Source: Selenomonadales bacterium UBA7018
Lineage (GTDB): Bacteria > Bacillota > Negativicutes > Selenomonadales > Selenomonadaceae
Length of the DNA: 64,000 bases
Direction of reading: 5' to 3'
Assembly: GCA_002448305.1 (NCBI GenBank)
Contig: DJWY01000035.1
Location: forward strand, 2,982-66,981
The first letter of the stretch is position 1. Each line of letters begins with the position of its first letter. Both the position numbers and the translations under genes were made by a program. The notes under the pieces are model-generated. The model was not told where the DNA came from and did not search any database. It saw nothing but the letters and a program-made list of their open reading frames with translations. Positions 1-64,000 of the stretch are shown here, piece by piece.

Positions 1-759
1 ATTTAGCTTAACGGCGGAAATAGCTAAAATTTTCCATGCGTCAAGAATCATGCAAGGCGTAGGATTTTTAGCGGCGTCGCGAATTTTTTCAAGAGCGGCA
101 GATAAATTCGTTAGCTCGGCTTGAAAGGTAACTTCCTTAGCGGTCTGCGGACCGAAACCTTGACAGCAATTCATAATCGCCTTGTCTAGCCGCGCAGATT
201 CATCAGCTTTGATACGCGCCAAAATTTTTTCAATGTCGCAGGAGAAAATGTCGAGCTTATCTTGCGCAGGCGGCATTTGATAGCTTTGATTGGGCAAAAC
301 AGTTCGGACGCGACTTGAGTTCGTGCCGATTTTCTTCAGCGCGTCAATAATTTGCCCGTCGGAAATCAGAATCAAGTTGCTGTACTTGCCGATAAGTTCC
401 GCCGCAAGCGTGAAAGTCTGAATTTTTCCGCCCGTTCCGATTGAGTCAACGTCGATAAAAATAATGCGGTCGAGTTCGTGTTGACGTATCGCCGCGACTC
501 TTCCGCCTTCTAAATTTTTCCTTAGTACCATGCAAAACGTTGGCGGCTCCGGCAAATTTTCGGGCGATTTTTTTAGCAAGTGCACGGACGGATTTTGCGG
601 CGCAGTCGAAATTCGCAATAAAAATGTTTTGCCCGGTTGACGTATCGTGAAAGTTAAGTTCGCTTTGTTCTGCTGAGTTATTTTATCGACGCGCCCGCCG
701 ACTAAATTTTTTTCCAGTTCCAAAGTTAAAGGTCGCATTGAAAAGCCGTCTAAGTTCAA
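1..759 (-). CDS. rqcH: RqcH/FbpA (NFACT family) ribosome quality-control protein, N-terminal part; ORF runs past the window start
   Basis: Not in the ORF track because it is open at the window edge. My translation of the minus strand from TTG 759 (GAGGTGA 5 nt upstream) gives NLDGFSMRPLTLELEKNLVGGRVDKITQQNKANLTFTIRQ...FCMVLRKNLEGGRV...LIGKYSNLILISDGQIIDALKKIG...RTVLPNQSYQMPP. This fits the NFACT-N pattern of B. subtilis RqcH/YloA. Confidence 0.75.
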   Translation of the reverse strand, partial: MNLDGFSMRPLTLELEKNLVGGRVDKITQQNKANLTFTIRQPGKTFLLRISTAPQNPSVHLLKKSPENLPEPPTFCMVLRKNLEGGRVAAIRQHELDRIIFIDVDSIGTGGKIQTFTLAAELIGKYSNLILISDGQIIDALKKIGTNSSRVRTVLPNQSYQMPPAQDKLDIFSCDIEKILARIKADESARLDKAIMNCCQGFGPQTAKEVTFQAELTNLSAALEKIRDAAKNPTPCMILDAWKILAISAVKLN

Positions 760-764
760 AGGTA

Positions 765-1574
765 TCACCTCGCATAATAAAAAACTTTCTGCAAGCAAAG
801 CCCCTGCGCGGGAGCCGTCGCGGGCAATAAAGTCCTGTCGCAAGCGTTGAAAATTTTTCGAAAGTCGTCAACGCTCAAACGCCGCCGTCCAACTGCAACT
901 ATTCCCGCCGTAATATTTCGCGCCATATGATATAAAAAGCCGCTCGCATGAATTTTAATCGTCAGTATATCGCCGCCGAAAATGTTTTCGCTAAAAAGCT
1001 CCGCCGCGTAAATCGTCCGAACAGGATTCATATTAGGCGCACCGCCCGCCGCCTTGAAACTAGAATAATCATGCGTGCCGACCAAAAAGCTTAAAGCCTC
1101 GCGCATGGCGTCGACGTCAAGCGGTCTGAAAATATGCCAGGCAAAACGATTTACAAAAGGATTTGACGCCGCGCCGCGCAGAATTCTATATAAATAAATT
1201 TTGCTCTTCGCGCTGTGCAGTGCGCTGAAATTTTTATCGACTTCCCGCGCCTCGCGAACGATAATATCTGGCGGCAAAACCGTACTCGCGGCAAGCGGAA
1301 TTTTCTCAATGTCAATCCTTCCGTCCGTGAAAAAGTTGACGACCTGCCCGAATGCATGAACGCCTGCATCAGTTCTACCTGCCGCCGCCAGCTCAATTTT
1401 ATCGCCGAAAATTTTTTCAAGTCGCTCTTCCAAAACGTTCTGAACAGCGACTCGCGGTGGGCTTTGCCACTGAAAGCCGTTATAATTCGTGCCGTCATAA
1501 GCTACCGTCAACGCGATATTGCGCCGACGAAGTTTCATTTCCTGTCTATGTTCAGCCCTCAAAATTTCCTCCAA
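765..1574 (-). CDS. truA: tRNA pseudouridine(38-40) synthase TruA
   Basis: Contains RRNIALTVAYDGTNYNGFQWQ and the catalytic GRTDAGVHA motif. The listed start is TTG 1574 and overlaps the aroA end; ATG 1535 (MKLRRRNIAL) is the more likely start. Confidence 0.9.
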   Translation of the reverse strand: MEEILRAEHRQEMKLRRRNIALTVAYDGTNYNGFQWQSPPRVAVQNVLEERLEKIFGDKIELAAAGRTDAGVHAFGQVVNFFTDGRIDIEKIPLAASTVLPPDIIVREAREVDKNFSALHSAKSKIYLYRILRGAASNPFVNRFAWHIFRPLDVDAMREALSFLVGTHDYSSFKAAGGAPNMNPVRTIYAAELFSENIFGGDILTIKIHASGFLYHMARNITAGIVAVGRRRLSVDDFRKIFNACDRTLLPATAPAQGLCLQKVFYYAR

Positions 1575-2805
1575 GTTGTTTAAAAAAGTTTGGATAAGAA
1601 ATGTTTACGCAGTCGGGGTCGTCAAGGTCGACGCCTTCAGCCGCCGCGCCCATTATCGCTAACGACATTGCAATTCTATGGTCGCCATAAGTTTTGCACG
1701 CCGCGAACTGTTTAGGCTTGCCGCCTGTAATTATCAAATCGTCACCTTCAGCGCGATAAGTTCCAGGTGACAATTTGTTAAACTCGTTGACTATCGCCGC
1801 TAATCGGTCGCTTTCCTTGACGCGCAATTCTCCTACGCCGTGAATTATCGTTGTGCCCTCAGCAAATGCCGCCGCTACTGCCAAAATCGGTATCTCGTCA
1901 ATCATTCGCGGAATTTCTTCGGCGTCAATTTCTATTCCGCGAAGCCGCGCAGATTGTATTATCAAATCGCCGCGCTTTTCGCCGATTTCTTCGCCCTCAT
2001 TTGTTATCATAATTTTCGCGCCCATTTTTGCTAAAGCGTCAATAATTCCCGTGCGCGTCTCGTTAAGCCCGATATTTTTTAACAGAAGTTCCGAACCTTC
2101 CAAAAGCGTCGCCAATACTATCCAAAAAGCCGCGCTTGAAATGTCATTTGGAATATTACAATCGGGCACGATAAATTCTGCTGGCGGAATTAATATCGAC
2201 CCGTCAAGGCGCACGCCGCAAGCCAACAACATTAACTCTGTATGGTTGCGGCAAGGCGGTATATCAATTATCGTCACGTCGTTGGCGTAAAGTCCCGCTA
2301 ATAATATCGCCGATTTAACCTGCGCGGAGGCTATTGGCGTTTTATATCTTATCCCGCGAAGATTTCCGCCCGTGACTGTCAGCGGCAACTTATCACCGGA
2401 AAATTTCGCGCCCATTTTAGTTAGCGGTTCAATCACGCGCTTTAACGGACGTTTCTTTAACGAGTCGTCGCCTGTGAAAGTCGTTTTAAAAGGTTGCGCC
2501 GCCGCCAAGCCCATGAGCAATCGGAGCGTCGTGCCGGAGTTGCCCGCGTCTAAAATTTCTTTCGGTGCTTTCAAGCCGCGCAGTCCTACGCCGTGAATTA
2601 TCAGTGATTTATCCGACTGCTCAATCTTGACGCCAAATTTTTGCATGCAATTTATCGTTGAAAAGCAATCTTCTCCCGCTAAAAAATTATAGACGACAAC
2701 ATTTCTATTGCTCAAACTTCCTAAGATAATCGCCCGATGAGTTATCGATTTATCCGGTGGGATTTTTATTTCGCCCTTCAAAGGTGTGTGCTTGGATATT
2801 TCCAT
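1552..2805 (-). CDS. aroA: 3-phosphoshikimate 1-carboxyvinyltransferase (EPSP synthase)
   Basis: Contains PPDKSITHRAIILGSL, AGNSGTTLRLL and GDHRIAMSLAI. Length (417 aa) is typical. Confidence 0.92.
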   Translation of the reverse strand: MEISKHTPLKGEIKIPPDKSITHRAIILGSLSNRNVVVYNFLAGEDCFSTINCMQKFGVKIEQSDKSLIIHGVGLRGLKAPKEILDAGNSGTTLRLLMGLAAAQPFKTTFTGDDSLKKRPLKRVIEPLTKMGAKFSGDKLPLTVTGGNLRGIRYKTPIASAQVKSAILLAGLYANDVTIIDIPPCRNHTELMLLACGVRLDGSILIPPAEFIVPDCNIPNDISSAAFWIVLATLLEGSELLLKNIGLNETRTGIIDALAKMGAKIMITNEGEEIGEKRGDLIIQSARLRGIEIDAEEIPRMIDEIPILAVAAAFAEGTTIIHGVGELRVKESDRLAAIVNEFNKLSPGTYRAEGDDLIITGGKPKQFAACKTYGDHRIAMSLAIMGAAAEGVDLDDPDCVNISYPNFFKQLGGNFEG

Positions 2806-2858
2806 TTGCTAAACCTCCTTAATTGGGCGTATAATAACTTAAAAAAGGAGTGAAGGCA

Positions 2859-4670
2859 ATGGAAAATAAATTGCGCCGAAATGTAGCGATAATAGCTCAC
2901 GTCGATCACGGCAAAACAACTTTAGTTGACGCCCTGCTTAGGCAAAGTCATATCTTCAGGGCGAATGAATCAGTTGCTGAAAGGGTAATGGATAGCGGAG
3001 ACTTGGAGCGCGAACGCGGCATAACAATCTTGTCGAAAAATACGGCGATATGGTACAAGGGCGTTAAAATAAATATCGTTGACACGCCCGGACACGCGGA
3101 TTTTGGCGGCGAAGTTGAGCGGATTTTAAACATGGTTGACGGCGTGTTATTAGTCGTCGACGCCTTTGAAGGTCCCATGCCGCAAACAAAATACGTCCTG
3201 CGCAAAGCTATGGAGCATAAGCTTAAAGCAATCGTCGTCATAAATAAAATCGACCGCCCAGAAGCTAGAGCCGATGAAGTTTACGACGAAGTTTTAGAAC
3301 TGTTCATGGAACTCGACGCAGACGACGAACAATTAGATTTTCCAGTAATCTACACGGCGGCTAAAGCCGGTATCGCTAAAAAATCTATGGACGACGACTC
3401 AACGACAATGGAGCCGCTTTTAGAAGCAATCGTTAAAGAAATGCCCGCGCCCAGTGGCGAAGAAGGACCTTTGCAAATGGTGATAACGACGCTTGAGGCT
3501 GATGCTTACGTTGGCAAAGTCGCAATCGGGCGCATTCAACGCGGCGTGATAAAAAGCGGCGAGCAAGTCGCAATCATCACCGAACACGGCACAAGCCGCG
3601 CTAAAGTCGGAAAAGTTTTCGGCTACGAAGGCTTGCAAAGAGTCGAAGTCGCGACGGCGCAAATGGGAGAAATTGTCGCGCTGACGGGCTTAAGCGAAGT
3701 TTCGATTGGCGATACCGTTGCTGACGTTGAAAACCCCGAAGCCCTGCCGTCAATTCGCGTGGACGAGCCGACTTTAAGCGTAACTTTCGGCGTTAATACA
3801 AGTCCATTCGCGGGCAATGAAGGACAATTCGTCACGAGTCGCCACATTCGCGACAGGCTATTCAAAGAGGCGCAGACGAACGTTGCTTTGCGCGTCGAGG
3901 AAACTAACAGTGCGGATATTTTCAAAGTCAGCGGGCGCGGCGAACTGCACTTATCCATTTTAATTGAAACTATGCGCCGCGAAGGCTACGAAATGCAAAT
4001 CGGCAAGCCCGAAGTCGTCTACAAAATTATAGACGGGCAACGCTACGAACCGATAGAAGATTTAACAGTTGAAGTGTCCGCCGATTATATGGGCGTCGTC
4101 ATGGAAAGTTTAGGGCGGCGCAAAGCTGAACTTAAAAATATGCAACAGATTGCGGGCTATATGCGGCTGAACTTTTTAATTCCTGCGCGGGGGTTAATCG
4201 GTTTTCGTTCGGAGCTTTTAACGTCGACGCGCGGCAACGGAATAATGAATCACGTTTTTCACGGCTACGAACCTTATAAGGGCGAAATTCCTGGACGCAC
4301 TCGCGGAAGTTTAGTCGCGTTTGAACAGGGCTTAACGACGGGCTACGGCATTTTCAATTTGCAGGATAGGGGCGTCATGTTCATTGAGCCTGGACAAAAA
4401 GTTTATGAGGGCATGATTGTCGGCGAAAACTCGCGGGAAATGGACATTGATATAAACCCTTGCAAGGAAAAGAAGCAAACAAATATCCGCTCTTCCAACT
4501 CCGACGAGGCAATAAGATTAGTGCCTGCGCGGGTGCTTAGCTTGGAACAGGCAATGGAATATATAAACGACGATGAATTAGTCGAGGTCACGCCCCAAAG
4601 CATACGACTTAGAAAGACGATACTCGACAGGACAACACGCGGACGCTTAGCCAAAAACGCTCGCAAATAA
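2859..4670 (+). CDS. typA: Translational GTPase TypA/BipA
   Basis: Contains RNVAIIAHVDHGKTTLVD, DTPGHADF and NKID. AAGGAG at 2845-2850 favours ATG 2859 over the listed GTG 2850. Confidence 0.93.
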   Translation: MENKLRRNVAIIAHVDHGKTTLVDALLRQSHIFRANESVAERVMDSGDLERERGITILSKNTAIWYKGVKINIVDTPGHADFGGEVERILNMVDGVLLVVDAFEGPMPQTKYVLRKAMEHKLKAIVVINKIDRPEARADEVYDEVLELFMELDADDEQLDFPVIYTAAKAGIAKKSMDDDSTTMEPLLEAIVKEMPAPSGEEGPLQMVITTLEADAYVGKVAIGRIQRGVIKSGEQVAIITEHGTSRAKVGKVFGYEGLQRVEVATAQMGEIVALTGLSEVSIGDTVADVENPEALPSIRVDEPTLSVTFGVNTSPFAGNEGQFVTSRHIRDRLFKEAQTNVALRVEETNSADIFKVSGRGELHLSILIETMRREGYEMQIGKPEVVYKIIDGQRYEPIEDLTVEVSADYMGVVMESLGRRKAELKNMQQIAGYMRLNFLIPARGLIGFRSELLTSTRGNGIMNHVFHGYEPYKGEIPGRTRGSLVAFEQGLTTGYGIFNLQDRGVMFIEPGQKVYEGMIVGENSREMDIDINPCKEKKQTNIRSSNSDEAIRLVPARVLSLEQAMEYINDDELVEVTPQSIRLRKTILDRTTRGRLAKNARK

Positions 4671-4771
4671 CTTTTCTTCGCGGAACGAAATATGAATATT
4701 GACTGGAAAAAAATCTTTTGTTACAATCAGCGAAAGAATTCGCTCGGCAGTTTATAAAGGAGTGAAAAGTT

Positions 4772-5470
4772 TTGGCGAAGATATTTCAAGCGACGCACGT
4801 CGGCAAAGTCCGGCATAACAACGAAGATTCGCTGATTGTCATAGAGCCGGAAACATTCGTAGTAGCGGACGGCATGGGCGGAGCACAAGCTGGCGAAGTC
4901 GCAAGTCAAATGCTAGTCGAAACAGTCAAAGATTTTTTATCGGAGACGCCGCCCTATAACGAACAAATTTTATCGCAAGCAATCCTTTTGGCGAACGGCA
5001 AAATTTTAAATCTGGCTCGGCGAAATGCAAATTATCTGGGCATGGGCACTACCGCAACGATTTTATCTCTCGACGACAGAAAAGGTTACTTCGCGCACGT
5101 CGGCGACAGCAGAATTTATCGGCTACGAAATAATTTCTTAGAACAGCTGACCGAAGATCATTCCTATGTTGAAACTTTAGTTAGGCGCGGAGAAATTACG
5201 CCCGAAGAAGCTCGCGTGCACCCGATGAAAAATGTTTTAACTCAAGCGGTCGGCGTGGTAGAGAATATTTCCGTTGACACGGCGAATTTCCCAGTTGAAA
5301 GCGGCGATACTTTTTTGCTTTGCACGGACGGCTTAACAAATATGGTTGACGACCAAAACATTGCAAAAATTCTGCAGAGCGCGTCAAATCCCGCCGACGC
5401 ATTAATTGACGCTGCACTTAAAGCGGGCGGTAGAGATAATATTTCGGTTATAGTGGTCGGAGTTGATTAA
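4772..5470 (+). CDS. prpC: PP2C-family Ser/Thr phosphatase (PrpC/Stp)
   Basis: Contains NEDS, ADGMGG, GDSRIY and CTDGLT motifs. TTG start after AAGGAG. It lies immediately upstream of the PASTA kinase, as in the Bacillus prpC-prkC-cpgA operon. Confidence 0.9.
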   Translation: MAKIFQATHVGKVRHNNEDSLIVIEPETFVVADGMGGAQAGEVASQMLVETVKDFLSETPPYNEQILSQAILLANGKILNLARRNANYLGMGTTATILSLDDRKGYFAHVGDSRIYRLRNNFLEQLTEDHSYVETLVRRGEITPEEARVHPMKNVLTQAVGVVENISVDTANFPVESGDTFLLCTDGLTNMVDDQNIAKILQSASNPADALIDAALKAGGRDNISVIVVGVD

Positions 5471-5587
5471 TAATGTTCCGCGAAATTTTTAATTGCGTCT
5501 TGAGTTTATGTTCAGCGATGAATACGGCAGTTCATTGCGCATTGCGAATAGCTCAGGACGCCTTAATCTAAGGAGGGGCGAGGATAA

Positions 5588-7432
5588 ATGATTCAGCGAG
5601 TCTTGAGCGGGCGTTACGAGTTGGAAGAAAAAATCGGTAGCGGCGGCATGGCCGAAGTCTACAAAGCGCACGACAGACTTTTAGCTCGCCCCGTCGCGAT
5701 AAAAATTCTTCACGCTGAATATCGTTCGGACATGGAATTTATAGAACGTTTTCACCGCGAAGCAAAATCGGCGGCGCGGCTTTCTCACCCCAATATTGTT
5801 AGCATTTATGACGTAGGCGTTGCGGGCGACGATCATTTTATTGTTATGGAATACGTCCAGAGTAGCACGCTTAAAAAGAAAATGCAGGACGAAGGACCTT
5901 TAGACCTTTTAACGGCGACTTCGATAGCTAAGGACATTGCAAGCGGCTTGACGCACGCGCACGCCAATAATATTGTTCACTGCGACATTAAACCGCATAA
6001 TATTTTGATGACAGAAGACGGGCACGCCAAAATTACTGATTTCGGAATTGCTCGCGCCGTCACTGAATCCACGCTGACTTATGGCGGAAATGTTATTGGC
6101 TCTGTGCATTATTTTTCGCCCGAACAAGCGCGCGGCGGCGCAATTACGCCTAAATCTGATGTTTATTCGCTAGGAATTGTGCTTTATGAAATGCTGACGA
6201 ATAAATTGCCGTTCACCGGCGATAATCCCGTTGCAATCGCCATGAAGCATATTGAAGAGGAGCCGATTTCGCCGAGCCGTTATCGTCCGCAAATTCCGCC
6301 CATGCTTGAAGCGATTGTTTGCCGCGCTATGAGTAAAAGTCCCGAAATTCGCCCGTCAAGCTTTGAACTCGTCCAGGAACTTTCAAACGTCGAAGCGGCT
6401 TTAAGCGTGAATCACAAAAGCGACCCTGATGCAACGAAAATTTTACAGCGCACGGAAATTCCTTCGCGCCGCGCAGTTCGCCAAGGTTTAGGAGCGCAAA
6501 CCGTCACGCAGGAAGAACCGCCAAGATCACCCGCCGCCCCGCAAAAACCTTTCTACAAATCGAAATTTTTTATGGTGATGATGTTCTGCGTTTTGCTAAT
6601 GGGCTTTGGCGTAGGAATATTTGCGGCGTTCGGAAAAGTTTGGAATACAGAAAGTGTCGTGACAGTCCCCGACGTTAAAGGCAAACAGCTTGCATTAGCG
6701 CGGCAAATTTTAGAGGACGGACATTTGCGCGTAAACGTCGCTGAAACTTATGACGGCAATGTCCCTGCCGGTCAAGTCGTCTCACAAGACCCCGACGTCG
6801 GCAAAACCGTTAAGAGCGACCGTTTAGTTACAATTTACGTCAGCAAAGGCGGCGAAGAGATTGATATGCCCGACTTGGCAGGGCTTGCGAAGTCCGCCGC
6901 GATTGAACGTCTTCAAAAACTCGGATTAAATCTCGGCAGCGTTTACGAAAAAGAATCGTCAAGCGAGCCTGGAACCGTCCTATCGCACGACCCGACTATG
7001 GGCACCAAAATTACTCGCGGGCAGACGATTGATTTAGTCGTTTCGCGCGGTGAGCCGGAAAGAAAAGTTGAGGAACCAAAGCGGACAACTACACAGAAAG
7101 TTCGCGTCCCGAATGTCGAAAATTCTAGCTTATCAGTCGCTGAAGACGGTATCGCCAGTCGCGGGCTTTATGTCGGCTCGGTGACTACGCAGGAAAGTTC
7201 TCAGGCGGAAGGAACGGTTATAACTCAATATCCCGCGCCCGATGCCGAAGTTGAATCCGGCTCGACTGTCGATTTAGTAATTTCGCGTCGACCGGAGCCA
7301 CAACCGGAAGCCGAATCAATACCAGAGCCGGAACCAATTCGCGAGCCTGAGCCGCAATCTAATGACGTTTCAGAAGTTCCCATTCAAGACGACGTGCCCA
7401 GCCGCGAAGACGACCAATCAAAGGGGAGATAA
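5588..7432 (+). CDS. prkC: Ser/Thr protein kinase with TM segment and extracellular PASTA repeats (PrkC/PknB type)
   Basis: Contains GSGGMAEVYKA, VAIK, HCDIKPHN, DFGIA and SPEQ. A TM helix (FFMVMMFCVLLMGFGVGIFAAF) is followed by three PASTA-like repeats (VPDVKGK.., MPDLAGL.., VPNVENS..) and a P/E-rich tail. Confidence 0.9.
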   Translation: MIQRVLSGRYELEEKIGSGGMAEVYKAHDRLLARPVAIKILHAEYRSDMEFIERFHREAKSAARLSHPNIVSIYDVGVAGDDHFIVMEYVQSSTLKKKMQDEGPLDLLTATSIAKDIASGLTHAHANNIVHCDIKPHNILMTEDGHAKITDFGIARAVTESTLTYGGNVIGSVHYFSPEQARGGAITPKSDVYSLGIVLYEMLTNKLPFTGDNPVAIAMKHIEEEPISPSRYRPQIPPMLEAIVCRAMSKSPEIRPSSFELVQELSNVEAALSVNHKSDPDATKILQRTEIPSRRAVRQGLGAQTVTQEEPPRSPAAPQKPFYKSKFFMVMMFCVLLMGFGVGIFAAFGKVWNTESVVTVPDVKGKQLALARQILEDGHLRVNVAETYDGNVPAGQVVSQDPDVGKTVKSDRLVTIYVSKGGEEIDMPDLAGLAKSAAIERLQKLGLNLGSVYEKESSSEPGTVLSHDPTMGTKITRGQTIDLVVSRGEPERKVEEPKRTTTQKVRVPNVENSSLSVAEDGIASRGLYVGSVTTQESSQAEGTVITQYPAPDAEVESGSTVDLVISRRPEPQPEAESIPEPEPIREPEPQSNDVSEVPIQDDVPSREDDQSKGR

Positions 7433-7446
7433 TTATAATCGGACGT

Positions 7447-8298
7447 GTGATAAAATTTTATAACAGTTTCTTTTTCGTGAAAGTCGGCGAAGAAATTATT
7501 CCCTGCAAACTGCGCGGGCTACTCAAGCGCGATAAAAAAGTTGGGAGCGCGGTTTTCGTCGGCGACTTTGTAGAAATTTCTAGGCTAAAAGATAAAAGCG
7601 GCGTGATTGAAAGTGTTCAGTCGCGCCGTAATGTTTTAATTCGCCCATCAATAGCAAACGTCGACAGGGTGATTTTAACTTTTGCCGTCGACGCGCCGAA
7701 ATTGCATCCGCTCTTGCTGAACAGATTTTTAGTTTTAGCGGAAAAGTCTTCAATCGCGGAGATAATAATTTGCGTGAATAAAATCGACTTGACGACGGAG
7801 AAAAATTTTCTGTCGGAATATGAATCGCTGTACAAAATCCTGCGCGTGTCGACAATCACTGGCGAAGGTCTCGACGAACTCAAAGAAATTTTATCGTCGG
7901 GCGTAACGGTATTTGCGGGACCAAGCGGCGTCGGGAAATCTTCTATCCTAAACGCGCTGGATAAAAATTTGCGCTTGAAAGTCGGAAAGATTAGCGAAAA
8001 AATTCTGCGCGGCAAGCATACGACGCGAGTAGCCGAGCTGATAAATTTTGGCGACGGCTTTTTAGTAGATACGCCTGGATTTAGCGCAGTCGATTTAGCG
8101 GAGGCAGGTATTGATAAAAAAAATCTCTGGCATTGTTTTAAGGAGTTTGGAAAATTCGCGGGTGCGTGCAAATTTCTAAATGTCTGCAGTCACAGCCACG
8201 AGCCAGATTGCGGCGTTAAAGCGGCGGTTGAGCGCGGCGAAATTTTGCGCGAGCGTTACGAATCGTATTTGACACTGCTTGGCGAAGTTTCAAGCTAA
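7447..8298 (+). CDS. rsgA: Ribosome small-subunit biogenesis GTPase RsgA (YloQ/CpgA)
   Basis: Circularly permuted GTPase with VNKIDL followed by GPSGVGKSS and DTPGF. Zn motif CSHSHEPDCGV. GTG start. Confidence 0.9.
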   Translation: MIKFYNSFFFVKVGEEIIPCKLRGLLKRDKKVGSAVFVGDFVEISRLKDKSGVIESVQSRRNVLIRPSIANVDRVILTFAVDAPKLHPLLLNRFLVLAEKSSIAEIIICVNKIDLTTEKNFLSEYESLYKILRVSTITGEGLDELKEILSSGVTVFAGPSGVGKSSILNALDKNLRLKVGKISEKILRGKHTTRVAELINFGDGFLVDTPGFSAVDLAEAGIDKKNLWHCFKEFGKFAGACKFLNVCSHSHEPDCGVKAAVERGEILRERYESYLTLLGEVSS

Positions 8299-9126
8299 AT
8301 TTTTTAAGGCAATCAAAGCCGCAATTCTTCCCGTGCGGTCGAGCTTATTTTTCTGTGCGGCGCGATAGGAGAAATACCAGGAACTTTCGCAACAAGTGCA
8401 TTTGCCAGCCACGTCGATATTTTCTTCAGGCACGCCGATTTCTAAAAGCTGAAGAACATTCGCTCGCCATAAGTCTAGATAAATTTTCCCATCGCGTTTA
8501 ATAAAAAGTTCGGAATAATCGTCGGGAAAAGCCGCCTTGCATTTGTCAATGACTTCGCCGCCAATTTCATAACAGCACGCCCCGATTGACGGCGCAATTC
8601 CAATCAAACAATCTTTAGCCCGCGTCCCGAACTCGTCGCCCATTCTCAAAAGAGTTTTGGCGGCGATTTTTTTTAGTGTACCCTTCCAACCGCCATGAGC
8701 AAGCCCAACCGCGCAGTTTTCCACGTCAACGAAAAAAATAGGAACGCAATCGGCAAAGCAAAGCATAAGCGGCAATTCAGGCGTGTTGGTGATAAGCGCG
8801 TCAGTTTCCGGAATTGAATCAGCGTAGTTATTACAGCCGCAACCGCGATAATTTTCATCAACACGGAAAATATTTTCGCCGTGAACTTGATTAGGCGTGA
8901 CAATATCGGCAAGCGAAAAACCCAGCGACTGAATAAATTTTTTCCGATTAGCAAGAACGTCTGCGGGTTCGTCGCCGACGTGAAGCGCAAGATTTAAACT
9001 GTCAAACGGCGGCTTACTTACTCCGCCAAGTCGTGTCGATACTGCATGAATCACCATATCGGCAGGGAAGGTTGAAAATTTCCCGTGCCAGAGATTATTT
9101 TCCGTGCGTTTTAAAAAGTAGCTCAT
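8290..9126 (-). CDS. pgeF: PgeF/YfiH (DUF152, laccase-domain) family protein
   Basis: Contains NQVHGENIFRV, CFADCVPIFF, GLAHGGWKGT and CCYEIG, the conserved His/Cys/His pattern of YfiH-family proteins. Confidence 0.85.
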   Translation of the reverse strand: MSYFLKRTENNLWHGKFSTFPADMVIHAVSTRLGGVSKPPFDSLNLALHVGDEPADVLANRKKFIQSLGFSLADIVTPNQVHGENIFRVDENYRGCGCNNYADSIPETDALITNTPELPLMLCFADCVPIFFVDVENCAVGLAHGGWKGTLKKIAAKTLLRMGDEFGTRAKDCLIGIAPSIGACCYEIGGEVIDKCKAAFPDDYSELFIKRDGKIYLDLWRANVLQLLEIGVPEENIDVAGKCTCCESSWYFSYRAAQKNKLDRTGRIAALIALKNLA

Positions 9127-9140
9127 AAAAATTCCTCCGT

Positions 9141-10316
9141 TTATGGAAGTTCGGGTAAATTCCGCGCAACCGCCGAATTATGAACGATTTCTTCTATCCT
9201 CTGGTCGAAAACTAATTCTTGCTTATGCAAGCTCGCCGCCGTGTCTAAATCCGCCGCGCTGTTCTCCGTTATTCCTTTGATATATGATTGCCACGCCATA
9301 ATTGTTACCCGCGTCGATTCTTGGCGAAGGCTAGCTAAAAATTGTGCGCCTTGCGGTATCGGCACTTGGTCTAATTCGGCTTGACGTTCCTCTAGCGACG
9401 GGATAATTGTATTGGTGATATAGCTTGAGACTTCAGCGCGCTGATTAGTCGTCATAATGCCGTAAGGCGAACGTTGCATTGTTATAAAAGTACTTTGCTC
9501 CGCTTCAAAAAGATTGTTATAGCGGTAGACAATTTCCGCTGTGTTGTCAATGTATTCCGCTAAATTCTGGCGCAAAATCGGCGAGACCGCGTCCAGATAG
9601 CCGCGATAATTATCGACGCTGACAATTTTCCAATCACTGCCGCCGAAATTCAAACTAAAGCCAGGAAATTTTATCTTGCGCCCGAAAATTTCAAACTCCT
9701 TGCCGCCAATGTTAAAGCTATCATTCGCCAAATCCTTTAGCGTAACTTTGAGCGTGAACGGTGCTTGCGTATATTCTTCGACAACGCTAAAAGTTGCGGT
9801 CGCTTCTTCGTCGTGAATTTCAACCGACTCAAGGTCAATTAGCGACGTGTGACGAATCAAACTGCGGTCAAGCAAAATGTCGTAGTCAATGCCCAGTTGC
9901 CGTCCCTTTAAAATTCCACCCGGCAAAGTCCATTCGCCCGTATCAAGGTAGGTGTTAATAACTTTGACTGCGCCGTTGCACATTTGCCGACGAATCAGCA
10001 CGTAGAAATTTTCAAAGAGACTGCGTTCGCGGTCGCTAAGTTGCGTGTCGTATTTGAAAAGGTCGCTCGTTAAATCGTCGTAAGCTTTGAGCGTCACCGA
10101 ATTTAAATCGACGTGGCGGCGAAAAGTATCCGCGTCGCCCGCTTTGTACGCCGTAACCATTTCGCGCATTGCGTATTCGGGCGTTTTGGTGTAAACCGCG
10201 AAGTAGAAAAAAATTGCGCCGAATATCAGCAGGAAAAAAGACAGGACAAATAGTCTTTCGCGCTCGCGACGCCTGCGCCTTTCGCTTAATCGTCTCCTCC
10301 AAGTATAATCGTCCAT
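9141..10316 (-). CDS. Hypothetical N-terminally membrane-anchored protein
   Basis: Long ORF packed between surE and pgeF. Arg-rich N-terminus, then one TM helix (LFVLSFFLLIFGAIFFYFAVY). I recognise no family. Confidence 0.6.
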   Translation of the reverse strand: MDDYTWRRRLSERRRRRERERLFVLSFFLLIFGAIFFYFAVYTKTPEYAMREMVTAYKAGDADTFRRHVDLNSVTLKAYDDLTSDLFKYDTQLSDRERSLFENFYVLIRRQMCNGAVKVINTYLDTGEWTLPGGILKGRQLGIDYDILLDRSLIRHTSLIDLESVEIHDEEATATFSVVEEYTQAPFTLKVTLKDLANDSFNIGGKEFEIFGRKIKFPGFSLNFGGSDWKIVSVDNYRGYLDAVSPILRQNLAEYIDNTAEIVYRYNNLFEAEQSTFITMQRSPYGIMTTNQRAEVSSYITNTIIPSLEERQAELDQVPIPQGAQFLASLRQESTRVTIMAWQSYIKGITENSAADLDTAASLHKQELVFDQRIEEIVHNSAVARNLPELP

Positions 10317-10318
10317 TT

Positions 10319-11080
10319 CTAACCCCTAAAAACTTTGCGAAGCTCGACAAGCTCTTCATAATCGGCGGCGTCGCAATGGAGCGGCGTCACCGAGACAAAA
10401 CCTTTTTTCGTCGCGTAAATGTCAGTTCCTTCGCTTGAATCAATGTCGCAAATCGTCCCGCCAATACGGAAATAAGCGCGTCCGGCGTCGTCAGTGCGGC
10501 TTGCGAAAGCGTTAATGTAATCGCGTTGACCAAGTCGTGTGCTCATAAATTCGGCTTTATCTGCGCGGAAATTTTTAGGAAAATTGAGATTGTGCAGGAA
10601 AGGTTCATGCTTAATGCTCAAAATTTTTTCGAGATAGTCAACGGTTGAGCTTGCCGCCGCGTCAAAGGAAATCACGGAATTTTTATCGCGAGAAACTGCA
10701 AGCGACGGAATTTCATGCAAGAAACCTTCCAGAGCCGCGCCGACTGTGCCGGAATAAAGAACATCGGTTGCAAGGTTCGCGCCGTCATTTATGCCAGAAA
10801 TTATCGCGTCGAATTTTTTATCGCTCATGCCTTCCAAATAAATTTTGACGCAATCAGTTGGCGTGCCGTCGAAAGTCCAGGCTTCGCAGTCGGGATTGTC
10901 AAAGCGTTTATATTCAATTTCGCGCATGAAGGTTAGCGCGTGCGCCATGCCGCTTTGTTGATTGAGTGGCGCGGCGATTGTCACTTCATGAGCGTGGGAT
11001 TTAAAAGCGTTGGCGAGTGCCCAAAGCCCCACGCCTTGTATCCCGTCATCATTTGTCAATAAAATTCTCAAATATATCAC
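10319..11080 (-). CDS. surE: 5'/3'-nucleotidase SurE
   Basis: Contains RILLTNDDGIQGVG, GINDGANL and YSGTVGAA motifs. Confidence 0.9.
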   Translation of the reverse strand: MIYLRILLTNDDGIQGVGLWALANAFKSHAHEVTIAAPLNQQSGMAHALTFMREIEYKRFDNPDCEAWTFDGTPTDCVKIYLEGMSDKKFDAIISGINDGANLATDVLYSGTVGAALEGFLHEIPSLAVSRDKNSVISFDAAASSTVDYLEKILSIKHEPFLHNLNFPKNFRADKAEFMSTRLGQRDYINAFASRTDDAGRAYFRIGGTICDIDSSEGTDIYATKKGFVSVTPLHCDAADYEELVELRKVFRG

Positions 11081-11153
11081 CTCGTAAAGTCGCCTTGATT
11101 AAAAATTTTTACTGTGATAAATTGGCTAAAAAATTTTAAGGAGATGGCGACTT

Positions 11154-11717
11154 ATGAAAAAATTTTTATCAGTGCTTACACTTTTTCTAATGTCAATGAA
11201 TGTCGCGAGTGCCGAAGAAAATTTTGAGAACGCCAACGAAATTCAATTTGAATATCTTGACGGCGGCGCATTCAGTCAACGCAACGTCAATAATTACAAC
11301 GTCCATTATTTCGAGAAGGTCACAGACAACGGCGTTATAAGTTATTGGCGCGGGCTGACTTTCACACGAGCACTTGGTTACACGAATCCGCGCAAAGATG
11401 GCGGCGTTCATCATGATAGTCAAGGCGTCGGGTTGGGAGCCGCGTTTATGTTGCGTTGGGATAAAAAAGTTTCGGGCAAGTTTCATGCCGGCGCGGATTT
11501 CACAGGGAGTTTCATGCTTTATAATAAAGCACACCCCTACGACGGACGCGCTTACGGATTTTTATGGCGATTGGGTCCGCGCTTGACGTGGCAATTTCGC
11601 GACACTGATTCTATTAGCGTTGGTTATTCGATTAGTCATTTTTCAAACGGCTTGCGCAAACACAATCCCGGCTACAACACGCTAGGATTTTCCGTCGGCT
11701 ATACGCACCACTTTTGA
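11154..11717 (+). CDS. Acyloxyacyl hydrolase / PagL-like lipid A 3-O-deacylase (outer-membrane beta-barrel)
   Basis: Signal peptide MKKFLSVLTLFLMSMNVASA. C-terminal SISHFSNG (the PagL His-x-Ser-Asn catalytic motif as I recall it). Aromatic terminal residue (..GYTHHF). Confidence 0.7.
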   Translation: MKKFLSVLTLFLMSMNVASAEENFENANEIQFEYLDGGAFSQRNVNNYNVHYFEKVTDNGVISYWRGLTFTRALGYTNPRKDGGVHHDSQGVGLGAAFMLRWDKKVSGKFHAGADFTGSFMLYNKAHPYDGRAYGFLWRLGPRLTWQFRDTDSISVGYSISHFSNGLRKHNPGYNTLGFSVGYTHHF

Positions 11718-11814
11718 AAAGTGGACAAACAGCGGACGCGATTTACCGTTTCGACGTTCGAGCAAATCGCCGCGCCGGAACGCTCCGTTGCACTTCGCTA
11801 GTTGCTAAAAATTT

Positions 11815-12726
11815 TTAAATTCCGAACAGCGCGTCGGCAAATTCTTTCGCATTGAACGGGCGCAAATCGTCAAGCCGCTCGCCAACGCCGACCCACTTGA
11901 CTGGAATATTTAACTGCTCCTTTATCCCGATAATCATTCCGCCCTTAGCCGTACCGTCAAGTTTCGTCAGGACAATTCCAGTTATGCCCGCCGCCTGCGA
12001 AAATAATTCGGCTTGACGCAAAGCATTTTGACCGGTCGTGGCGTCGAGCACTAATAAAACTTCATGCGGTGCACCGTGAATTCCTTTGCCCAGTATCCGA
12101 TTGATTTTCTTTAGCTCTTCCATAAGGTTAAATTTATTTTGCAAACGTCCTGCCGTGTCGACAAGTAGCACGTCAATTTTCTGCGCAACTGCACTTCTTG
12201 CGGCATCTAGTGCAACGCTTGACGGGTTGGAGCCTTCAGAGTGCTTGACGAAAGCCGAGCCGGTTCGTTCCGCCCAAATCTCTAGCTGGTCAATCGCGCC
12301 CGCACGGAAAGTATCAGCCGCCGCCATCATAACTTTTTTGCCCTGCGCTTTGTAGTATGCGCCGAGTTTGCCAATCGTCGTCGTCTTGCCCGCGCCGTTT
12401 ACGCCTATCATCAAAATTACTCGCGGCGGTTCAACGTAATCGAAATGCCCTTCTTCCTCTGTAAGTATATCGCGTATTTGATTCGACAAAAAATTTTTTA
12501 CGTCGGCGGGCGAAGTTATTTCAGCTTTGCGGACGCCCTTGCGCAAGCCCGTAATCAATTTTTCAGTCGTCGCCATACCAACATCGGAAGTTATCAAAGT
12601 TTCTTCCAGCTCGTCTAAAAGGGCGTCGTCAATTTTCGTCGAGCTGTGAAGAAGTTCGTCAATCTTGTCAATAAATTTCTCGCGGGTTTTAGTCAAGCCC
12701 GCTTTTAGTCTGTCGAAAAATCCCAT
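11815..12726 (-). CDS. ftsY: Signal recognition particle receptor FtsY
   Basis: Contains GVNGAGKTTTIGKL, DTAGR and TKLDGTAKGG. Start moved to ATG 12726 (MGFFDRLKAGL), preceded by AGGAGG. The listed 12843 start adds an implausible extension. Confidence 0.9.
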   Translation of the reverse strand: MGFFDRLKAGLTKTREKFIDKIDELLHSSTKIDDALLDELEETLITSDVGMATTEKLITGLRKGVRKAEITSPADVKNFLSNQIRDILTEEEGHFDYVEPPRVILMIGVNGAGKTTTIGKLGAYYKAQGKKVMMAAADTFRAGAIDQLEIWAERTGSAFVKHSEGSNPSSVALDAARSAVAQKIDVLLVDTAGRLQNKFNLMEELKKINRILGKGIHGAPHEVLLVLDATTGQNALRQAELFSQAAGITGIVLTKLDGTAKGGMIIGIKEQLNIPVKWVGVGERLDDLRPFNAKEFADALFGI

Positions 12727-12940
12727 AAAAAAACCTCCTGTTATATAAAATTTTCTTCTAAAACCTCCATGTGGTGCTATCCACTTTATCAAGAGTGAAG
12801 ACTCTGTTTTGCGGATTTTCAATGATGAGCCGAATGTTGTCATTCAACTTATTTCGAAATCTTGACTTTTCATAGACGGTCTTGATAATTCTCAAAAGGA
12901 TTTTAACTTTTTATGGCGATATTGTCACGCTTTATTTAAA

Positions 12941-13423
12941 TTAATCGCTGAGAGTTTTTTCGCCGAGCCGATATAAAAGCTCGTTGGTTTGCGCGACGCT
13001 TAATTTCTGTTCGACAGCTGAAATAATCACGGCGTCCCATTGATTGCGCGGATAAAGTGCGCCCAACTGCGCATATCGCAATAAATATTGTATTTCGTCC
13101 AGGTTAAGTTCCATTGCAAGTGCTATCGCTAAAATTTTTGAGCGCGAAGGATTTTTCTTTAGCCCCGAAAAAATATGGTAGGCGTATTCCCGATTCAAGT
13201 CCGAACGCTCTATTACTTCCTTTTTCGTCAAATTTTTCTCTGCCAAAAGTTTTTCCAAGTATTCGTTCAGCGGCAAAACAAATTCATCGCTATTGCGCCG
13301 GAAATATTCGCCTAAATTTTTATCCGCCTTAAGCTCCGTGAAAAGTTCGCCCGTACTTTTTGACACGCTTAACACCCCGCTTGAATTTCTTTCTATGCTA
13401 TAATGACAGAAAAAATTTTTCAA
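12941..13423 (-). CDS. XRE-like helix-turn-helix protein (small Firmicute family)
   Basis: HTH-like core is LTKKEVIERSDLNREYAYHIFSGLKKNPSRSKILAIALAMELNLDEIQYLLRYAQ. The start is uncertain: the listed TTG 13423 overlaps the promoter region of the divergent kinase. Confidence 0.6.
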   Translation of the reverse strand: MKNFFCHYSIERNSSGVLSVSKSTGELFTELKADKNLGEYFRRNSDEFVLPLNEYLEKLLAEKNLTKKEVIERSDLNREYAYHIFSGLKKNPSRSKILAIALAMELNLDEIQYLLRYAQLGALYPRNQWDAVIISAVEQKLSVAQTNELLYRLGEKTLSD

Positions 13424-13434
13424 GGCAGGGTAAC

Positions 13435-14826
13435 ATGGATTTTTTGAAAAAATATTTGGGCGATACTTTTGAGCTTGTCGACGTGCTTAAAAATTCCGAG
13501 CAAAATTTTATCGCGACCGTTTACGACAAGCACGCCAAAAGACTTTGCGTCATGAAACAACGCGCTTTGACTTCACGCCCTATTTATCAAATTTTAAAGA
13601 AGCTAGACGACCCGCATATCCCGAAAATTTATCGGCTGTTTGAAATGGACGGGAAATTGATTGTCGTTGAAGAGCATATCGACGGGCAAACGCTGGAAGA
13701 AATTTTGCTTTATCGTGCGGATATGATTGACGAAAATTTAGCCGCGCAGATTTTGCTAAGCCTGTGCGACTGCCTCGAAGTCATTCACGCGAAAAATATT
13801 GTGCACCGCGATATTAAGCCATCGAATATCATGCTGACCGGCTCACAAGTCAAGATGATTGATTTTGGTATTGCCCGCATTTTTAAGCCCGAAAGCCGCG
13901 CCGATACTGAACTTTTAGGGACTCGCGGTTACGCGCCGCCCGAACAATTCGGCTTATTCAATCTTGGGCAGACCGATTCGCGCAGTGATATTTATTCGCT
14001 CGGCGTCACGATTAAAAATTTGCTCGGCGAAGATTATCTCGGCAAATTGAGCGGCATTTTAAATCGTTGCACTTCGCCTGACCCGCTAAGACGTTTTCAA
14101 TCCGCCGCCGAACTTCGCAGAGCCGTTATCCGTGCGCAGAAATCTAATCGCGCTAAAAAAGTTCTGCTTGCCGCGCTGACTTGCACGGCGATAATTTTTA
14201 TTCCTAGCGTTGCCAATCTCGATGAAAATTTTCAAGCCGAAGAAGTTCCCTCGCCGCCGATTGAAACTTCAACTCCGGCGGAAGAATTAACAGAAAGCGT
14301 GCCGGTTAAAACTCCTAAGCGCGACGCCTTCAATCAGCTAACTGACTTTGTGATAAATCCTCCGCCCGCGACGACATTTCCCGAAATTCCTTCGACGCCT
14401 CAACCAAAAATAATAACTCCGCCCGTCGAGAAAACTTCAGGCGAAGTCGAATTTAAATTTTATTTGAATGGCGAGTTGACTGATAAATATCATATGGTTT
14501 ATTTGCGCCCCGAATACGGCTGGCAAAATTGGCCGCGAAATAGTTACGGTGACTATCTTTTTCCGCCGAGCATGACGGCGCGTGTTAGGATTGAAAATCA
14601 CAGCGGCAGGGATTTAATTAATCCGCGCATTGAAATAGAATTCGGCTACGACGAATACACGATAAATCACCCGACAATTACGAACGGACAAAGCGTCGAT
14701 TTAAATATTCCGCTTGGCGGGCAACTCGCCTCACCGGAAAAGGGCAACGGAACTTTTAATTTAATGTTGAAGGCTGAAGGCGAGCCGCCGCTATTTTTGA
14801 GCAAAACTTTTTTCCTAGTGGAGTGA
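13435..14826 (+). CDS. Membrane Ser/Thr protein kinase with unknown extracellular beta-rich domain
   Basis: Contains HRDIKPSNIM, DFGIA and GYAPPE. TM helix VLLAALTCTAIIFIP. ATG 13435 (MDFLKKYL) follows a TGCTATAAT extended -10. The Gly-rich loop is degenerate (LKNSEQNF). Confidence 0.8.
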   Translation: MDFLKKYLGDTFELVDVLKNSEQNFIATVYDKHAKRLCVMKQRALTSRPIYQILKKLDDPHIPKIYRLFEMDGKLIVVEEHIDGQTLEEILLYRADMIDENLAAQILLSLCDCLEVIHAKNIVHRDIKPSNIMLTGSQVKMIDFGIARIFKPESRADTELLGTRGYAPPEQFGLFNLGQTDSRSDIYSLGVTIKNLLGEDYLGKLSGILNRCTSPDPLRRFQSAAELRRAVIRAQKSNRAKKVLLAALTCTAIIFIPSVANLDENFQAEEVPSPPIETSTPAEELTESVPVKTPKRDAFNQLTDFVINPPPATTFPEIPSTPQPKIITPPVEKTSGEVEFKFYLNGELTDKYHMVYLRPEYGWQNWPRNSYGDYLFPPSMTARVRIENHSGRDLINPRIEIEFGYDEYTINHPTITNGQSVDLNIPLGGQLASPEKGNGTFNLMLKAEGEPPLFLSKTFFLVE

Positions 14827-14829
14827 ATT

Positions 14830-15327
14830 TTATTTTGGAATAAATATAGAGAAAATTACGTATTCGTTAGGCCATTTCACCGAATAAGTATTATCATCAA
14901 AGCCGATTGTTTTGTCGTCTCCACCTTTAATGCTATACTTGTTGCCCGATAAAATGCCCAATCTTTGCGATACTTTTTCATAATCGTCACCAGCAGCCAA
15001 AATTGCCGCCTCAATCATAGCAAAGATTGCCCCTTCAGAAATGGTTTCGTGAAATGCAAAGTACACTTTTGTTTCGGTTTCACTTTCGCGAAAAGAAAAC
15101 TCTGCCAATTCGTAATCAAAACCACGATTGTAAATAAGCGAACATCTTTCTACAAAATCTTTTGCTTCACTTTCTAAAAGGTGCCTTTTTAATGCATCGA
15201 AAATTTCTCGGTTGTATCTGTCAATGAATTGATTCGCTGTCTTAGGCTTTACTATTCCGCAACTTGTCATTGTTATGCAAAGTAAAATCGCGACGCAACT
15301 CACAATTAAAAATTTCCTATTAGACAT
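14830..15327 (-). CDS. Hypothetical lipoprotein
   Basis: ATG 15327 (MSNRKFLIVSCVAILLCITMTSCG) carries a lipobox-like signal and follows GGAGG. No recognised family. Confidence 0.6.
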   Translation of the reverse strand: MSNRKFLIVSCVAILLCITMTSCGIVKPKTANQFIDRYNREIFDALKRHLLESEAKDFVERCSLIYNRGFDYELAEFSFRESETETKVYFAFHETISEGAIFAMIEAAILAAGDDYEKVSQRLGILSGNKYSIKGGDDKTIGFDDNTYSVKWPNEYVIFSIFIPK

Positions 15328-15481
15328 TTCATTTGCCCTCCGCCTCCGATTTTTTAACATTATCAAGCAAGGTGAGCATTATTTTATCAAAGTTATTTCG
15401 CGTTTTGGTGTCCTGCGAGGACAAGATAAAAAAATACCGCAAAGCGTTTGTGCCTTGCGGTTTAAGTTTATTTGCAATAGT

Positions 15482-16600
15482 TTATTTGATTGAGTTCAAT
15501 CTTTCTGCGATTGTGTAAGCGTCCTCGTCGCCTTCGGCAGGTTCGATAATCGGTTGATTGCCAAGCATAACTATTCCGTTTTGAACGGTTGCTTCTTGCT
15601 TATTCAAGCCGTTGTGATAAGCGACTGCCAAATTGCCAAGAATAAAGTAGGAACGTTCAGCACTGGACATATCGCCGGCGGGCGCAACCTTTATGAAATT
15701 TTTCTTGTTGATAGTGACGATACCATTTTCCGCAGTGACTTTCTTGCCGCTGTATTCGTAAAGCTTTTTGACGTAAGCGTCGCGGCGTTTATCGCTGTCT
15801 GGGTGGTCGGACGGGTTGAAGAATTTTTCTATAGCACTTCTCTTATGCCCTTTCTCCATGTCAACAAATCTCTGCATGATAGCCGCGCAGGCTCCAGGAT
15901 TGTAATTAGTTTTGAGCATGTAATCAAAGCCTAAAGCATCGGCTTCGGTCTCTTGTTTTTTGGTACCGTGCGCAACTGAATGATTGAAAGCGAGTTGAGT
16001 TATCACGGAAGTGATTGCCCCGCCGCCGATTGTCGCGCCGGCCGCCGCGCCCGCAACGTTCGCTATGATATATTTCGTGACGACTTTTTTATTCCCTTTA
16101 GCGACATGGTCTTTTTGCCCGTGCCCCATTTCGTGCCCGACGATTGCGGCGATTTCGTCTTCGTTCGGAACCAATTTAAAAGTCCCGACATTAACCATCA
16201 TGACATGACCCATAGAGCAAGCCGCGTTCAAAGTCTCGTCATTGGAGACAAAATATTTGTAGGGCTTTTCCTTGATAGTCGGGTCGACTGCCGCCACGCC
16301 TTTAGTTAAATTCGCCATAATTCTATCAAGCATAGCGTTATAAGTCGGGTCTTCGTTGACGCCGTATTTTTTTTGAAACTCCCCGTAAAGTTCCTGTCGA
16401 CCAGCTTCGGTCTCGTTGAAGTGCTTTATTTGCGAATTTACCTGACTACTCAACGCTGCGCTGTTTATGCCTATGACTATCAAATCTTCTGTAAGCGACG
16501 CTGAAGCAGTAGCCGGCGCACCGAACGTCAGCGAAAAACCTACTGCCGCCGCCGCGCAGATCGCCAAAACTTTTTTCTTTAAACTTCTGAACTTGAACAT
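15482..16600 (-). CDS. M48-family zinc metallopeptidase, secreted
   Basis: Contains HEMGHGQKDH (HExxH). Signal peptide from ATG 16600 (MFKFRSLKKKVLAICAAAAVGFSLTFGAPATASA), preceded by AGGAGG. Confidence 0.8.
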   Translation of the reverse strand: MFKFRSLKKKVLAICAAAAVGFSLTFGAPATASASLTEDLIVIGINSAALSSQVNSQIKHFNETEAGRQELYGEFQKKYGVNEDPTYNAMLDRIMANLTKGVAAVDPTIKEKPYKYFVSNDETLNAACSMGHVMMVNVGTFKLVPNEDEIAAIVGHEMGHGQKDHVAKGNKKVVTKYIIANVAGAAAGATIGGGAITSVITQLAFNHSVAHGTKKQETEADALGFDYMLKTNYNPGACAAIMQRFVDMEKGHKRSAIEKFFNPSDHPDSDKRRDAYVKKLYEYSGKKVTAENGIVTINKKNFIKVAPAGDMSSAERSYFILGNLAVAYHNGLNKQEATVQNGIVMLGNQPIIEPAEGDEDAYTIAERLNSIK

Positions 16601-16803
16601 TATGTTCAACCTCCTATAAATGTTTTCAACAACGTTATCGTTACTAATCATTAAATTTTGCTTATGATAGCAGAAAAAATTCTTGCCTGCAAAAATTTTT
16701 TTGGCGTCTTGAATATCTGAAATTAATCTGGTAATATAAGCGCAAGCAATCATAAAAAACTTTTGGAGGGAGAAATTATGAGCGGGTGAGTTGAAGATTT
16801 AAT

Positions 16804-16832
16804 TTGCAAAGGTAGAAACCGTCTGATATAAT
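16804..16832 (+). promoter_or_regulatory. Sigma-70-type promoter for the skp-lpxD cluster
   Basis: TTGCAA (16804-16809), 17-nt spacer, TATAAT (16827-16832). Confidence 0.55.
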
Positions 16833-16864
16833 CGGCGGCGTCAAAATTTAAGGAGAGTTGCATA

Positions 16865-17332
16865 ATGATAAAATTGGAAAAGAAACAAGTAAAGATTATG
16901 AGCATTTTAATCGCGCTGATTTTTATCGGTAGCGTAGTAGCAATCGCTTTGACGCAGACAGGAAATGTCGCGTCGGCGGCCAGCTCGTCTAATGTCGGCG
17001 TTGTGGAATACGACCAAATCATGGTTCAGCACCCTGATATGAAAAATCTCGATGAGCAAATGAAAGCAGCGGTCGCGGAAATTAAAGCGGAATTCGACGA
17101 AAAATCTGCTGGCATGAACGACCAAGAAAAACAAGATTATTATATGCAGTGCCAAGAGAGAATTCTCCAACGCCGCGAAGAATTGCTTGCTCCGGTCGTT
17201 GCCTCTGTCGACAGTGCAATTAAAGCTGTTGCCGATAAAAAAGGCTTGAGCGTCGTCCTTGCCAAAGCGGCTGTCGTTTACGGCGGGCAGGATATTACCA
17301 AAGACGTTATCGCGCAAATCAACAAGAAGTAA
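16865..17332 (+). CDS. skp: OmpH/Skp-family periplasmic chaperone (paralogue 1)
   Basis: N-terminal anchor or signal, VGVVEYDQIM start, a coiled middle and a C-terminal VVYGGQDITKDVIAQI, typical of Skp ends. It lies upstream of lpxD. Confidence 0.75.
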   Translation: MIKLEKKQVKIMSILIALIFIGSVVAIALTQTGNVASAASSSNVGVVEYDQIMVQHPDMKNLDEQMKAAVAEIKAEFDEKSAGMNDQEKQDYYMQCQERILQRREELLAPVVASVDSAIKAVADKKGLSVVLAKAAVVYGGQDITKDVIAQINKK

Positions 17333-17410
17333 TTAGTGGTTAGCGGTTAGTGGTTAGTGGTTAGCGAAAAAATTTCTAATCACTAACCACTTTTCACTAA
17401 TAACACTTTT
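17331..17410 (+). terminator. Rho-independent terminator built from a (GGTTAGY) heptamer array and its inverted copy
   Basis: Units AATTAGT GGTTAGC GGTTAGT GGTTAGT GGTTAGC span 17331-17365. The loop is gaaaaaattt. CTAATCACTAACCAC (17376-17390) pairs back, and T-rich sequence follows. It lies directly after skp paralogue 1. Confidence 0.7.
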
Positions 17411-17429
17411 TTATTAGGAGGCAGCGAAT

Positions 17430-18491
17430 ATGAAATACGGACTGTTAGCGGCGATAATAGCGGCACTAATCGGTTGCGGACTCTATTTCTATTCGACGCC
17501 TTCCCAACCCGCCGAGCCTATTGAAAATAAAAACGAAAAGCTCACGCCAAATCAAGGCGTCGGAGTTATCGATATAGAAAAAGTTCACGCGGCGCACCCC
17601 GACGGCGAACAACTCGAACAACTTCGCGCAACTGAACTTCGCTTGCGGCTCGAACTTCATGAAGCTATGCGCCTTTCAGAATTGCCAAAGCCTAAACCGC
17701 CCGAAACTAATACCGAAGTTTTCGACGAAGCTACTTGGCAGAAAAATGCGCAAATCGTTATAAGTCAGCTTGCCGAACTCGAAAGCAAAAAAAAGAAGGC
17801 GGCGGAAGAATATCGCAAAAATTCCGAGCCGCGCTATATCGAAGAGCGCAATAAAATTCGTGACAAATTCGCTAACGAACAATTAAATATTCAGCTTAAG
17901 TTGCAGAACGCTAAAAGCATGCGCTTAAAGCAGGAAGAAATTAACGAATTGACAAAGCGGCTTGAGGAAATTGAGTTTGAACGAAATAAGTTGCAATTTG
18001 AGCTTTTGCAGAAATGGTCGGCGGAAATTGAACAATACGCTGATAATTCAATCGCTGAAGACAGGACGCGCCTTAGAGCCGAAGCGGATAGATTGCGTCA
18101 AGTGGTCGAAGAGCAATCGCAGCAAAAAGAATCAGAGGTTGCTGAACGCAATAGAAATCTCATGGAAAATTCCCTGCAAGAAATGGAAGAAAGGCAAATT
18201 AGGCGGCGCGAAATTTTAACCGACTTGCAAAAAGTCAGCAGAGACCGCGCAGAGCTTGAGAAAAAAATTTTAGACTCGATAGCTGATAAGGCGGCAATGC
18301 TCGCGGCAGTCAATCGCTTGGAAATGATTTTGGTTAAGCACGAATCAAAACCTAGCGATAAAGTTTTGCGGCGCGGCGTCAAATGGAATTTCGATTTCAA
18401 AGAAACCGACCACACCGGCGCAACAATCATTATGGGCAAAAAATCTAAGGATTTAACCGACGATTTGATAAAAGAAATGAAACGACTTTGA
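17430..18491 (+). CDS. OmpH/Skp-like lipoprotein with greatly expanded coiled-coil region (paralogue 2)
   Basis: Lipobox AALIGCG. Skp-like ends (VGVIDIEKV ... GATIIMGKKSKDLTDDLIKEM) flank about 250 aa of E/K/R/Q-rich heptad-like sequence. Confidence 0.6.
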   Translation: MKYGLLAAIIAALIGCGLYFYSTPSQPAEPIENKNEKLTPNQGVGVIDIEKVHAAHPDGEQLEQLRATELRLRLELHEAMRLSELPKPKPPETNTEVFDEATWQKNAQIVISQLAELESKKKKAAEEYRKNSEPRYIEERNKIRDKFANEQLNIQLKLQNAKSMRLKQEEINELTKRLEEIEFERNKLQFELLQKWSAEIEQYADNSIAEDRTRLRAEADRLRQVVEEQSQQKESEVAERNRNLMENSLQEMEERQIRRREILTDLQKVSRDRAELEKKILDSIADKAAMLAAVNRLEMILVKHESKPSDKVLRRGVKWNFDFKETDHTGATIIMGKKSKDLTDDLIKEMKRL

Positions 18492-18505
18492 TTGGAGTGA
18501 TAGAT

Positions 18506-18934
18506 ATGAACTTAGCAAAAAAATTGGCGGCTGTCGCGCTACTTGCCTCGTCACTTATTTTGACAGGTTGCGGACAAGCGCAAATTGGTAGCGTTGACGT
18601 TGATAAAATTATGACGGAAGCTCCGAGAGTTAAAACTTTGCTCACAGAGGCTGAAGGCAAAATAAAAGAGGCGCAAGAAAAATTCCAGAAAGATTACGAA
18701 GGAAAAGAACTTTCTGAAGAGGATTCACTTAAACTTCAGATGGATTTTCAACGCAAAATTGAGGGAATTAATCAAGGTTACGCCTCGCAGATTAAAAGCC
18801 GTATGGACGTTGTGATTAACGAAGTCGCGCAGGAAAAAAATATTGATGTTGTCCTTAGCAATTCCAAAAACGATAAAACAATTTTCAAGGGCGCGATTGA
18901 TATAACCGACGACGTTATCAAAAAAATGCAATAA
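18506..18934 (+). CDS. skp: OmpH/Skp-family lipoprotein (paralogue 3)
   Basis: ATG 18506 gives MNLAKKLAAVALLASSLILTGCG (lipobox). IGSVDVDKIM start and a C-terminal FKGAIDITDDVIKKM. Confidence 0.7.
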   Translation: MNLAKKLAAVALLASSLILTGCGQAQIGSVDVDKIMTEAPRVKTLLTEAEGKIKEAQEKFQKDYEGKELSEEDSLKLQMDFQRKIEGINQGYASQIKSRMDVVINEVAQEKNIDVVLSNSKNDKTIFKGAIDITDDVIKKMQ

Positions 18935-18941
18935 GTGGGCG

Positions 18942-19967
18942 GTGAACATGGAAAAATTTTTAAGAGAAATAGCTCAACTCGTTGACGGTTCGCTCGCGGG
19001 CAAAGGAGAAACCAAAATCAGCGGGCTATCGAATATCCCAATGGCTCGCGAAGGCGATTTAACTTTTGCCGTGCCGCCACACCTTGACGAAGCTAAAATT
19101 TGCGCTGCGTCTGCAGTTTTAATTCCGCTTGACGAAGAAAATTTTCCAAAGCCCGCAATTAAAGTTGCTGACCCGCGCGCCGCCTTTGCTAAGTTGCTAG
19201 AAATGTTCACGCCTAAGCTAGAAATTCCAAAGGGGATAAGTCCAAAGGCGCATATCGGCACCGGCGTTAAAATTGCTGACGACGTAACGATTATGCCTTT
19301 TGCGGTCGTCGATAACGGCGCGGATATTCGGCGTGGCGCGATAATTTATCCGCATGTTTACATTGGACAACATGTCACGATTGGCGAAGATACCGTTATT
19401 TATTCAAGCGCGACTGTTCGCGAATTTTGCAAGGTCGGTTCCCGTTGCGTGATTCATAGTTCAGCGGTTATCGGCGCGGACGGTTTCGGCTTCACGACTA
19501 AAAATGGCGTGCATACTAAAATTCCGCAGGTCGGCAACGTGGTTATCGAAGATGATGTAGAAATTGGCGCGCACGTCGGCATTGACCGCGCTGCTATGGG
19601 TTCAACGATTATCGGGCACGGAACAAAAATTGATAATCTTGTTCACATTGCGCATAACTGCAAAATTGGCGCGAATTGCCTGATAGTTGCGCAGACAGGG
19701 ATTAGCGGTTCGACGACTGTTGGCGATAATGTTACTTTCGGCGGGCAAGTCGGTACGGTCGGACATATCACAATCGGCGGAAATTCGGTTTACGCGGCGC
19801 GGTCTGGTATTTCAAAAAATATGCCGGAAGGATTTTTCGGTTGTGGTTTCCCGATTCAATCTCACAGCGACTGGCTAAGGCATCAAGCGGCGTTGAGAAA
19901 AGTCCCAGACTTAATCGAAAAAATTCGCAAGCTCGAACAGGTGATTGACAAGCTCAATAATGCCTAA
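18942..19967 (+). CDS. lpxD: UDP-3-O-acylglucosamine N-acyltransferase LpxD
   Basis: N-terminal LpxD domain followed by long left-handed hexapeptide repeats (IGxxVxIG..) and a C-terminal helix. Skp-lpxD synteny. ATG 18948 is an alternative start. Confidence 0.9.
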   Translation: MNMEKFLREIAQLVDGSLAGKGETKISGLSNIPMAREGDLTFAVPPHLDEAKICAASAVLIPLDEENFPKPAIKVADPRAAFAKLLEMFTPKLEIPKGISPKAHIGTGVKIADDVTIMPFAVVDNGADIRRGAIIYPHVYIGQHVTIGEDTVIYSSATVREFCKVGSRCVIHSSAVIGADGFGFTTKNGVHTKIPQVGNVVIEDDVEIGAHVGIDRAAMGSTIIGHGTKIDNLVHIAHNCKIGANCLIVAQTGISGSTTVGDNVTFGGQVGTVGHITIGGNSVYAARSGISKNMPEGFFGCGFPIQSHSDWLRHQAALRKVPDLIEKIRKLEQVIDKLNNA

Positions 19968-19997
19968 TAAAATTTGGGCGAAGGGAGCGTGAACGTC

Positions 19998-20351
19998 ATG
20001 AGGAAATTTCTAATCGCCGCCGCAACGGGTCTCTTGATTTTTGGCGGACAAGTCGGAGTTGAAGCCGCGACTGCAGAAACTTTCGACGCGCAAGCCGAAA
20101 TGCAGGATATGAAAAGTCACGGCAAATGGGCGCACTTCAGGGATAAATATATTTTGGGGCGCGAAACCGAAAACGAATACCGCGATAGAAAAGAATGGGA
20201 ACGTCGGCACCGCGACGATTATCGCTATCGTCACCGCGAACGTCGTCGTTATCGTGACGATTATTATTATGACCCGCCACCGCATTATCGTTATGCGCCG
20301 CCCCCGCGTCATCGTCACGATTATCCGCCCCCGCCGCCACGCAGAAGATAA
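19998..20351 (+). CDS. Small secreted low-complexity R/D/Y/H/P-rich protein
   Basis: ATG 19998 follows AAGGGAG. Signal peptide MRKFLIAAATGLLIFGGQVGVEAATA. Tail reads RHRDDYRYRHRERRRYRDDYYYDPPPHYRYAPPPRHRHDYPPPPPRRR. A hairpin terminator follows. Confidence 0.55.
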   Translation: MRKFLIAAATGLLIFGGQVGVEAATAETFDAQAEMQDMKSHGKWAHFRDKYILGRETENEYRDRKEWERRHRDDYRYRHRERRRYRDDYYYDPPPHYRYAPPPRHRHDYPPPPPRRR

Positions 20352-20370
20352 TTTCCTATCGAATAAAAGA

Positions 20371-20402
20371 AAATCCCTTCGTCAGCGCGAGGGGATTTTT
20401 CT
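20371..20402 (+). terminator. Hairpin terminator after the R/D/Y-rich ORF
   Basis: AAATCCCTTC-gtcagcgc-GAGGGGATTTTT. Confidence 0.6.
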
Positions 20403-20441
20403 AAAACTCAAGGTCGGTGAAACGCAATCGAATACTATTTC

Positions 20442-21350
20442 TTGAAACTTCTAAGCAAAATAGTTTGTCTGTTACCGCTGAAATTTTGTCTGGCATTGGG
20501 GCGGGGATTAGCGGCGTTAATTTGGATTTTTCTGCCCGCTAAGCGCAAAAAAATCGCTACGGAAAATATCCGCCGCTGTCTGAACGTCCCGCCCGCCGAA
20601 TGCAATCGCATTGCCCGCGAAAGTACGATTCAATGGGGCTCGATTTTCGTTGAGGTTTTATCCTTCCCAAAGCTCAAGGACACTATGCAAAGTCACGTTA
20701 AAGTTATCGGGCTTGAGCATTTGACGCGCTATAAAAATTCTTCCGAGCGCGGCGCGGTTATTATGACTTGCCACAGCGATAATTGGGAGCTTATGGGAGG
20801 AGCTTTTGCGCAATATGGGATTCCGCTTGTCGGTGTCGCTAAAAAGCAAAAGTCTGCAGACGCGGATAAATTTATTAACGAGTTCCGGACGCTAATTGGC
20901 ATGCACATAACGTATCGTAGCGGCGTCCGCGAAATGTACAAAATGCTTGACGAAGGGCATTTTATCGGGTTGATTATGGACCAAGATGTTGGGCGTGATG
21001 ACGGCGTTGTTGTTAAGTTTTTCAATCAGGCGACTAACTTTGTGACAGGTGCGGCGTCAATGTCGCGGTTCAGAAAAATTCCGATTTTCCCGGCGTTCAT
21101 GCATAAGAATTCAGACGGGACGCACACGCTGGAAATTTTCCCGCCGCTACAGGTAGAAAAGACTTCAGATAAGCACGCCGATATAAAAGCTATGACGCAA
21201 CGGCTTGCGACGCTGATTGAAGAACACATTAAAAAATATCCCAACGAATGGTTTTGGCTTCATGACCGTTGGAAGTCAATGCGTCTTGAATTCGAGCCGG
21301 AGGAGGTTAGGAAATTCAATTTGGAGTTAGGAATTAGGAATGAGGAATGA
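20442..21350 (+). CDS. Lipid A biosynthesis (Kdo)2-lipid IVA acyltransferase, LpxL/HtrB family
   Basis: N-terminal TM segment and CHSDNWEL (HX4E acyltransferase motif). Size and neighbourhood fit. TTG start. The last 9 codons lie in a heptamer repeat array. Confidence 0.8.
   Translation: MKLLSKIVCLLPLKFCLALGRGLAALIWIFLPAKRKKIATENIRRCLNVPPAECNRIARESTIQWGSIFVEVLSFPKLKDTMQSHVKVIGLEHLTRYKNSSERGAVIMTCHSDNWELMGGAFAQYGIPLVGVAKKQKSADADKFINEFRTLIGMHITYRSGVREMYKMLDEGHFIGLIMDQDVGRDDGVVVKFFNQATNFVTGAASMSRFRKIPIFPAFMHKNSDGTHTLEIFPPLQVEKTSDKHADIKAMTQRLATLIEEHIKKYPNEWFWLHDRWKSMRLEFEPEEVRKFNLELGIRNEE
21323..21350. repeat. Tandem heptanucleotide array, 4 units (GGAGTTA GGAATTA GGAATGA GGAATGA)
   Basis: Read directly from the sequence. 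It encodes the last residues (LELGIRNEE) and the TGA stop of the LpxL-family ORF and ends 3 nt before the M23 peptidase TTG start. Confidence 0.9.
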
Positions 21351-21353
21351 AAT

Positions 21354-21818
21354 TTGAGACGACGTTATAATTACGCATTACGCATTGCGCTTTTCGCATT
21401 GCTTTTTCTAATTTTGCCCGCGAACGTACAAGCGATTGATTTTCCGGTTACTTCGCCTTTTGGCTGGAGAATTCATCCTATTTCGGGTGAGTGGAAATTT
21501 CATGCGGGCGTTGATTTAGGTTACGCTTACGGCGAATATATCGGTTCGCTTTTCGACGGGCAAGTTGTTATCGCCGCAAATCTCGGCGACGGCTACGGCA
21601 ACCAAGTGCTGATTTATCACCCCGCGATTGATTCTTATACGCGCTACGGTCATTGCAGTCAGTTGCACGTTGTCGCGGGGCAAATGGTCAGCGCAGGACA
21701 AATTATCGCGCAAGTCGGGAGCACTGGCTATTCAACTGGACCACATTTGCACCTAGAATATATTGTTAATGTCAACGGCGTTTATCAGTACGCCGACCCG
21801 CTAAGTTTGTGGCAGTAG
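21354..21818 (+). CDS. M23-family metallopeptidase, secreted
   Basis: Contains HAGVDLG and GSTGYSTGPHLHLE. Has a signal peptide. TTG start 3 nt after the lpxL-family stop. Confidence 0.8.
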   Translation: MRRRYNYALRIALFALLFLILPANVQAIDFPVTSPFGWRIHPISGEWKFHAGVDLGYAYGEYIGSLFDGQVVIAANLGDGYGNQVLIYHPAIDSYTRYGHCSQLHVVAGQMVSAGQIIAQVGSTGYSTGPHLHLEYIVNVNGVYQYADPLSLWQ

Positions 21819-21857
21819 AAAAAAGGAGACGCCGCGCAGGTATCTCCTATTTTTTTA
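21819..21857. terminator. Bidirectional terminator between convergent M23 peptidase and rodZ genes
   Basis: The stem AGGAGA (21824-21829) / TCTCCT (21843-21848) is flanked by AAAAA on the 5' side and TTTTTTT on the 3' side. Confidence 0.65.
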
Positions 21858-22658
21858 GTTACGAGTAAAAGTTTTGTCGACGACATCGCCGACGCCGCCA
21901 AGAACGCCTAAACTTTTGCCACCCTGAAAGAATTCAACTGCGCCTGCGTTGCCGAGACGGAAATTAATATTATCTTTGCCTTCCCAAGTAAGAGTTTGCC
22001 CGCCTTCTACGACGCCTTCTTGAACAACTGCGCCGTCAACCGTCACAAGCAACCAGCAACGGTCATTGAAACGCGCTTGAATCTGAACGTTTTCTGGTGG
22101 AACGGGATTAGCCTTTGCGACGGGTTCGGCGGGTTGCTCTTCGACCGGCGCGGGTTGAGTTTGTTGGACTGGCGGCGGCGTTTCAACTTTGGCAACTTCG
22201 CCGTCCGAACTCGAAAGCCAAGACCATGCGCCGCCCGCTAACGCCGCGATTAAAATTACCGCCGCGATTATCAGTACGCCTGACGAACGGCTACTTTTTT
22301 CCTTTTCAATCGAATAGCCGAACGTTTTTTTCTCCGGCTTGACGGGCTTAGGCGTGACAGGAGTTTTAGGAGTTTGCGGAGTTTGTTCTTCTTCGGCGGG
22401 CGTCGCAGGAGTTCCGGAAAGTTCCGCCAAATCGTTAGCAAATTCCTTTGTCATGGCATCGGCATCGAGTCCGAGAAAATTTGCGTAGTTCTTGATAAAA
22501 CCTTTTGTGTAAACTGTGCCTGGCAATTTATCGTACTCGCCGTTTTCGATTGCCTCTATGTAAAGAGCTCGGATACTTGTGCCCTGTTCAATGTCTTCTA
22601 TGGATAAATTTTGTCGCTCGCGTTCTTGGCGTAGCGTATAACCTACCATTTGAAACAT
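21855..22658 (-). CDS. rodZ: RodZ-like cytoskeleton protein (HTH + TM + DUF4115-like C-terminus)
   Basis: N-terminal HTH (LRQERERQNLSIEDIEQGTSIRALYIEAIENGEYDKLPG..YTKGFIKNYANFLGLD), P/T-rich linker, TM helix and a C-terminal beta domain. Confidence 0.8.
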   Translation of the reverse strand: MFQMVGYTLRQERERQNLSIEDIEQGTSIRALYIEAIENGEYDKLPGTVYTKGFIKNYANFLGLDADAMTKEFANDLAELSGTPATPAEEEQTPQTPKTPVTPKPVKPEKKTFGYSIEKEKSSRSSGVLIIAAVILIAALAGGAWSWLSSSDGEVAKVETPPPVQQTQPAPVEEQPAEPVAKANPVPPENVQIQARFNDRCWLLVTVDGAVVQEGVVEGGQTLTWEGKDNINFRLGNAGAVEFFQGGKSLGVLGGVGDVVDKTFTRN

Positions 22659-22751
22659 CCCCTTTCGGGCGCATTATAAACGACTGATTTTAAAAATACA
22701 AGTAGGGTTTTTTTCTATAGTTTTCTTCGACGACTTTGCAATAGTTTTTGA

Positions 22752-22780
22752 TTGACACCTTGACGCTTGAATTATAAAAT
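22752..22780 (+). promoter_or_regulatory. Sigma-70-type promoter for the activase-like gene
   Basis: TTGACA (22752-22757), 17-nt spacer, TAAAAT (22775-22780). Confidence 0.5.
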
Positions 22781-22804
22781 TGCAGGCGGCGAGGTGATTT
22801 TTTT

Positions 22805-25800
22805 ATGAAAGTCGGAATTGACATCGGCTCCACGACGATTAAGCTTGTAGTCATGGACGAGGAACGGCTTGTATTTAAAAATTATGCGCGGCATTTTTCG
22901 GAGATTGGTTCTGCGCTTACGAATTCTCTAACGTCGCTGAAAAATATAATCGGCGAGAAAACTTTTAAAATCGCGGTTGCAGGCTCAGCGGGTATGGGCA
23001 TTGCTAAAAAAGTTTCGTTGCCCTTTGTGCAAGAGGTTATTGCTTGTCAGACTGCGGTTGAAAAATTTATTCCGCAAACTGATACAGTCGTTGAACTCGG
23101 CGGCGAGGACGCGAAAATTATTTATCTGGGCAATGCGCCTGAAGTCCGTATGAATGGCGTCTGCGCGGGCGGTACGGGTTCATTTATTGACCATATGGCA
23201 AGCTTACTATCAACCGACGCGCTCGGCTTGAATGCTTTAGCGGAAAAGGGCAAGCAAATTTATACTATTGCTTCACGTTGCGGCGTGTTCGCTAAGACTG
23301 ATATTCAAGCCCTTATGAACGACGGCGCGAAAAAGGCGGATATTGCCTTATCGATTTTTCAAGCGGTCGTCAATCAGACGATAGGAAATTTGGCGCAAGG
23401 GCGTCCGATTGCCGGCAACGTCGCATTTTTGGGCGGACCTTTGCACTTCTTGCCCGAACTTAAAAAACGTTTCGTCGAGACACTCGGACTTTCTCAAAAC
23501 GAAGTGGTCGAAACTCCCGACGCTAATTTTTTTGTCGCAACGGGCGCGGCTCTCAGCGACGAGGCTAAAGAAATTTCTGTAGCGACGCTTGAAGATTCTA
23601 TCAAAAAATCCGAAGAAGCCGCCCGCGCTGAAACGCGCAAGGCTGATTTTATTTTATTCAAGGACGCGGCGGACTATGACGCCTTTAAAACTCGTCACGA
23701 TAAAGCCAAAGTTAAACGCGGCGATTTAAGCACTTATAACGGAAAAATTTATATCGGAATTGATGCTGGCTCCACGACTACGAAAATTTGCGCTATCGGC
23801 ACTGATAAACAAATTCTTTATACAAATTACGGCTCAAACGAAGGCGCGCCGCTAAAAATCGTCGTCAATCAGATTCGCGACCTTTACAAAAAAATTCCGT
23901 CGACCGCGCAAATTGGCGGCGTATTCACGACTGGCTATGGCGAAGCGATTGTTAAAGCGGCTCTTCACGCTGACGGCTCCGAAGTCGAAACTTTTGCCCA
24001 TTTAACCGCCGCGCAGGAATTTTGCCCGAACGTTTCATTTGTCCTGGACATTGGCGGGCAGGATATGAAATGCTTTTTCGTCAAGGACGGCACGATTGGC
24101 AATATCACGCTCAACGAAGCTTGTAGCGCGGGTTGCGGTTCGTTTATCCAGAACTTTGCGCATGGTTTAAATATGACAGTTGGCGACTTTGCGAAAAAAG
24201 CTTTGACTTCCGCCGCTCCGGTTGATTTGGGCACGCGCTGTACGGTTTTCATGAATTCAAAAGTTAAGCAGGCGCAAAAGGAAGGCGCGACCGTCAATGA
24301 CATTTCGGCGGGCATTGCGCTTAGCGTCATTAAGAACGCGCTGTTTAAAGTCATGCAACTCAAGAACGTTGAGGACTTGGGGGAAAATATTGTTGTACAG
24401 GGCGGCACTTTTTATAACAATGCTGTCTTGCGTTCGATTGAAGAAATTTTGCATAAAAATGTTATTCGCCCCGACATTGCCGGACTTATGGGCGCGTACG
24501 GCGCGGCGATATTGGCAATTAGGAATTCGGAATTAGGAATTAGGAATGAAAGTTCGTTGCTGACACCTGAACAGTTGGAAAATTTTAACGTCGTGACGAA
24601 AAGTTATCGTTGCGGGCGTTGCGGCAATAACTGCTTGATAACTATGCAAAAATTCCCTGACGGCGGCAAATATTTCACGGGCAATCGTTGTGAACGCGGC
24701 GTTGGAGGGAAACCGAAAACTAATTCCGAAGTTCCGAACGCTTATGCTTATAAATACAAAAGGCTTTTCGATTATGCGCCGCTAGAAAATCCTAAACGCG
24801 GTTCAATCGGCATTCCGAGAGTGCTGAATATCTACGAAGATTATCCTTTCTGGCACACGCTCTTGACGGAACTTGGTTATCGCGTCGAAATTTCTTCTAA
24901 GTCTTCCGCGCAGATTTTCTACAAGGGAATTTCGACAATCCCTAGCGATTCGCTTTGCTATCCCGCGAAACTTGCGCACGGGCACGTTATGGATTTAGTT
25001 GAACGCGGCTTGACGAAAATTTTCTATCCTTGCGAGCCGTATAACTTCGACACGCGCCCCGACAATTTTTATAACTGTCCTATCGTCGCCAGCTATCCCG
25101 AAAACATTCGCAACAATATGGACATTCTCAAGGAGCGCGGCATTAAATTTATTCAGCCGTTCCTGCCCGTTCACGACCTTAAAAAGCTAAAGAAACGCCT
25201 TGTCGAAGAGTTTAAATCCGAAGGCGTGACGGCTAATGAAATTTCGCTTGCCGTCGATAAGGCCGCCGCCGAAATGGAAAATTATCGCCACGACATTAAA
25301 ACTTTTGGCGAAAATCTTTTGAAACGCATTGAGCAAACTGGAGAACAAGCAATTTTGCTCGTCGGTCGTCCCTATCATATCGACCCGGAAATTAATCACG
25401 GTATCGACACAATGATTCAATCTTACGGCTTGCCGATTCTCTCCGAAGACAGCGTTTATCATACCGAAATTGATGCGCCGAAAATTTCCGTTGTCAATCA
25501 ATGGAGCTATCATGCCAGACTTTATTACGCCGCGCAGTTCGTCGCGCAAAATCCCAACGTCACGCTGATTCAGCTAAGTTCGTTCGGTTGCGGGCTTGAC
25601 GCGCTGACTATTGAACAAGTCAAGGAAATTTTAGAAGCGCACGGGAAAATTTACACCATGATTAAGCTTGACGAAGTTTCAAATTTGGGCGCGGCTCGAA
25701 TTAGATTGCGTTCATTGCTCGCCGCGTTGAAAAGAAAAACGCCTGTTGCTTATTCGCCTAAAAAATTTCCCGACCGTCCGCACTTTACGCCCGATTGTAA

Positions 25801-27019
25801 AGCTAAGCATACAATCCTTGCGCCGCAGATGGCACCGATTCATTTTGAATTGATTCAAGCAGTTTTAAACAAATACGGCTACAAAATTTTGATTCCCGCG
25901 CTCCCCGACAAGGCGGCGATTGATTTGGGTCTGCGCTACGTAAATAACGAAATGTGCTATCCGGCAATTTTAGTTGCGGGGCAAATGATTGCGGCTCTAA
26001 AGTCGGGCGAATGCGACCCTGATAACACGTCGATAATTTTATTCCAAACTTGCGGCGGTTGTCGCGCCACGAATTATATTAGCGTTATGCGCCGTGCTTT
26101 GAAATTCGCGGGCTTTGGACAAGTTCCGGTTTTCGCCTGCTACGGACTGCCGGAAGAAACTGACGCCTTTGAACTTAGCCGCGATTGCCTTATGGACGCG
26201 ATTAAAGCTGCGGTTTACGGCGATTTACTTCAGAACGTTACCAATAGAATTCGCCCTTATGAATTGCGACGTGGCGAAACCGATAAACTTTTTGCGCAGT
26301 GGATGACGATTGCTAAAGCCGACCTTGTCAACGGAAATTATTTGACTTATCGGCGCAACGTCAAAGAAATTGTTCGCCAATTTGACGCTATATCTATTGA
26401 TGAAAATCTTATCAAGCCGCGCGTTGGCATTGTTGGAGAAATTTTAGTTAAATATCACCCCGTCGCAAATAATCACTTGGAACGCGTACTTGCCGATGAA
26501 GGCGCGGAAGTAATTCTCCCAGACTTAGTTGATTTTTTCCTTTACTGCGCTTATGACGCGATTGCTAAGCATGAACTTTTAGGCGGCACGCGCAAGGATA
26601 AAATCTTCGCCGAAATTTTTATTCAATTCGTCGAGTTTTTCCGCCGTCCAATGAAAAATGCGCTTAAAGATTCAAAACATTTCCGCGCACCGCATAATAT
26701 CAAGGAAACTGCGCGGCTTGCTAGCAAGTTTTTAAGCAACGGAAATTTAAACGGCGAAGGCTGGCTACTGACTGGCGAAATGGTTTCGCTTATCGAAAAC
26801 GACGTTAGAAATATTGTTGGGTTAAGCCCGTTCGCATGTCTCCCAAATCATATAATTTTGAAGGGCGTTCTTCATAATTTGCGCGAGAGCTACGAAAATG
26901 TTAATGTCGTTGCGATAGATTGTGACGCTGGCTCAAGTGAAGCTAACCAACTAAACAGAATCAAGCTCATGCTAAGTGTCGCGAAGAAAATTTTAGCCGC
27001 AAAGAAAAATTTTAGGTGA
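22805..27019 (+). CDS. Fused double BcrAD/BadFG/HgdC-type ATPase (acyl-CoA dehydratase activase-like) plus large C-terminal DUF2229-like region
   Basis: Two actin-fold ATPase modules: VGIDIGSTTIKLVV..CAGGTGSF and IGIDAGSTTTKICA..ACSAGCGSF. The C-terminal half has CGRCGNNC and repeated halves. The 1404 aa architecture is known from the Firmicute 'CoA-substrate-specific enzyme activase' family. Confidence 0.8.
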   Translation: MKVGIDIGSTTIKLVVMDEERLVFKNYARHFSEIGSALTNSLTSLKNIIGEKTFKIAVAGSAGMGIAKKVSLPFVQEVIACQTAVEKFIPQTDTVVELGGEDAKIIYLGNAPEVRMNGVCAGGTGSFIDHMASLLSTDALGLNALAEKGKQIYTIASRCGVFAKTDIQALMNDGAKKADIALSIFQAVVNQTIGNLAQGRPIAGNVAFLGGPLHFLPELKKRFVETLGLSQNEVVETPDANFFVATGAALSDEAKEISVATLEDSIKKSEEAARAETRKADFILFKDAADYDAFKTRHDKAKVKRGDLSTYNGKIYIGIDAGSTTTKICAIGTDKQILYTNYGSNEGAPLKIVVNQIRDLYKKIPSTAQIGGVFTTGYGEAIVKAALHADGSEVETFAHLTAAQEFCPNVSFVLDIGGQDMKCFFVKDGTIGNITLNEACSAGCGSFIQNFAHGLNMTVGDFAKKALTSAAPVDLGTRCTVFMNSKVKQAQKEGATVNDISAGIALSVIKNALFKVMQLKNVEDLGENIVVQGGTFYNNAVLRSIEEILHKNVIRPDIAGLMGAYGAAILAIRNSELGIRNESSLLTPEQLENFNVVTKSYRCGRCGNNCLITMQKFPDGGKYFTGNRCERGVGGKPKTNSEVPNAYAYKYKRLFDYAPLENPKRGSIGIPRVLNIYEDYPFWHTLLTELGYRVEISSKSSAQIFYKGISTIPSDSLCYPAKLAHGHVMDLVERGLTKIFYPCEPYNFDTRPDNFYNCPIVASYPENIRNNMDILKERGIKFIQPFLPVHDLKKLKKRLVEEFKSEGVTANEISLAVDKAAAEMENYRHDIKTFGENLLKRIEQTGEQAILLVGRPYHIDPEINHGIDTMIQSYGLPILSEDSVYHTEIDAPKISVVNQWSYHARLYYAAQFVAQNPNVTLIQLSSFGCGLDALTIEQVKEILEAHGKIYTMIKLDEVSNLGAARIRLRSLLAALKRKTPVAYSPKKFPDRPHFTPDCKAKHTILAPQMAPIHFELIQAVLNKYGYKILIPALPDKAAIDLGLRYVNNEMCYPAILVAGQMIAALKSGECDPDNTSIILFQTCGGCRATNYISVMRRALKFAGFGQVPVFACYGLPEETDAFELSRDCLMDAIKAAVYGDLLQNVTNRIRPYELRRGETDKLFAQWMTIAKADLVNGNYLTYRRNVKEIVRQFDAISIDENLIKPRVGIVGEILVKYHPVANNHLERVLADEGAEVILPDLVDFFLYCAYDAIAKHELLGGTRKDKIFAEIFIQFVEFFRRPMKNALKDSKHFRAPHNIKETARLASKFLSNGNLNGEGWLLTGEMVSLIENDVRNIVGLSPFACLPNHIILKGVLHNLRESYENVNVVAIDCDAGSSEANQLNRIKLMLSVAKKILAAKKNFR
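24514..24548. repeat. Tandem heptanucleotide array, 5 units (GGCAATT AGGAATT CGGAATT AGGAATT AGGAATG)
   Basis: Read directly from the sequence. It lies in frame inside the 1404-aa activase-like ORF and encodes ..AIRNSELGIRNES.. between the second ATPase module and the C-terminal region. Confidence 0.9.
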
Positions 27020-27046
27020 CATCTAAAAACGGAAGGACGTGATATT

Positions 27047-27265
27047 TTGTCAGACTTAACGCGCAGAGAGTTTATCAAGATGACATCAGAGGCGGCACTT
27101 GCTCTCGCGGCGACGGGCAATTCCGACAACGAATTTATTCCGCATTGGGAAAAATATTCTGTCGGTAATCGCCAAACTATGGAGCTAAACTCGAAAGGTT
27201 GCGTCTGCCATAAGGACTTGAACACTAAAAATTTAAACGGTCTGCGCTATGTCTATGAAAGCTAA
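27047..27265 (+). CDS. Small ORF with canonical twin-arginine (Tat) signal
   Basis: TTG start 9 nt after GGAAGGA. SDLTRREFIKMTSEAALALAATG matches S/T-R-R-x-F-L-K plus an h-region. Only about 45 residues would remain after cleavage. Confidence 0.4.
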   Translation: MSDLTRREFIKMTSEAALALAATGNSDNEFIPHWEKYSVGNRQTMELNSKGCVCHKDLNTKNLNGLRYVYES

Positions 27266-27281
27266 TTTGTGAGGCGATTAA

Positions 27282-28496
27282 ATGCGGCGGCAAAAATATT
27301 TGACAATCTCTGCAATGATAGCCTATTTGGCGTATATCGGAATGTTTATCCCGCTCTCAACCGATTTATATTTACCCGCTCTGCCAATGATGAGCGAATA
27401 TTTTTCGGCGAGCGAATTTCTTGTCGGCTTGACGCTGACAATTTTTTTCTTTGTGTTTGCAATCAGCATGATATTATTCGGACCACTCAGCGATAAATAC
27501 GGGCGGCGACCGATTTTAATTTTCGGCGCGGCGATATATACGGCGGCGTCATTTGCCTGCGCGGAGGCGTCGAACATTTATTTTTTATTGGCGGGAAGAT
27601 TTTTTCAAGCGGTCGGGTCGGGTGCAGTCATAACGGTTGCGACAACTTTAATCAAAGATTGTTTTCGCGGAAAAGTTATGCGGAAAATTTTGGCGATAAC
27701 TCAAGCGTTGGGAGTAATCGCGCCGATGGTCGCGCCGCTTGTTGGCGGACTTCTTTTGACGTTTACTGATTGGCGCGGGTCTTTTTATCTGCTGACGATT
27801 TTGGGAGCGATAAATTTATTCATAGCGTTTTTATTTTGCGAGACGCTCCCCGAACATAAACGTTATCATGGTGGAATTTTGAATTCAATGACGTTACTGC
27901 TTGAAGTCAGTAAGAAAAAATATTTCATTGCGGTCTTGATAATGTTCGCGTTTTTATCGAAACCTTACATGGCTTATCTAAGTTCCTCTTCGTTTATCTA
28001 CATAGAACATTTCGCGCTGACCGCGCAGGAATATAGTTATTTCTTCGCGGTGAACTCGGCGGCGTCAATCGCGGGACCGATTATATATCTTAAGCTGAAA
28101 AACAATTTATCGAACGTCGCAATGTTGAAATTGTGCTTTGTAGTTGCAATGACGAGCGGGATTTTAGTCTTGAGCATAGGAAAAATAAGTGCGATAATGT
28201 TCTTGCTAGCGTTCTTGCCGTTTACGATAATCGGAGCGGTGTCGCGTCCGTTTGCAATGGAAATTTTGTTGCTTGAGGCGAAAGAAAATGTCGGGACGGC
28301 GGCTTCAGTGATAAATTTCGTGCCGACGCTGTTTGGAAGTTTAGGAATGATGTTGGGGACGTTGCCTTGGGGGAATTTTATCAGCGGCTTAGGGATAATC
28401 ATGACGACGGCAACATTTTTATCGCTAGTGCTGTGGATTTTGATTAAGCAAAGGAAATTTGGCGTGGCAAGTCAGAACGCAAGCGATTTAACGTGA
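27282..28496 (+). CDS. MFS transporter, Bcr/CflA drug-resistance subfamily
   Basis: Twelve hydrophobic segments and the GPLSDKYGRRP loop motif. Confidence 0.85.
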   Translation: MRRQKYLTISAMIAYLAYIGMFIPLSTDLYLPALPMMSEYFSASEFLVGLTLTIFFFVFAISMILFGPLSDKYGRRPILIFGAAIYTAASFACAEASNIYFLLAGRFFQAVGSGAVITVATTLIKDCFRGKVMRKILAITQALGVIAPMVAPLVGGLLLTFTDWRGSFYLLTILGAINLFIAFLFCETLPEHKRYHGGILNSMTLLLEVSKKKYFIAVLIMFAFLSKPYMAYLSSSSFIYIEHFALTAQEYSYFFAVNSAASIAGPIIYLKLKNNLSNVAMLKLCFVVAMTSGILVLSIGKISAIMFLLAFLPFTIIGAVSRPFAMEILLLEAKENVGTAASVINFVPTLFGSLGMMLGTLPWGNFISGLGIIMTTATFLSLVLWILIKQRKFGVASQNASDLT

Positions 28497-28882
28497 GGAG
28501 TGGAAAAATTTTGTATGAATTGACGGTTCGTTCGGCATTTGAGGCGGCGCATTTCATTGACGGTTATGCCGGAAAATGTTCGCGCTTGCACGGGCATAAT
28601 TGGATAATTGAAGCGGTCGTGCGCGGCGAAGAATTAGACAATCTCGGAATGCTGATTGATTTTAAAATTTTGAAGGCGGAACTTAACAAAGTTCTTGAGG
28701 AGTTTGACCACCGCTTTTTGAATGAACTAAAAGTTTTTGCGGAAGAGAATCCGACGGCGGAAAATCTTGCGCGGAAGATTTATAATAAACTTGCGGGGGC
28801 GGAAATTTTCAGCGGCGCGACGAAACTTTATGCCGTGAAAGTTTTTGAAAGCCCTAATTCATGCGTGACGTATTATGAGTAA
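28493..28882 (+). CDS. queD: 6-carboxy-5,6,7,8-tetrahydropterin synthase QueD
   Basis: Contains FEAAHFI...CSRLHGHNW and FDHRFLN. The start may be TTG 28511, after GAGGAG. Confidence 0.88.
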   Translation: MRSGKILYELTVRSAFEAAHFIDGYAGKCSRLHGHNWIIEAVVRGEELDNLGMLIDFKILKAELNKVLEEFDHRFLNELKVFAEENPTAENLARKIYNKLAGAEIFSGATKLYAVKVFESPNSCVTYYE

Positions 28883-29612
28883 AGCGAATGTTATAGAAAT
28901 TTTTTCGTCAGTGCAGGGCGAAGGGAAATATTTAGGTTGCCGACAAATTTTCGTGCGCCTTGCCGATTGCAACTTAAATTGCGCCTATTGCGATACGAAT
29001 TTTATCCGCGCAGATTTTTGCAAGGTCGAAACGGTCGCGGGCGCAATGATTTTCCGCAATGAAAAAAATCCTCTAGACGCCACGCAAGTTGCAGAAATTA
29101 TCAAGCAATTTGCCGACGAAGTGCCGACGCAAGCAATTAGTTTTACGGGCGGCGAACCACTGATTCATTGGCAATTTATTCGCGATGTTGCGAGCGCGGT
29201 AAAAAATTCCGGCGTGAAAATTTTTCTAGAGACGAACGGGACGCTTTACAACGAGTTTGAAAAAATATCGGGCGCGGTCGATATTGTCAGCATGGATATA
29301 AAATTGCCGAGCGTAATCGGACAAAATCTTTTCAGCTTGCACGAAAAATTTTTGCGAGTGGCGCAAGGAAAGGATTTATATGTTAAAATTGTCGTGACGG
29401 GCGAGACAACGCCGGAAGAATTTTTATCGGCAATCGATTTAATTTCACAGGTCGACAAGGAAATTTTATTAATCCTTCAACCTGTGACGCCCGTCGGGAA
29501 AATCTGCGCGGCTTCAGCGGGAAAAATTTTAAACTTACAAACCGCCGCACTCCGTAAATTAAAAAACGTCCGAGTAATTCCACAGACGCATAAATTTATT
29601 AACGTACTTTAG
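28875..29612 (+). CDS. queE: 7-carboxy-7-deazaguanine synthase QueE (radical SAM)
   Basis: Contains EIFSSVQGEG and RLADCNLNCAYCDT. Overlaps the queD stop. Confidence 0.88.
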   Translation: MSKANVIEIFSSVQGEGKYLGCRQIFVRLADCNLNCAYCDTNFIRADFCKVETVAGAMIFRNEKNPLDATQVAEIIKQFADEVPTQAISFTGGEPLIHWQFIRDVASAVKNSGVKIFLETNGTLYNEFEKISGAVDIVSMDIKLPSVIGQNLFSLHEKFLRVAQGKDLYVKIVVTGETTPEEFLSAIDLISQVDKEILLILQPVTPVGKICAASAGKILNLQTAALRKLKNVRVIPQTHKFINVL

Positions 29613-29623
29613 GAGAACTTACA

Positions 29624-30928
29624 ATGAAAAAACATTTCTTCTGCGCGAAAAATATTGAGGATTACCGGAAAGTTTATCGCGAAATTATGGAGAAAGAAAA
29701 ATCCGCCGACGAAACGCAAGAAGATTTTGAGCAGAACTTTTTTCTTAAGCACATAAAAGGTTTATTTAAAGTGCCGCAAGAAGTTTTAGAATCAAGGATT
29801 TATGGCGAGACGGGCATTGAAGGTTTGCGACTGGATTTTAATTTTGGTTTACGACTCGACGTTCCCGAAGGAAATTTTCGCGTTGTGATAAGCGATGCCG
29901 ATACTGGAGAAAAATTTTTCGATAAATACATTTCGGGCGGCAGATTGCTTTCGGTCGAGCAGTATTTTATTCGCTGGCATGTGGAAATTTACCGCGACGA
30001 CAAAAAAATTTTTAATCACACGCTGAATTTGGAAGGGCAATCTGTTCTGCTAGCCTTCAGACTTTGTGGGCTGGGTGATTTGATTGCTTTGTTGCCATTC
30101 GTGCGGGAATTCAAAAAGCGTCACCATTGCGAGTTATCGATTTGCCTGCCCGATTATATGTGCGAATTTGCCGCGCATCTCTATCCTGAAATTTCTCAAG
30201 TCGACAAAATAAATTTTAAAACCTACGCGACCTATTATCCCGTAATGATTATGGCAGATTGTTTGACTGTTCCCGTTGACGCCCGCAATTTACCTTTAGA
30301 GCGTGCGGGCGGCGCGATTTTGGGCTTAGAAACTTTGCCCGCTAAGCCGAAATTTAAACCGACTGCGCCGAAACTTTTTTCCGAGCCTTACGTTTGCATA
30401 GGCGTACAAGCCACGACGCCGCGAAAAGGCTGGCTTTATCCTGGCGGCTGGAAAATTATCGTCGATTATCTGAAAAGTTTGGGCTATCGCGTCTTCTGCA
30501 TTGATAAGAAAAATTTTCAGCAAGAAGGCAAATATTCCGCCGCAATGCCCGATAACGCCGAAGATTTTACCGGCGACTTTTCAATCATGGAGCGGGCGAA
30601 TATGCTTTATCATGCTGATTTTTTTATCGGGCTTTCGAGTGGTCTAGCGTGGCTCGCCGACGCCGTTAATTGTCCGGTCGTAATGATTTGCGGCTTTTCG
30701 CAAGATTGGTTCGAGTTTTACACGCCGTATCGCGTGGCTAATCGGCTCGTCTGCAACGGCTGCTTTAATGATATTCGCGTCAGTTTCATAAAGAAAATTT
30801 GCCCGTATCATAACGGGACAACTCGCGAACTTGAATGCCAGAAGAAAATTTATCCCAGTCAAGTTATTGACGCGATTAATCGTTTGATTGTCGACGAAAA
30901 TTTAACGCCGCCAGTATTGAGGGATTGA
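29624..30928 (+). CDS. TibC/Aah-like protein O-heptosyltransferase (BAHT family), paralogue 1
   Basis: N-terminal block IYGETGIEGLRLDFNFGLRLDVPEGNF. GT9-like GLGDLIALLPF. C-terminal Cys quartet CNGC-x12-C-x11-C, which resembles the TibC iron-finger as I recall it. Confidence 0.7.
   Translation: MKKHFFCAKNIEDYRKVYREIMEKEKSADETQEDFEQNFFLKHIKGLFKVPQEVLESRIYGETGIEGLRLDFNFGLRLDVPEGNFRVVISDADTGEKFFDKYISGGRLLSVEQYFIRWHVEIYRDDKKIFNHTLNLEGQSVLLAFRLCGLGDLIALLPFVREFKKRHHCELSICLPDYMCEFAAHLYPEISQVDKINFKTYATYYPVMIMADCLTVPVDARNLPLERAGGAILGLETLPAKPKFKPTAPKLFSEPYVCIGVQATTPRKGWLYPGGWKIIVDYLKSLGYRVFCIDKKNFQQEGKYSAAMPDNAEDFTGDFSIMERANMLYHADFFIGLSSGLAWLADAVNCPVVMICGFSQDWFEFYTPYRVANRLVCNGCFNDIRVSFIKKICPYHNGTTRELECQKKIYPSQVIDAINRLIVDENLTPPVLRD
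30343..30770 (+). repeat. Direct repeat copy A (3' half of BAHT paralogue 1), near-identical to 31667-32094
   Basis: Aligned by eye at an offset of 1324 nt. There are only scattered substitutions, and 30473-30573 is a perfect 101-nt match to 31797-31897. Confidence 0.85.
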
Positions 30929-30929
30929 A

Positions 30930-32249
30930 ATGAAAAACTTTTACTTTTGCGCACGTGATATTCGCGACTATCTGCGCGGCGTGATGAATACGAGAGAGCT
31001 TGATAATACGCCAAATTTTAAGCCAAATTTCTCTGCTTTAACGGACGCGCCCGCAATACAAGCTTTTCTGTTCGACGTAATGAAAATTTACGAACAGCGA
31101 GAGGAACTTTGCAACGCGCCGATTTATGGCGAAACGGGCATAGACGGCTTGCGGCTGGATTTTAATTTCGGCTTGCGGCTTGACGTGCCCGAAGGAAATT
31201 TTCATGTTCGAATTGGCGACGATAACGGGCAAATTTTCTTCGACAGAGATATTTCCGGCGTGCGCTTGATTTCTGTTGAGAAATATTTTATCCGTTGGCG
31301 CGTGGAAATTTCTTTAGACGGTACAAAAATTTTTAGCCACACGCTTAACCTTGATGGGCAGAAAGTTCTTCTGAACGTCGACAGGAGAAGCGGACTTGGC
31401 GATATTTTAGCTTTCCTGCCGTCGGTTGGGGAATTCAAGCGGAAATTTAATTGCGCGGTTTCAATTTCTCTGCCAGAATATATGCGCGAGTTTGCAGCGA
31501 ATATTTATCCCGAAATTCCGCAGGTCGACGAGATGAGCTTTGACGGCTACGCGATTTATTTTTATAAAATGTACGGCGGCGATTTTCCATTCTGCAAAGT
31601 CGATTTCAGATGTGCGCCGCTTAATCACATGGCAAATTATATCGTCGGGTTAGACGCTTTGCCTATTAAGCCGAAATTCAAACCGACTGCGCCGAAACTT
31701 TTTTCTGAGCCTTACGTTTGCATAGGAATTCAAGCCACGACGCCGCGAAAAGGCTGGCTTTATCCGGACGGCTGGAAAATTATCGTCGATTATCTAAAAA
31801 GTTTGGGCTATCGCGTCTTCTGCATTGATAAGAAAAATTTTCAGCAAGAAGGCAAATATTCCGCCGCAATGCCCGATAACGCCGAAGATTTTACCGGTGA
31901 TTTTTCAATCATGGAGCGGGCGAACATGCTTTATCACGCCGAATTTTTTATCGGCTTGGGCAGCGGGCTTTCATGGCTTGCTGACGCGGTGAATTGTCCA
32001 GTTGTAATGATTTGCGGCTTTTCGCAAGATTGGTTCGAGTTTTACACGCCGTATCGCGTCGTTAATCGGCTTGTCTGCAACGGTTGCTTTAATGATGTTC
32101 GCGCAAATTTTATGTATGACGTTTGCCCGTATCACGGCAGCACAGCTCGCGAACTTGAATGCCAGAAGAAAATTTATCCCAATCAAGTTATCGACGCGAT
32201 TAACCGTTTGATTGCCGATAGGAATTTAATGCCGCCAGTTTTAAAATAA
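30930..32249 (+). CDS. TibC/Aah-like protein O-heptosyltransferase (BAHT family), paralogue 2
   Basis: Same blocks as paralogue 1: IYGETGIDGLRLDFNFGLRLDVPEGNF, GLGDILAFLPS and CNGC-x12-C-x11-C. Starts 1 nt after the paralogue 1 stop. Confidence 0.7.
   Translation: MKNFYFCARDIRDYLRGVMNTRELDNTPNFKPNFSALTDAPAIQAFLFDVMKIYEQREELCNAPIYGETGIDGLRLDFNFGLRLDVPEGNFHVRIGDDNGQIFFDRDISGVRLISVEKYFIRWRVEISLDGTKIFSHTLNLDGQKVLLNVDRRSGLGDILAFLPSVGEFKRKFNCAVSISLPEYMREFAANIYPEIPQVDEMSFDGYAIYFYKMYGGDFPFCKVDFRCAPLNHMANYIVGLDALPIKPKFKPTAPKLFSEPYVCIGIQATTPRKGWLYPDGWKIIVDYLKSLGYRVFCIDKKNFQQEGKYSAAMPDNAEDFTGDFSIMERANMLYHAEFFIGLGSGLSWLADAVNCPVVMICGFSQDWFEFYTPYRVVNRLVCNGCFNDVRANFMYDVCPYHGSTARELECQKKIYPNQVIDAINRLIADRNLMPPVLK
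31667..32094 (+). repeat. Direct repeat copy B (3' half of BAHT paralogue 2)
   Basis: See copy A. The 5' halves of the two genes differ much more, including at synonymous sites. Confidence 0.85.
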
Positions 32250-32251
32250 AA

Positions 32252-32283
32252 ATCCCTCCAAACGCGGAGGGATAATTTTTTTC
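32252..32283. terminator. Bidirectional terminator between BAHT paralogue 2 and convergent thrC
   Basis: ATCCCTCC-aaacgc-GGAGGGAT, with an A-run upstream and AATTTTTTT downstream. Confidence 0.75.
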
Positions 32284-32291
32284 TTCAGATT

Positions 32292-33800
32292 TTATTCGGC
32301 AGCAAACTTCAAAACGCGGTCAGCCATTTCGTCTTTATCGCAAATGTCTTCATGCAAAACTTTAGCGGTAGAAAGTTCAGAAAGATTTCTAGGGATATTA
32401 ACGTTCGTCAAGTCGTTAAGCATTTTGAGTTGCGCGAAGTCATCGACGCCTTCAACCGATTGCCCAAGAGCCGTCAAAACCGCGCTTGTAAATTTGTAGG
32501 GACTGGCGGTCGCGGCACTCAATATCGGCGTGAAGTCGCGAGTTTTGCCGCGATACTTGCTAAGAGCGCAGATTGAAACGGCTGTATGCGTGTCGATAAG
32601 GTAGCTGAAAGAATCGTAAATACGCTTGATAAATTCGCGGGTCTCGTCTTCGGTGACGTATTCGGCATAAAAGATTTTATCGAGTCGCGCCTTGAGTTTC
32701 TTATCGACTTTGTATTTGCCGAGCGTGTTTAATTCGTTCATGTAGCGGTTAACGAGTTTATAATTGCCGTCGCTCTCGTGATAGAGGAGGCGTTCGAGGT
32801 TGCTTGAAATTAAAATGTCCATTGAAGGAGTAATCGTCTTGAAAAATTTTCTAGCGCGGTTGTAAGTGCCGGTCGCGAAAAATTCCGTGAGAACGTTGTT
32901 AATATTTGACGCGCAGATTATTTTCTTGACAGGCAAGCCCATTTTCATTGCGTAGTAGGCGGCGAGGATATTACCGAAATTGCCGGTTGGGACGCTGATA
33001 ATAATTTTTTCGCCGAGCTTAACCTGTTCCGCCTTAACAAATTCAATGTAGCCAGAAAAATAATAAACAATTTGCGGGACAAGCCGCCCCCAGTTGATTG
33101 AGTTCGCCGAACTAAGTTTGACGTTCAGCTTAGCGAGTTCGTCGCGAATTTTCTTATCGTTGAAAATCTTCTTAACGCCATTTTGCGCGTCGTCGAAATT
33201 GCCGCGAACAGCTGTAACGTTTACATTTTTGCCGCGTTGCGTGACCATTTGGAGCCGCTGAATTTTGCTGACGCCGCCGTCGGGATAAAAGACCATAACT
33301 TTAGTCTGTGGCACGTCCGCAAAGCCCGCTAAAGCCGCTTTGCCGGTGTCGCCCGAAGTCGCTACGAGAATTAAAATTTCTTTTGTCTCGCCGACTTTCT
33401 TTAAAGCCATGCGCATAAGGTGCGGCAACATTTGCAGGGCAACATCTTTAAATGCAGAGGTCGGACCGTGCCAAAGTTCCATTGAGCCGACCGGCGCGAC
33501 AGGGTTTTTCGGGTCTTGAATCAAAATCGCAGTGGGCACACGCGACGTAATGTCAAACCAATTATAAGCTAGCTCCGCGCATTCGCCGAGTTCGTCTTCC
33601 GTGTAATCCGTCAAAAATTTTCCGAGTAGCCACGCGGCGCGTTGCTCGTAGGTTTTATTCGTAAGTTCGTTAATTTCTTCGAGCGAAACTTTAGGAATTT
33701 TTTCCGGAACGAAAAGCCCGCCGTCCGCCGCTAAGCCCTGCAGAATTGCTTCCGCTGAATTTATCGGCTGAATTTTCGAGCGCGTACTTGTGTATTTCAT
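32292..33800 (-). CDS. thrC: Threonine synthase (long form)
   Basis: Contains MKYTSTRS..GLAADGGLFVP and the PLP-lysine context GPTSAFKDVALQ. Start moved to ATG 33800 after AAGGAG; the listed 33944 start is upstream read-through. Confidence 0.9.
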   Translation of the reverse strand: MKYTSTRSKIQPINSAEAILQGLAADGGLFVPEKIPKVSLEEINELTNKTYEQRAAWLLGKFLTDYTEDELGECAELAYNWFDITSRVPTAILIQDPKNPVAPVGSMELWHGPTSAFKDVALQMLPHLMRMALKKVGETKEILILVATSGDTGKAALAGFADVPQTKVMVFYPDGGVSKIQRLQMVTQRGKNVNVTAVRGNFDDAQNGVKKIFNDKKIRDELAKLNVKLSSANSINWGRLVPQIVYYFSGYIEFVKAEQVKLGEKIIISVPTGNFGNILAAYYAMKMGLPVKKIICASNINNVLTEFFATGTYNRARKFFKTITPSMDILISSNLERLLYHESDGNYKLVNRYMNELNTLGKYKVDKKLKARLDKIFYAEYVTEDETREFIKRIYDSFSYLIDTHTAVSICALSKYRGKTRDFTPILSAATASPYKFTSAVLTALGQSVEGVDDFAQLKMLNDLTNVNIPRNLSELSTAKVLHEDICDKDEMADRVLKFAAE

Positions 33801-33963
33801 GTAAATTTCTCCTTTGACTTCTAAAAATCGCGCTTGAATTCTACCACACAAAATATTCATTGCCAAATTTTTTGCAAGCCTAAACTTTGCTGAAAAATTT
33901 TTCATGCTGAAAAGCATTTTTATGTTATAATCAGCGGCAAGCATAACTTTTAGGAGTGGTGGA

Positions 33964-34851
33964 ATGAAACTTCAGACAGTAGAATATTATTTTCGCGAAG
34001 TACTATTGTCAATGATAAGAAATCGCTGGATGACGTTCGCATCAATCGGGACAGTTGCGGTATCGCTTTTTGTATTGGGCGTCTTTCTGATTTTGGTAAT
34101 GAACATGAATAAAATGGCATCGTCTTTGGAAAGTCAAGTGCAAATATCGGTTTATATAAATGACGAATTGCCCGAACAGGGACGAAACGAAATTGAACGT
34201 ATGACGCGCGACATGAAAAGCGTTGCGACGGTCGAATATGTGCCGCGTGAAGTCGCTTTGAAAAAATTGCGGGAACGGCTCGGCGAAAATAAAAAAATTT
34301 TGGACGCGCTCGGCGATTCTAATCCGTTACCGAATGCTTTTCTAGTTACTGTTCATTCAGCCGACGACGTTAAGAAAACCGCGAAAGCTATTGCTGACCT
34401 TTACGGCGTCGACGAAGTTAAATACGGGCAAGACGTCGCCGCTAATCTTTTCGAGCTAACTCACCTAATGCGGCTTTTTGGCGCAATTTTAATGGGATTG
34501 CTCCTTGCCGCGACAATCTTTATCATTTCAAACACGATACGATTGACAGTTTTTGCGCGGCGCAAGGAAATTGCAATCATGAAATACGTTGGCGCGACTG
34601 ATTGGTTTATCCGTTGGCCATTTATCTTGGAAGGCGTCGGGCTTGGGCTAATCGGCGGCGGCGTGAGTGCATTTGCTCTACGCAATTTTTATTCGGCAAT
34701 GGTCGAAAAAATTTACGAATCACTTACTTTTTTCCCAATGGTCGAGCAATATCCGTTCATGAATTACGTAACGTTGGGGCTAATCGGCGCGGGAATTGTC
34801 ATAGGCATTTTGGGCAGTACCGTTTCGCTTAAGCGTTTTATGGAGGTTTAA
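33964..34851 (+). CDS. ftsX: Cell-division ABC transporter permease FtsX
   Basis: Contains YYFREVLLSMIRNRWMTFASI, a periplasmic loop, three C-terminal TM helices and RRKEIAIMKYVGAT. Confidence 0.88.
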   Translation: MKLQTVEYYFREVLLSMIRNRWMTFASIGTVAVSLFVLGVFLILVMNMNKMASSLESQVQISVYINDELPEQGRNEIERMTRDMKSVATVEYVPREVALKKLRERLGENKKILDALGDSNPLPNAFLVTVHSADDVKKTAKAIADLYGVDEVKYGQDVAANLFELTHLMRLFGAILMGLLLAATIFIISNTIRLTVFARRKEIAIMKYVGATDWFIRWPFILEGVGLGLIGGGVSAFALRNFYSAMVEKIYESLTFFPMVEQYPFMNYVTLGLIGAGIVIGILGSTVSLKRFMEV

Positions 34852-34853
34852 AA

Positions 34854-34888
34854 AGCAATTAGGAATTTGGAATTAGGAATGTGGAATT
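34854..34888. repeat. Tandem heptanucleotide array, 5 units (AGCAATT AGGAATT TGGAATT AGGAATG TGGAATT)
   Basis: Read directly from the sequence. It fills the ftsX to envC-like intergenic gap and ends at the ATG (34889) of the M23 coiled-coil protein gene. Confidence 0.9.
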
Positions 34889-36103
34889 ATGCAGTTGAGA
34901 AAATTTTTAATCCTGCTGACGTCGATAACTTTGCTAACGTGTTCGCCGGTATTCGCTGACGATGAGGAATATTACGACGAACTTGACCAGATTGACGCGG
35001 AGATTGAGCAGCTTGAAGAAGAAAAATTATCCTACGAAGAGGCAGCGGCGAAAGCTCAAGCGACAGCGGAATTGATTCAAGGGAAAATTAATTCAGTCTC
35101 GGAATTCAAGCGGCAACTCGACGAAGATGCTTCAGTAGCCGTTGCCGATTACGAAGACAAACAAGCCGCGCTCAACGAAACCATTTATCGCATTGGCGAA
35201 AACGAAACTAAACTTGCCGAAGTCACAGCGGAGCTTAACAAAAAGCATGGCGTCCTTGAAAAGCGCGTGCGTGATATTTATATTAACGGGCAGATTTCTT
35301 ATCTGGACGTTTTGTTCGGTGCGCAGGATTTCGGAGACTTTTTGACGCGAATGGATTTGCTAAAGCGCGTAATGATTCGCGATTCGGAACTTGTCGCAAA
35401 TGTTTTGGCGTATCAAAACGAAATAAAAGAAGTCGGCAAGCAACTTGAAGCTGATAAAAGAATTCAGGAAGAATTAGCCGCGAAGGCTGAAGAGGCAAAA
35501 AATATTAGTCTGGAAAAAGTCGCTAAGCAACAAGCTCTTATAGAACTAATGCAGAACGACAAGGCGATTTACGACCAACAATATGATGAGATGATGGCGT
35601 CGAGTGCGGAAGTTGAACGGCTGATTCAGGAAAGCAAATATCGCAAGGCGGCGGAAGAAGAAGCGCGGCGGCGTCAAGAAGTGGGCAATGTTAACGGCGG
35701 ATATGTCATGCAAAATTACGGCGGCGGAATGATTTGGCCTCTTTCCGGTCCGATAACTTCTGAATTTGGTTGGCGGACGCATCCCATTTTCGGCAGTGCG
35801 CGATTTCATAGCGGGCTTGACATTGGCGGCGATTATGGAATGCCGATTCACGCGGCGCAAAGTGGCGTTGTCATTGAGGCGGGTTGGATTGGTGGCTATG
35901 GCAATACGATTATGATTGACCACGGCGGCGGAATTGTCACGCTTTACGGGCACAACGAAAGCTTAGCGGTTGGCGTCGGGCAGAGTGTCAATCAAGGCGA
36001 CGTTATCGCTTATTGCGGCTCAACGGGCAATTCAACGGGACCACATTGTCATTTTGAAGTACGTTTAGGCGGCGAGCCTGTCAGCCCTTGGGATTATCTG
36101 TAA
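34889..36103 (+). CDS. Coiled-coil M23 peptidase-domain protein (EnvC/PcsB-like)
   Basis: Signal peptide, about 250 aa of coiled coil, then HSGLDIG and GSTGNSTGPHCHFE. It lies directly after ftsX. Confidence 0.8.
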   Translation: MQLRKFLILLTSITLLTCSPVFADDEEYYDELDQIDAEIEQLEEEKLSYEEAAAKAQATAELIQGKINSVSEFKRQLDEDASVAVADYEDKQAALNETIYRIGENETKLAEVTAELNKKHGVLEKRVRDIYINGQISYLDVLFGAQDFGDFLTRMDLLKRVMIRDSELVANVLAYQNEIKEVGKQLEADKRIQEELAAKAEEAKNISLEKVAKQQALIELMQNDKAIYDQQYDEMMASSAEVERLIQESKYRKAAEEEARRRQEVGNVNGGYVMQNYGGGMIWPLSGPITSEFGWRTHPIFGSARFHSGLDIGGDYGMPIHAAQSGVVIEAGWIGGYGNTIMIDHGGGIVTLYGHNESLAVGVGQSVNQGDVIAYCGSTGNSTGPHCHFEVRLGGEPVSPWDYL

Positions 36104-36104
36104 G

Positions 36105-36134
36105 ACGAAAAAAGCCTCCCGTGATAAGGAGGCT
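36105..36134 (-). terminator. Minus-strand intrinsic terminator abutting the end of the envC-like gene
   Basis: On the minus strand: AGCCTCC-ttatcacg-GGAGGCT followed by TTTTTTCG. There is no T-run on the plus strand, so it serves a minus-strand transcript. Confidence 0.65.
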
Positions 36135-36426
36135 CAGCTTGTAGACAAAGCTCGTTTCAGGATAACTTGAGACGGGCTTTTTGCTTTGAGTTTCTTCAAT
36201 AAATTTGACTTCCTTACTTTTCTGCTTCCTCCAATATCCGCTCTGTCGGTTGCGGCAAATCACCTAACATAATTTTTTCCGAAAGTAGAGAAGTGCGGCA
36301 CCGGCTCTGTCAATGAATAGCCGATGAATCAACGATATGCCACGTTCACTTCTATTTCCCTTATCGTTTGGCGTATCGAGCGAATTCCGAACAAGTTTTG
36401 GATAAAAACGATTTCTTCCTATACAT
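36135..36426 (-). ncRNA. Candidate structured orphan transcript (class unknown), possibly carrying a 21-codon basic ORF
   Basis: About 330 nt with no credible long ORF, bounded by the bidirectional terminator 36427-36471 and the minus-strand terminator 36105-36134. It has an internal three-part stem: GAAGTG..GTGGC..CGGCT-loop-AGCCG..GCCGC..CACTTC. No promoter was identified. Confidence 0.3.
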
Positions 36427-36471
36427 AAAAAAGCACCTCCCAAGCTCATTTTACTTGAAAGGTGCTTTTTG
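36427..36471. terminator. Bidirectional hairpin terminator
   Basis: AGCACCTCCCAAG..CTTGAAAGGTGCT, flanked by AAAAAA on the 5' side and TTTTT on the 3' side. Two further hairpins (36484-36503 and 36516-36538) lie between it and the DASS gene stop. Confidence 0.6.
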
Positions 36472-36546
36472 TCTACAGTCTGAAATCGCCTCGAAAGGCG
36501 TTTTGAAAGCTCAAATTACGAAATCCCAAATACGGGATTTTGTAAA

Positions 36547-38097
36547 TCAGCCGCTGACAATGGCACTAACAAGCCAAATCGCAATCGGAATCGTCACGAA
36601 CGCAATCCCGATAAAGTCAATGTAAATGCCAGTTTTAATCATTTTGGTAATCGGGACGTATCCTGAGGAGTAGACAATGGCATTTGGCGGAGTCGAGACC
36701 GGCAACATAAATCCGAGCGACGCGCTCAAAGCAATGCCGACCGATACCGGAATCGGACTTAAGCCCGCCGAAACCGCTATTGTTATCGCCAAAGGTCCAA
36801 TCATATTCGTTGCCGCCGTATGCGAAGTCAATTCCGACAACAATAACGCTAAAACCGAAAAAACCGCGACTAAAACGACTTGCGACGCCGCGCCACCCAT
36901 TGCCTCAATGATTAAATCGCCGAGCCATTGCGATAAGCCAGTTTTGTACATCATTCCGCCCATTGCTAGCCCGCCGCCGAATAAAATCAGCGTGCCCCAT
37001 TCAATTCCGGTTGCTGCTTCCTTCCAAGTGATTGTAAATTCGCGTTTCGAGAAATTCACGGGCAAAATAAATAATAATAACGCGCCTACCATAGCCGCTA
37101 TCGCTTCCGGGAAAAGTTGATTGTACATTTTCAAAATTGGGCTGGTTTCGCCTAAGAATATGTTCAAAAATCCCGGAATAATCCACAGCGCAACCGCTAA
37201 CATGAACGCGCATAACGTATTTTTCTGCGCCTGCGTCCAATTTCCGAGTTCATTTATTTTTTTTCGTATAAATTCTTCTGCGCCGTCGATTTTTTCAACA
37301 TCGGGCGGAAACATGCGCGATAAAACGATATAAGCAATGATAAAATAGAAAAACATAGCGAAAAATCCCCAAATCATCCACTCGAAAAAGGAAATATGAA
37401 TATTTTCCATTGAATCGAGGAATCCGAGCATGATTAAGTTGGGAGGAGTGCCGATTGGAGTTAAAACGCCGCCGATTGACGCTGAATAAGCGGTCATTAG
37501 CATTAAACCAGTCGCATATTTATATTCTGACAGCTCAATTTCGCGTCCATTAGCCGCCATCATGTCTTTAATTGAGTTCAAAAGCCCTAAACAAATCGGA
37601 AACATCATCGCGGCGGTCGCAGTATTGCTCACCCAGCCCGAACAAAGCGCAGTTGCCAGCCCGATTGCTAAAAAAATACGTTTTGGATTGGATCCGACCC
37701 AATTTCTTGACAAAAGCCAGTATGCAAAGCGTTTATCTAGCCCATGCATCATCATTGCCTTAGCTAAAATGAATCCGCCCATGAATAAAAATATCATTGG
37801 GTTAGAAAATGCCGAAAAAGCGGTTGAAATTGGGATTGCGCCGGTGATTACGGCTAAAGTTGGCCCTAAAAGCGAAGTAACAGGGATTGGAACGGGTTCA
37901 GTAATCCACCAGAGCGCGACGAGCACCATAATTGCTAATAATTTGTGTGCTTCGAGCGTCAAAGCGTCAATCGGCGTTAAAATTACTGCGATTGCGAGGA
38001 TTGGCGCGAAAATCAAGCCGAAAGTCCTTCTTTTTCGGTCAAAAGCTTGTTCAGCGTCTTTTATACGTTTAGCGTCGGAAATTTTTTGGTTTTGCAT
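36547..38097 (-). CDS. DASS/SLC13-family anion (di/tricarboxylate or sulfate):Na+ symporter
   Basis: Highly hydrophobic, 516 aa, with duplicated hairpin motifs VSNTATAAMMFPI and SHTAATNMIGPL. Confidence 0.8.
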   Translation of the reverse strand: MQNQKISDAKRIKDAEQAFDRKRRTFGLIFAPILAIAVILTPIDALTLEAHKLLAIMVLVALWWITEPVPIPVTSLLGPTLAVITGAIPISTAFSAFSNPMIFLFMGGFILAKAMMMHGLDKRFAYWLLSRNWVGSNPKRIFLAIGLATALCSGWVSNTATAAMMFPICLGLLNSIKDMMAANGREIELSEYKYATGLMLMTAYSASIGGVLTPIGTPPNLIMLGFLDSMENIHISFFEWMIWGFFAMFFYFIIAYIVLSRMFPPDVEKIDGAEEFIRKKINELGNWTQAQKNTLCAFMLAVALWIIPGFLNIFLGETSPILKMYNQLFPEAIAAMVGALLLFILPVNFSKREFTITWKEAATGIEWGTLILFGGGLAMGGMMYKTGLSQWLGDLIIEAMGGAASQVVLVAVFSVLALLLSELTSHTAATNMIGPLAITIAVSAGLSPIPVSVGIALSASLGFMLPVSTPPNAIVYSSGYVPITKMIKTGIYIDFIGIAFVTIPIAIWLVSAIVSG

Positions 38098-38150
38098 TGA
38101 AAAACGCCTCCTTTTATGCTAAAGTTTAGCAAAGAGCGCGCAAATTTTCA

Positions 38151-38381
38151 ATGGAAAGGGGAATTTTCATGACGATAAAAGAAATTGGGAGGCAATTAGA
38201 GATAATCAAGGAAGACAGGCTAGTTGGAGCGCATCACGACGACATATTTTTTACGAAATACGCGGATATGGAAGCATTGGAGCGAATAATTGCGCTGATA
38301 GAGTTTTTGAGCGAAAAAAAACCTTCTGACGAGGTAAAAATTGCAGAAATTTTATCGGCGGCGAATATTGAGGCAAAATAA
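38151..38381 (+). CDS. Hypothetical small protein
   Basis: The ORF has a hairpin terminator directly downstream. ATG 38169 (MTIKEIG) after AAAGGGGA is the likelier start. No family recognised. Confidence 0.35.
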   Translation: MERGIFMTIKEIGRQLEIIKEDRLVGAHHDDIFFTKYADMEALERIIALIEFLSEKKPSDEVKIAEILSAANIEAK

Positions 38382-38384
38382 GCA

Positions 38385-38425
38385 AAAAAAAAGCTCGGAG
38401 CGGGTGAAAAGTTCCGAGTTTTTTT
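38385..38425. terminator. Bidirectional terminator between the small ORF and the convergent lipoprotein gene
   Basis: The stem CTCGGA (38394-38399) / TCCGAG (38413-38418) has AAAAAAAAA upstream and TTTTTTT downstream. Confidence 0.7.
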
Positions 38426-38428
38426 GAT

Positions 38429-39697
38429 TTATGGAGTGACGACGAAATTTATTTGCAAAAGAGCGGGTCTTGAGGCGTCGAAGACGGAATTTTTGAGGGA
38501 ATTGAGGACGCGGGATAGATTTACAGTCTTTGAGCCGTCGAAATTTTTAGCAGAGCCGTCAATAGTTACGTTCCAGAGGTCAACCCACGCCGGAAGACGG
38601 AATCCGCGTTCAGTTGGCATGATTTTTATTCGTACGAAGTTTAATTTCCGTTCGGCGAGTGATTTTTCGGGTGTTAGGGAAATTTTCATTAAAAAAGATT
38701 GCGATTGCCTATCATCTTTGAGCAAAGAGACGCGGACATCATTTTTTTCTTGTAAAATCCAATTTTCATCGCCGTCGACGGCAAAAATTTCAATCGCGGT
38801 ATCGAAATCGGACAAATCGAGCGGACAAGCACCGAGCGGCGGCTGATATTTCCAATTAATCATGAAAGAGGCGGCAGAATTGAAATTATCGAGTCCGAAT
38901 TCCTTAGCGCGTCCGTTTAAGCCGAGCGTATCGTCGGAATAAAAATTTTCGACGTCGCTAAGCTCAAAATTAGAAAAATCGCTAGGATTTTCGGTTAAAT
39001 TCTCGGAGAGGAGCAAATAACCGGTATCATTGGGCAAATTTTGCAGTTCATTGAACTTTCGGAGGAAATTTTTAACAAAATCGTCGCGACCCATGATTAG
39101 AAGGTAAAAAGGGCGGAAACGGTCAGGATTATCCCAAGAATTGTAATTAAATTTGGCGGCATTTAGTCCGACGTCGAAAATATCGCCGTAGAAGGAATTT
39201 TTAATGCCGATAACGGCAACGGAGAGATGATTAGCGAAAAATTTCTCGCGAAGTTTTTGGGAGACGTTGCTCCAATCGGAATCGCTCTCGAAAAGGTCGG
39301 TAACGATAATTGAGAGGTGATTAGGGTCTGCGCGGTCTACGACGTTAGCGACGGAGGTAATTAATTCGGTATAAACTTCGGGCGAGGTGAATTTTCGATA
39401 ATTAGCGCGGTTGAGCGGGCGAATTTGTTCCCCGAAGGCAAAAAAATTAGTTTCGCCGATTGAGCCGCCCAAATCGCCGAGCAAATCGGGCAAAGTGATA
39501 TAAACATTGCCTGCGGCGAGGGTTGTAAAGCCTTTCATAGAAACAGTAGCGTCGAAATAAATATCGGTATCGATTTTTTCGGGGGCAGTCAAAGCGTTGG
39601 GCAAAGTTCCAGGCAAAGGCGGCACATTTTGCAGTTGATTTCCGCCGCAACCGACTAAAAGCAATGCCGCGCAGATGATTAACAGAAATTTTTTCAT
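38429..39697 (-). CDS. Hypothetical lipoprotein, possibly vWA-like
   Basis: MKKFLLIICAALLLVGCG lipobox. DATVSMKGF resembles a DxSxS-type MIDAS start, and IIVTDLFESD resembles a vWA beta-strand. Its ATG overlaps the ilvN stop (TAATG). Confidence 0.6.
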   Translation of the reverse strand: MKKFLLIICAALLLVGCGGNQLQNVPPLPGTLPNALTAPEKIDTDIYFDATVSMKGFTTLAAGNVYITLPDLLGDLGGSIGETNFFAFGEQIRPLNRANYRKFTSPEVYTELITSVANVVDRADPNHLSIIVTDLFESDSDWSNVSQKLREKFFANHLSVAVIGIKNSFYGDIFDVGLNAAKFNYNSWDNPDRFRPFYLLIMGRDDFVKNFLRKFNELQNLPNDTGYLLLSENLTENPSDFSNFELSDVENFYSDDTLGLNGRAKEFGLDNFNSAASFMINWKYQPPLGACPLDLSDFDTAIEIFAVDGDENWILQEKNDVRVSLLKDDRQSQSFLMKISLTPEKSLAERKLNFVRIKIMPTERGFRLPAWVDLWNVTIDGSAKNFDGSKTVNLSRVLNSLKNSVFDASRPALLQINFVVTP

Positions 39698-40197
39698 TAC
39701 ATCGCCTTAACAGGAATCGGACCGCGAGAAAGAGCAATCGTGCCGGTGCGAGCAATCTCGACAATTTCATAATCGCTAAGGACTTCGCAAATGGCATCAA
39801 TTTTATTCTGACTGCCGGTCAGTTCGATAACGACGTTTTCTGAAGTTATGTCGACAATCTGCGCACGGAAAATATCAACGACGCTAACTAAATCTGCGCG
39901 GGTCTGCTTATTGGCACGGACTTTAATCATAACCAATTCGCGCTCAATGGAAGGCGATTTGCTAAGGTTGACGATTTTAATAACGTCGATTAATTTGCTG
40001 AGCTGATTGACGACCTGGTCAAGTTCGTCTTCGCTCTCAACGCTGACAACGATATTAATGCGCGTGACGGACGGCTCTTCAGTGTAGCCCGCCGAAATGC
40101 TTTCGATATTAAATGCGCGGCGGCTGATAAGTCCGGAAACGTGCGTTAAAACGCCGGGCTTATTCTCAACCAGAACGGCTAAAAAATATTTCTTCAA
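39697..40197 (-). CDS. ilvN: Acetolactate synthase small (regulatory) subunit IlvN/IlvH
   Basis: ACT domain with LAVLVENKPGVLTHVSGLISRRAFNIESI. 166 aa. TTG start after GGGAGGA. Confidence 0.88.
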   Translation of the reverse strand: MKKYFLAVLVENKPGVLTHVSGLISRRAFNIESISAGYTEEPSVTRINIVVSVESEDELDQVVNQLSKLIDVIKIVNLSKSPSIERELVMIKVRANKQTRADLVSVVDIFRAQIVDITSENVVIELTGSQNKIDAICEVLSDYEIVEIARTGTIALSRGPIPVKAM

Positions 40198-40219
40198 GAT
40201 AAATCCTCCCTAAATTCTA

Positions 40220-40248
40220 TTGAAAATTTGTTGAACGTCTTATATAAT
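40220..40248 (+). promoter_or_regulatory. Sigma-70-type promoter for the orphan SBP gene
   Basis: TTGAAA (40220-40225), 17-nt spacer, TATAAT (40243-40248). Confidence 0.55.
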
Positions 40249-40300
40249 GCATACGGCTAATTTTTTACGAGTAAAACAATATTCAAAAGGAGGCTCACTA

Positions 40301-41173
40301 ATGAAAAGGTTACTCGTTATTTTTATGGCACTTGTTATTATGTTAGCTTGCGCGGGTTGCGGCGGCGGCGAACAAAAGCAGGAATCAACTCCTGCGCCTG
40401 CGGCGAGCGAACAAAAGGTTGAAAAAGCTGGTGCACTTATGCCAATCGGTTTGGACGAGGAAGGCTACAAACACTGGACGGAAAACATTGCTAAAAGCGA
40501 AGGGCAACCCGCCGGTTATGCCGCTCCTAATACTGTCGTTTTCTTCGACAACATGAACTCAATGATTATGGCTCTCAAGGGTAAGCAGATTGACCGCTTT
40601 GCGGCTCCCTCCAGAGTCGGTGCCTACATCGTAGCGCGCAATGATGATTTCCAGCTAATCAACAACAATCTCAAACCGATTCTCGGCTATTCGATTGCCA
40701 TGCAGGAAAAGGACAAGGCGCAAGTTGATGAAATTAACACCGCTATCAAAGCCATGAAGGACGACGGCACGCTTAATAAGCTTATCAAGGAAAACATTAC
40801 GGATTTGGGCGGAGCCGATCCCGTCGCGAAACCTATTCCAATGATTGAAGGCGCACCGACAATTAAAGTTGCCGTAACAGGCGATATGCCCGCTCTTGAC
40901 TGCATTCTTGCTGACGGCACGCCCGCAGGTTTTAACGTCGCATTTCTCGGCGAACTCGGCAAGCGCATTAACAAGAACTTTGAACTTGTTAGCATTGAAG
41001 CTGGTGCTCGTGGCGCGGCGTTGTCTTCCGGTCAAGTCGATATGCTGTTCTGGGTTTTGGGCACCTACGACCAAGACGGAAAAGCTCTTCCCTATCCGCT
41101 CGACAACATGAAAGGCGTTGCAATTTCTATGCCTTACATGATGGATAGCCGCGTTGGTGTAGCGTTGAAGTAA
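40301..41173 (+). CDS. Family-3-like solute-binding lipoprotein (amino-acid-type ABC SBP), orphan
   Basis: ATG 40301 follows AAAGGAGG. MKRLLVIFMALVIMLACAGCGG lipobox. SBP-like IKVAVTGDMPALD ... GQVDMLFW. No permease or ATPase gene lies beside it. Confidence 0.7.
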   Translation: MKRLLVIFMALVIMLACAGCGGGEQKQESTPAPAASEQKVEKAGALMPIGLDEEGYKHWTENIAKSEGQPAGYAAPNTVVFFDNMNSMIMALKGKQIDRFAAPSRVGAYIVARNDDFQLINNNLKPILGYSIAMQEKDKAQVDEINTAIKAMKDDGTLNKLIKENITDLGGADPVAKPIPMIEGAPTIKVAVTGDMPALDCILADGTPAGFNVAFLGELGKRINKNFELVSIEAGARGAALSSGQVDMLFWVLGTYDQDGKALPYPLDNMKGVAISMPYMMDSRVGVALK

Positions 41174-41192
41174 TTCGCGAAAATAATTCGTC

Positions 41193-41226
41193 AAACAAGC
41201 ACTCTTAATGGGTGCTTGTTTTTTTT
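41193..41226. terminator. Terminator after the orphan SBP gene, overlapping the ilvB stop region
   Basis: AAACAAGCAC-tcttaatgg-GTGCTTGTTT followed by TTTTT. Confidence 0.7.
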
Positions 41227-42913
41227 AGTTACCTAAAACCATTTGGTCTAAACGCTTGCCGCCTGGCACCATTGGAATAACGTTTTCTTCTTCGGGGACG
41301 TAAACATCAATGACCGCCGCACCCTTTGAAAACATAATCTCAACTAAATCGTCTTCCAATTCTTCCGCCTTAGTCAGCCGATAGCCGCGAATGCCCATAG
41401 CCTGTGCAATCTTCACGAAGTCACGCTTATATTTGAGTTCGGACGCGGAATAATGATGATTGTAGAAAAGGCGTTGCCACTGCCCGACCATGCCTAAAAT
41501 AAAATTGTGGACGATAACAATTTTTATATCAATATCGTTGTCGGCAATCGTGGCGAGTTCTTGAATATTCATCATGATTGAGCCGTCTCCAGTGAACAGC
41601 ACAACATTTTTATCGGGGCAAGCCAACTTTGCGCCCATAGCCGCCGGCAGTCCATAACCCATAGTGCCGAGACCGCCTGAAGTTAAAAATTGGCGTGGCT
41701 TACGAGCCTTGAAGAATTGCGCCGCCCACATTTGGTGTTGCCCGACGTCGGTAACAACGATTGTATTATCGTCGCAGATATTACTAATTTTGCTGATAAG
41801 TGCGCCTGGTTTAATCGCGTCGCCTTCTTCCGTCCAATCGAATGGGTGCTCCAAACCTTTTTCGACGGCTTGATTTTTCCACTCAAGAAATTTTTCAGCA
41901 AAATTCGTAGGCGATTCATTAAGTTTATTTTTGAACAGCGGCAGAGATTCGCGCAAGTCGCCCAAAACTTTTAAATCGGCATGGACATTTTTATTAACTT
42001 CGGCGGGGTCAAGTTCAAAATGCACAATCTTAGCATTCGGCGCAAAATCTTTAACACGCCCCGTTACTCTGTCGCTAAAACGCATTCCAATGCACAACAG
42101 CAAATCGCAAGTTTGAATCGCCATGTTCGCGCCGTATGAACCATGCATTCCCGCGAAACCTAAAAAGCCGTCAGTGTCAGCGTCAATGCAACCAAGCCCC
42201 ATAAGCGTTGAAGTCGACGGGCAACCGAGCCGCGTTAAAACTTCCCGCAAGTCGTCGGAAGTATCGGAACTTGTCACGCCGCCGCCAACGAAAATCAGCG
42301 GGCGTTTGCAAGCCTCCACAGCCTTTATCACTTCGTCAACGGATTTTTCATCAACGGGATATTTGCCGCTATAGCCGCGCAGATTAACTTCGGCGGGATA
42401 TTCAAAATCAATTTCGGTGTTGAAAACGTCGGCAGCAATGTCAATCACCACAGGACCCGGACGCCCCGTCCGCGCAATAAAAAATGCTTCCTTGACGACA
42501 CGCGGCAAATCGTTTGCGTCTTTAACAAGGTAATTATGCTTGCTGATTGGCGAAGTTGTGCCCGAAACATCAATTTCCTGAAAACTGTCCTTGCCGATAG
42601 CGGGGTTGGCAACCTGTCCTGTTATGCAAACAAGAGGAACCGAATCAATATTCGCGGTCGCAATGCCCGTGATTAAATTTGCCGCGCCAGGTCCCGAAGT
42701 AGCGATAACGACTCCAACTTTGCCGCTAGCTCGCGCATAACCGTCCGCCGCGTGTGTAGCTCCCTGCTCGTGTCCCGGCAAAATGTTGGGGAACTCCATT
42801 TTATAAATTTCGTCATAAAGTTTCAGGACAACGCCGCCGGGATAGCCGAAAATTAATTCAACGCCCTCTTTCTTCAGACATTCCAAAAGAGCTTTTGCTC
42901 CGTTCATCTTCAA
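41225..42913 (-). CDS. ilvB: Acetolactate synthase large subunit IlvB (biosynthetic type)
   Basis: Contains NGAKALLECLKKEGVELIFGYPGG and the TPP motif TGDGSIMMNIQELAT. 562 aa. Confidence 0.92.
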   Translation of the reverse strand: MKMNGAKALLECLKKEGVELIFGYPGGVVLKLYDEIYKMEFPNILPGHEQGATHAADGYARASGKVGVVIATSGPGAANLITGIATANIDSVPLVCITGQVANPAIGKDSFQEIDVSGTTSPISKHNYLVKDANDLPRVVKEAFFIARTGRPGPVVIDIAADVFNTEIDFEYPAEVNLRGYSGKYPVDEKSVDEVIKAVEACKRPLIFVGGGVTSSDTSDDLREVLTRLGCPSTSTLMGLGCIDADTDGFLGFAGMHGSYGANMAIQTCDLLLCIGMRFSDRVTGRVKDFAPNAKIVHFELDPAEVNKNVHADLKVLGDLRESLPLFKNKLNESPTNFAEKFLEWKNQAVEKGLEHPFDWTEEGDAIKPGALISKISNICDDNTIVVTDVGQHQMWAAQFFKARKPRQFLTSGGLGTMGYGLPAAMGAKLACPDKNVVLFTGDGSIMMNIQELATIADNDIDIKIVIVHNFILGMVGQWQRLFYNHHYSASELKYKRDFVKIAQAMGIRGYRLTKAEELEDDLVEIMFSKGAAVIDVYVPEEENVIPMVPGGKRLDQMVLGN

Positions 42914-42944
42914 AATTTTTCCCTCCTAAACATTACTGCCGCAA

Positions 42945-42974
42945 ATTATACAACGTCGCCTTGCACTTTGACAA
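42945..42974 (-). promoter_or_regulatory. Sigma-70-type promoter for ilvB
   Basis: On the minus strand: TTGTCA (42974-42969), 18-nt spacer, TATAAT (42950-42945). Confidence 0.5.
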
Positions 42975-42975
42975 C

Positions 42976-43000
42976 AAAAAAAGCCGCCAACTTGACGGCT
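42976..43000 (-). terminator. Orphan minus-strand intrinsic terminator just upstream of the ilvB promoter
   Basis: On the minus strand: AGCCGTC-aagtt-GGCGGCT followed by TTTTTTT. There is no T-run on the plus strand. Confidence 0.5.
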
Positions 43001-43168
43001 GTCATTGAAAAAATTCTCTAAACTTTGCAAGATAATAGTTGTCGCTTTAATTAAAATGCTGTATACTTCCTCCACATATTTGTTGGCATTTACAAGGACG
43101 TTGTCCGCGTGCTTTACGACCCGATTGAAGAGCAGATTAAAGCTTATCTTAAAGGAGAGTAAAATTTT

Positions 43169-43987
43169 ATGAACTTGAAGAAAAAAGCTTACGAGTTGCG
43201 CAAGGACGTAGTTGAAATGATTTATCGCACCAAAAATGGGCATATCGGCGGCGACTTTAGCATTATGGAAATTTTGGTTGACCTCTACTATAAGCAGATG
43301 AACATTACGCCCGAAAATTTCAAGAGCGATGACCACGACCATTTTGTTATGAGCAAAGGGCATGCAGTTGAGGCACTTTACGCCGTGCTTGCCGATAGGG
43401 GATTTTTCCCGAAAGAAGATTTGAAAACTTTTGTGTCATTCGGCTCGAAATACATTGGGCACCCGATTAATAAAGTCAACGGAATCGAAATGAATACTGG
43501 CTCGCTCGGACACGGATTGGGCGTTGGCGTGGGCATGGCTCTTGCCGGAAAAATGGACGAGAAAAATTATCGCGTTTATGTAGTCATGGGCGACGGCGAA
43601 GTTGCTGAAGGTTCGGTTTGGGAAGCGGCTATGGCGGGCAGTCATTACAAGCTTGACAATTTAACTGCGTTCGTCGACCGCAATCACCTGCAAATTTCCG
43701 GCACGACCGAACAAGTTATGAATCAGAAGTCGCAAGAGGCTCGTTGGGCGGCGTTCGGCTGGAATGTTATCAGCGTTCCTGGCAACGACCTTGACGCGAT
43801 TGATAATGCTGTTGAAATTGCTAAAAAAGTTAAGGGCAAACCAACCATAATAATTGCGCACACGGTTAAAGGTTGCGGCATTTCGTTCGCTGAAAATCAA
43901 ATTGGCTGGCATCATCACATTCCTAACGACGAAGAATATCAAACGGCGTTGAAGGAATTGGACGAGAGGGGCGCGCAATATGAATAA
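43169..43987 (+). CDS. Transketolase, N-terminal subunit (split form)
   Basis: Contains GHIGGDFS, SKGHA, GSLGHGL and VVMGDGEVAEG. Overlaps the C-terminal subunit gene. Confidence 0.9.
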   Translation: MNLKKKAYELRKDVVEMIYRTKNGHIGGDFSIMEILVDLYYKQMNITPENFKSDDHDHFVMSKGHAVEALYAVLADRGFFPKEDLKTFVSFGSKYIGHPINKVNGIEMNTGSLGHGLGVGVGMALAGKMDEKNYRVYVVMGDGEVAEGSVWEAAMAGSHYKLDNLTAFVDRNHLQISGTTEQVMNQKSQEARWAAFGWNVISVPGNDLDAIDNAVEIAKKVKGKPTIIIAHTVKGCGISFAENQIGWHHHIPNDEEYQTALKELDERGAQYE

Positions 43988-44921
43988 GATAGCCAATAAA
44001 ACAATTATAAATAATGTGCTGATTGAGGAAGCGGCGAAGGATAAAAATATTATCGTGCTTTGCAGTGATTCTCGCGGCTCGGCGAGTTTGGAACCTTTTA
44101 GCAAGGAATTTCCGAAACAATTCGTCGAAGTCGGCATAGCTGAACAAAATCTCGTTTCTATAGCGGCGGGTTTAGCGGTTTGCGGGAAAAAGTCATTTGT
44201 CTTTTCGCCGGCAAGTTTCCTTTCAACTCGTTCAGTGGAGCAGGTAAAAGTTGATGTCGCCTATTCGTATACCAATGTTAAACTTATCGGAATATCGGGC
44301 GGTGTAAGTTACGGCAATCTCGGAATGACGCATCAATCACCTAACGATATTGCAATCATGGCGTCAACGCCCGGAATGCGCGTTTATCTTCCCTGCGACC
44401 GTTTCCAAACTGAAAAATTAATTCGCACGCTTCTTCAGGATAAAGCCCCCGCTTACGTCCGAATCGGGCGCAATGCCGTCGCTGACGTTTACGAAGAAGA
44501 CAACGTGCCTTTTGAACTCAACAAGGCAGTCACAATTCAAGAAGGCTCCGACGTAACGATTATTGCTTGCGGCGAAATGGTTCAGTACGCAAAGACGGCG
44601 GGCGAAATTCTTAAGGAAAAAGGCATTTCCGCCCGCGTGATTGATATGTATTGTGTTAAGCCGATTGACAAGGAAGCGATTATCAAGGCGGCTAAGGAAA
44701 CCAAATTAATTTTGACGGTCGAAGAACATGTAAAACTTGGCGGGCTTGGCGCGATAGTTGCGCAGGTTGCGGCTCAAAATGCGCCGATTAAAGTCGTCAG
44801 TCTCGGCTTGCCCGATGAACCAGCTATTTCCGGCGAACCCGCGCAGATTTTCCAATATTACGGCATGGACGCTCAAGGCATTGTTAAAAAGATTTCCGAA
44901 CTTTTAGTCTACCGTTGCTAA
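43980..44921 (+). CDS. Transketolase, C-terminal subunit (split form)
   Basis: Contains FVEVGIAEQNLVSIAAGLA, plus the pyrimidine-binding and C-terminal domains. Confidence 0.9.
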   Translation: MNKIANKTIINNVLIEEAAKDKNIIVLCSDSRGSASLEPFSKEFPKQFVEVGIAEQNLVSIAAGLAVCGKKSFVFSPASFLSTRSVEQVKVDVAYSYTNVKLIGISGGVSYGNLGMTHQSPNDIAIMASTPGMRVYLPCDRFQTEKLIRTLLQDKAPAYVRIGRNAVADVYEEDNVPFELNKAVTIQEGSDVTIIACGEMVQYAKTAGEILKEKGISARVIDMYCVKPIDKEAIIKAAKETKLILTVEEHVKLGGLGAIVAQVAAQNAPIKVVSLGLPDEPAISGEPAQIFQYYGMDAQGIVKKISELLVYRC

Positions 44922-45084
44922 ACTCCTTAATGAATCGAATAACGGCGAAAAATTGACGAAGAGGCTTTCATCGGTTGCAAAAGCTTGAAGTCGATAACAT
45001 TTTTTTTATTAGCTTCAATCCCCATGCGGGGCTTATTTTTTTTTGCGCACTAAGATAAAATAATTTTAAAGGGAGTGATTAGCT

Positions 45085-45465
45085 TTGAAGAAATTTTTAA
45101 CGACGTTAATTTTTCTGCTGATAATTTCCGCTCAGGTTGAAGCAATTTCTTGCGAAGATTCAACTTTTGCCGTCGAAACTATAAATCAAAAGCTCCGCAA
45201 ATGGAAATGTACGCCACTAAAAATTCAATATGGCGGCGACGAACTCAATAACGCTGAAAATATCGCTTACATGAACGATTTAGCTGAAGGGCACGGCTTT
45301 GATAAAAAATTTACTGCGTGCATGGTCTTTTATAGCGATTTTCGCTCGCCTAAAGACGACGGAACGCTTTCCGCGTGGAATTACGATACTGATTATAAAA
45401 ATTGGTCGTGGTATTTTGGGCTTTATGAAGACGGCGAATGGAAATTATTAACTTGGGGGTATTGA
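45085..45465 (+). CDS. Hypothetical secreted protein
   Basis: TTG start after AAAGGGAG. Signal peptide MKKFLTTLIFLLIISAQVEA. It abuts the SBP gene with a 1-nt gap. No family recognised. Confidence 0.5.
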   Translation: MKKFLTTLIFLLIISAQVEAISCEDSTFAVETINQKLRKWKCTPLKIQYGGDELNNAENIAYMNDLAEGHGFDKKFTACMVFYSDFRSPKDDGTLSAWNYDTDYKNWSWYFGLYEDGEWKLLTWGY

Positions 45466-45466
45466 T

Positions 45467-47005
45467 ATGAAAAAATTCTTGGCGGCAATCTGCGCGGCTG
45501 GCTTGCTAATGACGGGTTGCGGCGGCGATAGTGCAGAAAAATCCGCTTCAACTGGCGAAAAAACTTTTATTTATGGAACGGTTGCTTATGGCGTGGCTAT
45601 GGAGAACGTCGGCATTAATCCGCACGAAAGTTATAGCGGCTGGAGTACTCTGCGCTACGGTATCGGCGAAACGCTTTTCAAATTTAACGAGCAAATGGAG
45701 CTTGAACCCTGGCTGGCTGAAAGTTTCGAGCAAGTCGACGATTTCACCGTTAAAATTAAGATTAATGGCGCGGCAACTTTCTCTAATGGCAAAAAAGTTG
45801 ACGGCGCGGCGGTCAAAAAATGTTTAGAGGCTTTAATTGCTAATCACGACCGCGCCCCACGCGATTTAAAAATTTCTTCGATTGAAGCGGACGGGCAATT
45901 TGTTACGATTAAATCTTCCGAGAAAATGCCCGCGTTGCTGAATTATCTAAGCGACCCTTACGGTTGCATTATCGACGTTGATGAGGGCGTCAAAGATAAT
46001 ATCGTTGTCGGCACGGGACCTTACAAAGCCGTTAAAGTCACTGACACGCAGATTGATTTAGTTAAAAACGAAAATTATTGGGGCGCAGTCAAGCCGAAAA
46101 TTGATAAAATCACCGTCAAGAGCATTACCGACGGCGACACTTTGACTATGGCTATGCAAAATGGCGAACTCGACGCGGTGCAAGGGCTTCCTTACTCTTC
46201 TTTGCAACTTTTCCAGAACGATAACTATAAAATTTCGCAAGTCAATACTTCCCGCGTTTATCAAGCCGCTTTTAATTTCAAAAATCCCATTTTGCAGGAT
46301 TTAAACGTCCGCAAGGCAATTTCTATGGCGATTGATAAGGAAAATTTTACTAAAGTTTTGCTAAATGGCAACGGTACGCCTGCAATTTCGCCTTTCCCCG
46401 CTAATTTATCATTTGGCGATAAAAATTTCCAACCTATTCCTTATGATTTAGACGCCGCGAAAAAACTTTTAACCGATTCTGGCTGGAGAGATTCCGACGG
46501 CGACGGCTACGTTGACAAGGACGGCAAAAATCTTGAATTAAATTATCTTACTTACACTTCCCGCCAAGAATTACCACTACTCGCTGAAGCCGCGCAGGCT
46601 AATTTGAAAAAAATCGGCGTCAAACTCAACGTAAACGCTACTGACAACTATAAAACTTTCCTCAAAAGCGGCGAATACGATATTTTCAGCAAAGCTATTG
46701 TCACGGCTCCGACTGGCGACCCCGAATATTATTTCACAAGTCATATCGTGCCGGGCGCGGTCGATAACGCCGGTTTTTACGACAGTCCGCAAATTGTCGC
46801 GCTTGAAAACGAATTGCATAATACTTTTGGCGCGGATAAACGTTCTAAACTTGCCGTAAAAATGTCTCAACAAATTTTGGACGATTGCGCGCTGATTTAC
46901 GCCGCACATTTGCGCATGTCATTTGTTATGAAACCGAACGTAGAAAGATTTACGGCGCACCCGTCCGATTATTATGAAATTCGTCCGGAGTTGGATAAAA
47001 AATGA
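45467..47005 (+). CDS. ABC transporter substrate-binding lipoprotein, family 5 (peptide/nickel/opine type)
   Basis: Lipobox LLMTGCGG. 512 aa. Typical family-5 stretches (LVKNENYWG, AISMAIDKE). Confidence 0.85.
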   Translation: MKKFLAAICAAGLLMTGCGGDSAEKSASTGEKTFIYGTVAYGVAMENVGINPHESYSGWSTLRYGIGETLFKFNEQMELEPWLAESFEQVDDFTVKIKINGAATFSNGKKVDGAAVKKCLEALIANHDRAPRDLKISSIEADGQFVTIKSSEKMPALLNYLSDPYGCIIDVDEGVKDNIVVGTGPYKAVKVTDTQIDLVKNENYWGAVKPKIDKITVKSITDGDTLTMAMQNGELDAVQGLPYSSLQLFQNDNYKISQVNTSRVYQAAFNFKNPILQDLNVRKAISMAIDKENFTKVLLNGNGTPAISPFPANLSFGDKNFQPIPYDLDAAKKLLTDSGWRDSDGDGYVDKDGKNLELNYLTYTSRQELPLLAEAAQANLKKIGVKLNVNATDNYKTFLKSGEYDIFSKAIVTAPTGDPEYYFTSHIVPGAVDNAGFYDSPQIVALENELHNTFGADKRSKLAVKMSQQILDDCALIYAAHLRMSFVMKPNVERFTAHPSDYYEIRPELDKK

Positions 47006-47760
47006 TTTTGGCGGTTGAAGATTTAATCGTTGCTTACGGCAAGAAAAGAATTGTTCACGACATAAATTTTTCTGTAAAGCGCGGAGAAATTTTGATAATC
47101 GCGGGCGAAAGTGGCTCTGGCAAGTCGACGATTTTAAAAGCGATAGGCGGCTTACTCGGCAAAGACGGCGCGATTGTTGACGGGCAAATATTTTTTGACG
47201 GCAAGGAAATTACGAACCTACCCGACGGCGAACGCAGGAAAATTTCTGGTGATTCAATCGGATATATTTTTCAAAATGCGGGCGCGTCATTCTGCCCAAT
47301 TCGTACAATCGGCGAACAAATTTTGGAAAGTGTTCGTGCTCATCGTGATTGGAGCAAAAAAGAATTTATCGCCCGCGCAGAAGAAATAATGCAGAAAATA
47401 AATCTTGCGCCCGAAATTTTGGACGAATATCCGTTCCGATTATCGGGCGGAATGGCACAACGCGCAGGAATTTTAGCGGCGATGATATTGGAACCAAAAC
47501 TTTTGCTGGCAGACGAGCCGACAAGCGCATTGGATATAGTAACTCAAGCGGGCGTCGTCAAAGTCCTTTTAAATTTGCGCGAACGGCTAAAAGTTTCAAT
47601 TATATTAGTCACGCACGATTTAAGAGTTGCGCGGCGCATGGCTGATAAAATTTTAATCATGAAACGCGGCGCGGCAGTTGAATTCGGGACGCGAGATGAA
47701 ATTTTCGACGCGCCACAAGAAGTTTACACAAGAGAACTTTTGAAGGCGGGTTACTTTTAA
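47002..47760 (+). CDS. ABC transporter ATP-binding protein (DppD/OppD-like)
   Basis: Walker A GESGSGKST, signature LSGGMAQR and Walker B LLLADEPTSALD. Confidence 0.85.
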   Translation: MILAVEDLIVAYGKKRIVHDINFSVKRGEILIIAGESGSGKSTILKAIGGLLGKDGAIVDGQIFFDGKEITNLPDGERRKISGDSIGYIFQNAGASFCPIRTIGEQILESVRAHRDWSKKEFIARAEEIMQKINLAPEILDEYPFRLSGGMAQRAGILAAMILEPKLLLADEPTSALDIVTQAGVVKVLLNLRERLKVSIILVTHDLRVARRMADKILIMKRGAAVEFGTRDEIFDAPQEVYTRELLKAGYF

Positions 47761-47865
47761 AAAGTAAACGCAAGCTAAACAGTGTACGCGATTTAACGTT
47801 TCACTATTCCAACTTTATCGCCGCGCCAGAACGCTACGCTAGCATAAAATTTTTGGGGGCAACTT

Positions 47866-48561
47866 ATGAACGTTTTGGAAGTCAAGCATATTAAAAAGCA
47901 TTTTGGAAATAAATTAGTACTCAACGACATAAATTTTGCTATTGACGCTGGCAAAATTTTAGGGATTGTTGGTTTAAGCGGCGGCGGCAAGTCGACTTTG
48001 GTAAAAATTATTGCCAGATTAATTCCTAGCGACGACGGACAAATTTTTCTTTGCGGCGAAGACATTACGCACGCGACCGGCAACGCCTTTTATAAAAATA
48101 TGCAGATGATTTTCCAAAATCCGGAAGACTCTTTCAACCCGCGCAGGACGCTTGGAAAAAGTATCGCAGAACCGATAAAAAACTTTCTCGGCGAAGAAAA
48201 TCTGCGCGGACGGGTCGAAAATCTGTTAGTCGAAGTCGGATTGTCTGAAAATTACGCAGAACGTTATCCCCGCGAAGTTTCCGGCGGCGAATGTCAACGG
48301 GCGGCAATAGCGCGGGCAATTTCAATTGAACCAAAGCTATTAATCTGCGATGAAGCAACTTCCGCGTTAGATGTGACGATTCAAGCGCAAGTCGTCGCGC
48401 TGATAAGGAAAATTTGCGCTGAAAAAAATATTGCGTGCCTATTCATAACGCACGACCTAGCGACGCTGAAGAAATTAACAGACCGCGTTTTAGTTTTGGA
48501 GGGCGGGCGGCTAAAGAATTTATCGGAAGCAAATTTCAAGGAGGTTTTGCAATGGAATTGA
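47866..48561 (+). CDS. ABC transporter ATP-binding protein (DppF/OppF-like)
   Basis: Walker A GLSGGGKST, signature VSGGECQR and Walker B LLICDEATSALD. Confidence 0.85.
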   Translation: MNVLEVKHIKKHFGNKLVLNDINFAIDAGKILGIVGLSGGGKSTLVKIIARLIPSDDGQIFLCGEDITHATGNAFYKNMQMIFQNPEDSFNPRRTLGKSIAEPIKNFLGEENLRGRVENLLVEVGLSENYAERYPREVSGGECQRAAIARAISIEPKLLICDEATSALDVTIQAQVVALIRKICAEKNIACLFITHDLATLKKLTDRVLVLEGGRLKNLSEANFKEVLQWN

Positions 48562-49250
48562 GCAGAAGAATTGAAAATTACTGGGACGAACGCAGCGAAC
48601 ATTTCAGCAAGTCGCGCAGGCTTGAACTTGACGGCGTTGACGGCGCGGCTTGGAAAAATATCTTCAAAAAGAATTTGCCCGCCGGCAAGTTAAAAATTCT
48701 CGATGTCGGGACGGGCGCAGGATTTTTCGCCGCGATTTTATCTAAAATGGGGCATAAAGTCGTTGGAATTGATATGTCGTCGAAAATGCTTGGCGAAGCG
48801 CAAAAAAATCTGCGCGAACTCAATTTGCACGCAGAATTCCATAAAATGAACGCGCAAAATCTCCGCTTCGACGACGAAACTTTTGACGCAGTTGTCACCA
48901 GAAATTTGACGTGGACATTGCCCGACGTTAAAGCTGCTTATCGCGAATGGCACAGAGTTTTAAAAGTCGGCGGCGTCTTAATGAATTTTGATTCCGATTA
49001 CGGCGACACAAAATTTTTAGACGGCGCGAAGATTCACGAGAAAATTGGCGAAAAAATGTTAGGCGAGTGCGACGCGATTAAAAATTCCTTGACGATAAGC
49101 ACGCGCCGCCGCCCTATGTGGGACGCTGGCTTTCTTGAGGGTCTAAATTTCTTCGTGCGCCTTGATGAAGATATTTCGCACGCCGTCCACAAAGATAATC
49201 GTTGCCTTTATGACTCAATTCCGCTGTTTGCTATTTTTGCCACGAAATAA
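48552..49250 (+). CDS. Class I SAM-dependent methyltransferase
   Basis: ATG 48552 (MELSRRIENYW) follows AAGGAGG and overlaps the ATPase stop by 10 nt. Motif I is ILDVGTGAGFFA. Confidence 0.8.
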   Translation: MELSRRIENYWDERSEHFSKSRRLELDGVDGAAWKNIFKKNLPAGKLKILDVGTGAGFFAAILSKMGHKVVGIDMSSKMLGEAQKNLRELNLHAEFHKMNAQNLRFDDETFDAVVTRNLTWTLPDVKAAYREWHRVLKVGGVLMNFDSDYGDTKFLDGAKIHEKIGEKMLGECDAIKNSLTISTRRRPMWDAGFLEGLNFFVRLDEDISHAVHKDNRCLYDSIPLFAIFATK

Positions 49251-49255
49251 ATCAA

Positions 49256-49293
49256 AAATCCCCGACTCGCGTTGAATCGGGGATTTATTTTGT
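49256..49293. terminator. Bidirectional terminator between the methyltransferase gene and the convergent 113-aa ORF
   Basis: AAATCCCCGA-ctcgcgttgaa-TCGGGGATTT followed by ATTTTG. Confidence 0.7.
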
Positions 49294-49634
49294 TAAATTT
49301 CAAGTTTATTTCCTTGCGCGTCAATCGGGTCACAAAGCAGGAAGAGCGCACTCATATCGACGTGGAAAATTATTGTGTATTCGTCATCGTCGGGAGCCGC
49401 GCCATTAAATTTGTTGTTGAAAAGGAGCGAAGCCGCGTGGGAATAGTCGTTGACTTGGTCGCCGTAAGCACCAATTTTTTTGCTACAAACTGGCTCCAAA
49501 AACTTAAAAACGGTGCCCGCAGGAAAAATCCCGTCGACGAAAACTTTTTCGGGCAAATAATTATTGTATTCGACGAACGGAATAGCAACTTTCGAGCGCA
49601 AATAAAGATTATCAAAATCCAAAGTTCTAATCAT
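49293..49634 (-). CDS. Hypothetical protein
   Basis: 113-aa ORF that starts 10 nt after the STAS gene stop and is followed by a hairpin terminator. No family recognised. Confidence 0.45.
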   Translation of the reverse strand: MIRTLDFDNLYLRSKVAIPFVEYNNYLPEKVFVDGIFPAGTVFKFLEPVCSKKIGAYGDQVNDYSHAASLLFNNKFNGAAPDDDEYTIIFHVDMSALFLLCDPIDAQGNKLEI

Positions 49635-49643
49635 GCTGTCACC

Positions 49644-49967
49644 TCAGAAACTCACAGAGAATTTCGCTTTTTTGTCGTCAGCAATCGTCAGAAAATCGCT
49701 GAAACCAGTCATATCGAGAACTTCGCGGACATTATCGCGGATATTTTTGATACGCATTGCGCCTTGCTTATCCATTTTCTTTTGAATTTTGAGCAAAGTA
49801 CGCAGACCGGCGGAAGAAATATATTCAAGTTCCGCTAAATCAACCGTCAAATCGGTTATGCCATCGAGTTTCAAAGATTTATCAAGTTCGAGAGCGGAAA
49901 CAGCATCAAGCCGCCCAATAATTTGAATTGTGAGCCTTGAACCTTCCGTAAGTTGTTTAATTTCCAT
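49644..49967 (-). CDS. STAS-domain protein (anti-sigma-factor antagonist, SpoIIAA/RsbV-like)
   Basis: Contains LTIQIIGRLDAVSALELD...VDLAELEYISSAGLRTLL..IKNIRDNVREVLDMTGF, the STAS fold signature with the conserved Ser context. Confidence 0.75.
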   Translation of the reverse strand: MEIKQLTEGSRLTIQIIGRLDAVSALELDKSLKLDGITDLTVDLAELEYISSAGLRTLLKIQKKMDKQGAMRIKNIRDNVREVLDMTGFSDFLTIADDKKAKFSVSF

Positions 49968-50057
49968 TTGAAAGCCTCCTTTGTTGTTGATTATAATAAA
50001 ATTTGTAAAGCGGCGTCAAGTGTGCTAAGATTTACAAAAAATTTAGGAGGAATTGTT

Positions 50058-51233
50058 GTGAATAACTGCAAAGCGATTGAAATTAGCGAAAATATTTACT
50101 GGGTGGGCGCGGTTGATTGGTCGATGAGAAATTTTCATGGTTACGAGACGGGACGCGGCACGACTTACAACGCTTATTTGATTCTCGACGAAAAAATTAC
50201 GCTGATTGATACGGCGAAAATTGATTTTAAGGACGAATTGATTGCTAGAATTTCTTCCGTTATCGACCCCGTGCAGATTGAAGTTATAATTTCTAGTCAC
50301 GTTGAGCCAGACCACTCCGGCGCGTTGAAGGAAATCGCAGAACTTGCGCCCAATGCCGAAATTTTCACGACTAATCCGAACGGGATTAAGGGATTGACAG
50401 CGCGTTATGGAAAATTGAATTATAAAGCGGTCAATGCGGGCGATAAAATTTCTATCGGCAAAAGAACATTGCAATTTGTTCCGACTCCTATGTTGCATTG
50501 GCCTGACTCAATGGTTACGTATTGTCCGGAAGAAAAAATTTTGTTCAGCAACGACGCATTCGGCGAACATTTAGCGACATCTCTGCGCTTTGATGACGAA
50601 AACGATTTAGCGACGATATTTTTCGAGGCGAAGAAATATTACGCGAATATTTTAATGCCGTTCGGGAAGCAGGCGCAAACTGCGCTTAAAGCTCTTGGAA
50701 ATTTGGAAATGCGTATGATAGCGACTGGGCACGGCGTCATTTGGCGCAAAAATATTGATAAAATCGTTGACTGCTATAAAAAATGGAGCGCGGGCGAAGT
50801 CGAAGAGCGCGCCGTTATCGTTTTCGATTCAATGTGGCATTCAACGGAAATTTTAGCGCAGACAATTACTGAAGCGTTCGCGAAAAGGAAAATTTCTGCC
50901 GCGTACTACGACATAAAGAAAAACGCGCTCTCGGATATTATGACGGACATTTTTACCAGCAAATATTTGGCGGTTGGTTCGCCGACGATAAATAATCAGA
51001 TGATGCCGACGATAGCGGGCTTTCTTTGCTATTTGAAAGGTCTTCGCCCTGTGAATCATAAAGGCTTTGCGTTTGGGAGCTATGGTTGGGGCGGACAAAG
51101 TATCGGCTACGTTGAAGACGAGCTTAAATTGGCGGGCATTGAAATTATTTTGGAAAAAATTCGCGTCGCTAACGTTCCGACAGCTCAACAACTCAACGAA
51201 ATCACGGAAAAAATCCTTGCGCTTGACCTTTAA
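50058..51233 (+). CDS. Flavodiiron protein (FprA / rubredoxin:oxygen or NO reductase type)
   Basis: Metallo-beta-lactamase-like domain with SHVEPDHSG and a C-terminal flavodoxin domain. GTG 50058 lies 7 nt after AGGAGG; the listed 49953 start is upstream read-through. Confidence 0.88.
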   Translation: MNNCKAIEISENIYWVGAVDWSMRNFHGYETGRGTTYNAYLILDEKITLIDTAKIDFKDELIARISSVIDPVQIEVIISSHVEPDHSGALKEIAELAPNAEIFTTNPNGIKGLTARYGKLNYKAVNAGDKISIGKRTLQFVPTPMLHWPDSMVTYCPEEKILFSNDAFGEHLATSLRFDDENDLATIFFEAKKYYANILMPFGKQAQTALKALGNLEMRMIATGHGVIWRKNIDKIVDCYKKWSAGEVEERAVIVFDSMWHSTEILAQTITEAFAKRKISAAYYDIKKNALSDIMTDIFTSKYLAVGSPTINNQMMPTIAGFLCYLKGLRPVNHKGFAFGSYGWGGQSIGYVEDELKLAGIEIILEKIRVANVPTAQQLNEITEKILALDL

Positions 51234-51242
51234 GGAGTTAGC

Positions 51243-51271
51243 TTGATTTTTTTCAATATCTAAAATATATT
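51243..51271 (+). promoter_or_regulatory. Sigma-70-type promoter for the licC-like/ABC operon
   Basis: TTGATT (51243-51248), 17-nt spacer, TATATT (51266-51271). Confidence 0.45.
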
Positions 51272-51305
51272 TGCTCAGCTAAAAAATTTAAGGGGAAGGT
51301 TAGAC

Positions 51306-52088
51306 TTGACACGGACGGAATTTGAAATTTTAACCGACGAACTTGAAAAGGGAGGCAAGCTCCCTGCGGATGCCTTAAAGGCTTTGGAGCCGTACAGAGT
51401 TCGTCGGGCGATTTTTATTGCGGCAGGAATAGGCGAACGGCTTTTGCCCATAACTTTGAATACTCCTAAGCCGCTAATCAAAGTGCACGGCAAAAGAATT
51501 ATCGACGGGCTAATTGACGCTTGCCTTGACGCTAATATTGAGGAAATTTACATTGTGCGCGGCTATCTCTCGGAACAATTCGATTTACTCTTAAAAAAAT
51601 ATCCTATGATTAAATTTATCGAGAATCCGCTTTACGACAAAGCAAATAATATTTCTTCCGCCCTTTGCGCCGCGCATTTGATGAGCAATGCTTACGTCCT
51701 TGAAGCCGACTTGCTGATTTACAATCCCGCGCTGATTAAAAAGTATCAGTTCGCCTCAAATTTTCTCGGCATAAAAATGGCGCACTCGGACGATTGGTGC
51801 TTTGACGTTAAGGACGGCGTTATTGTCAACCAGAAAATCGGCGGCGACGATTGTTATCAAGAAGTCGGAATATCTTATTGGGACGCGGCGTCGGCGGCGA
51901 AACTTCAAAAGGATTTGCAAGCGGCTTTCGATTCGCCCGGCGGTAACGAAAGATATTGGGACGAAGTGCCGCTTAAAATTTTTCCGAAAAATTATCGCGT
52001 TAAAATTCGCCCGTGTTCAGCTTCGGATATTGTAGAGATTGATACTTTTGACGAACTAAAAGCGATTGATAAAGCTTACGACGTTTAG
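51306..52088 (+). CDS. LicC-family cytidylyltransferase (phosphocholine / possibly 2-aminoethylphosphonate, PntC-like)
   Basis: Contains AIFIAAGIGERLLPITLNTPKPLIKV, and the C-terminal YWDEVPLK...IVEIDTFDELKAID parallels S. pneumoniae LicC as I recall it. An extra N-terminal segment of about 35 aa is present. TTG start. Confidence 0.72.
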   Translation: MTRTEFEILTDELEKGGKLPADALKALEPYRVRRAIFIAAGIGERLLPITLNTPKPLIKVHGKRIIDGLIDACLDANIEEIYIVRGYLSEQFDLLLKKYPMIKFIENPLYDKANNISSALCAAHLMSNAYVLEADLLIYNPALIKKYQFASNFLGIKMAHSDDWCFDVKDGVIVNQKIGGDDCYQEVGISYWDAASAAKLQKDLQAAFDSPGGNERYWDEVPLKIFPKNYRVKIRPCSASDIVEIDTFDELKAIDKAYDV

Positions 52089-52103
52089 AGGAGGAAATTT
52101 TTC

Positions 52104-53099
52104 ATGAATTTAAAAAGAGTTTTTGTCGCGGCAATCTGCGCGGCGGGCTTGCTGATTAGCGGTTGTGGCGGCGGAACAGATTCTTCTGCGGAAAATAAAA
52201 CCGTCAAAATTTGGACAAGCGGCGAAGATTACAGAAATGAATATTATCTGACTGAATGTCAAAAGAAATTTCCCGACTACAACATAACGCTTGAATACAT
52301 GAACACGAGCAACATTGCCGCTAAAGTTTTGGAAGAGGGCGACAAGGCTGACTGCGATATTATTCTTTCCGAAGAATACGGCTATCTTGAGAAGTGCGGC
52401 GATAATCTCGCTGAACTTGCGGATTTTGATTTTGCGCCGTTCCTTGATGACATTGTCCCAGCCGGTCATAAATATTTGCCAGAGTACAAGAATAGCGGTT
52501 GCATAATCATTAACCGCGCTGTTTTGGATAAAAATAATTTACCGGTGCCGACTTCTTATCAAGATTTGCTCGACCCGCGCTATAAAAATTTAATTTCCAT
52601 GCCAAGCCCTGCGTCGTCTGGTACGGGTTACATGTTCCTGCGCCAACTCGTCAACGAATGGGGCGAAGATGCCGCCTTTGATTATTTCGCTAAGCTGACA
52701 GAAAATATCTTGCAATACACGTCAAGCGGCTCCGGTCCTGTCAATGCACTTGTTCAAGGTGAAGTCGCAATCGGACTCGGAATGACGGGGCAAGCAGTTT
52801 TTGAAATCAATCAAGGCGTCCCGCTCGAAATTATTTTCTTTGCGGAAGGTTCGCCCTTCAGTATGTACGGCAACGCGATTCTTAAAAAGAGTTACGACAG
52901 GCAAGCCGTTCGTGACGTGTTCAATTATCTGGCAACCGACCTTTGCAAGGGCAATAACGAAAAATTTTTCCCAGACCAAATTTTTAAGGACTTCGCCCCG
53001 ACGATTAAAAATTATCCGACCAATATTCATTACGGCAACATGAAAAACGATACGCTTACCGAAAAGGAGCGGCTCCTTAAAAGATGGACATTCAGTTAA
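52104..53099 (+). CDS. ABC substrate-binding lipoprotein, Fe(III)/thiamine/2-aminoethylphosphonate-type (family 1)
   Basis: Lipobox LLISGCGG. Contains PSPASSGTGYMFL. About 330 aa. Confidence 0.72.
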   Translation: MNLKRVFVAAICAAGLLISGCGGGTDSSAENKTVKIWTSGEDYRNEYYLTECQKKFPDYNITLEYMNTSNIAAKVLEEGDKADCDIILSEEYGYLEKCGDNLAELADFDFAPFLDDIVPAGHKYLPEYKNSGCIIINRAVLDKNNLPVPTSYQDLLDPRYKNLISMPSPASSGTGYMFLRQLVNEWGEDAAFDYFAKLTENILQYTSSGSGPVNALVQGEVAIGLGMTGQAVFEINQGVPLEIIFFAEGSPFSMYGNAILKKSYDRQAVRDVFNYLATDLCKGNNEKFFPDQIFKDFAPTIKNYPTNIHYGNMKNDTLTEKERLLKRWTFS

Positions 53100-53845
53100 A
53101 GCTTGAAGTCAAAGAAATTTCCAAGGCGTATGGAAATAATGAAGTTCTCCGCCGCGTGAACTTTGCAGTTCTCGACGGAGAATTTTTTTCCATTCTAGGC
53201 TCATCGGGTTGCGGTAAAACGACCCTTTTGCAAATTTTAATCGGGCTACTTGTCGCCGACGCTGGCAAAATTTTTAAGGACGGAGCCGACATAACTACGT
53301 TGGAACCTGCGCGGCGGGGCATGGGGATTGTCTTTCAAAATTATGCGCTCTTCGATAACATGACGGTTTTTAAAAACGTTTCCTACGCATTGCAATTTCA
53401 CAGCGTTGACAATGAAGCGGCAATAAAAAAAGCCGCGCAAATGCTTGACATTGTCGGCTTGAAAAATTTTTCTGCTAAAATGCCGGCTGAACTCTCTGGC
53501 GGGCAACAACAGCGCGTTGCAATCGCTAGAGCACTCGCCCTTGAGCCGGATATAATTTTATTTGATGAGCCATTATCAGCTCTTGACGCCTCGACGCGCC
53601 TTGATATTCGCCGCGAACTTAAAAATATTCAGCGCACGCTCGGCACGACAATGATTTATGTTACGCACGACCAAGAAGAAGCTTTCGCGCTCTCCGATAA
53701 GATTATGATTTTGAATCGCGGCGTTGTTAGTCAAATTGGTTCGCCGGAGGAAATTATTTCCGCGCCCGCTAACGATTACGTTAAAACTTTCGTGCTTGAT
53801 AATCTCCAGACGAAAATTGATTCCCTGCGCAGGTTCCTGACATGA
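53084..53845 (+). CDS. ABC transporter ATP-binding protein
   Basis: Walker A GSSGCGKTT, signature LSGGQQQR and Walker B IILFDEPLSALD. Overlaps the SBP gene end. Confidence 0.88.
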   Translation: MDIQLKLEVKEISKAYGNNEVLRRVNFAVLDGEFFSILGSSGCGKTTLLQILIGLLVADAGKIFKDGADITTLEPARRGMGIVFQNYALFDNMTVFKNVSYALQFHSVDNEAAIKKAAQMLDIVGLKNFSAKMPAELSGGQQQRVAIARALALEPDIILFDEPLSALDASTRLDIRRELKNIQRTLGTTMIYVTHDQEEAFALSDKIMILNRGVVSQIGSPEEIISAPANDYVKTFVLDNLQTKIDSLRRFLT

Positions 53846-55401
53846 GAAAAACATTTCTAATTTGCGTCGCGGTAATTTTTTCCGCAGGGATATTCGCGCC
53901 ACTCGGCTCGCTTTTCCTTAGGATAACGCCGGAAGGGTTCGTGCAAGTCATTAACTCGCCGCAATTTTCGTCGGCAGTCTGGAATACAATTTCAACAGGG
54001 CTAATCGCGACGATAATTTCATTGACACTAGCATTGGCGGCGGCGTGGACTTTGGAGCGAACAGCGATTAAGCATAAAAATTTCTTCGTGATAATTTTCG
54101 GCGTTCCAATGCTTATCCCGTCAATATCGCATTCGTTTGGATTAGTCGCGCTATTCGGGGCAAATGGTTGGCTAACGAATATTTTCCAATGGAACTTCAA
54201 CATTTACGGCGCGGCGGGCATAATCGCTGGTTCGATTATGTACGCTTTTCCGGTAGCGTTCTTTATATTTATGAGTGTTCTGCAGTGCGAAGACGGCTCG
54301 CCTTATTTGGCGGCTGAAGTTTTAGGCGTTCCGAAAATTCGCCAGTTCTTGGATTTAACTTTGCCTTACCTTAAGCGAACGATTATATCAACCTTCTTTG
54401 CGATTTTCTCAATGATTGCCACTGATTACGGCGTCCCGCTGATGATTGGCGGCAAGACGATTACGCTATCTGTTCTGATGTATAATAAAGCCGTCGCGAT
54501 GATGGATTACAATTCGGGCAGTGTTATCGGCGCGTTTTTGATTATCCCTGCGGTGATTGCGTTTCTTGCCGACATACTTAATCCTGCGCAAAAGCAAAAC
54601 GATTTCGCTAAAAATATTTCTGTTGACGATAAGTATTCAAGCCGCGCAGGTTTTATTTTCTGCCTAAGTTTGAGCGCATTAATCGTCGCGCCGATTCTAA
54701 CTTTTTGCGTTATGATTTTTGCGGCAAAATATCCCGCCGATATGAGCTTCACGCTTTATCACGTCATGCGGACAATTCATCGCGGCGCGCTTGATAATTG
54801 GCTGAACTCGTTAATCATTGCTTTTATCTCTGCTGGCGTCGGGACGATTTTTTCATTTGCGCTTGCGTACTTTTCGACGCGCACGGAAGGTTTCGCCGCG
54901 AGGATTATTCATTTACTATCGATTTTCCCAATGACGATTCCTGGAATTGCACTTGGCTTAGGTTATGTTATTTTCTTCCACGACTTACCGATTTACGGCA
55001 CGCTGATAATTCTTGCCGCCGTTAATGTCATGCATTTTTTCTCGTCGCCGTATCTTATGATGCGCAATACTCTTGAAAAAATCAGCTCCAATGTCGAAGC
55101 AGTCGGAAAAGTTTTAGGAATTCCGCGCAGATTTATAATTCGCGATATTATTTTGCCTAAAGTGCGCTTTACGCTGTACGAAATGTTCGCGTATTTTTTC
55201 GTTAATGCGATGATGACAATTTCCGCCGTGAGTTACCTTGCGCCGCCCGCGCCCAAGCCGATTGCATTAATGATAACGCAGTTTGAGGCGCAACGGCTAA
55301 TTGAGAGCGCGGCGGTTGTCTCGATTGCAATTCTGCTGACGAATCTTGCCCTTAAAATTTTTTTCACAATGCTAAACAGAAAAACTCCTGCAAGCCAATA
55401 A
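53842..55401 (+). CDS. Fused two-module ABC permease (FbpB/ThiP/PhnU2-like)
   Basis: 519 aa with two tandem 6-TM BPD-transport modules. Start overlaps the ATPase stop (ATGA). Confidence 0.85.
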   Translation: MRKTFLICVAVIFSAGIFAPLGSLFLRITPEGFVQVINSPQFSSAVWNTISTGLIATIISLTLALAAAWTLERTAIKHKNFFVIIFGVPMLIPSISHSFGLVALFGANGWLTNIFQWNFNIYGAAGIIAGSIMYAFPVAFFIFMSVLQCEDGSPYLAAEVLGVPKIRQFLDLTLPYLKRTIISTFFAIFSMIATDYGVPLMIGGKTITLSVLMYNKAVAMMDYNSGSVIGAFLIIPAVIAFLADILNPAQKQNDFAKNISVDDKYSSRAGFIFCLSLSALIVAPILTFCVMIFAAKYPADMSFTLYHVMRTIHRGALDNWLNSLIIAFISAGVGTIFSFALAYFSTRTEGFAARIIHLLSIFPMTIPGIALGLGYVIFFHDLPIYGTLIILAAVNVMHFFSSPYLMMRNTLEKISSNVEAVGKVLGIPRRFIIRDIILPKVRFTLYEMFAYFFVNAMMTISAVSYLAPPAPKPIALMITQFEAQRLIESAAVVSIAILLTNLALKIFFTMLNRKTPASQ

Positions 55402-55445
55402 AATTTCTGCTAGAATAAGCGAAAAACATTTAAGAGGAGCAAATT

Positions 55446-56879
55446 ATGACCGCTAAAAAAAATCCGACGACCTTAAGTTCATTTGTGCCGCCGATTTTAT
55501 TTGCGCTATTCGATTATGTTGGCGTCGTCTTGAGCGAACATCTTGCCTTTGCCCTGCGCGATTTTTTGGACACTTGGAACCGCGTTACTTATATCTACGC
55601 CGATTCTTATATTTATGGTTGGGTGCCGTTACTATTTCTGATTTTCTTGGGGCAATCGCGAACGTATCGGCAAATGAAACCGGTCGTCGACACCATGCGC
55701 GATATTTTTAAATCGGTCTTCGCGGGCTGGCTTGCGACGATAATCATAATTTATTTTCTCAAGGCAAGTAATGCATCTTCGCGACTTTTCATAATTTTAT
55801 TCGGATTGTTCGTGCTGATAAATGTTTGCGTGATTCGTTACGTCGTATTGAAGTTTCTTAAGCAGCGGAATATTTTCTACGAGCCGATAATTTTAATAGG
55901 CGCGGGATTGACGGCGGAGCGATTGATAAAATTTTGGCAAGATGATTTAGGCTATCGTTATAAAGTTGTCGGGTTGATTGATGACCATCCGGTCTCGAAA
56001 GATTTGCCGAAAGATTTCCCGATATTAGGAGGCTTTGACGAAGCACGCAGTATTATTCGGGCGGCGAAAGTTAAAACGGTCGTGATAGCCGCGCCGGGAC
56101 TCGGCAAGGAAAAACTTCAGGAACTAATCAGCAAGATTCAACCGCACGTCAAAAAAATTTCGTTTATTCCCGACCTAATCGGAACGCCCATGTCTAGCGC
56201 GGAACTTTCGATTCTCTTCAGTGAGAAAATTTTAATGCTCAACCTGCGCAATAATCTTGCAAGCCCGTACAACCGGCTTATCAAAAGAATTTTCGACTTG
56301 ACGTTGACAATTTGCGGCGGGCTGATGATTTCGCCGATATTGTTACTGATTGCGATTATGGTTGGCATAGACAATCGCGGGCGAATAATTTTTGCGCATA
56401 AGCGAGTTGGCGCGGCAGGGAAAAAATTCCCGTGCTATAAATTCCAAACTATGGTACCCGACGCCGAAGAGAAGTTGAAAAAATATCTGGCTGAAAATCC
56501 CGACGCTAAGCGCGAATGGGAAGAAAGTTTCAAGCTGACGAATGACCCGCGAGTTACGAAATTGGGCGGCTGGTTGCGCAAGACTAGCCTTGACGAATTG
56601 CCGCAACTTTGGAATGTTATTCGTGGGGAAATGAGCCTTGTGGGACCGCGTCCGATTGTTCAAGCTGAAATCTCACGCTACGGCAAAAATATTCGTGAAT
56701 ACTATATGGTTTTGCCCGGAATAACCGGTATGTGGCAAGTCAGCGGGCGTAGCGATACGACTTATCCTGAGCGCGTCGCTATGGATACTTGGTACGTGCG
56801 CAACTGGTCGGTCTGGATTGATATTATGTATCTGTTCAAGACGGTTAAGGCTGTCTTCAAGGGCAAGGGTGCCTATTGA
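55446..56879 (+). CDS. Polyprenyl-phosphate glycosylphosphotransferase (WbaP/EpsB-like 'bacterial sugar transferase')
   Basis: N-terminal TM bundle, a central Rossmann-like segment, and a C-terminal catalytic domain with DELPQLWNVIRGEMSLVGPRP and PGITGMWQVSGRS. Confidence 0.85.
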   Translation: MTAKKNPTTLSSFVPPILFALFDYVGVVLSEHLAFALRDFLDTWNRVTYIYADSYIYGWVPLLFLIFLGQSRTYRQMKPVVDTMRDIFKSVFAGWLATIIIIYFLKASNASSRLFIILFGLFVLINVCVIRYVVLKFLKQRNIFYEPIILIGAGLTAERLIKFWQDDLGYRYKVVGLIDDHPVSKDLPKDFPILGGFDEARSIIRAAKVKTVVIAAPGLGKEKLQELISKIQPHVKKISFIPDLIGTPMSSAELSILFSEKILMLNLRNNLASPYNRLIKRIFDLTLTICGGLMISPILLLIAIMVGIDNRGRIIFAHKRVGAAGKKFPCYKFQTMVPDAEEKLKKYLAENPDAKREWEESFKLTNDPRVTKLGGWLRKTSLDELPQLWNVIRGEMSLVGPRPIVQAEISRYGKNIREYYMVLPGITGMWQVSGRSDTTYPERVAMDTWYVRNWSVWIDIMYLFKTVKAVFKGKGAY

Positions 56880-56897
56880 TAGAAGGGAGCAATTTAT

Positions 56898-57455
56898 ATG
56901 AAGTTGATAATCGGTATGACGGGCGCAAGCGGCGTTGTTATCGCCGTAGAACTTTTGCGCCGCCTTAAAGATATTCAAGACGTCGAAACGCATTTAATCA
57001 TAACCGAAGGCGCGGAACTCACTATTCGCGACGAGACGAACTTTGACATTTTCGAGATTCGCCGCCTTGCCGATTTTGTTTACGACGTGAACCAAATGGA
57101 CGCTTCGATTGCAAGCGGAAGTTTTCTCGTTGACGGAATGATTATCGTCCCGTGCACAATGAAAACGCTTGCGGGCATTGCGTCCGGTTATTGCGAAAAT
57201 CTTTTGCTCCGCGCCGCTGACGTTTGCATAAAGGAAAATCGAAAACTTTTGCTCGTGCCGCGTGAAATGCCTTTCAGCAAAATTCACTTGCGCAACATGA
57301 AAGAACTTGCTGACTGCGGCGCAATCATTATGCCGCCCGTTATGACATTTTATAACACGCCAACGACTTTGGAGGCGCAAGTTAATCATATCGTCAATAA
57401 AATCCTACGGCTGTTCAATCTGCCCGATAATATGGTCGAGTGGAAAAAACCTTAA
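56898..57455 (+). CDS. ubiX: Flavin prenyltransferase UbiX
   Basis: Contains MKLIIGMTGASGVVIAVELL and PCTMKTLAGIASG. 185 aa. Confidence 0.9.
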   Translation: MKLIIGMTGASGVVIAVELLRRLKDIQDVETHLIITEGAELTIRDETNFDIFEIRRLADFVYDVNQMDASIASGSFLVDGMIIVPCTMKTLAGIASGYCENLLLRAADVCIKENRKLLLVPREMPFSKIHLRNMKELADCGAIIMPPVMTFYNTPTTLEAQVNHIVNKILRLFNLPDNMVEWKKP

Positions 57456-58294
57456 CGCAATTTCTTTATAACGTATGTCGGCAACATGAACGCGCCCACA
57501 TGCACTTTCGGGTTATAATAATTTGTCTGCAGATTCAGTGCTTGCCAGCGTCCGAAGTCTACAGCGTTTGTCGGGTGAAATTTTTTCGACGCGAAACCGA
57601 ATAGCCATTGCCCCGCAGGATATGTCGGAATATTTATCTGATAAACGCGCACGACTGGGAACGAACCGGCTAATCTTTTATGCGCTCGTTGCATTGCTGC
57701 CGCGTCGTGGTTGTAAAATGGATTTTCGTGCTGATTTATCATTATGCCGCTTGCCTTGAGCGCATTGAAGCAGTTGCCGTAAAATTCTTTTGTGAATAAG
57801 CCTTCGCCCACGCCGAAAGGGTCAGTAGAATCAATTATTATCAAGTCGTATTCGTCCGATTTACGCCGAACAAATTTTAGCCCGTCCGCGAAAAATATTT
57901 CCACTCGCGGATTATCTAAGCAACTCGCCGTTTGCGGGATATATTTTCGGCAAGCCCTAACGACCGTTTCATCTATCTCCACCAAATCAATTTTTTCTAT
58001 CGTGTCATATTTTAAAAGTTCTCGCGCAGAGCCGCCGTCGCCGCCCCCGACCAATAGCACTTTTTTTATGTCCGGATTAACGCACATTGGCACATGCGTT
58101 ATCATTTCGTGATAAATAAATTCGTCGCGCTCGGTTATCATTATGCGCCCATCGAGAACCAACAGACGCCCGAATTCCGCTGAATCAAATATATCGACCC
58201 GTTGAAATTCGCTGACTTCGCTGAAAAGTTGTTTATCGACTTTCAATGAAAAGCGTACGTTCGGCGTATGCAATTCGCTGAACCATAACTCCAT
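57452..58294 (-). CDS. speE: Spermidine synthase (polyamine aminopropyltransferase) SpeE
   Basis: Contains MELWFSE, VLLVGGGDGGSAREL and IIIDSTDP. Confidence 0.9.
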   Translation of the reverse strand: MELWFSELHTPNVRFSLKVDKQLFSEVSEFQRVDIFDSAEFGRLLVLDGRIMITERDEFIYHEMITHVPMCVNPDIKKVLLVGGGDGGSARELLKYDTIEKIDLVEIDETVVRACRKYIPQTASCLDNPRVEIFFADGLKFVRRKSDEYDLIIIDSTDPFGVGEGLFTKEFYGNCFNALKASGIMINQHENPFYNHDAAAMQRAHKRLAGSFPVVRVYQINIPTYPAGQWLFGFASKKFHPTNAVDFGRWQALNLQTNYYNPKVHVGAFMLPTYVIKKLR

Positions 58295-58297
58295 TTT

Positions 58298-59752
58298 CTA
58301 TCGCCCCTTTATCACTTGCAAGCGTTTTATCGTCATATCTTCGGGACCTGTCAGCTGGCAACCTTTACGCTTAGCGTACTTCACGTAGTCTAAAATTTCT
58401 TTGGTGATTCTTTCGCCCGGAGCCAGTATCGGAATGCCGGGAGGATAGCACATTAAAAATTCTGCCGCCGTCTCGCCAACCGTTTCAGCTATCGGCAGAG
58501 ATTTTTTTTCGGCGTAGAAAGCTTCTTTGGGCGTCGCGTCGACTATCGGCGAAATGTATTCAACTTTCATCAGCCGCGCAGAATCTTTCCTATAAATTCT
58601 TTTAACGTCGGCTAATGCGCTAACCAATCGTTCAATATCTTTAACTCTGTCGCCGACCGAAACATAAGCTAAAATATTTGCAATGTCGCCGAACTCAAGC
58701 TGAATGTCGTATTCATCGCGCAAAATGTCATAAACCTCGACGCCCGCTAAGCCAACCGACCGCGTATAAACTGACAATTTCGTTACGTCAAAATCATAAA
58801 TCGCGCCGCCGTCGACAAGCTCTTTCCCGTAAGCGTACCAGCCGCCCAGATAATTTATTTCATCGCGGGCATATTCAACTAGCTCAATCACATTGTCGAA
58901 AATTTCCGAGCCGCGCAGGGCTAAATTTCGTCGCGAAATATCTAGGCTTGCCATAAGTAGATATGAGCCGCTTGTCGTCTGCGTCAAATTTATTATCTGG
59001 TGGACGTAGCCCGCGTTGATATTTTCGCCCGTCAACAGCAGTGAACTTTGCGTAAGCGAGCCGCCCGATTTATGCATTGAGACTGCCGCCATATCAGCCC
59101 CGACTGACATAGCTGACGCCGGCAATTTTTGGTTGAAATAAAAATGCGTGCCGTGCGCTTCGTCCGCTAAAACTTTCAAGCCGTGTTCGTGCGCTACTTT
59201 AGTTATCGTCGCTATGTCCGAGCATATCCCGTAGTAAGTCGGATTGTTCACCAAAACGGCTTTAGCGTCGGGATTATTTTTTATCGCCGCGATTACTTCT
59301 TCGACCTTCATGCCCAGCGAAATTCCTAAACGTTCGTCGACTTGCGGATTGACATAAATTGGAATTGCGCCGCTTAGTATCAAAGCATTTATCGCGCTCC
59401 GGTGGACATTTCGCGGCAGGATTATCTTATCGCCTGGCTTGCACACGGTTAAAATCATTGCTTGCACAGCTTGAGTTGTGCCGCCTGTTATGAAAAAGCT
59501 ATGCGCCGCGCCGAATGCTTCTGCCGCTAAAATTTCCGCGTCTCTTATCACCGACACTGGATGACATAAATTATCTAGCGGCTTCATTGAATTTACGTCG
59601 ACTTCTAAGCAACGTTGCCCTAAAAATTCTAGCAAGTCGGCGTTGCCACGCCCGTGTTTATGTCCAGGCACATCAAATGGCACTAAGCGCGTCGCCCTCA
59701 TTTTTTCCAATGATTCCATTATTGGAGCACGTTCTTGCGTCAAATATTCCAT
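58298..59752 (-). CDS. Orn/Lys/Arg decarboxylase, Bacillus SpeA type (PLP-dependent)
   Basis: OKR_DC_1-type protein with VPGHKHG and the PLP site SMHKSGGSLTQ. 484 aa. Lies directly upstream of speE. Confidence 0.85.
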   Translation of the reverse strand: MEYLTQERAPIMESLEKMRATRLVPFDVPGHKHGRGNADLLEFLGQRCLEVDVNSMKPLDNLCHPVSVIRDAEILAAEAFGAAHSFFITGGTTQAVQAMILTVCKPGDKIILPRNVHRSAINALILSGAIPIYVNPQVDERLGISLGMKVEEVIAAIKNNPDAKAVLVNNPTYYGICSDIATITKVAHEHGLKVLADEAHGTHFYFNQKLPASAMSVGADMAAVSMHKSGGSLTQSSLLLTGENINAGYVHQIINLTQTTSGSYLLMASLDISRRNLALRGSEIFDNVIELVEYARDEINYLGGWYAYGKELVDGGAIYDFDVTKLSVYTRSVGLAGVEVYDILRDEYDIQLEFGDIANILAYVSVGDRVKDIERLVSALADVKRIYRKDSARLMKVEYISPIVDATPKEAFYAEKKSLPIAETVGETAAEFLMCYPPGIPILAPGERITKEILDYVKYAKRKGCQLTGPEDMTIKRLQVIKGR

Positions 59753-59801
59753 TGTGTTTTCTCCTTAAAAAAAGCGGGCTTTCGTTGCCCGCTATTTTTT
59801 C

Positions 59802-60440
59802 TCAGTTGTAACGTCTCAACTTCGTAGCCATTGCCGCTTGTGCGCTCTCGACCTCGAAGCCTTCAGGCACATACAAGACGATTTTGCCCGAAATCATTTC
59901 GACGTGTCCGCTTATCGTGTACACTACGCCCAAGACGAAATCGCTAATTCTCTGCTGAACTGCTTCGTCCATGCCTTCATAGTTCACGACAACCGCGTTA
60001 TTTTTTATCAAGTCCTGACCGATTGCCTTAACTTGTTCGTCGTATTTTGTCGGCGTATAAATTCGCATAGTTATTTGCGGCGTCTTGACTACAGCTAAAC
60101 TCGGTCGCACTGACGGTTCCGACGTGTCATAAGCGACGTAGCGTCTATCGCCAATCGTCGCGCTATCCGACGTGCTGACCCTTGTCCGCGTGAAACCGCC
60201 GATTCCGCCGCTTGCCATTTGCCTTTCCGCCTGGAAATTTTGCATGATTGGTTCTTGTGCCTTTTGCGTATTTTGTTCGACGGGTTTTTCAACCGGTTTC
60301 GGTTCGGCTTTTGGTTCTTCGGTTTTTGCCTCGACTTTTTTAGTTTCTTTCGGCTCGTCTTCCTCTACAATGTTTTCGACCGGCATTATTATATCCGTTA
60401 CCTTTTTTACGAAATCCTTAAGTGAATCAAGTACCGACAT
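59802..60440 (-). CDS. sepF: Cell division protein SepF
   Basis: N-terminal amphipathic MSVLDSLKDFVKKV, a P/E/K-rich linker and a C-terminal DUF552 core (MRIYTPTKYDEQVKAIGQDLIKNNAVVVNYEGMD...ISGKIVLYVP). Confidence 0.8.
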   Translation of the reverse strand: MSVLDSLKDFVKKVTDIIMPVENIVEEDEPKETKKVEAKTEEPKAEPKPVEKPVEQNTQKAQEPIMQNFQAERQMASGGIGGFTRTRVSTSDSATIGDRRYVAYDTSEPSVRPSLAVVKTPQITMRIYTPTKYDEQVKAIGQDLIKNNAVVVNYEGMDEAVQQRISDFVLGVVYTISGHVEMISGKIVLYVPEGFEVESAQAAMATKLRRYN

Positions 60441-60533
60441 CTCTATCGCCCTTCCGCTTTATAATTTGCGTGCCCATTCTAGCATACTGCTTTATAAATT
60501 GCAAAGGGTTTTTTCAAAAAAATTTCAGATTGT

Positions 60534-61241
60534 TTAGTAGAAGTCTCTAAGGCGTTCTGCGCCGCTCAATTTCTTTAAGGCATCCGCCTCAATCGAAAGC
60601 AATGATTCAGGGCGCAACTTTAAAATTTTAGAAACTTCTTCTGCTGAATGCGCTCTTCCGCCCGTCAAGCCGAATCTCAATGCCAAAATTTTTTTCTCGG
60701 TCATAGTCAAATGTTTCATTGCTTCGTGCAGTAATTCTGCAAGCTGTTGTCTATCCATGCGCTCGAAATGCGTTGGCGCGTCCATATCGGCGACCAAATC
60801 CATTAGCGTTAAGCCTTCAATGTAATCGCCTTCGATAGCGTATTCATCTTTTGATTCATAAGTTCTTTCGTCTATCGGCGTATCTAAGGAAACTCCCCTA
60901 TCAGCTTGAAGTTCCCGCAAGCCGCGAATGATTGCTTTTTCTATGCATTCTTCCGCGTATTCAATGAAGGTCGGCGAGCCTTTTGTACTGAATTTTTTTA
61001 CTGCCTTCAGAAGCCCGATATTGCCTTCTTGAATCAAGTCAGAGAACGCCGCGCCGCGTCCGATATATTTGCGGGCTATGTCGACGACCAAACGCAAATT
61101 TGCATTGACTAATTCTAGTTGCGCCTCTTCGTCGCCTGCGCCTGCCCGCGTCAATAGCGTATGAAATTCTTGCGCGCTCAATAGCGGGATTTGCTCAACC
61201 TCCTCTAAATATATTTGTACATCTTCCCTCATTGCACTCAC
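60534..61241 (-). CDS. Sigma-70-family RNA polymerase sigma factor, atypical (SigH-like region 2)
   Basis: Region 2.1/2.2 reads NLRLVVDIARKY..DLIQEGNIGLLKAVKKF. Region 4 HTH reads LTMTEKKILALRFGL..HSAEEVSKILKLRPESLLSIEADALKKL. The listed start is GTG 61241; ATG 61232 is an alternative. Confidence 0.8.
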   Translation of the reverse strand: MSAMREDVQIYLEEVEQIPLLSAQEFHTLLTRAGAGDEEAQLELVNANLRLVVDIARKYIGRGAAFSDLIQEGNIGLLKAVKKFSTKGSPTFIEYAEECIEKAIIRGLRELQADRGVSLDTPIDERTYESKDEYAIEGDYIEGLTLMDLVADMDAPTHFERMDRQQLAELLHEAMKHLTMTEKKILALRFGLTGGRAHSAEEVSKILKLRPESLLSIEADALKKLSGAERLRDFY

Positions 61242-61258
61242 CGCCCTTTAAATTCGAT

Positions 61259-61331
61259 TAGGAATTTGGAATGTATAATTAGGAATTATTTGCTTTTCCA
61301 TTCCTAATTCCTAATTCATAATTCATAATTA
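61259..61331. repeat. Inverted double heptamer array: 4 forward GGAATTN-type units, a 10-nt spacer, then 5 reverse-complement units
   Basis: Forward units AGGAATT TGGAATG TATAATT AGGAATT span 61259-61286. Reverse units CCATTCC TAATTCC TAATTCA TAATTCA TAATTAC span 61297-61331. AATTAGGAAT and ATTCCTAATT can pair. The element lies between the divergent sigma gene and the large ORF. Confidence 0.85.
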
Positions 61332-61395
61332 CACTTTCGCGGTCAGGGTGATATTTCCTGCATTGGAATTGTTATTAGCTATTAATATTCGCGAC

Positions 61396-61424
61396 TTGAC
61401 AAAAATTTTATGCTGCAATATTAT
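61396..61424 (+). promoter_or_regulatory. Near-consensus sigma-70 promoter upstream of the large open-ended ORF
   Basis: TTGACA (61396-61401), 17-nt spacer, TATTAT (61419-61424). It would give a leader of about 320 nt before ATG 61753. Confidence 0.55.
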
Positions 61425-61752
61425 GCGCTTGACAATCAAAAGCGTTTGGTGGACGCTGATTAGTCAGATAGGGGGATTCTCGACTGGAGTTGGGGGACTT
61501 TAAGTCAGGATTAGATTTTTATTCTTTGTGGCGTTAGAATTTACCGCAGGTGAAGTTTGTAAATTCGACGCTTGTTTTAGTTTTATGAACTTTAATTTAC
61601 TAAGTGGTTTTTATTGGGATTCGATTCGCAAGGGGTCAACGCGCAAGATTTATCGCTCAACAATCTGCGCAAGACCTTTAACTAATTCTATCTTTTTCAA
61701 CAAAGGCTCGACTAAAAAATAGCGAGACTTTAGGAAGGGAGTTTTCTCTAAC

Positions 61753-64000
61753 ATGAGCGATTTGTTTAAAACATTTTCTTTCGACCTGCAACGCTTCGCA
61801 GTTGTCATTGAATCAGTAGCAGGACAATCCGGTCTAATCTCAATAGGACTTGATGAAGTTGGCACTTCTTCAACTACTCGTATGTTTAATAATGTTGAAG
61901 AAATTGCTAACGCTGGCGACACTTCTTTTGACGGAAAATATTTCTGGGACACTTCTGCAACAGATTTTGTCAATGGTCTTAGCTTCGCCGGCGAAAGTGG
62001 CGTTCAACTTTCCATTGAGTTTCAAGAATATCAAGTAACGGGCGTCTCGGCGGCGGGCGGCGATTCCAATGCCGTTTACACTTTCCGCAACATAACCGGA
62101 ATCAATACTATCAGCTTTGATGATTCTTACGTAACAGGCGAAGGCTCCGACACAGTATCGCACGAGATAACCTCTAATGGCATTACAGTTGGTAGCGATA
62201 GCTTCTGGAAGGAAGGCGGCAGTTCATTAACCGTTACTTCAGAAATTCCTTTGACGATTAACGGCTCAAAAGCTGGCATTGGTACTTTCGACTTTTCCAC
62301 CCTTAGCGGCGCATCTACTGTCGCACTCGATAGCTTTGTTGTAGATACCGAAAATGCTTCGGTTACCTCAATCAACCTCGACAGCGGCGTTATGTCTACA
62401 GGCGACCTTAAAGTCGGTGCAACCCTTGAGTTAGACCAAGACGCAATGATATGGAATGTAAACTCAAACGGCGTAAGCGGCGTAATGATTGACGACGGCA
62501 CCGGCGCGACGGCTGAACTTTCTGTCAATAAGCCTTTCATCTATGGCTTTTTGGAAGGCACCACAGCACTTGGAGTACTTAGCGCGGCGGAGGGCGCAGT
62601 TGTCAGCGGTTGGGGTCACGCTACGGAAATCATGCCTGCAAATGCACTGTACGAACCCGCAGTCACTGACGGCACAATCACAGTCGGCGGCGTTGCTCTT
62701 GAATATAGCACGAATGTCAAGAGGGCTTCAGCGGCGGCAATTATCGTCGACAGCGAAGCAGGCGTTCAAGGTTTCGAGTTCGCTAACGAAGGCGACAAAA
62801 TTAAATTCCCGGAAAGTTCCACAACTTACGGTATTCAAACTCCAGATGGCGATACCTTTATTGACGGCGATTTAGATTTTGTTGCTTTGTCTAAAGATGG
62901 TTACACTGCAGAATTAACCGACATAAACACGAGCGGTTCCGGTTCAGCTACAACGAATTCTTATGCAATCGATATTACTCCTGTTTCTACTAAGGTCGCA
63001 TTGACTGATAATCTTGCTCTCAACAACACCAGCAATAACCTAAGCGCAGGCGACGTTATCACCATTGACGGCGACGGCGAAATTACTGCTGTTCGCCTTA
63101 CCACAATCGGCGACGCAATTACCGGCGACATTACAGGCATTGGCGGCGAAAGTGCAATCGGACTTTATCTCGGTGAATCTTCAGCGTCTGTCGCCGCAAG
63201 TTTCGAGGGCATTGGCAGTTCTACCGCTACTATCACCTACCAAAGTGATAACGTCCTTAAAGTCAGCGGCTTAGTCGACGATGACGAAATTAGCATAAAC
63301 AATGTTGACTACCTCTTCACAACGGCCGGCAAAAGTTCCGCTGTCTCTTTCAATGCTGACGGTGACGGACTCACCACTATTACTGCCGGTCAAAGCGCAT
63401 CTATTGACGTTTCCGGCTTGAGCACTGCGACTAACAAAAACGTTATCATTAACGACGGAACGATAACTTCAAACCGCGACTTCACCTACGCCAACAACGC
63501 CAGCGACGACAAAGTTATTTCTGTCAATGACAATGTTGAGCTTTCCCAAACTGGCGACGCTAACAGAATATGGCTCGACAGCGATTCCGCTACCGTTCTC
63601 GGCTCGACACTTAGTAACGTTGCTTTCGGCTCTGAATCAAGCGGCTTTATTGTCACAACTAAAACCGATGACGAATTAGCTATTACCGGCGTCATTATGG
63701 AAGATGGCGACAGTTTCACCGCCGATAGAGGCACTGCTGAAGATATTGTTGTAAGTGGTTTTACAAAGCCCGAAATTACCGGCTTTGCTAGTGCGGTTGC
63801 ATTCAATCGCAATAGTATCGAAGAAGACAACAACACTACTACACCCATAATCGAAATCAGCGGCTATTCAACTGGCGCGGTCATTAATGGTGGCGCAAGC
63901 CTTGCAATCACCAATTACGGCACGCGCGACACCGATACAGACGCTCAACTTACTGTTGCTTTCGACGAAGACGGAAATATTACCAATGTCAGCAACACCA
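61753..64000 (+). CDS. Large acidic Gly/Ser/Thr/Asp/Asn-rich beta-type surface/adhesin-like protein, 5' part (open at window end)
   Basis: Absent from the ORF track because no stop occurs within the window. I translated frame 1 by hand from ATG 61753 to 64000 and found no stop over 749 codons. GGAAGGGAG lies at 61733-61741. N-terminus is MSDLFKTFSFDLQRFAVVIESVAGQSG... I saw no Cys codon, and there is no hydrophobic Sec signal. Confidence 0.75.
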   Translation, partial: MSDLFKTFSFDLQRFAVVIESVAGQSGLISIGLDEVGTSSTTRMFNNVEEIANAGDTSFDGKYFWDTSATDFVNGLSFAGESGVQLSIEFQEYQVTGVSAAGGDSNAVYTFRNITGINTISFDDSYVTGEGSDTVSHEITSNGITVGSDSFWKEGGSSLTVTSEIPLTINGSKAGIGTFDFSTLSGASTVALDSFVVDTENASVTSINLDSGVMSTGDLKVGATLELDQDAMIWNVNSNGVSGVMIDDGTGATAELSVNKPFIYGFLEGTTALGVLSAAEGAVVSGWGHATEIMPANALYEPAVTDGTITVGGVALEYSTNVKRASAAAIIVDSEAGVQGFEFANEGDKIKFPESSTTYGIQTPDGDTFIDGDLDFVALSKDGYTAELTDINTSGSGSATTNSYAIDITPVSTKVALTDNLALNNTSNNLSAGDVITIDGDGEITAVRLTTIGDAITGDITGIGGESAIGLYLGESSASVAASFEGIGSSTATITYQSDNVLKVSGLVDDDEISINNVDYLFTTAGKSSAVSFNADGDGLTTITAGQSASIDVSGLSTATNKNVIINDGTITSNRDFTYANNASDDKVISVNDNVELSQTGDANRIWLDSDSATVLGSTLSNVAFGSESSGFIVTTKTDDELAITGVIMEDGDSFTADRGTAEDIVVSGFTKPEITGFASAVAFNRNSIEEDNNTTTPIIEISGYSTGAVINGGASLAITNYGTRDTDTDAQLTVAFDEDGNITNVSNT

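What the first reader, a model, noticed from the sequence alone, without database searches (positions are those of the whole stretch)
29624..32249. Tandem TibC/Aah-like protein O-heptosyltransferase (BAHT) paralogues with no autotransporter next to them
Seen in sequence: two adjacent ORFs of 434 and 439 aa share three blocks.
- An N-terminal block IYGETGI(E/D)GLRLDFNFGLRLDVPEGNF.
- A GT9-like GLGD..LP segment.
- A C-terminal Cys quartet CNGC-x12-C-x11-C (Cys377/380/393/405 in copy 1).

Established knowledge, from memory: this architecture of an extra N-terminal beta domain, a GT-B heptosyltransferase and a CX2C..C..C iron-finger is that of TibC/Aah. NCBI names the family 'autotransporter strand-loop-strand O-heptosyltransferase', and I believe the model is TIGR04414. 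In E. coli these enzymes sit immediately next to the AIDA-I/TibA-type autotransporter that they hyper-heptosylate in the cytoplasm.

Here the pair is wedged between queE and a convergent thrC. No autotransporter is in the window. The gene is duplicated, and the rest of the genome context looks Firmicute-like rather than proteobacterial. The substrate, and possibly the donor sugar, is therefore unknown. This may be an undescribed protein-glycosylation system.
Basis: partly seen in the sequence, partly recalled or inferred. Interest (0 to 1): 0.72.

Follow-up and report, generated by a model that had tools for sequence, protein, structure and literature searches.

The report
Tandem protein heptosyltransferases in a rumen Selenomonad
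Two adjacent genes in a rumen Selenomonadaceae bacterium encode genuine TibC/Aah-type enzymes that attach heptose sugars to surface proteins; they lack the usual autotransporter neighbour, and their target may be a giant (up to about 5,500 aa in a relative) RTX-type secreted protein, but that link is only circumstantial.

Summary
ORFs 29624-30928 (434 aa) and 30930-32249 (439 aa) are 67% identical. Both pass NCBIfam TIGR04414 (362 and 339 bits; cutoff 200). Both keep every TibC catalytic, donor-binding and iron-finger residue. The BAHT1 model superposes on TibC at TM 0.89.

The organism is a Selenomonadaceae (Negativicutes, a diderm Firmicute with LPS genes in the window). NCBI already gives close relatives the family name, so the enzyme identity is not new.

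What is new is the context:
- In this clade the genes form a cassette of 0-6 copies, always directly after queD-queE and never directly next to a Pfam-recognisable autotransporter.
- Distant BAHTs usually sit beside a verified autotransporter.
- The paralogues differ in the N-terminal extension and N-lobe. Their donor-binding C-lobe is 95% identical, partly through recent gene conversion.
In five other loci a member lies directly upstream of queD-queE-BAHT.
- One locus has giant-queD-queE with no BAHT, so the link is circumstantial.

An unlinked autotransporter remains a serious rival. Unlinked BAHTs are already known. Substrate and donor sugar are untested. Interest is moderate.

The parts
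29624..30928 (+). BAHT1, a protein O-heptosyltransferase of the TibC/Aah family (434 aa).
   Evidence: TIGR04414 at 362 bits against a cutoff of 200. Pfam PF21129 and PF01075. TibC in the PDB at E=2e-74. Conserved residues D152, K268, R324, W343 and C377/380/393/405. AF2 model pLDDT 85, superposing on TibC 4rap at TM 0.89 and rmsd 2.6 A.
30930..32249 (+). BAHT2, the paralogous O-heptosyltransferase (439 aa). It starts 1 nt after the BAHT1 stop codon.
   Evidence: TIGR04414 at 339 bits. Conserved residues D158, K274, R330, W349 and C383/386/399/411. 67% identical to BAHT1. Its orthologue is L010 copy 2.
28493..28882 (+). queD (6-carboxytetrahydropterin synthase), the first gene of the conserved queD-queE-BAHT block.
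   Evidence: TIGR03367 at 104 bits against a cutoff of 89. A queE-like gene directly precedes the BAHT array in all 11 Selenomonad-clade loci where the upstream sequence is visible; queD is also visible in 10 of them (L013 starts at queE).
28875..29612 (+). queE-like radical SAM gene. It overlaps queD by 8 nt and ends 11 nt before BAHT1.
   Evidence: The best NCBIfam matches are all QueE families, but all fall below cutoff (79.6 bits against 260). Pfam gives Radical_SAM and Fer4_12.
29610..29623 (+). queE/BAHT1 junction. A TAGGAG Shine-Dalgarno sequence overlaps the queE stop codon.
   Evidence: Read directly from the sequence. No terminator-like site lies in the 11-nt queE/BAHT1 junction.
30473..30573 (+). 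Core of a gene-conversion tract. This 101-nt run is identical to 31797-31897 in BAHT2.
   Evidence: BAHT1 and BAHT2 are 97.5% identical in DNA across alignment columns 281-320. BAHT1 is only 67.5% identical to its own orthologue L010_c1 over the same columns.
32252..32273 (.). Bidirectional intrinsic-terminator hairpin between BAHT2 and the convergent thrC.
   Evidence: 8-9 bp stem with 5 GC pairs and T-runs on both strands.
61753..64000 (+). N-terminal 749 aa of a giant RTX-type secreted protein. The ORF is still open at the window end. It is the leading candidate acceptor, but this is unproven.
   Evidence: No Pfam or NCBIfam hit. The N-terminal motif MSDLFK.F.FDLQRF is conserved. In L099, a scaffold from the same organism, the ORF continues to about 985 aa, then a (DSDA)n repeat, then a scaffold gap, then a C-terminal region with PF00353 at 38.6 bits. 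That C-terminus is homologous (E down to 1e-80) to giants encoded directly upstream of queD-queE-BAHT arrays in other species.

Best explanation
Both ORFs are functional cytoplasmic protein O-heptosyltransferases of the BAHT (TibC/Aah) family, in a rumen Selenomonadaceae bacterium.

**Shown**
- Family membership.
- A TibC-like fold.
- An intact catalytic Asp, intact Lys/Arg/Trp donor-binding residues and an intact Cys4 iron finger.
- A tight, apparently co-transcribed queD-queE-BAHT1-BAHT2 unit that ends in a terminator.
- The unit is a cassette of 0-6 copies in this clade and lies directly after queD-queE in all 11 loci where the upstream sequence is visible.

**Inferred**
- The enzymes assemble through the iron finger into homo- or hetero-oligomers.
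- They take ADP-glycero-manno-heptose from the LPS core pathway.
- They add heptose to Ser/Thr on a large, beta-rich surface protein before it is exported.
- The target is encoded elsewhere, not next door.
- The leading candidate is the giant RTX-repeat protein family (5,556 aa in the one relative with an uninterrupted gene call; length unknown in this organism) whose N-terminus is ORF 61753. A type I secretion substrate waits in the cytoplasm before export, so it would be accessible to these enzymes.
- The paralogues share a nearly identical donor-binding C-lobe but differ in the N-terminal extension and N-lobe. They probably use one donor and cover different acceptor sites or different proteins.
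For: **Enzyme identity**
- TIGR04414 at 362 and 339 bits against a cutoff of 200, with PF21129 and PF01075.
- TibC in the PDB at E=2e-74.
- D110, K230, R286, W305 and C339/342/358/370 of TibC (defined in PMC4358343) are invariant in both paralogues and in all 120 homologues.
- The model superposes on TibC at TM 0.89. LPS GT9 enzymes reach only 0.4-0.6.

**Operon structure**
- Gene junctions of -8, 11 and 1 nt, embedded ribosome-binding sites, and a terminator only after BAHT2.

**Cassette behaviour**
- queD-queE-BAHT arrays of 1-6 copies are seen in L007, L009, L010, L011, L013, L015, L019, L020 and L105, and zero copies in L107, with at least four different flank arrangements.

**Domain divergence between the paralogues**
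- N-terminal extension 28%, N-lobe 47%, C-lobe 95% identity, with a gene-conversion tract in the C-lobe.

**Candidate target**
- ORF 61753 and the giants are the two ends of one family.
- RTX repeats score above cutoff.
- The proteins are 20-23% Ser+Thr.
- A giant lies directly upstream of queD-queE-BAHT in L009/L018, L011, L015, L019 and L105.
Against: - No biochemical evidence exists.
- L107 has giant-queD-queE with no BAHT at the site. The giant/queDE synteny therefore exists without BAHT, and the adjacency may be historical.
- In the window the giant gene is 30 kb from the BAHT pair. In L103 and L106 the giant is not near a BAHT.
- The giant's fold is unresolved. The AF2 model has pLDDT 55 and no Foldseek match, so there is no evidence for the beta-helix that TibC binds.
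- All known BAHT substrates are type V secreted proteins (PMC8151025).
- No ADP-heptose gene lies in the window. A GmhA search of the sequence held found none in Selenomonad loci.
- The TibC thumb-tip residues F265/V266 are K/Y here, so a dodecamer is not assured.
- No T1SS ABC or MFP gene was seen near the giants.
Confidence: 0.6

Rival explanations
1. The enzymes are ordinary BAHTs whose substrates are conventional type V autotransporters encoded elsewhere in the genome. The giant RTX protein is an unrelated neighbour of queD-queE in some species.
For: - All characterised BAHT targets are autotransporters, and BAHTs can be unlinked from their target (PMC8151025).
- Negativicutes carry many autotransporters (PMC7549365).
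- Of 52 distant BAHT loci with enough flank, 28 have a complete Ser/Thr-rich ORF ending in F/W/Y within 3 kb. All 6 sampled are Pfam autotransporter, AIDA or pertactin proteins.
- L107 keeps giant-queD-queE without any BAHT.
- In L007 a 1045-aa ORF ending ...FKFQKEF ends about 1.9 kb upstream of queD.
Against: - No Selenomonad-clade array has a Pfam-recognisable autotransporter beside it.
- The L007 ORF has no Autotransporter, AIDA or Pertactin hit.
- No autotransporter lies in the 64 kb window.
- Five loci place the giant directly upstream of the block.
Confidence: 0.3
2. The genes are not protein glycosyltransferases here. They act as LPS-core or other glycolipid heptosyltransferases that happen to resemble TibC.
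For: They belong to the GT9 superfamily. Lipid A genes lie in the same window. A Quinella genome paper listed the GT9 enzymes of those genomes only as LPS heptosyltransferases (PMC9585023).
Against: - LPS heptosyltransferase HMMs score 12-22 bits against cutoffs of 135-467, while TIGR04414 scores 339-362.
- The TibC-specific beta-barrel and iron finger, which serve oligomerisation and protein-substrate binding, are both present and conserved.
- TM to TibC is 0.89, against about 0.5 to WaaC/WaaF.
Confidence: 0.04
3. The constant queD-queE linkage is functional. The BAHT cassette would act on, or together with, a 7-deazaguanine-pathway product rather than doing simple protein heptosylation.
For: - A queE-like gene directly precedes the array in all 11 Selenomonad-clade loci with visible upstream sequence, and queD is visible in 10 of them, even though the outer flanks differ.
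- The junctions look translationally coupled.
- The QueE-like protein falls below every QueE equivalog cutoff.
- No queC or queF gene is adjacent.
Against: - L107 keeps queD-queE with no BAHT.
- L017 has a BAHT with no queDE.
- QueD passes its equivalog cutoff.
- The BAHT donor and catalytic residues are those of an ADP-heptose enzyme.
- A single ancestral insertion downstream of queE explains the pattern.
Confidence: 0.03

Closest known systems
TibC (ETEC H10407) and Aah (E. coli 2787): the bacterial autotransporter heptosyltransferase (BAHT) family, NCBIfam TIGR04414.
   Same: - Equivalog-level HMM score.
- 36-38% identity to TibC in the structural alignment.
- The same beta-barrel, atypical GT-B and iron-finger architecture.
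- Identical catalytic Asp, identical Lys/Arg/Trp donor residues and identical Cys4.
- TM 0.89 to the crystal structure.
- Ser at the TibC Pro300 position in BAHT1, as in Aah.
   Different: - The host is a diderm Firmicute rather than a proteobacterial pathogen.
- An extra N-terminal segment of about 60 aa, predicted as two helices, is absent from the TibC alignment.
- The genes form tandem arrays of 0-6 copies with divergent N-lobes.
- They sit after queD-queE rather than beside an autotransporter.
- The TibC thumb-tip residues Phe265/Val266 are not conserved.
- BAHT2 has Gly at the stereoselectivity position.
BimC of Burkholderia pseudomallei, a BAHT-family protein linked to the trimeric autotransporter BimA.
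   Same: It is a BAHT-family member outside the AIDA/TibA paradigm, which shows the family is used with more than one kind of partner (PMC6439308 and PMC11499645, listed).
   Different: BimC is still paired with a type V protein and is a single-copy gene. I made no sequence comparison here.
HMW1C-like cytoplasmic N-glycosyltransferases (NGTs).
   Same: They also glycosylate large secreted adhesins in the cytoplasm before export, and they may be linked to or unlinked from their target (PMC8151025).
   Different: They are an unrelated enzyme family, form N-linkages with hexose, and have type V substrates.
SdgA/SdgB of Staphylococcus aureus. This comparison is from my own knowledge and was not tested here.
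   Same: Two adjacent paralogous cytoplasmic glycosyltransferases decorate Ser in the acidic Ser-Asp repeats of large surface adhesins. This is an analogy for the (DSDA)n tract found in this organism's giant protein.
   Different: They are GT4-type GlcNAc transferases in a monoderm and have no homology to BAHTs. The acidic repeat is not a general feature of the giant family.

Membership tests
BAHT (TibC/Aah; NCBIfam TIGR04414) | The full-length family HMM score is above the curated cutoff. | tested here: met
   362.2 and 338.6 bits against a cutoff of 200, covering profile positions 5-374 of 374.
BAHT (TibC/Aah; NCBIfam TIGR04414) | An N-terminal flattened beta-barrel domain (Pfam TibC_1st). 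| tested here: met
   PF21129 at 52.6 and 48.1 bits against a cutoff of 27. The BAHT1 model shows beta strands across residues 69-133.
BAHT (TibC/Aah; NCBIfam TIGR04414) | Catalytic base Asp110 and the donor-binding residues Lys230, Arg286 and Trp305. | tested here: met
   D152/K268/R324/W343 in BAHT1 and D158/K274/R330/W349 in BAHT2. All are invariant in 122 of 122 sequences (the two paralogues plus 120 homologues). The residues are defined in PMC4358343.
BAHT (TibC/Aah; NCBIfam TIGR04414) | A Cys4 iron finger (TibC Cys339/342/358/370). | tested here: met
   All four Cys align and are invariant in 122 of 122 sequences. Iron binding itself cannot be tested here.
BAHT (TibC/Aah; NCBIfam TIGR04414) | The overall fold superposes on the TibC crystal structure. 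| tested here: met
   AF2 model pLDDT 85. Against 4rap_D: TM 0.89, rmsd 2.6 A, 377 columns, E=1e-35. The next-best fold class, LPS GT9 enzymes, reaches TM 0.4-0.6.
BAHT (TibC/Aah; NCBIfam TIGR04414) | [quoted passage not shown] | tested here: inconclusive
   The iron finger is conserved. The thumb-tip residues Phe265/Val266 are Lys/Tyr here, and Phe368 is Leu. Oligomeric state cannot be tested with these tools.
BAHT (TibC/Aah; NCBIfam TIGR04414) | A cognate autotransporter substrate, usually encoded next to the enzyme. | tested here: not met
   No autotransporter lies in the 64 kb window, and none lies beside any Selenomonad-clade array. Adjacency is typical but not obligatory (PMC8151025). 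Whether an autotransporter elsewhere is the substrate cannot be tested.
BAHT (TibC/Aah; NCBIfam TIGR04414) | The donor ADP-glycero-manno-heptose is available in the cell. | not testable with these tools
   No heptose-pathway gene lies in the window, and tblastn with GmhA found none in the Selenomonad loci held. The indirect evidence is weak: Quinella genomes are reported to have GT9 LPS heptosyltransferases (PMC9585023), V. parvula has an annotated WaaF (PMC5491611), and a V. parvula GT9 structure exists (3tov).
LPS core heptosyltransferases (WaaC/WaaF/WaaQ) | The family HMM score is above cutoff. | tested here: not met
   11.5-22.5 bits against cutoffs of 134.6-467.
RTX / type I secretion substrate (applied to the ORF 61753 giant) | Gly/Asp-rich nonapeptide Ca-binding repeats near the C-terminus. 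| tested here: met
   PF00353 at 38.6 bits (cutoff 23) at residues 624-660 of the 742-aa C-terminal gene in L099. P0135 scores 35.5 and P0137 scores 26.4; P0138 and the L009 giant fall below cutoff. This rests on the inference that ORF 61753 and that C-terminus are one gene split by a scaffold gap.
RTX / type I secretion substrate (applied to the ORF 61753 giant) | Dedicated ABC transporter, membrane-fusion protein and TolC genes nearby. | tested here: not met
   None appears among the called genes around the giants in L018, L099, L103, L105 or L107. T1SS genes can be unlinked, so this is weak evidence.
Classical autotransporter (applied to the ORF 61753 giant) | A C-terminal autotransporter beta-domain, or AIDA or pertactin passenger repeats. 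| tested here: not met
   No PF03797, PF16168 or PF03212 hit in the window fragment, the L099 C-terminus, the L009 giant or P0135-P0143. Neighbours of distant BAHTs do have these domains.

The most novel reading that the evidence does not exclude
In rumen Selenomonadaceae, expandable arrays of BAHT paralogues heptosylate a giant RTX-repeat surface protein (up to about 5,500 aa) that is exported by type I secretion. This would be the first BAHT substrate outside type V secretion. Each paralogue's divergent N-lobe and N-terminal extension would be tuned to a different region of a very long, non-repetitive acceptor.
Probability: 0.3. Interest if true: 0.7.

Novelty: new variant of a known kind. 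Interest (0 to 1): 0.48.

Why it matters
BAHTs have so far been studied as virulence-associated modifiers of proteobacterial autotransporters. This locus shows the same catalytic machinery in commensal diderm Firmicutes of the rumen. There it forms copy-number-variable arrays that are detached from autotransporters and repeatedly sit next to a giant RTX-type protein.

If the giant is the acceptor, cytoplasmic O-heptosylation would extend to type I secretion substrates. The arrays would then be a natural system for studying how acceptor specificity evolves while donor binding is held constant by gene conversion.

If the acceptor is instead an unlinked autotransporter, the finding is a routine extension of a known family to a new taxon.

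Tried and rejected
1. **Beta-helix fold for ORF 61753.** The AF2 model from a 5-sequence alignment had mean pLDDT 55. Only residues ~190-520 were moderately confident, and they were all-beta. Foldseek against the PDB gave no match at E<=1e-3 and TM<=0.12. No structural conclusion is possible.
2. **Ser/Gly at the TibC Pro300 stereoselectivity position as a stable specialisation of the paralogues.** Rejected. L010_c2, the orthologue of BAHT2, has Ser, and the residue varies within arrays.
3. **Acidic (DSDA)n repeats as a family-wide acceptor feature.** Rejected. They occur only in this organism's giants, plus a short (TETD)n tract in L106.
4. **Internal repeats in the giants.** BLAST self-comparison found none.
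5. **Functional queDE-BAHT coupling.** Disfavoured, because L107 has queDE without BAHT and L017 has BAHT without queDE.
6. **Heptose pathway.** tblastn with an E. coli GmhA sequence recalled from memory hit only L076, a distant locus, and nothing in the window or the Selenomonad loci. A literature search for Selenomonas plus ADP-heptose found nothing relevant.
7. **Full-length giant sequences.** Every database hit is an N-terminal or a C-terminal fragment. I never saw the N-terminus of the 5,556-aa L018 giant.
8. **My own error.** Searches failed because I trimmed the wrong end of two minus-strand ORFs. One search corrected this.
9. **RNA genes.** No tRNA and no Rfam family is present in the window.
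10. **Literature precedent.** I found no paper on BAHTs in Negativicutes or on BAHTs acting on RTX/T1SS proteins.
Full report
**1. Observation**

They are 67% identical over their full length. The three shared blocks are all present: the IYGETGI(E/D)GLRLDF... block, the GLGD..LP segment and the CNGC-x12-C-x11-C quartet. Upstream lie queD (TIGR03367, 104 bits against a cutoff of 89) and a queE-like radical SAM gene. That gene's best hits are all QueE families, but every one is below cutoff. Downstream lies a convergent thrC. No tRNA or Rfam element is present in the window.

**2. Enzyme identity**

- Both proteins hit NCBIfam TIGR04414, 'autotransporter strand-loop-strand O-heptosyltransferase', at 362 and 339 bits against a cutoff of 200, end to end. 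LPS heptosyltransferase models score only 12-22 bits against cutoffs of 135-467.
- Pfam finds the TibC N-terminal domain and a GT9 domain.
- TibC crystal chains match at E=2e-74 over residues 62-421.
- The TibC structure paper defines the key residues: Asp110 as catalytic base; Thr226, Lys230, Arg286 and Trp305 as donor contacts; Cys339/342/358/370 as the iron finger; Pro300 (Ser294 in Aah) as the heptose stereoselectivity determinant; Phe265/Val266 as the thumb tip (PMC4358343).
- When these are mapped onto both paralogues and 120 homologues, the Asp, Lys, Arg, Trp and all four Cys are invariant in 122 of 122 sequences (the two paralogues plus 120 homologues). Position 300 is Ser in BAHT1 and Gly in BAHT2. 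The thumb-tip residues are not conserved.
- An AlphaFold model of BAHT1 (pLDDT 85, pTM 0.85) superposes on TibC at TM 0.89 and rmsd 2.6 A. LPS GT9 enzymes reach only TM 0.4-0.6.
- The first ~60 residues have no TibC counterpart and are predicted as two helices.

On every sequence and structure criterion these are BAHT members.

**3. Organism and prior annotation**

The closest relatives come from ruminant Selenomonadaceae or Selenomonadales MAGs and from Quinella. NCBI already names several of them with the family name. The window also carries PagL, Skp/OmpH, LpxD and a lipid A acyltransferase. The host is therefore a diderm Firmicute with LPS. Autotransporters are documented in another Negativicute, Veillonella parvula (PMC7549365). 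[quoted passage not shown] The missing neighbour is therefore not unprecedented in itself.

**4. Local organisation**

queD overlaps queE by 8 nt. queE ends 11 nt before BAHT1, and a TAGGAG ribosome-binding site overlaps its stop codon. BAHT2 starts 1 nt after the BAHT1 stop codon, behind a GAGGGA site. A bidirectional hairpin terminator at 32252-32273 follows BAHT2, and nothing comparable lies at the gene junctions. Co-transcription is inferred from this, not shown.

**5. Comparative genomics of the enzyme**

- Across the genome and metagenome loci of the Selenomonad clade (55% identity or more), the pattern queD-queE-BAHT×n recurs. The copy number is 1 in L007 and L105, at least 1 in L019, 2 in the window, L010, L013 and L020, 3 in L009/L018, at least 4 in L011, and about 5-6 in L015, where one copy is split.
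- The outer flanks differ. I saw MFS...thrC, giant...aldo-keto reductase, CsgG-like upstream in L007, and another arrangement in L010.
- L107 has the giant...aldo-keto reductase flanks with queD-queE but no BAHT.
- L017 has a single BAHT with no queDE.
- The simplest reading is a copy-number-variable cassette inserted once downstream of queE, rather than a functional tie to queuosine synthesis.
- A rough NJ tree, without support values, separates a BAHT1 type from a BAHT2 type. The lineage-specific expansions fall on the BAHT1 side.
- The window pair is orthologous, copy for copy, to the L010 pair. The exception is a tract (alignment columns 281-320, with a 101-nt exact run at 30473/31797) where the two window genes are 97.5% identical while BAHT1 is only 67.5% identical to its own orthologue. 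That is recent gene conversion.
- Identity between BAHT1 and BAHT2 by TibC domain is: N-terminal extension 28%, beta-barrel 75%, N-lobe 47%, linker 86%, C-lobe 95%, iron finger 66%. The donor-binding side is homogenised and the N-terminal and N-lobe side has diverged.

**6. Contrast with the rest of the family**

A metagenome scan found at least 574 BAHT-encoding stretches. Of the 80 loci kept, 52 have at least 3 kb of flank on one side. Of those 52, 37 have a Ser/Thr-rich ORF of 700 aa or more within 3 kb, and 28 of these ORFs are complete and end in F/W/Y. All six that I sampled are Pfam autotransporter beta-domain, AIDA or pertactin proteins. No Selenomonad-clade array has such a neighbour. 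The nearest candidate is a 1045-aa ORF in L007 ending ...FKFQKEF, and it has no autotransporter-family hit.

**7. The ORF at 61753**

- It is open for 749 codons to the window end, is 23% Ser+Thr, has no signal peptide by eye, and has no Pfam or NCBIfam hit.
- An exhaustive HMMER search of 1.84 billion representatives found only 13 relatives. All are fragments. The eleven that include the N-terminus all carry a FDLQRF motif, most as MSDL[FL]K.F[SA]FDLQRF.
- L099 is a scaffold from the same organism, identical to the window over all 2,248 shared bases. There the ORF runs to about residue 985, enters a (DSDA)n tract, and meets a 100-N gap. A frame on the same strand emerges from the gap and ends after a C-terminal region that carries RTX repeats (PF00353 at 38.6 bits, cutoff 23).
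- That C-terminal ~700 aa is 31-34% identical (E from 1e-64 to 1e-80) to the C-termini of P0134-P0144. This is the family of the 5,556-aa protein encoded directly upstream of queD-queE-BAHT×3 in L018/L009.
- L103 independently shows the same build. A gene starts MKNFTFDLQRFAE, stays open for 2,655 aa to a gap, then runs 2,546 aa to the RTX-type C-terminus.
- I infer that ORF 61753 is the N-terminus of a member of this giant family. This is unproven, because both scaffolds carry a gap.
- A giant lies directly upstream of queD-queE-BAHT in L009/L018, L011, L015, L019 and L105. It lies upstream of queD-queE without BAHT in L107. It lies upstream of queD at a contig end in L104. It lies elsewhere in the window/L099, in L103 and in L106.

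**8. Interpretation**

That these are active BAHT-type protein O-heptosyltransferases is well supported; I put it at about 0.9. That their acceptor is a large exported Ser/Thr-rich surface protein encoded away from them follows from what the family does.

The giant RTX-type protein is the best candidate I can name, at about 0.3-0.35. It is the only large Ser/Thr-rich secreted protein seen repeatedly beside the cassette. It also lacks a Sec signal, so it would wait in the cytoplasm where BAHTs act.

The link is circumstantial, however:
- The giant-queDE synteny exists without BAHT.
- The giant's fold is unresolved.
- No T1SS genes were seen nearby.
- All known BAHT targets are type V proteins.

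An unlinked autotransporter is nearly as likely, at about 0.3. The donor is most likely ADP-heptose, given the invariant donor contacts, but no heptose-pathway gene could be examined.

**9. Novelty and score**

The enzyme family and even the annotation are already known. Four things are new:
- the clade-specific N-terminal extension;
- the expandable array with a homogenised donor lobe and diverged acceptor-side regions;
- the fixed position after queD-queE;
- the replacement of the usual autotransporter neighbour by a giant RTX-type protein in several species.

I found no literature on BAHTs in Negativicutes or on non-T5SS substrates. I rate it a new variant of a known kind, with moderate interest (0.48).

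Noticed in passing
window 61753-61800; also L103 nt ~1941, and L099 (minus strand) at the starts of two ORFs: The giant-protein family has a strictly conserved N-terminal motif, M(S)DL[FL]K.F[SAT]FDLQRF followed by A/D/V/E. It resembles the L27/Prp cysteine-protease cleavage motif MLxx(D/N)LQ(F/L)F'A (PMC9405229). The motif may mark a Prp-processed N-terminal propeptide on a giant secreted protein.
   Followed up: partly
L099, about 2.9-3.1 kb and 7.4-8.7 kb downstream of the ORF 61753 start (beyond the window end): Long (DSDA)n and (DTDD)n acidic Ser/Thr-Asp tracts (80 to over 130 aa) interrupt the giant gene and coincide with scaffold gaps. A second large ORF with the same FDLQRF motif (…NSFVFDLQRFD…) follows directly. 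The acidic tracts are specific to this organism, not to the family.
   Followed up: partly
window 30473-30573 and 31797-31897: A 101-nt exact repeat between the two BAHT genes marks a recent gene-conversion tract in the donor-binding C-lobe.
   Followed up: yes
window 28493-29612: queD and a queE-like gene stand alone, with no adjacent queC or queF. The QueE-like protein falls below every NCBIfam QueE equivalog cutoff (79.6 bits against 260). Its constant linkage to BAHT arrays is unexplained beyond shared ancestry.
   Followed up: partly
L107 14374-16707, compared with L105 17277-21006 and L018 6182-12750: The same chromosomal site carries 0, 1 or 3 BAHT copies between queE and an aldo-keto reductase gene. 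This is a clean presence/absence polymorphism, useful for comparative or phenotype studies.
   Followed up: yes
window 57452-59752 (minus strand): An Orn/Lys/Arg decarboxylase sits next to a spermidine synthase, beside the sigma factor and SepF genes and the giant gene. From my own knowledge, Selenomonas lysine decarboxylase makes the cadaverine that links peptidoglycan to the outer-membrane tether. The same gene group neighbours the giant in L103.
   Followed up: no
window 22805-27019: A 1404-aa fusion protein combines two acyl-CoA dehydratase activase (BcrAD/BadFG) domains with DUF2229. It lies just upstream of the MFS-queD-queE-BAHT unit.
   Followed up: no
L007 3809-8809: In the closest single-copy relative, three genes precede queD: a 1045-aa Ser/Thr/Gly/Asn-rich ORF ending ...FKFQKEF (outer-membrane-protein-like, with no Pfam or NCBIfam hit), a 362-aa ORF of unknown function, and a CsgG-like lipoprotein. 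This may be another surface-protein candidate.
   Followed up: partly
window 38429-39697 (minus strand) and 9141-10316 (minus strand): A 422-aa ORF has no Pfam hit, and a 391-aa ORF has only a marginal DUF2939 match. Both functions are unknown.
   Followed up: no
window 32292-33944 (minus strand): The mechanical thrC ORF is 550 aa, but the gene called on identical public contigs is 502 aa. The first 48 codons are probably not translated.
   Followed up: no

What the first reader, a model, noticed from the sequence alone, without database searches (positions are those of the whole stretch)
61753..61803. N-terminus of the large ORF ends in an L27/Prp-type cleavage motif (FDLQRF|A) instead of a signal peptide
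Seen in sequence: the ORF begins MSDLFKTFSFDLQRFAVVIESV. It has no basic or hydrophobic Sec signal, lipobox or Tat motif.

Established knowledge: in Firmicutes and a few other phyla, ribosomal protein L27 is made with a short N-terminal extension ending (N/D)-L-Q-x-F-A. The cysteine protease Prp removes it by cutting after the Phe. Staphylococcal phage 80alpha capsid and scaffold proteins carry the same motif and are cut by the host Prp.

Inference: [F]-D-L-Q-R-F-A at residues 10-16 fits that motif in both sequence and distance from the Met. A giant non-phage, surface-type protein carrying it would be an unreported class of Prp substrate, or of a Prp-like maturation or export tag.
Basis: partly seen in the sequence, partly recalled or inferred. 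Interest (0 to 1): 0.7.

Follow-up and report, generated by a model that had tools for sequence, protein, structure and literature searches.

The report
L27-type Prp leader on RTX protein
A large calcium-binding (RTX-type) protein of a rumen Selenomonadaceae bacterium starts with a 15-residue tag almost identical to the one this bacterial family puts on ribosomal protein L27 and that its phages put on virion proteins, which makes it a strong, testable candidate for a new cellular substrate of the protease Prp.

Summary
The ORF starts at 61753 with MSDLFKTFSFDLQRF|AVVIESV, and no other start codon is possible.

- **Conservation.** M-S-D-L-x-K-x-F-x-F-D-L-Q-R-F is invariant in all 8 distinct homologous N-termini found. 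Conservation collapses right after Phe15, where residue 16 is A, D, N or V.
- **Modularity.** The next gene downstream carries the same F-x-F-D-L-Q-R-F near its N-terminus. Its N-terminal region is otherwise unrelated, but its C-terminal RTX region is homologous (59% identity).
- **Organism.** It is a rumen Selenomonadaceae, a diderm Firmicute. L27 genes of this family, each preceded by prp, begin M(x)FxFDLQ(L/R)F|AHKK. One of them (MEFKFDLQRFAHKK) lies in the same metagenome assembly as the window.
- **Phages.** Prophage tail tube, major tail, tail fibre, scaffold and capsid proteins of Selenomonas and Megasphaera carry the same N-terminal motif, followed by A or G.
- **No Sec signal.** The likely reason is that this is an RTX protein, which is typically exported through a C-terminal signal.

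My best reading is an L27-type propeptide cut by host Prp after Phe15 (confidence 0.6). Cleavage itself is untested, and the variable residue 16 in relatives argues for caution. I found no report of such a substrate, so I file it as a new member of a known kind.

The parts
61396..61424 (+). Promoter-like site TTGACA-17-TATTAT, about 330 nt upstream of the ORF
   Evidence: 11 of 12 consensus matches. This is a consensus match only; the region gives about as many matches as its shuffles do.
61733..61741 (+). Shine-Dalgarno sequence GGAAGGGAG, 11 nt before the ATG
   Evidence: Read from the sequence.
61753..61797 (+). Predicted propeptide Met1-Phe15 (MSDLFKTFSFDLQRF), the L27-type leader
   Evidence: M1, S2, D3, L4, K6, F8, F10, D11, L12, Q13, R14 and F15 are invariant in 8 distinct family N-termini.
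61774..61800 (+). Core recognition motif, P8 to P1': F-S-F-D-L-Q-R-F|A. The predicted scissile bond lies between codons 15 and 16 (61797|61798).
   Evidence: - 8 of 9 positions match the L27 leader FKFDLQRF|A of Selenomonadaceae.
- The same motif sits at the N-termini of prophage virion proteins of Selenomonas and Megasphaera.
- It fits the published motif MLxx(D/N)LQ(F/L)F'A(S/H)KK (PMC9405229).
61798..64000 (+). Start of the predicted mature chain: a Gly/Ser/Thr/Asp-rich, beta-strand-rich N-terminal region with no family match. The ORF continues beyond the window through a (DSDA)n repeat and a C-terminal region of about 740 aa with RTX repeats. The total is at least about 1760 aa.
   Evidence: - One search gives the translation.
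- Searches give no Pfam or PHROG hit.
- One search gives the AlphaFold2 model: beta strands, mean pLDDT 55.
- Searches give the continuation on scaffold L001 and the HemolysinCabind hit (29.5 bits against a cutoff of 23).

Best explanation
Residues 1-15 are an L27-type N-terminal propeptide. The protein is made in the cytoplasm with this leader. The host cysteine protease Prp, the enzyme that matures ribosomal protein bL27, recognises positions P8 to P1 (F8-x-F10-D-L-Q-R-F15) and cuts after Phe15, so the mature chain starts at Ala16.

The rest of the protein is a large RTX-type protein: a variable N-terminal region, an acidic (DSDA)n spacer and a conserved C-terminal calcium-binding RTX region. 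It most likely leaves this diderm Firmicute through a C-terminal, type I style signal, which explains the missing Sec signal.

**Shown:** motif identity with the family's own L27 leader and with local prophage virion proteins; presence of prp in the family and in the same assembly; family-wide conservation; the RTX region.

**Inferred:** the cleavage itself, its timing, the export route, and what the leader is for. My guess is a transient N-terminal cap on subunits that assemble outside the cytoplasm, as on the phage proteins.
For: 1. **Conservation.** The motif and its position are invariant in 8 distinct homologous N-termini. Conservation is 100% at 12 of the first 15 positions and drops to 25-60% immediately after Phe15. 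That is the pattern of a site read on its non-primed side.
2. **Modularity.**
   - The downstream neighbour shares only F-x-F-D-L-Q-R-F with the giant ORF in its N-terminal part.
   - The two C-terminal regions are 59% identical.
   - Complete relatives P0221, P0222 and P0225 have different N-terminal regions, yet all carry the motif 28-31 residues from Met.
3. **L27 leaders.**
   - The variants with Arg at P2 are named L27 of uncultured Anaerovibrio or Selenomonadaceae.
   - These sit in rplU-prp-rpmA-obg operons with a Pfam Peptidase_Prp hit.
4. **Organism.**
   - The window organism is Selenomonadaceae, because its spermidine synthase falls in a 90% cluster named so.
   - The same assembly, ERZ28612955, holds prp plus L27 MEFKFDLQRFAHKK.
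   - A related MAG, whose spermidine synthase is 87% identical, has the same L27. I infer this from co-occurrence in two samples and nearby accession numbers.
5. **Prp active site.** Selenomonadaceae Prp keeps G21-H22, G29, D31, C34 and S38 at the S. aureus positions (sequence; residues named in PMC9405229).
6. **Phage proteins.** The same leader, followed by A or G, heads prophage tail tube (Selenomonas sp. oral taxon 136), scaffold (Megasphaera elsdenii), capsid, major tail and J-like tail fibre proteins. This parallels the Prp-cut capsid and scaffold proteins of phage 80alpha (PMC5744158).
7. **Hydrophobic positions.** F at P8 and P6 correspond to the two Leu of the L27 leader (ML-x-L-D/N-LQ) that pack into the Prp dimer interface.
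Against: - No cleavage data exist for this protein or for any Selenomonadaceae Prp.
- P1' is A in only 5 of 13 distinct cellular leaders. The rest are D (5), N, V and T. L27 and the phage proteins have A or G almost without exception, and the S. aureus Prp structure shows a size-limited P1' pocket.
- If cleavage mattered, P1' should be constrained.
- Prp specificity is narrow and species-specific: C. difficile Prp does not cut the S. aureus peptide.
- The L27 and prp of the very genome that holds the window were not seen on one contig with it.
- No purpose for removing 15 residues from an RTX protein is known.
Confidence: 0.6

Rival explanations
1. The leader is a recognition or binding tag that mimics the L27 leader but is not, or not always, cleaved. 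It would recruit Prp or another reader of the motif as a holdase or checkpoint. It might hold the N-terminus of a protein that is exported C-terminus first, or it might compete with pre-L27 for Prp. In this reading the conserved part is the binding side (P8 to P1), and the residue after Phe is free to vary.
For: - P1' is D, N, V or T in 8 of 13 cellular leaders while P8 to P1 is invariant.
- The cleaved leader peptide acts as a competitive inhibitor of S. aureus Prp, which binds its substrate tightly (Km 3.4 uM).
- Catalytically dead pneumococcal Prp stays bound to L27 (PMC12324487).
- The longer leaders of the neighbour-type family have further conserved residues upstream (M-x-E-E-K-L...E-x-G-G-[ED]-N). 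These have no counterpart in L27.
Against: - The window protein itself has the canonical Ala at P1'.
- Wild-type Prp cuts fast and releases its product.
- No example of a non-cleaved Prp ligand is known.
- Tolerance of P1' by Selenomonadaceae Prp is simply unknown.
Confidence: 0.2
2. The leader is cut, or read, by another enzyme or by an export component rather than Prp. Candidates are a dedicated protease, a broad-specificity protease like the pneumococcal Rrp, or part of the secretion machinery. It would then act as an N-terminal export or sorting signal that only resembles the L27 leader.
For: - A second, unrelated protease (Rrp, an Ntn hydrolase) can process L27 in S. pneumoniae TIGR4 (10.64898/2026.08.10.744006).
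- The protein has no other recognisable N-terminal signal.
- The neighbour-type leaders contain a conserved Gly-Gly. Export ABC transporters with a peptidase domain use Gly-Gly as a cleavage site (my own knowledge).
Against: - The match to the family's own L27 leader is 8 of 9 positions, including the rare Arg at P2.
- Cytoplasmic L27 and phage virion proteins carry the same motif, so it is not an export signal in those proteins.
- No protease or transporter gene lies within 10 kb on either side.
- The window protein's leader has no Gly-Gly.
- Another RTX protein of the lineage has no leader.
Confidence: 0.1
3. The motif is an inert relic. The 5' end of the gene would have been captured from a prophage structural gene, or copied between the two neighbouring genes, and the leader would have no present function.
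For: - The motif is common on prophage virion proteins of the same bacterial group, including large tail-fibre proteins.
- The two leader-bearing genes are adjacent.
Against: - The leader is strictly conserved across homologues that are only 41-67% identical elsewhere.
- It is also conserved across family members with unrelated N-terminal regions. Together these indicate purifying selection.
- The proteins have no PHROG hits, and there are no phage genes nearby.
Confidence: 0.05

Closest known systems
[quoted passage not shown]
   Same: - N-terminal position.
- The pattern hydrophobic-x-hydrophobic-(D/N)-L-Q-x-F followed by Ala.
- 8 of 9 positions match the L27 leader of the same bacterial family.
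   Different: - The carrier is a protein of more than 1700 aa with RTX repeats, not a 9 kDa ribosomal protein.
- P1' is not fixed as Ala in relatives.
- Nothing after the cut resembles AHKKG.
- Cleavage has not been shown.
Capsid and scaffolding proteins of Staphylococcus phage 80alpha, cut by host Prp (PMC5744158)
   Same: A non-ribosomal protein borrows the host's L27 leader. Here, prophages of Selenomonas and Megasphaera use exactly F-x-F-D-L-Q-R-F-[AG].
   Different: - The window gene is chromosomal, sits among housekeeping genes and has no phage homology.
- P1' is more variable than in the phage proteins.
N-terminus of the flagellar export protein FlhB in Bacillus subtilis, proposed (not shown) as a further Prp substrate (PMC9405229)
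   Same: A cellular, non-ribosomal protein with the L27 cleavage motif at its N-terminus, identified by sequence only.
   Different: FlhB is an inner-membrane export-gate component. The protein here is a large, soluble, RTX-type and probably extracellular protein.
RTX proteins exported by type I secretion, including LapA-type adhesins whose N-terminus is cut by the periplasmic protease LapG (my own knowledge)
   Same: - A large, repeat-rich protein without a Sec signal.
- C-terminal RTX nonapeptide repeats.
- An N-terminal processing site.
   Different: - LapG cuts at a di-alanine about 100 residues in, in the periplasm, to release the adhesin.
- Here the site is an L27-type motif at residue 15, and the candidate protease is cytoplasmic.
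- No transporter genes are adjacent.

Membership tests
L27-type propeptide / Prp substrate | The motif lies at the extreme N-terminus, with P1 Phe roughly 9-30 residues from Met | tested here: met
   P1 is residue 15. In L27 of the family it is residue 9-11, in prophage proteins 10-27, and in related RTX proteins 28-31.
L27-type propeptide / Prp substrate | Sequence hydrophobic-x-hydrophobic-(D/N)-L-Q-x-F on the non-primed side (published: MLxx(D/N)LQ(F/L)F') | tested here: met
   F8-S-F10-D-L-Q-R-F15. It is invariant in all family members. The motif is taken from PMC9405229.
L27-type propeptide / Prp substrate | A small residue (A, S or G) at P1' | tested here: inconclusive
   The window protein has Ala16. 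Relatives have A (5), D (5), N, V and T. L27 and the phage proteins have A or G.
L27-type propeptide / Prp substrate | The host encodes Prp and a long L27 | tested here: met
   - Shown at family level: rplU-prp-rpmA with Pfam Peptidase_Prp in Selenomonadaceae/Anaerovibrio contigs.
- Shown in the same metagenome assembly as the window.
- Neither gene lies in the window, so the link to this exact genome is inferred.
L27-type propeptide / Prp substrate | Cleavage after the P1 Phe by Prp | not testable with these tools
   This needs N-terminal sequencing or an in vitro assay.
RTX protein / type I secretion substrate | Calcium-binding nonapeptide (GGxGxDxUx) repeats towards the C-terminus | tested here: met
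   Pfam HemolysinCabind scores 29.5 bits against a cutoff of 23 on the C-terminal part, which lies outside the window on L001. The same family is recorded for relatives.
RTX protein / type I secretion substrate | No N-terminal Sec, Tat or lipoprotein signal | tested here: met
   Read from the sequence. No dedicated signal-peptide predictor was available.
RTX protein / type I secretion substrate | ABC transporter, membrane fusion protein or TolC genes nearby (usual but not obligatory) | tested here: not met
   Only housekeeping genes lie within 10 kb on either side.
RTX protein / type I secretion substrate | A host with an outer membrane | not tested
   The organism is assigned to Selenomonadaceae. 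That Negativicutes are diderm is established knowledge and was not tested here.
Phage virion protein / prophage remnant | Homology to phage structural families, or phage genes nearby | tested here: not met
   The N-terminal part, the C-terminal part and the neighbour give no PHROG hit. The flanks are sigma factor, sepF and polyamine genes on one side and glyA, prmC, coaBC, rpoZ and gmk on the other.
Double-glycine leader (substrate of a peptidase-containing ABC exporter) | A leader ending in Gly-Gly, with an exporter that carries a C39 peptidase domain | tested here: not met
   There is no Gly-Gly in residues 1-23 of the window protein. A conserved Gly-Gly exists only in the longer leaders of the neighbour-type family. 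No exporter gene is nearby.

The most novel reading that the evidence does not exclude
In Negativicutes the L27 leader may be a general maturation tag for subunits that assemble outside the cytoplasm, namely RTX-type surface proteins and every class of phage virion protein. Prp would then be a hub that links ribosome maturation to envelope and virion assembly. Leaders with D, N, V or T after the Phe could be slow or non-cleavable ligands that tune Prp availability, or that hold the N-terminus until export.
Probability: 0.15. Interest if true: 0.85.

Novelty: new member of a known kind. Interest (0 to 1): 0.62.

Why it matters
Whether Prp has cellular substrates other than L27 is stated as open in the most recent work (PMC12324487). 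The only earlier suggestion is FlhB, by sequence alone (PMC9405229).

This case offers a family of chromosomal proteins whose leader copies the L27 leader of their own lineage, down to the rare Arg at P2. It also provides natural variants at P1' that would map the enzyme's primed-side tolerance.

It bears on three things:
- Prp as an antibiotic target, because there may be more substrates and more phenotypes.
- Why Firmicutes keep the L27 extension at all.
- How diderm Firmicutes mature large surface proteins.

The test is simple: co-express a leader-reporter fusion with the cognate Prp in E. coli, which has no Prp.

Tried and rejected
- **L27, L21 and Prp in the window.** tblastn found none.
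- **Family searches on the N-terminal 749 aa and on the neighbour.** Pfam and PHROG gave no hits.
- **Genome-collection scan with the family alignment.** It returned one spurious 54-residue match in a Sec-signal protein of a Spirochaetaceae MAG.
- **tblastn of three leader-bearing prophage proteins against GenBank phages.** The scaffold gave no match. Homologues of the tail tube and capsid in Fusobacterium, Paenibacillus and Bacillus phages looked as if they aligned from the N-terminus but carry no leader. This gave no information on hosts.
- **Profile search of 1.84 billion representatives with the 36-column leader profile.** It found only further fragments of the same family, not a census of the motif.
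- **Low-stringency motif census in the 5.8-billion-protein set.** This was not possible because the E-value limit is 10. A local calibration showed that canonical leaders would score E of about 0.2-0.5. I spent the last search on the C-terminal RTX region instead, which was productive.
- **Structure.** The AlphaFold2 model of residues 1-749 has mean pLDDT 55, and residues 1-190 are below 50. Foldseek against the PDB gave no match with E of 0.001 or better. Structure therefore says nothing about the leader.
- **The 2468-aa RTX gene beside rplU-prp-rpmA.** I considered it as a possible functional link. It has no leader, so the adjacency looks coincidental.
Full report
**1. The observation**

The ATG at 61753 opens an ORF that reads MSDLFKTFSFDLQRFAVVIESVAGQSG... 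and runs off the window at 64000. An in-frame stop lies ten codons upstream with no alternative start in between, and a GGAAGGGAG ribosome-binding site lies 11 nt before the ATG. Met1 is therefore secure. The N-terminus has no Sec, Tat or lipoprotein features. A six-frame scan of the window for [DN]LQxF near the start of long ORFs finds only this gene.

**2. The whole gene and its setting**

The window is identical, over the 12.2 kb compared, to part of a 74.6 kb scaffold from a sheep-rumen metagenome assembly, ENA ERZ28612955. On that scaffold the ORF has this layout:
- About 982 residues, ending in a (DSDA)n repeat where the assembly has a gap.
- After the gap, a further 777 residues that end in RTX calcium-binding repeats (Pfam HemolysinCabind, 29.5 bits against a cutoff of 23).
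- A total of at least about 1760 aa.

Upstream, and divergent, lie a sigma-70 family gene, sepF, an Orn/Lys/Arg decarboxylase gene and spermidine synthase. Downstream lies a second large gene. After that come only housekeeping genes: glyA, prmC, coaBC, rpoZ, gmk and dapF. No phage genes, protease genes or transporter genes lie within 10 kb. Neither large protein hits any phage protein family.

**3. The motif is conserved and modular**

All homologues of the N-terminal region are metagenomic fragments, 41-67% identical overall. They keep M-S-D-L-x-K-x-F-x-F-D-L-Q-R-F without exception. The next residue is A, D, N or V, and conservation falls to 25-60% from there on.

The downstream neighbour starts MSEEKLVTFEETGGENKLNSFVFDLQRFD.... 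BLASTP finds nothing in common between the two N-terminal regions except F-x-F-D-L-Q-R-F. Their C-terminal RTX regions, by contrast, are 59% identical.

Complete members of this C-terminal family have yet other N-terminal regions, and each starts with the same leader:
- P0221, 1214 aa, ...FVFDLQLF|AG.
- P0222, 788 aa, ...LIFDLQRF|T.
- P0225, 833 aa, ...FVFDLQRF|D.

The motif is therefore a portable N-terminal module on a family of RTX proteins. It is neither part of a folded domain nor a chance match.

**4. The organism and its L27**

The window's spermidine synthase falls in a 90%-identity cluster whose named members are from Selenomonadaceae MAGs. The organism is thus a rumen member of the Negativicutes, the Firmicutes with an outer membrane.

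Every one is the start of rpmA. Most read MFxFDLQLF|A[SH]KK. Three read M(ID/E)FKFDLQRF|AHKK.

- The Arg variants are named L27 of uncultured Anaerovibrio sp. (WP_294521228.1) and of Selenomonadaceae MAGs.
- They lie in rplU-prp-rpmA-obg operons with a Pfam Peptidase_Prp hit.
- One such prp-rpmA pair is in the same assembly as the window (scaffold_230348).
- A MAG whose spermidine synthase is 87% identical to the window's appears to carry the same L27. I infer this from co-occurrence in two samples and from nearby accession numbers.
- The Prp of these contigs keeps G21-H22, G29, D31, C34 and S38, the residues that form the S. aureus active site and substrate cradle (PMC9405229).

The giant protein's F-S-F-D-L-Q-R-F-A thus matches its own lineage's L27 leader, F-K-F-D-L-Q-R-F-A, at 8 of 9 positions. 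The match includes Arg at P2, where the published consensus has F or L. F at P8 and P6 takes the place of the two Leu that pack into the Prp dimer interface in the S. aureus complex.

**5. Phages of the same hosts use the same leader**

A scan of viral contigs for F-x-F-D-L-Q-R-F gave 71 loci. In about 40 of them the motif lies within 30 residues of the start of an ORF of 180-1140 aa and is followed by A or G.

These proteins are scaffold, major capsid, P2-type tail tube, major tail and J-like tail-fibre proteins. The named ones are a tail tube protein of Selenomonas sp. oral taxon 136 and a DUF4355 scaffold protein of Megasphaera elsdenii. The Leu-at-P2 form is used in the same way.

This mirrors phage 80alpha, whose capsid and scaffold proteins are cut by host Prp (PMC5744158). 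It also shows that the exact motif of the window protein is a working N-terminal tag in this bacterial group.

**6. Most likely mechanism**

The protein is made with a 15-residue L27-type propeptide. Cytoplasmic Prp binds P8 to P1 and cuts after Phe15. The mature chain, starting at Ala16, is exported by way of its C-terminal RTX region, and the repeats fold on binding calcium outside the cell.

The sequence relationships are shown. The cleavage, the export route and the purpose of the leader are inferred.

The main reason for caution is P1'. Only 5 of 13 distinct cellular leaders have Ala. The others have D, N, V or T. L27 and the phage proteins are almost always A or G, and the S. aureus structure shows little room at P1'. 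There are two ways to read this. Selenomonadaceae Prp may be tolerant on the primed side. Alternatively, some leaders are bound but cut poorly, which is the main rival reading.

An export-signal reading is unlikely for three reasons:
- The same motif sits on cytoplasmic L27.
- Another RTX protein of the lineage, 2468 aa long, has no leader.
- No exporter gene is nearby.

An inert relic is unlikely given the strict conservation.

**7. Comparison with what is known, and novelty**

The kind of element, an L27-type leader read by Prp, is known for L27 and for 80alpha capsid and scaffold proteins. It has been proposed from sequence for FlhB (PMC9405229).

Recent work states that it is unclear whether Prp has other substrates, and that no convincing matches exist in S. 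pneumoniae (PMC12324487). A second, unrelated L27-processing protease has since been found. In the papers I could search, nothing links this leader to RTX or other large surface proteins, or to Negativicutes.

I therefore class the finding as a new member of a known kind. It is a well-supported candidate for a new class of cellular Prp substrate, with an unusual relaxed P1'. It can be tested directly with a leader-reporter fusion and the cognate Prp.

**8. Limits**

- The family was not found in any of the genome collection's species representatives, and every member comes from a metagenomic contig.
- The gene is interrupted by an assembly gap.
- The link between the window and a particular prp-rpmA locus rests on taxonomy and on a shared assembly, not on one contig.
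- The structure prediction was uninformative.

Noticed in passing
window 29624-30928 and 30930-32249 (+ strand), next to a radical-SAM gene at 28875-29612: Two tandem genes with the TibC N-terminal domain plus a GT9 heptosyltransferase domain. In Proteobacteria this type of enzyme glycosylates autotransporter adhesins in the cytoplasm. They could modify the Ser/Thr-rich RTX proteins 30 kb away.
   Followed up: no
L001 598-2818 (- strand), continued at L212 1-669 and L215 10001-12262; just beyond the window end: A second large gene directly downstream starts MSEEKLVTFEETGGENKLNSFVFDLQRFD. It has its own (DSDA)n repeat and an RTX C-terminal region 59% identical to that of the giant ORF, but an unrelated N-terminal region.
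   Followed up: yes
P0005, P0221, P0222, P0225 and the L001 neighbour, residues 1-31: The longer leaders of the neighbour-type family share extra conserved residues upstream of the Prp-type motif (M-x-E-E-K-L-x3-[EQ]-E-x-G-G-[ED]-N), including an invariant Gly-Gly. Its role is unknown. It has no counterpart in L27 or in the window protein.
   Followed up: partly
viral loci L008, L018, L028, L051, L058, L063 and others: In prophages of Negativicutes the L27-type leader heads many virion protein classes: P2-type tail tube, major tail protein, J-like tail fibres up to 1138 aa, scaffold and capsid. In the papers I read, only the capsid and scaffold proteins of phage 80alpha are described as Prp substrates.
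   Followed up: partly
L216 1-3060 (- strand), divergent from rplU-prp-rpmA at L216 3351-4297: A 2468-aa RTX protein gene sits next to the L21-Prp-L27 operon of an Arg-type Selenomonadaceae genome. It starts MTPQEVIKKF... with no leader, so the adjacency looks coincidental, and not all RTX proteins of the lineage are tagged.
   Followed up: yes
L001 5642-5741 and 498-597; ends of L003, L004, L005 and L213: Every assembly of this locus breaks, or has a run of N, inside the (DSDA)n repeats. The true lengths of both proteins are therefore unknown, and gene callers split them into pieces.
   Followed up: partly
F-x-F at P8 and P6 is thus a widespread alternative to the L-x-L of the published consensus.
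   Followed up: partly
window 61396-61424 (+ strand): A near-consensus sigma-70 promoter-like site (TTGACA-17-TATTAT) lies about 330 nt upstream of the ORF, which implies a long 5' leader. A divergent sigma-70 family gene lies at 60534-61241.
   Followed up: no
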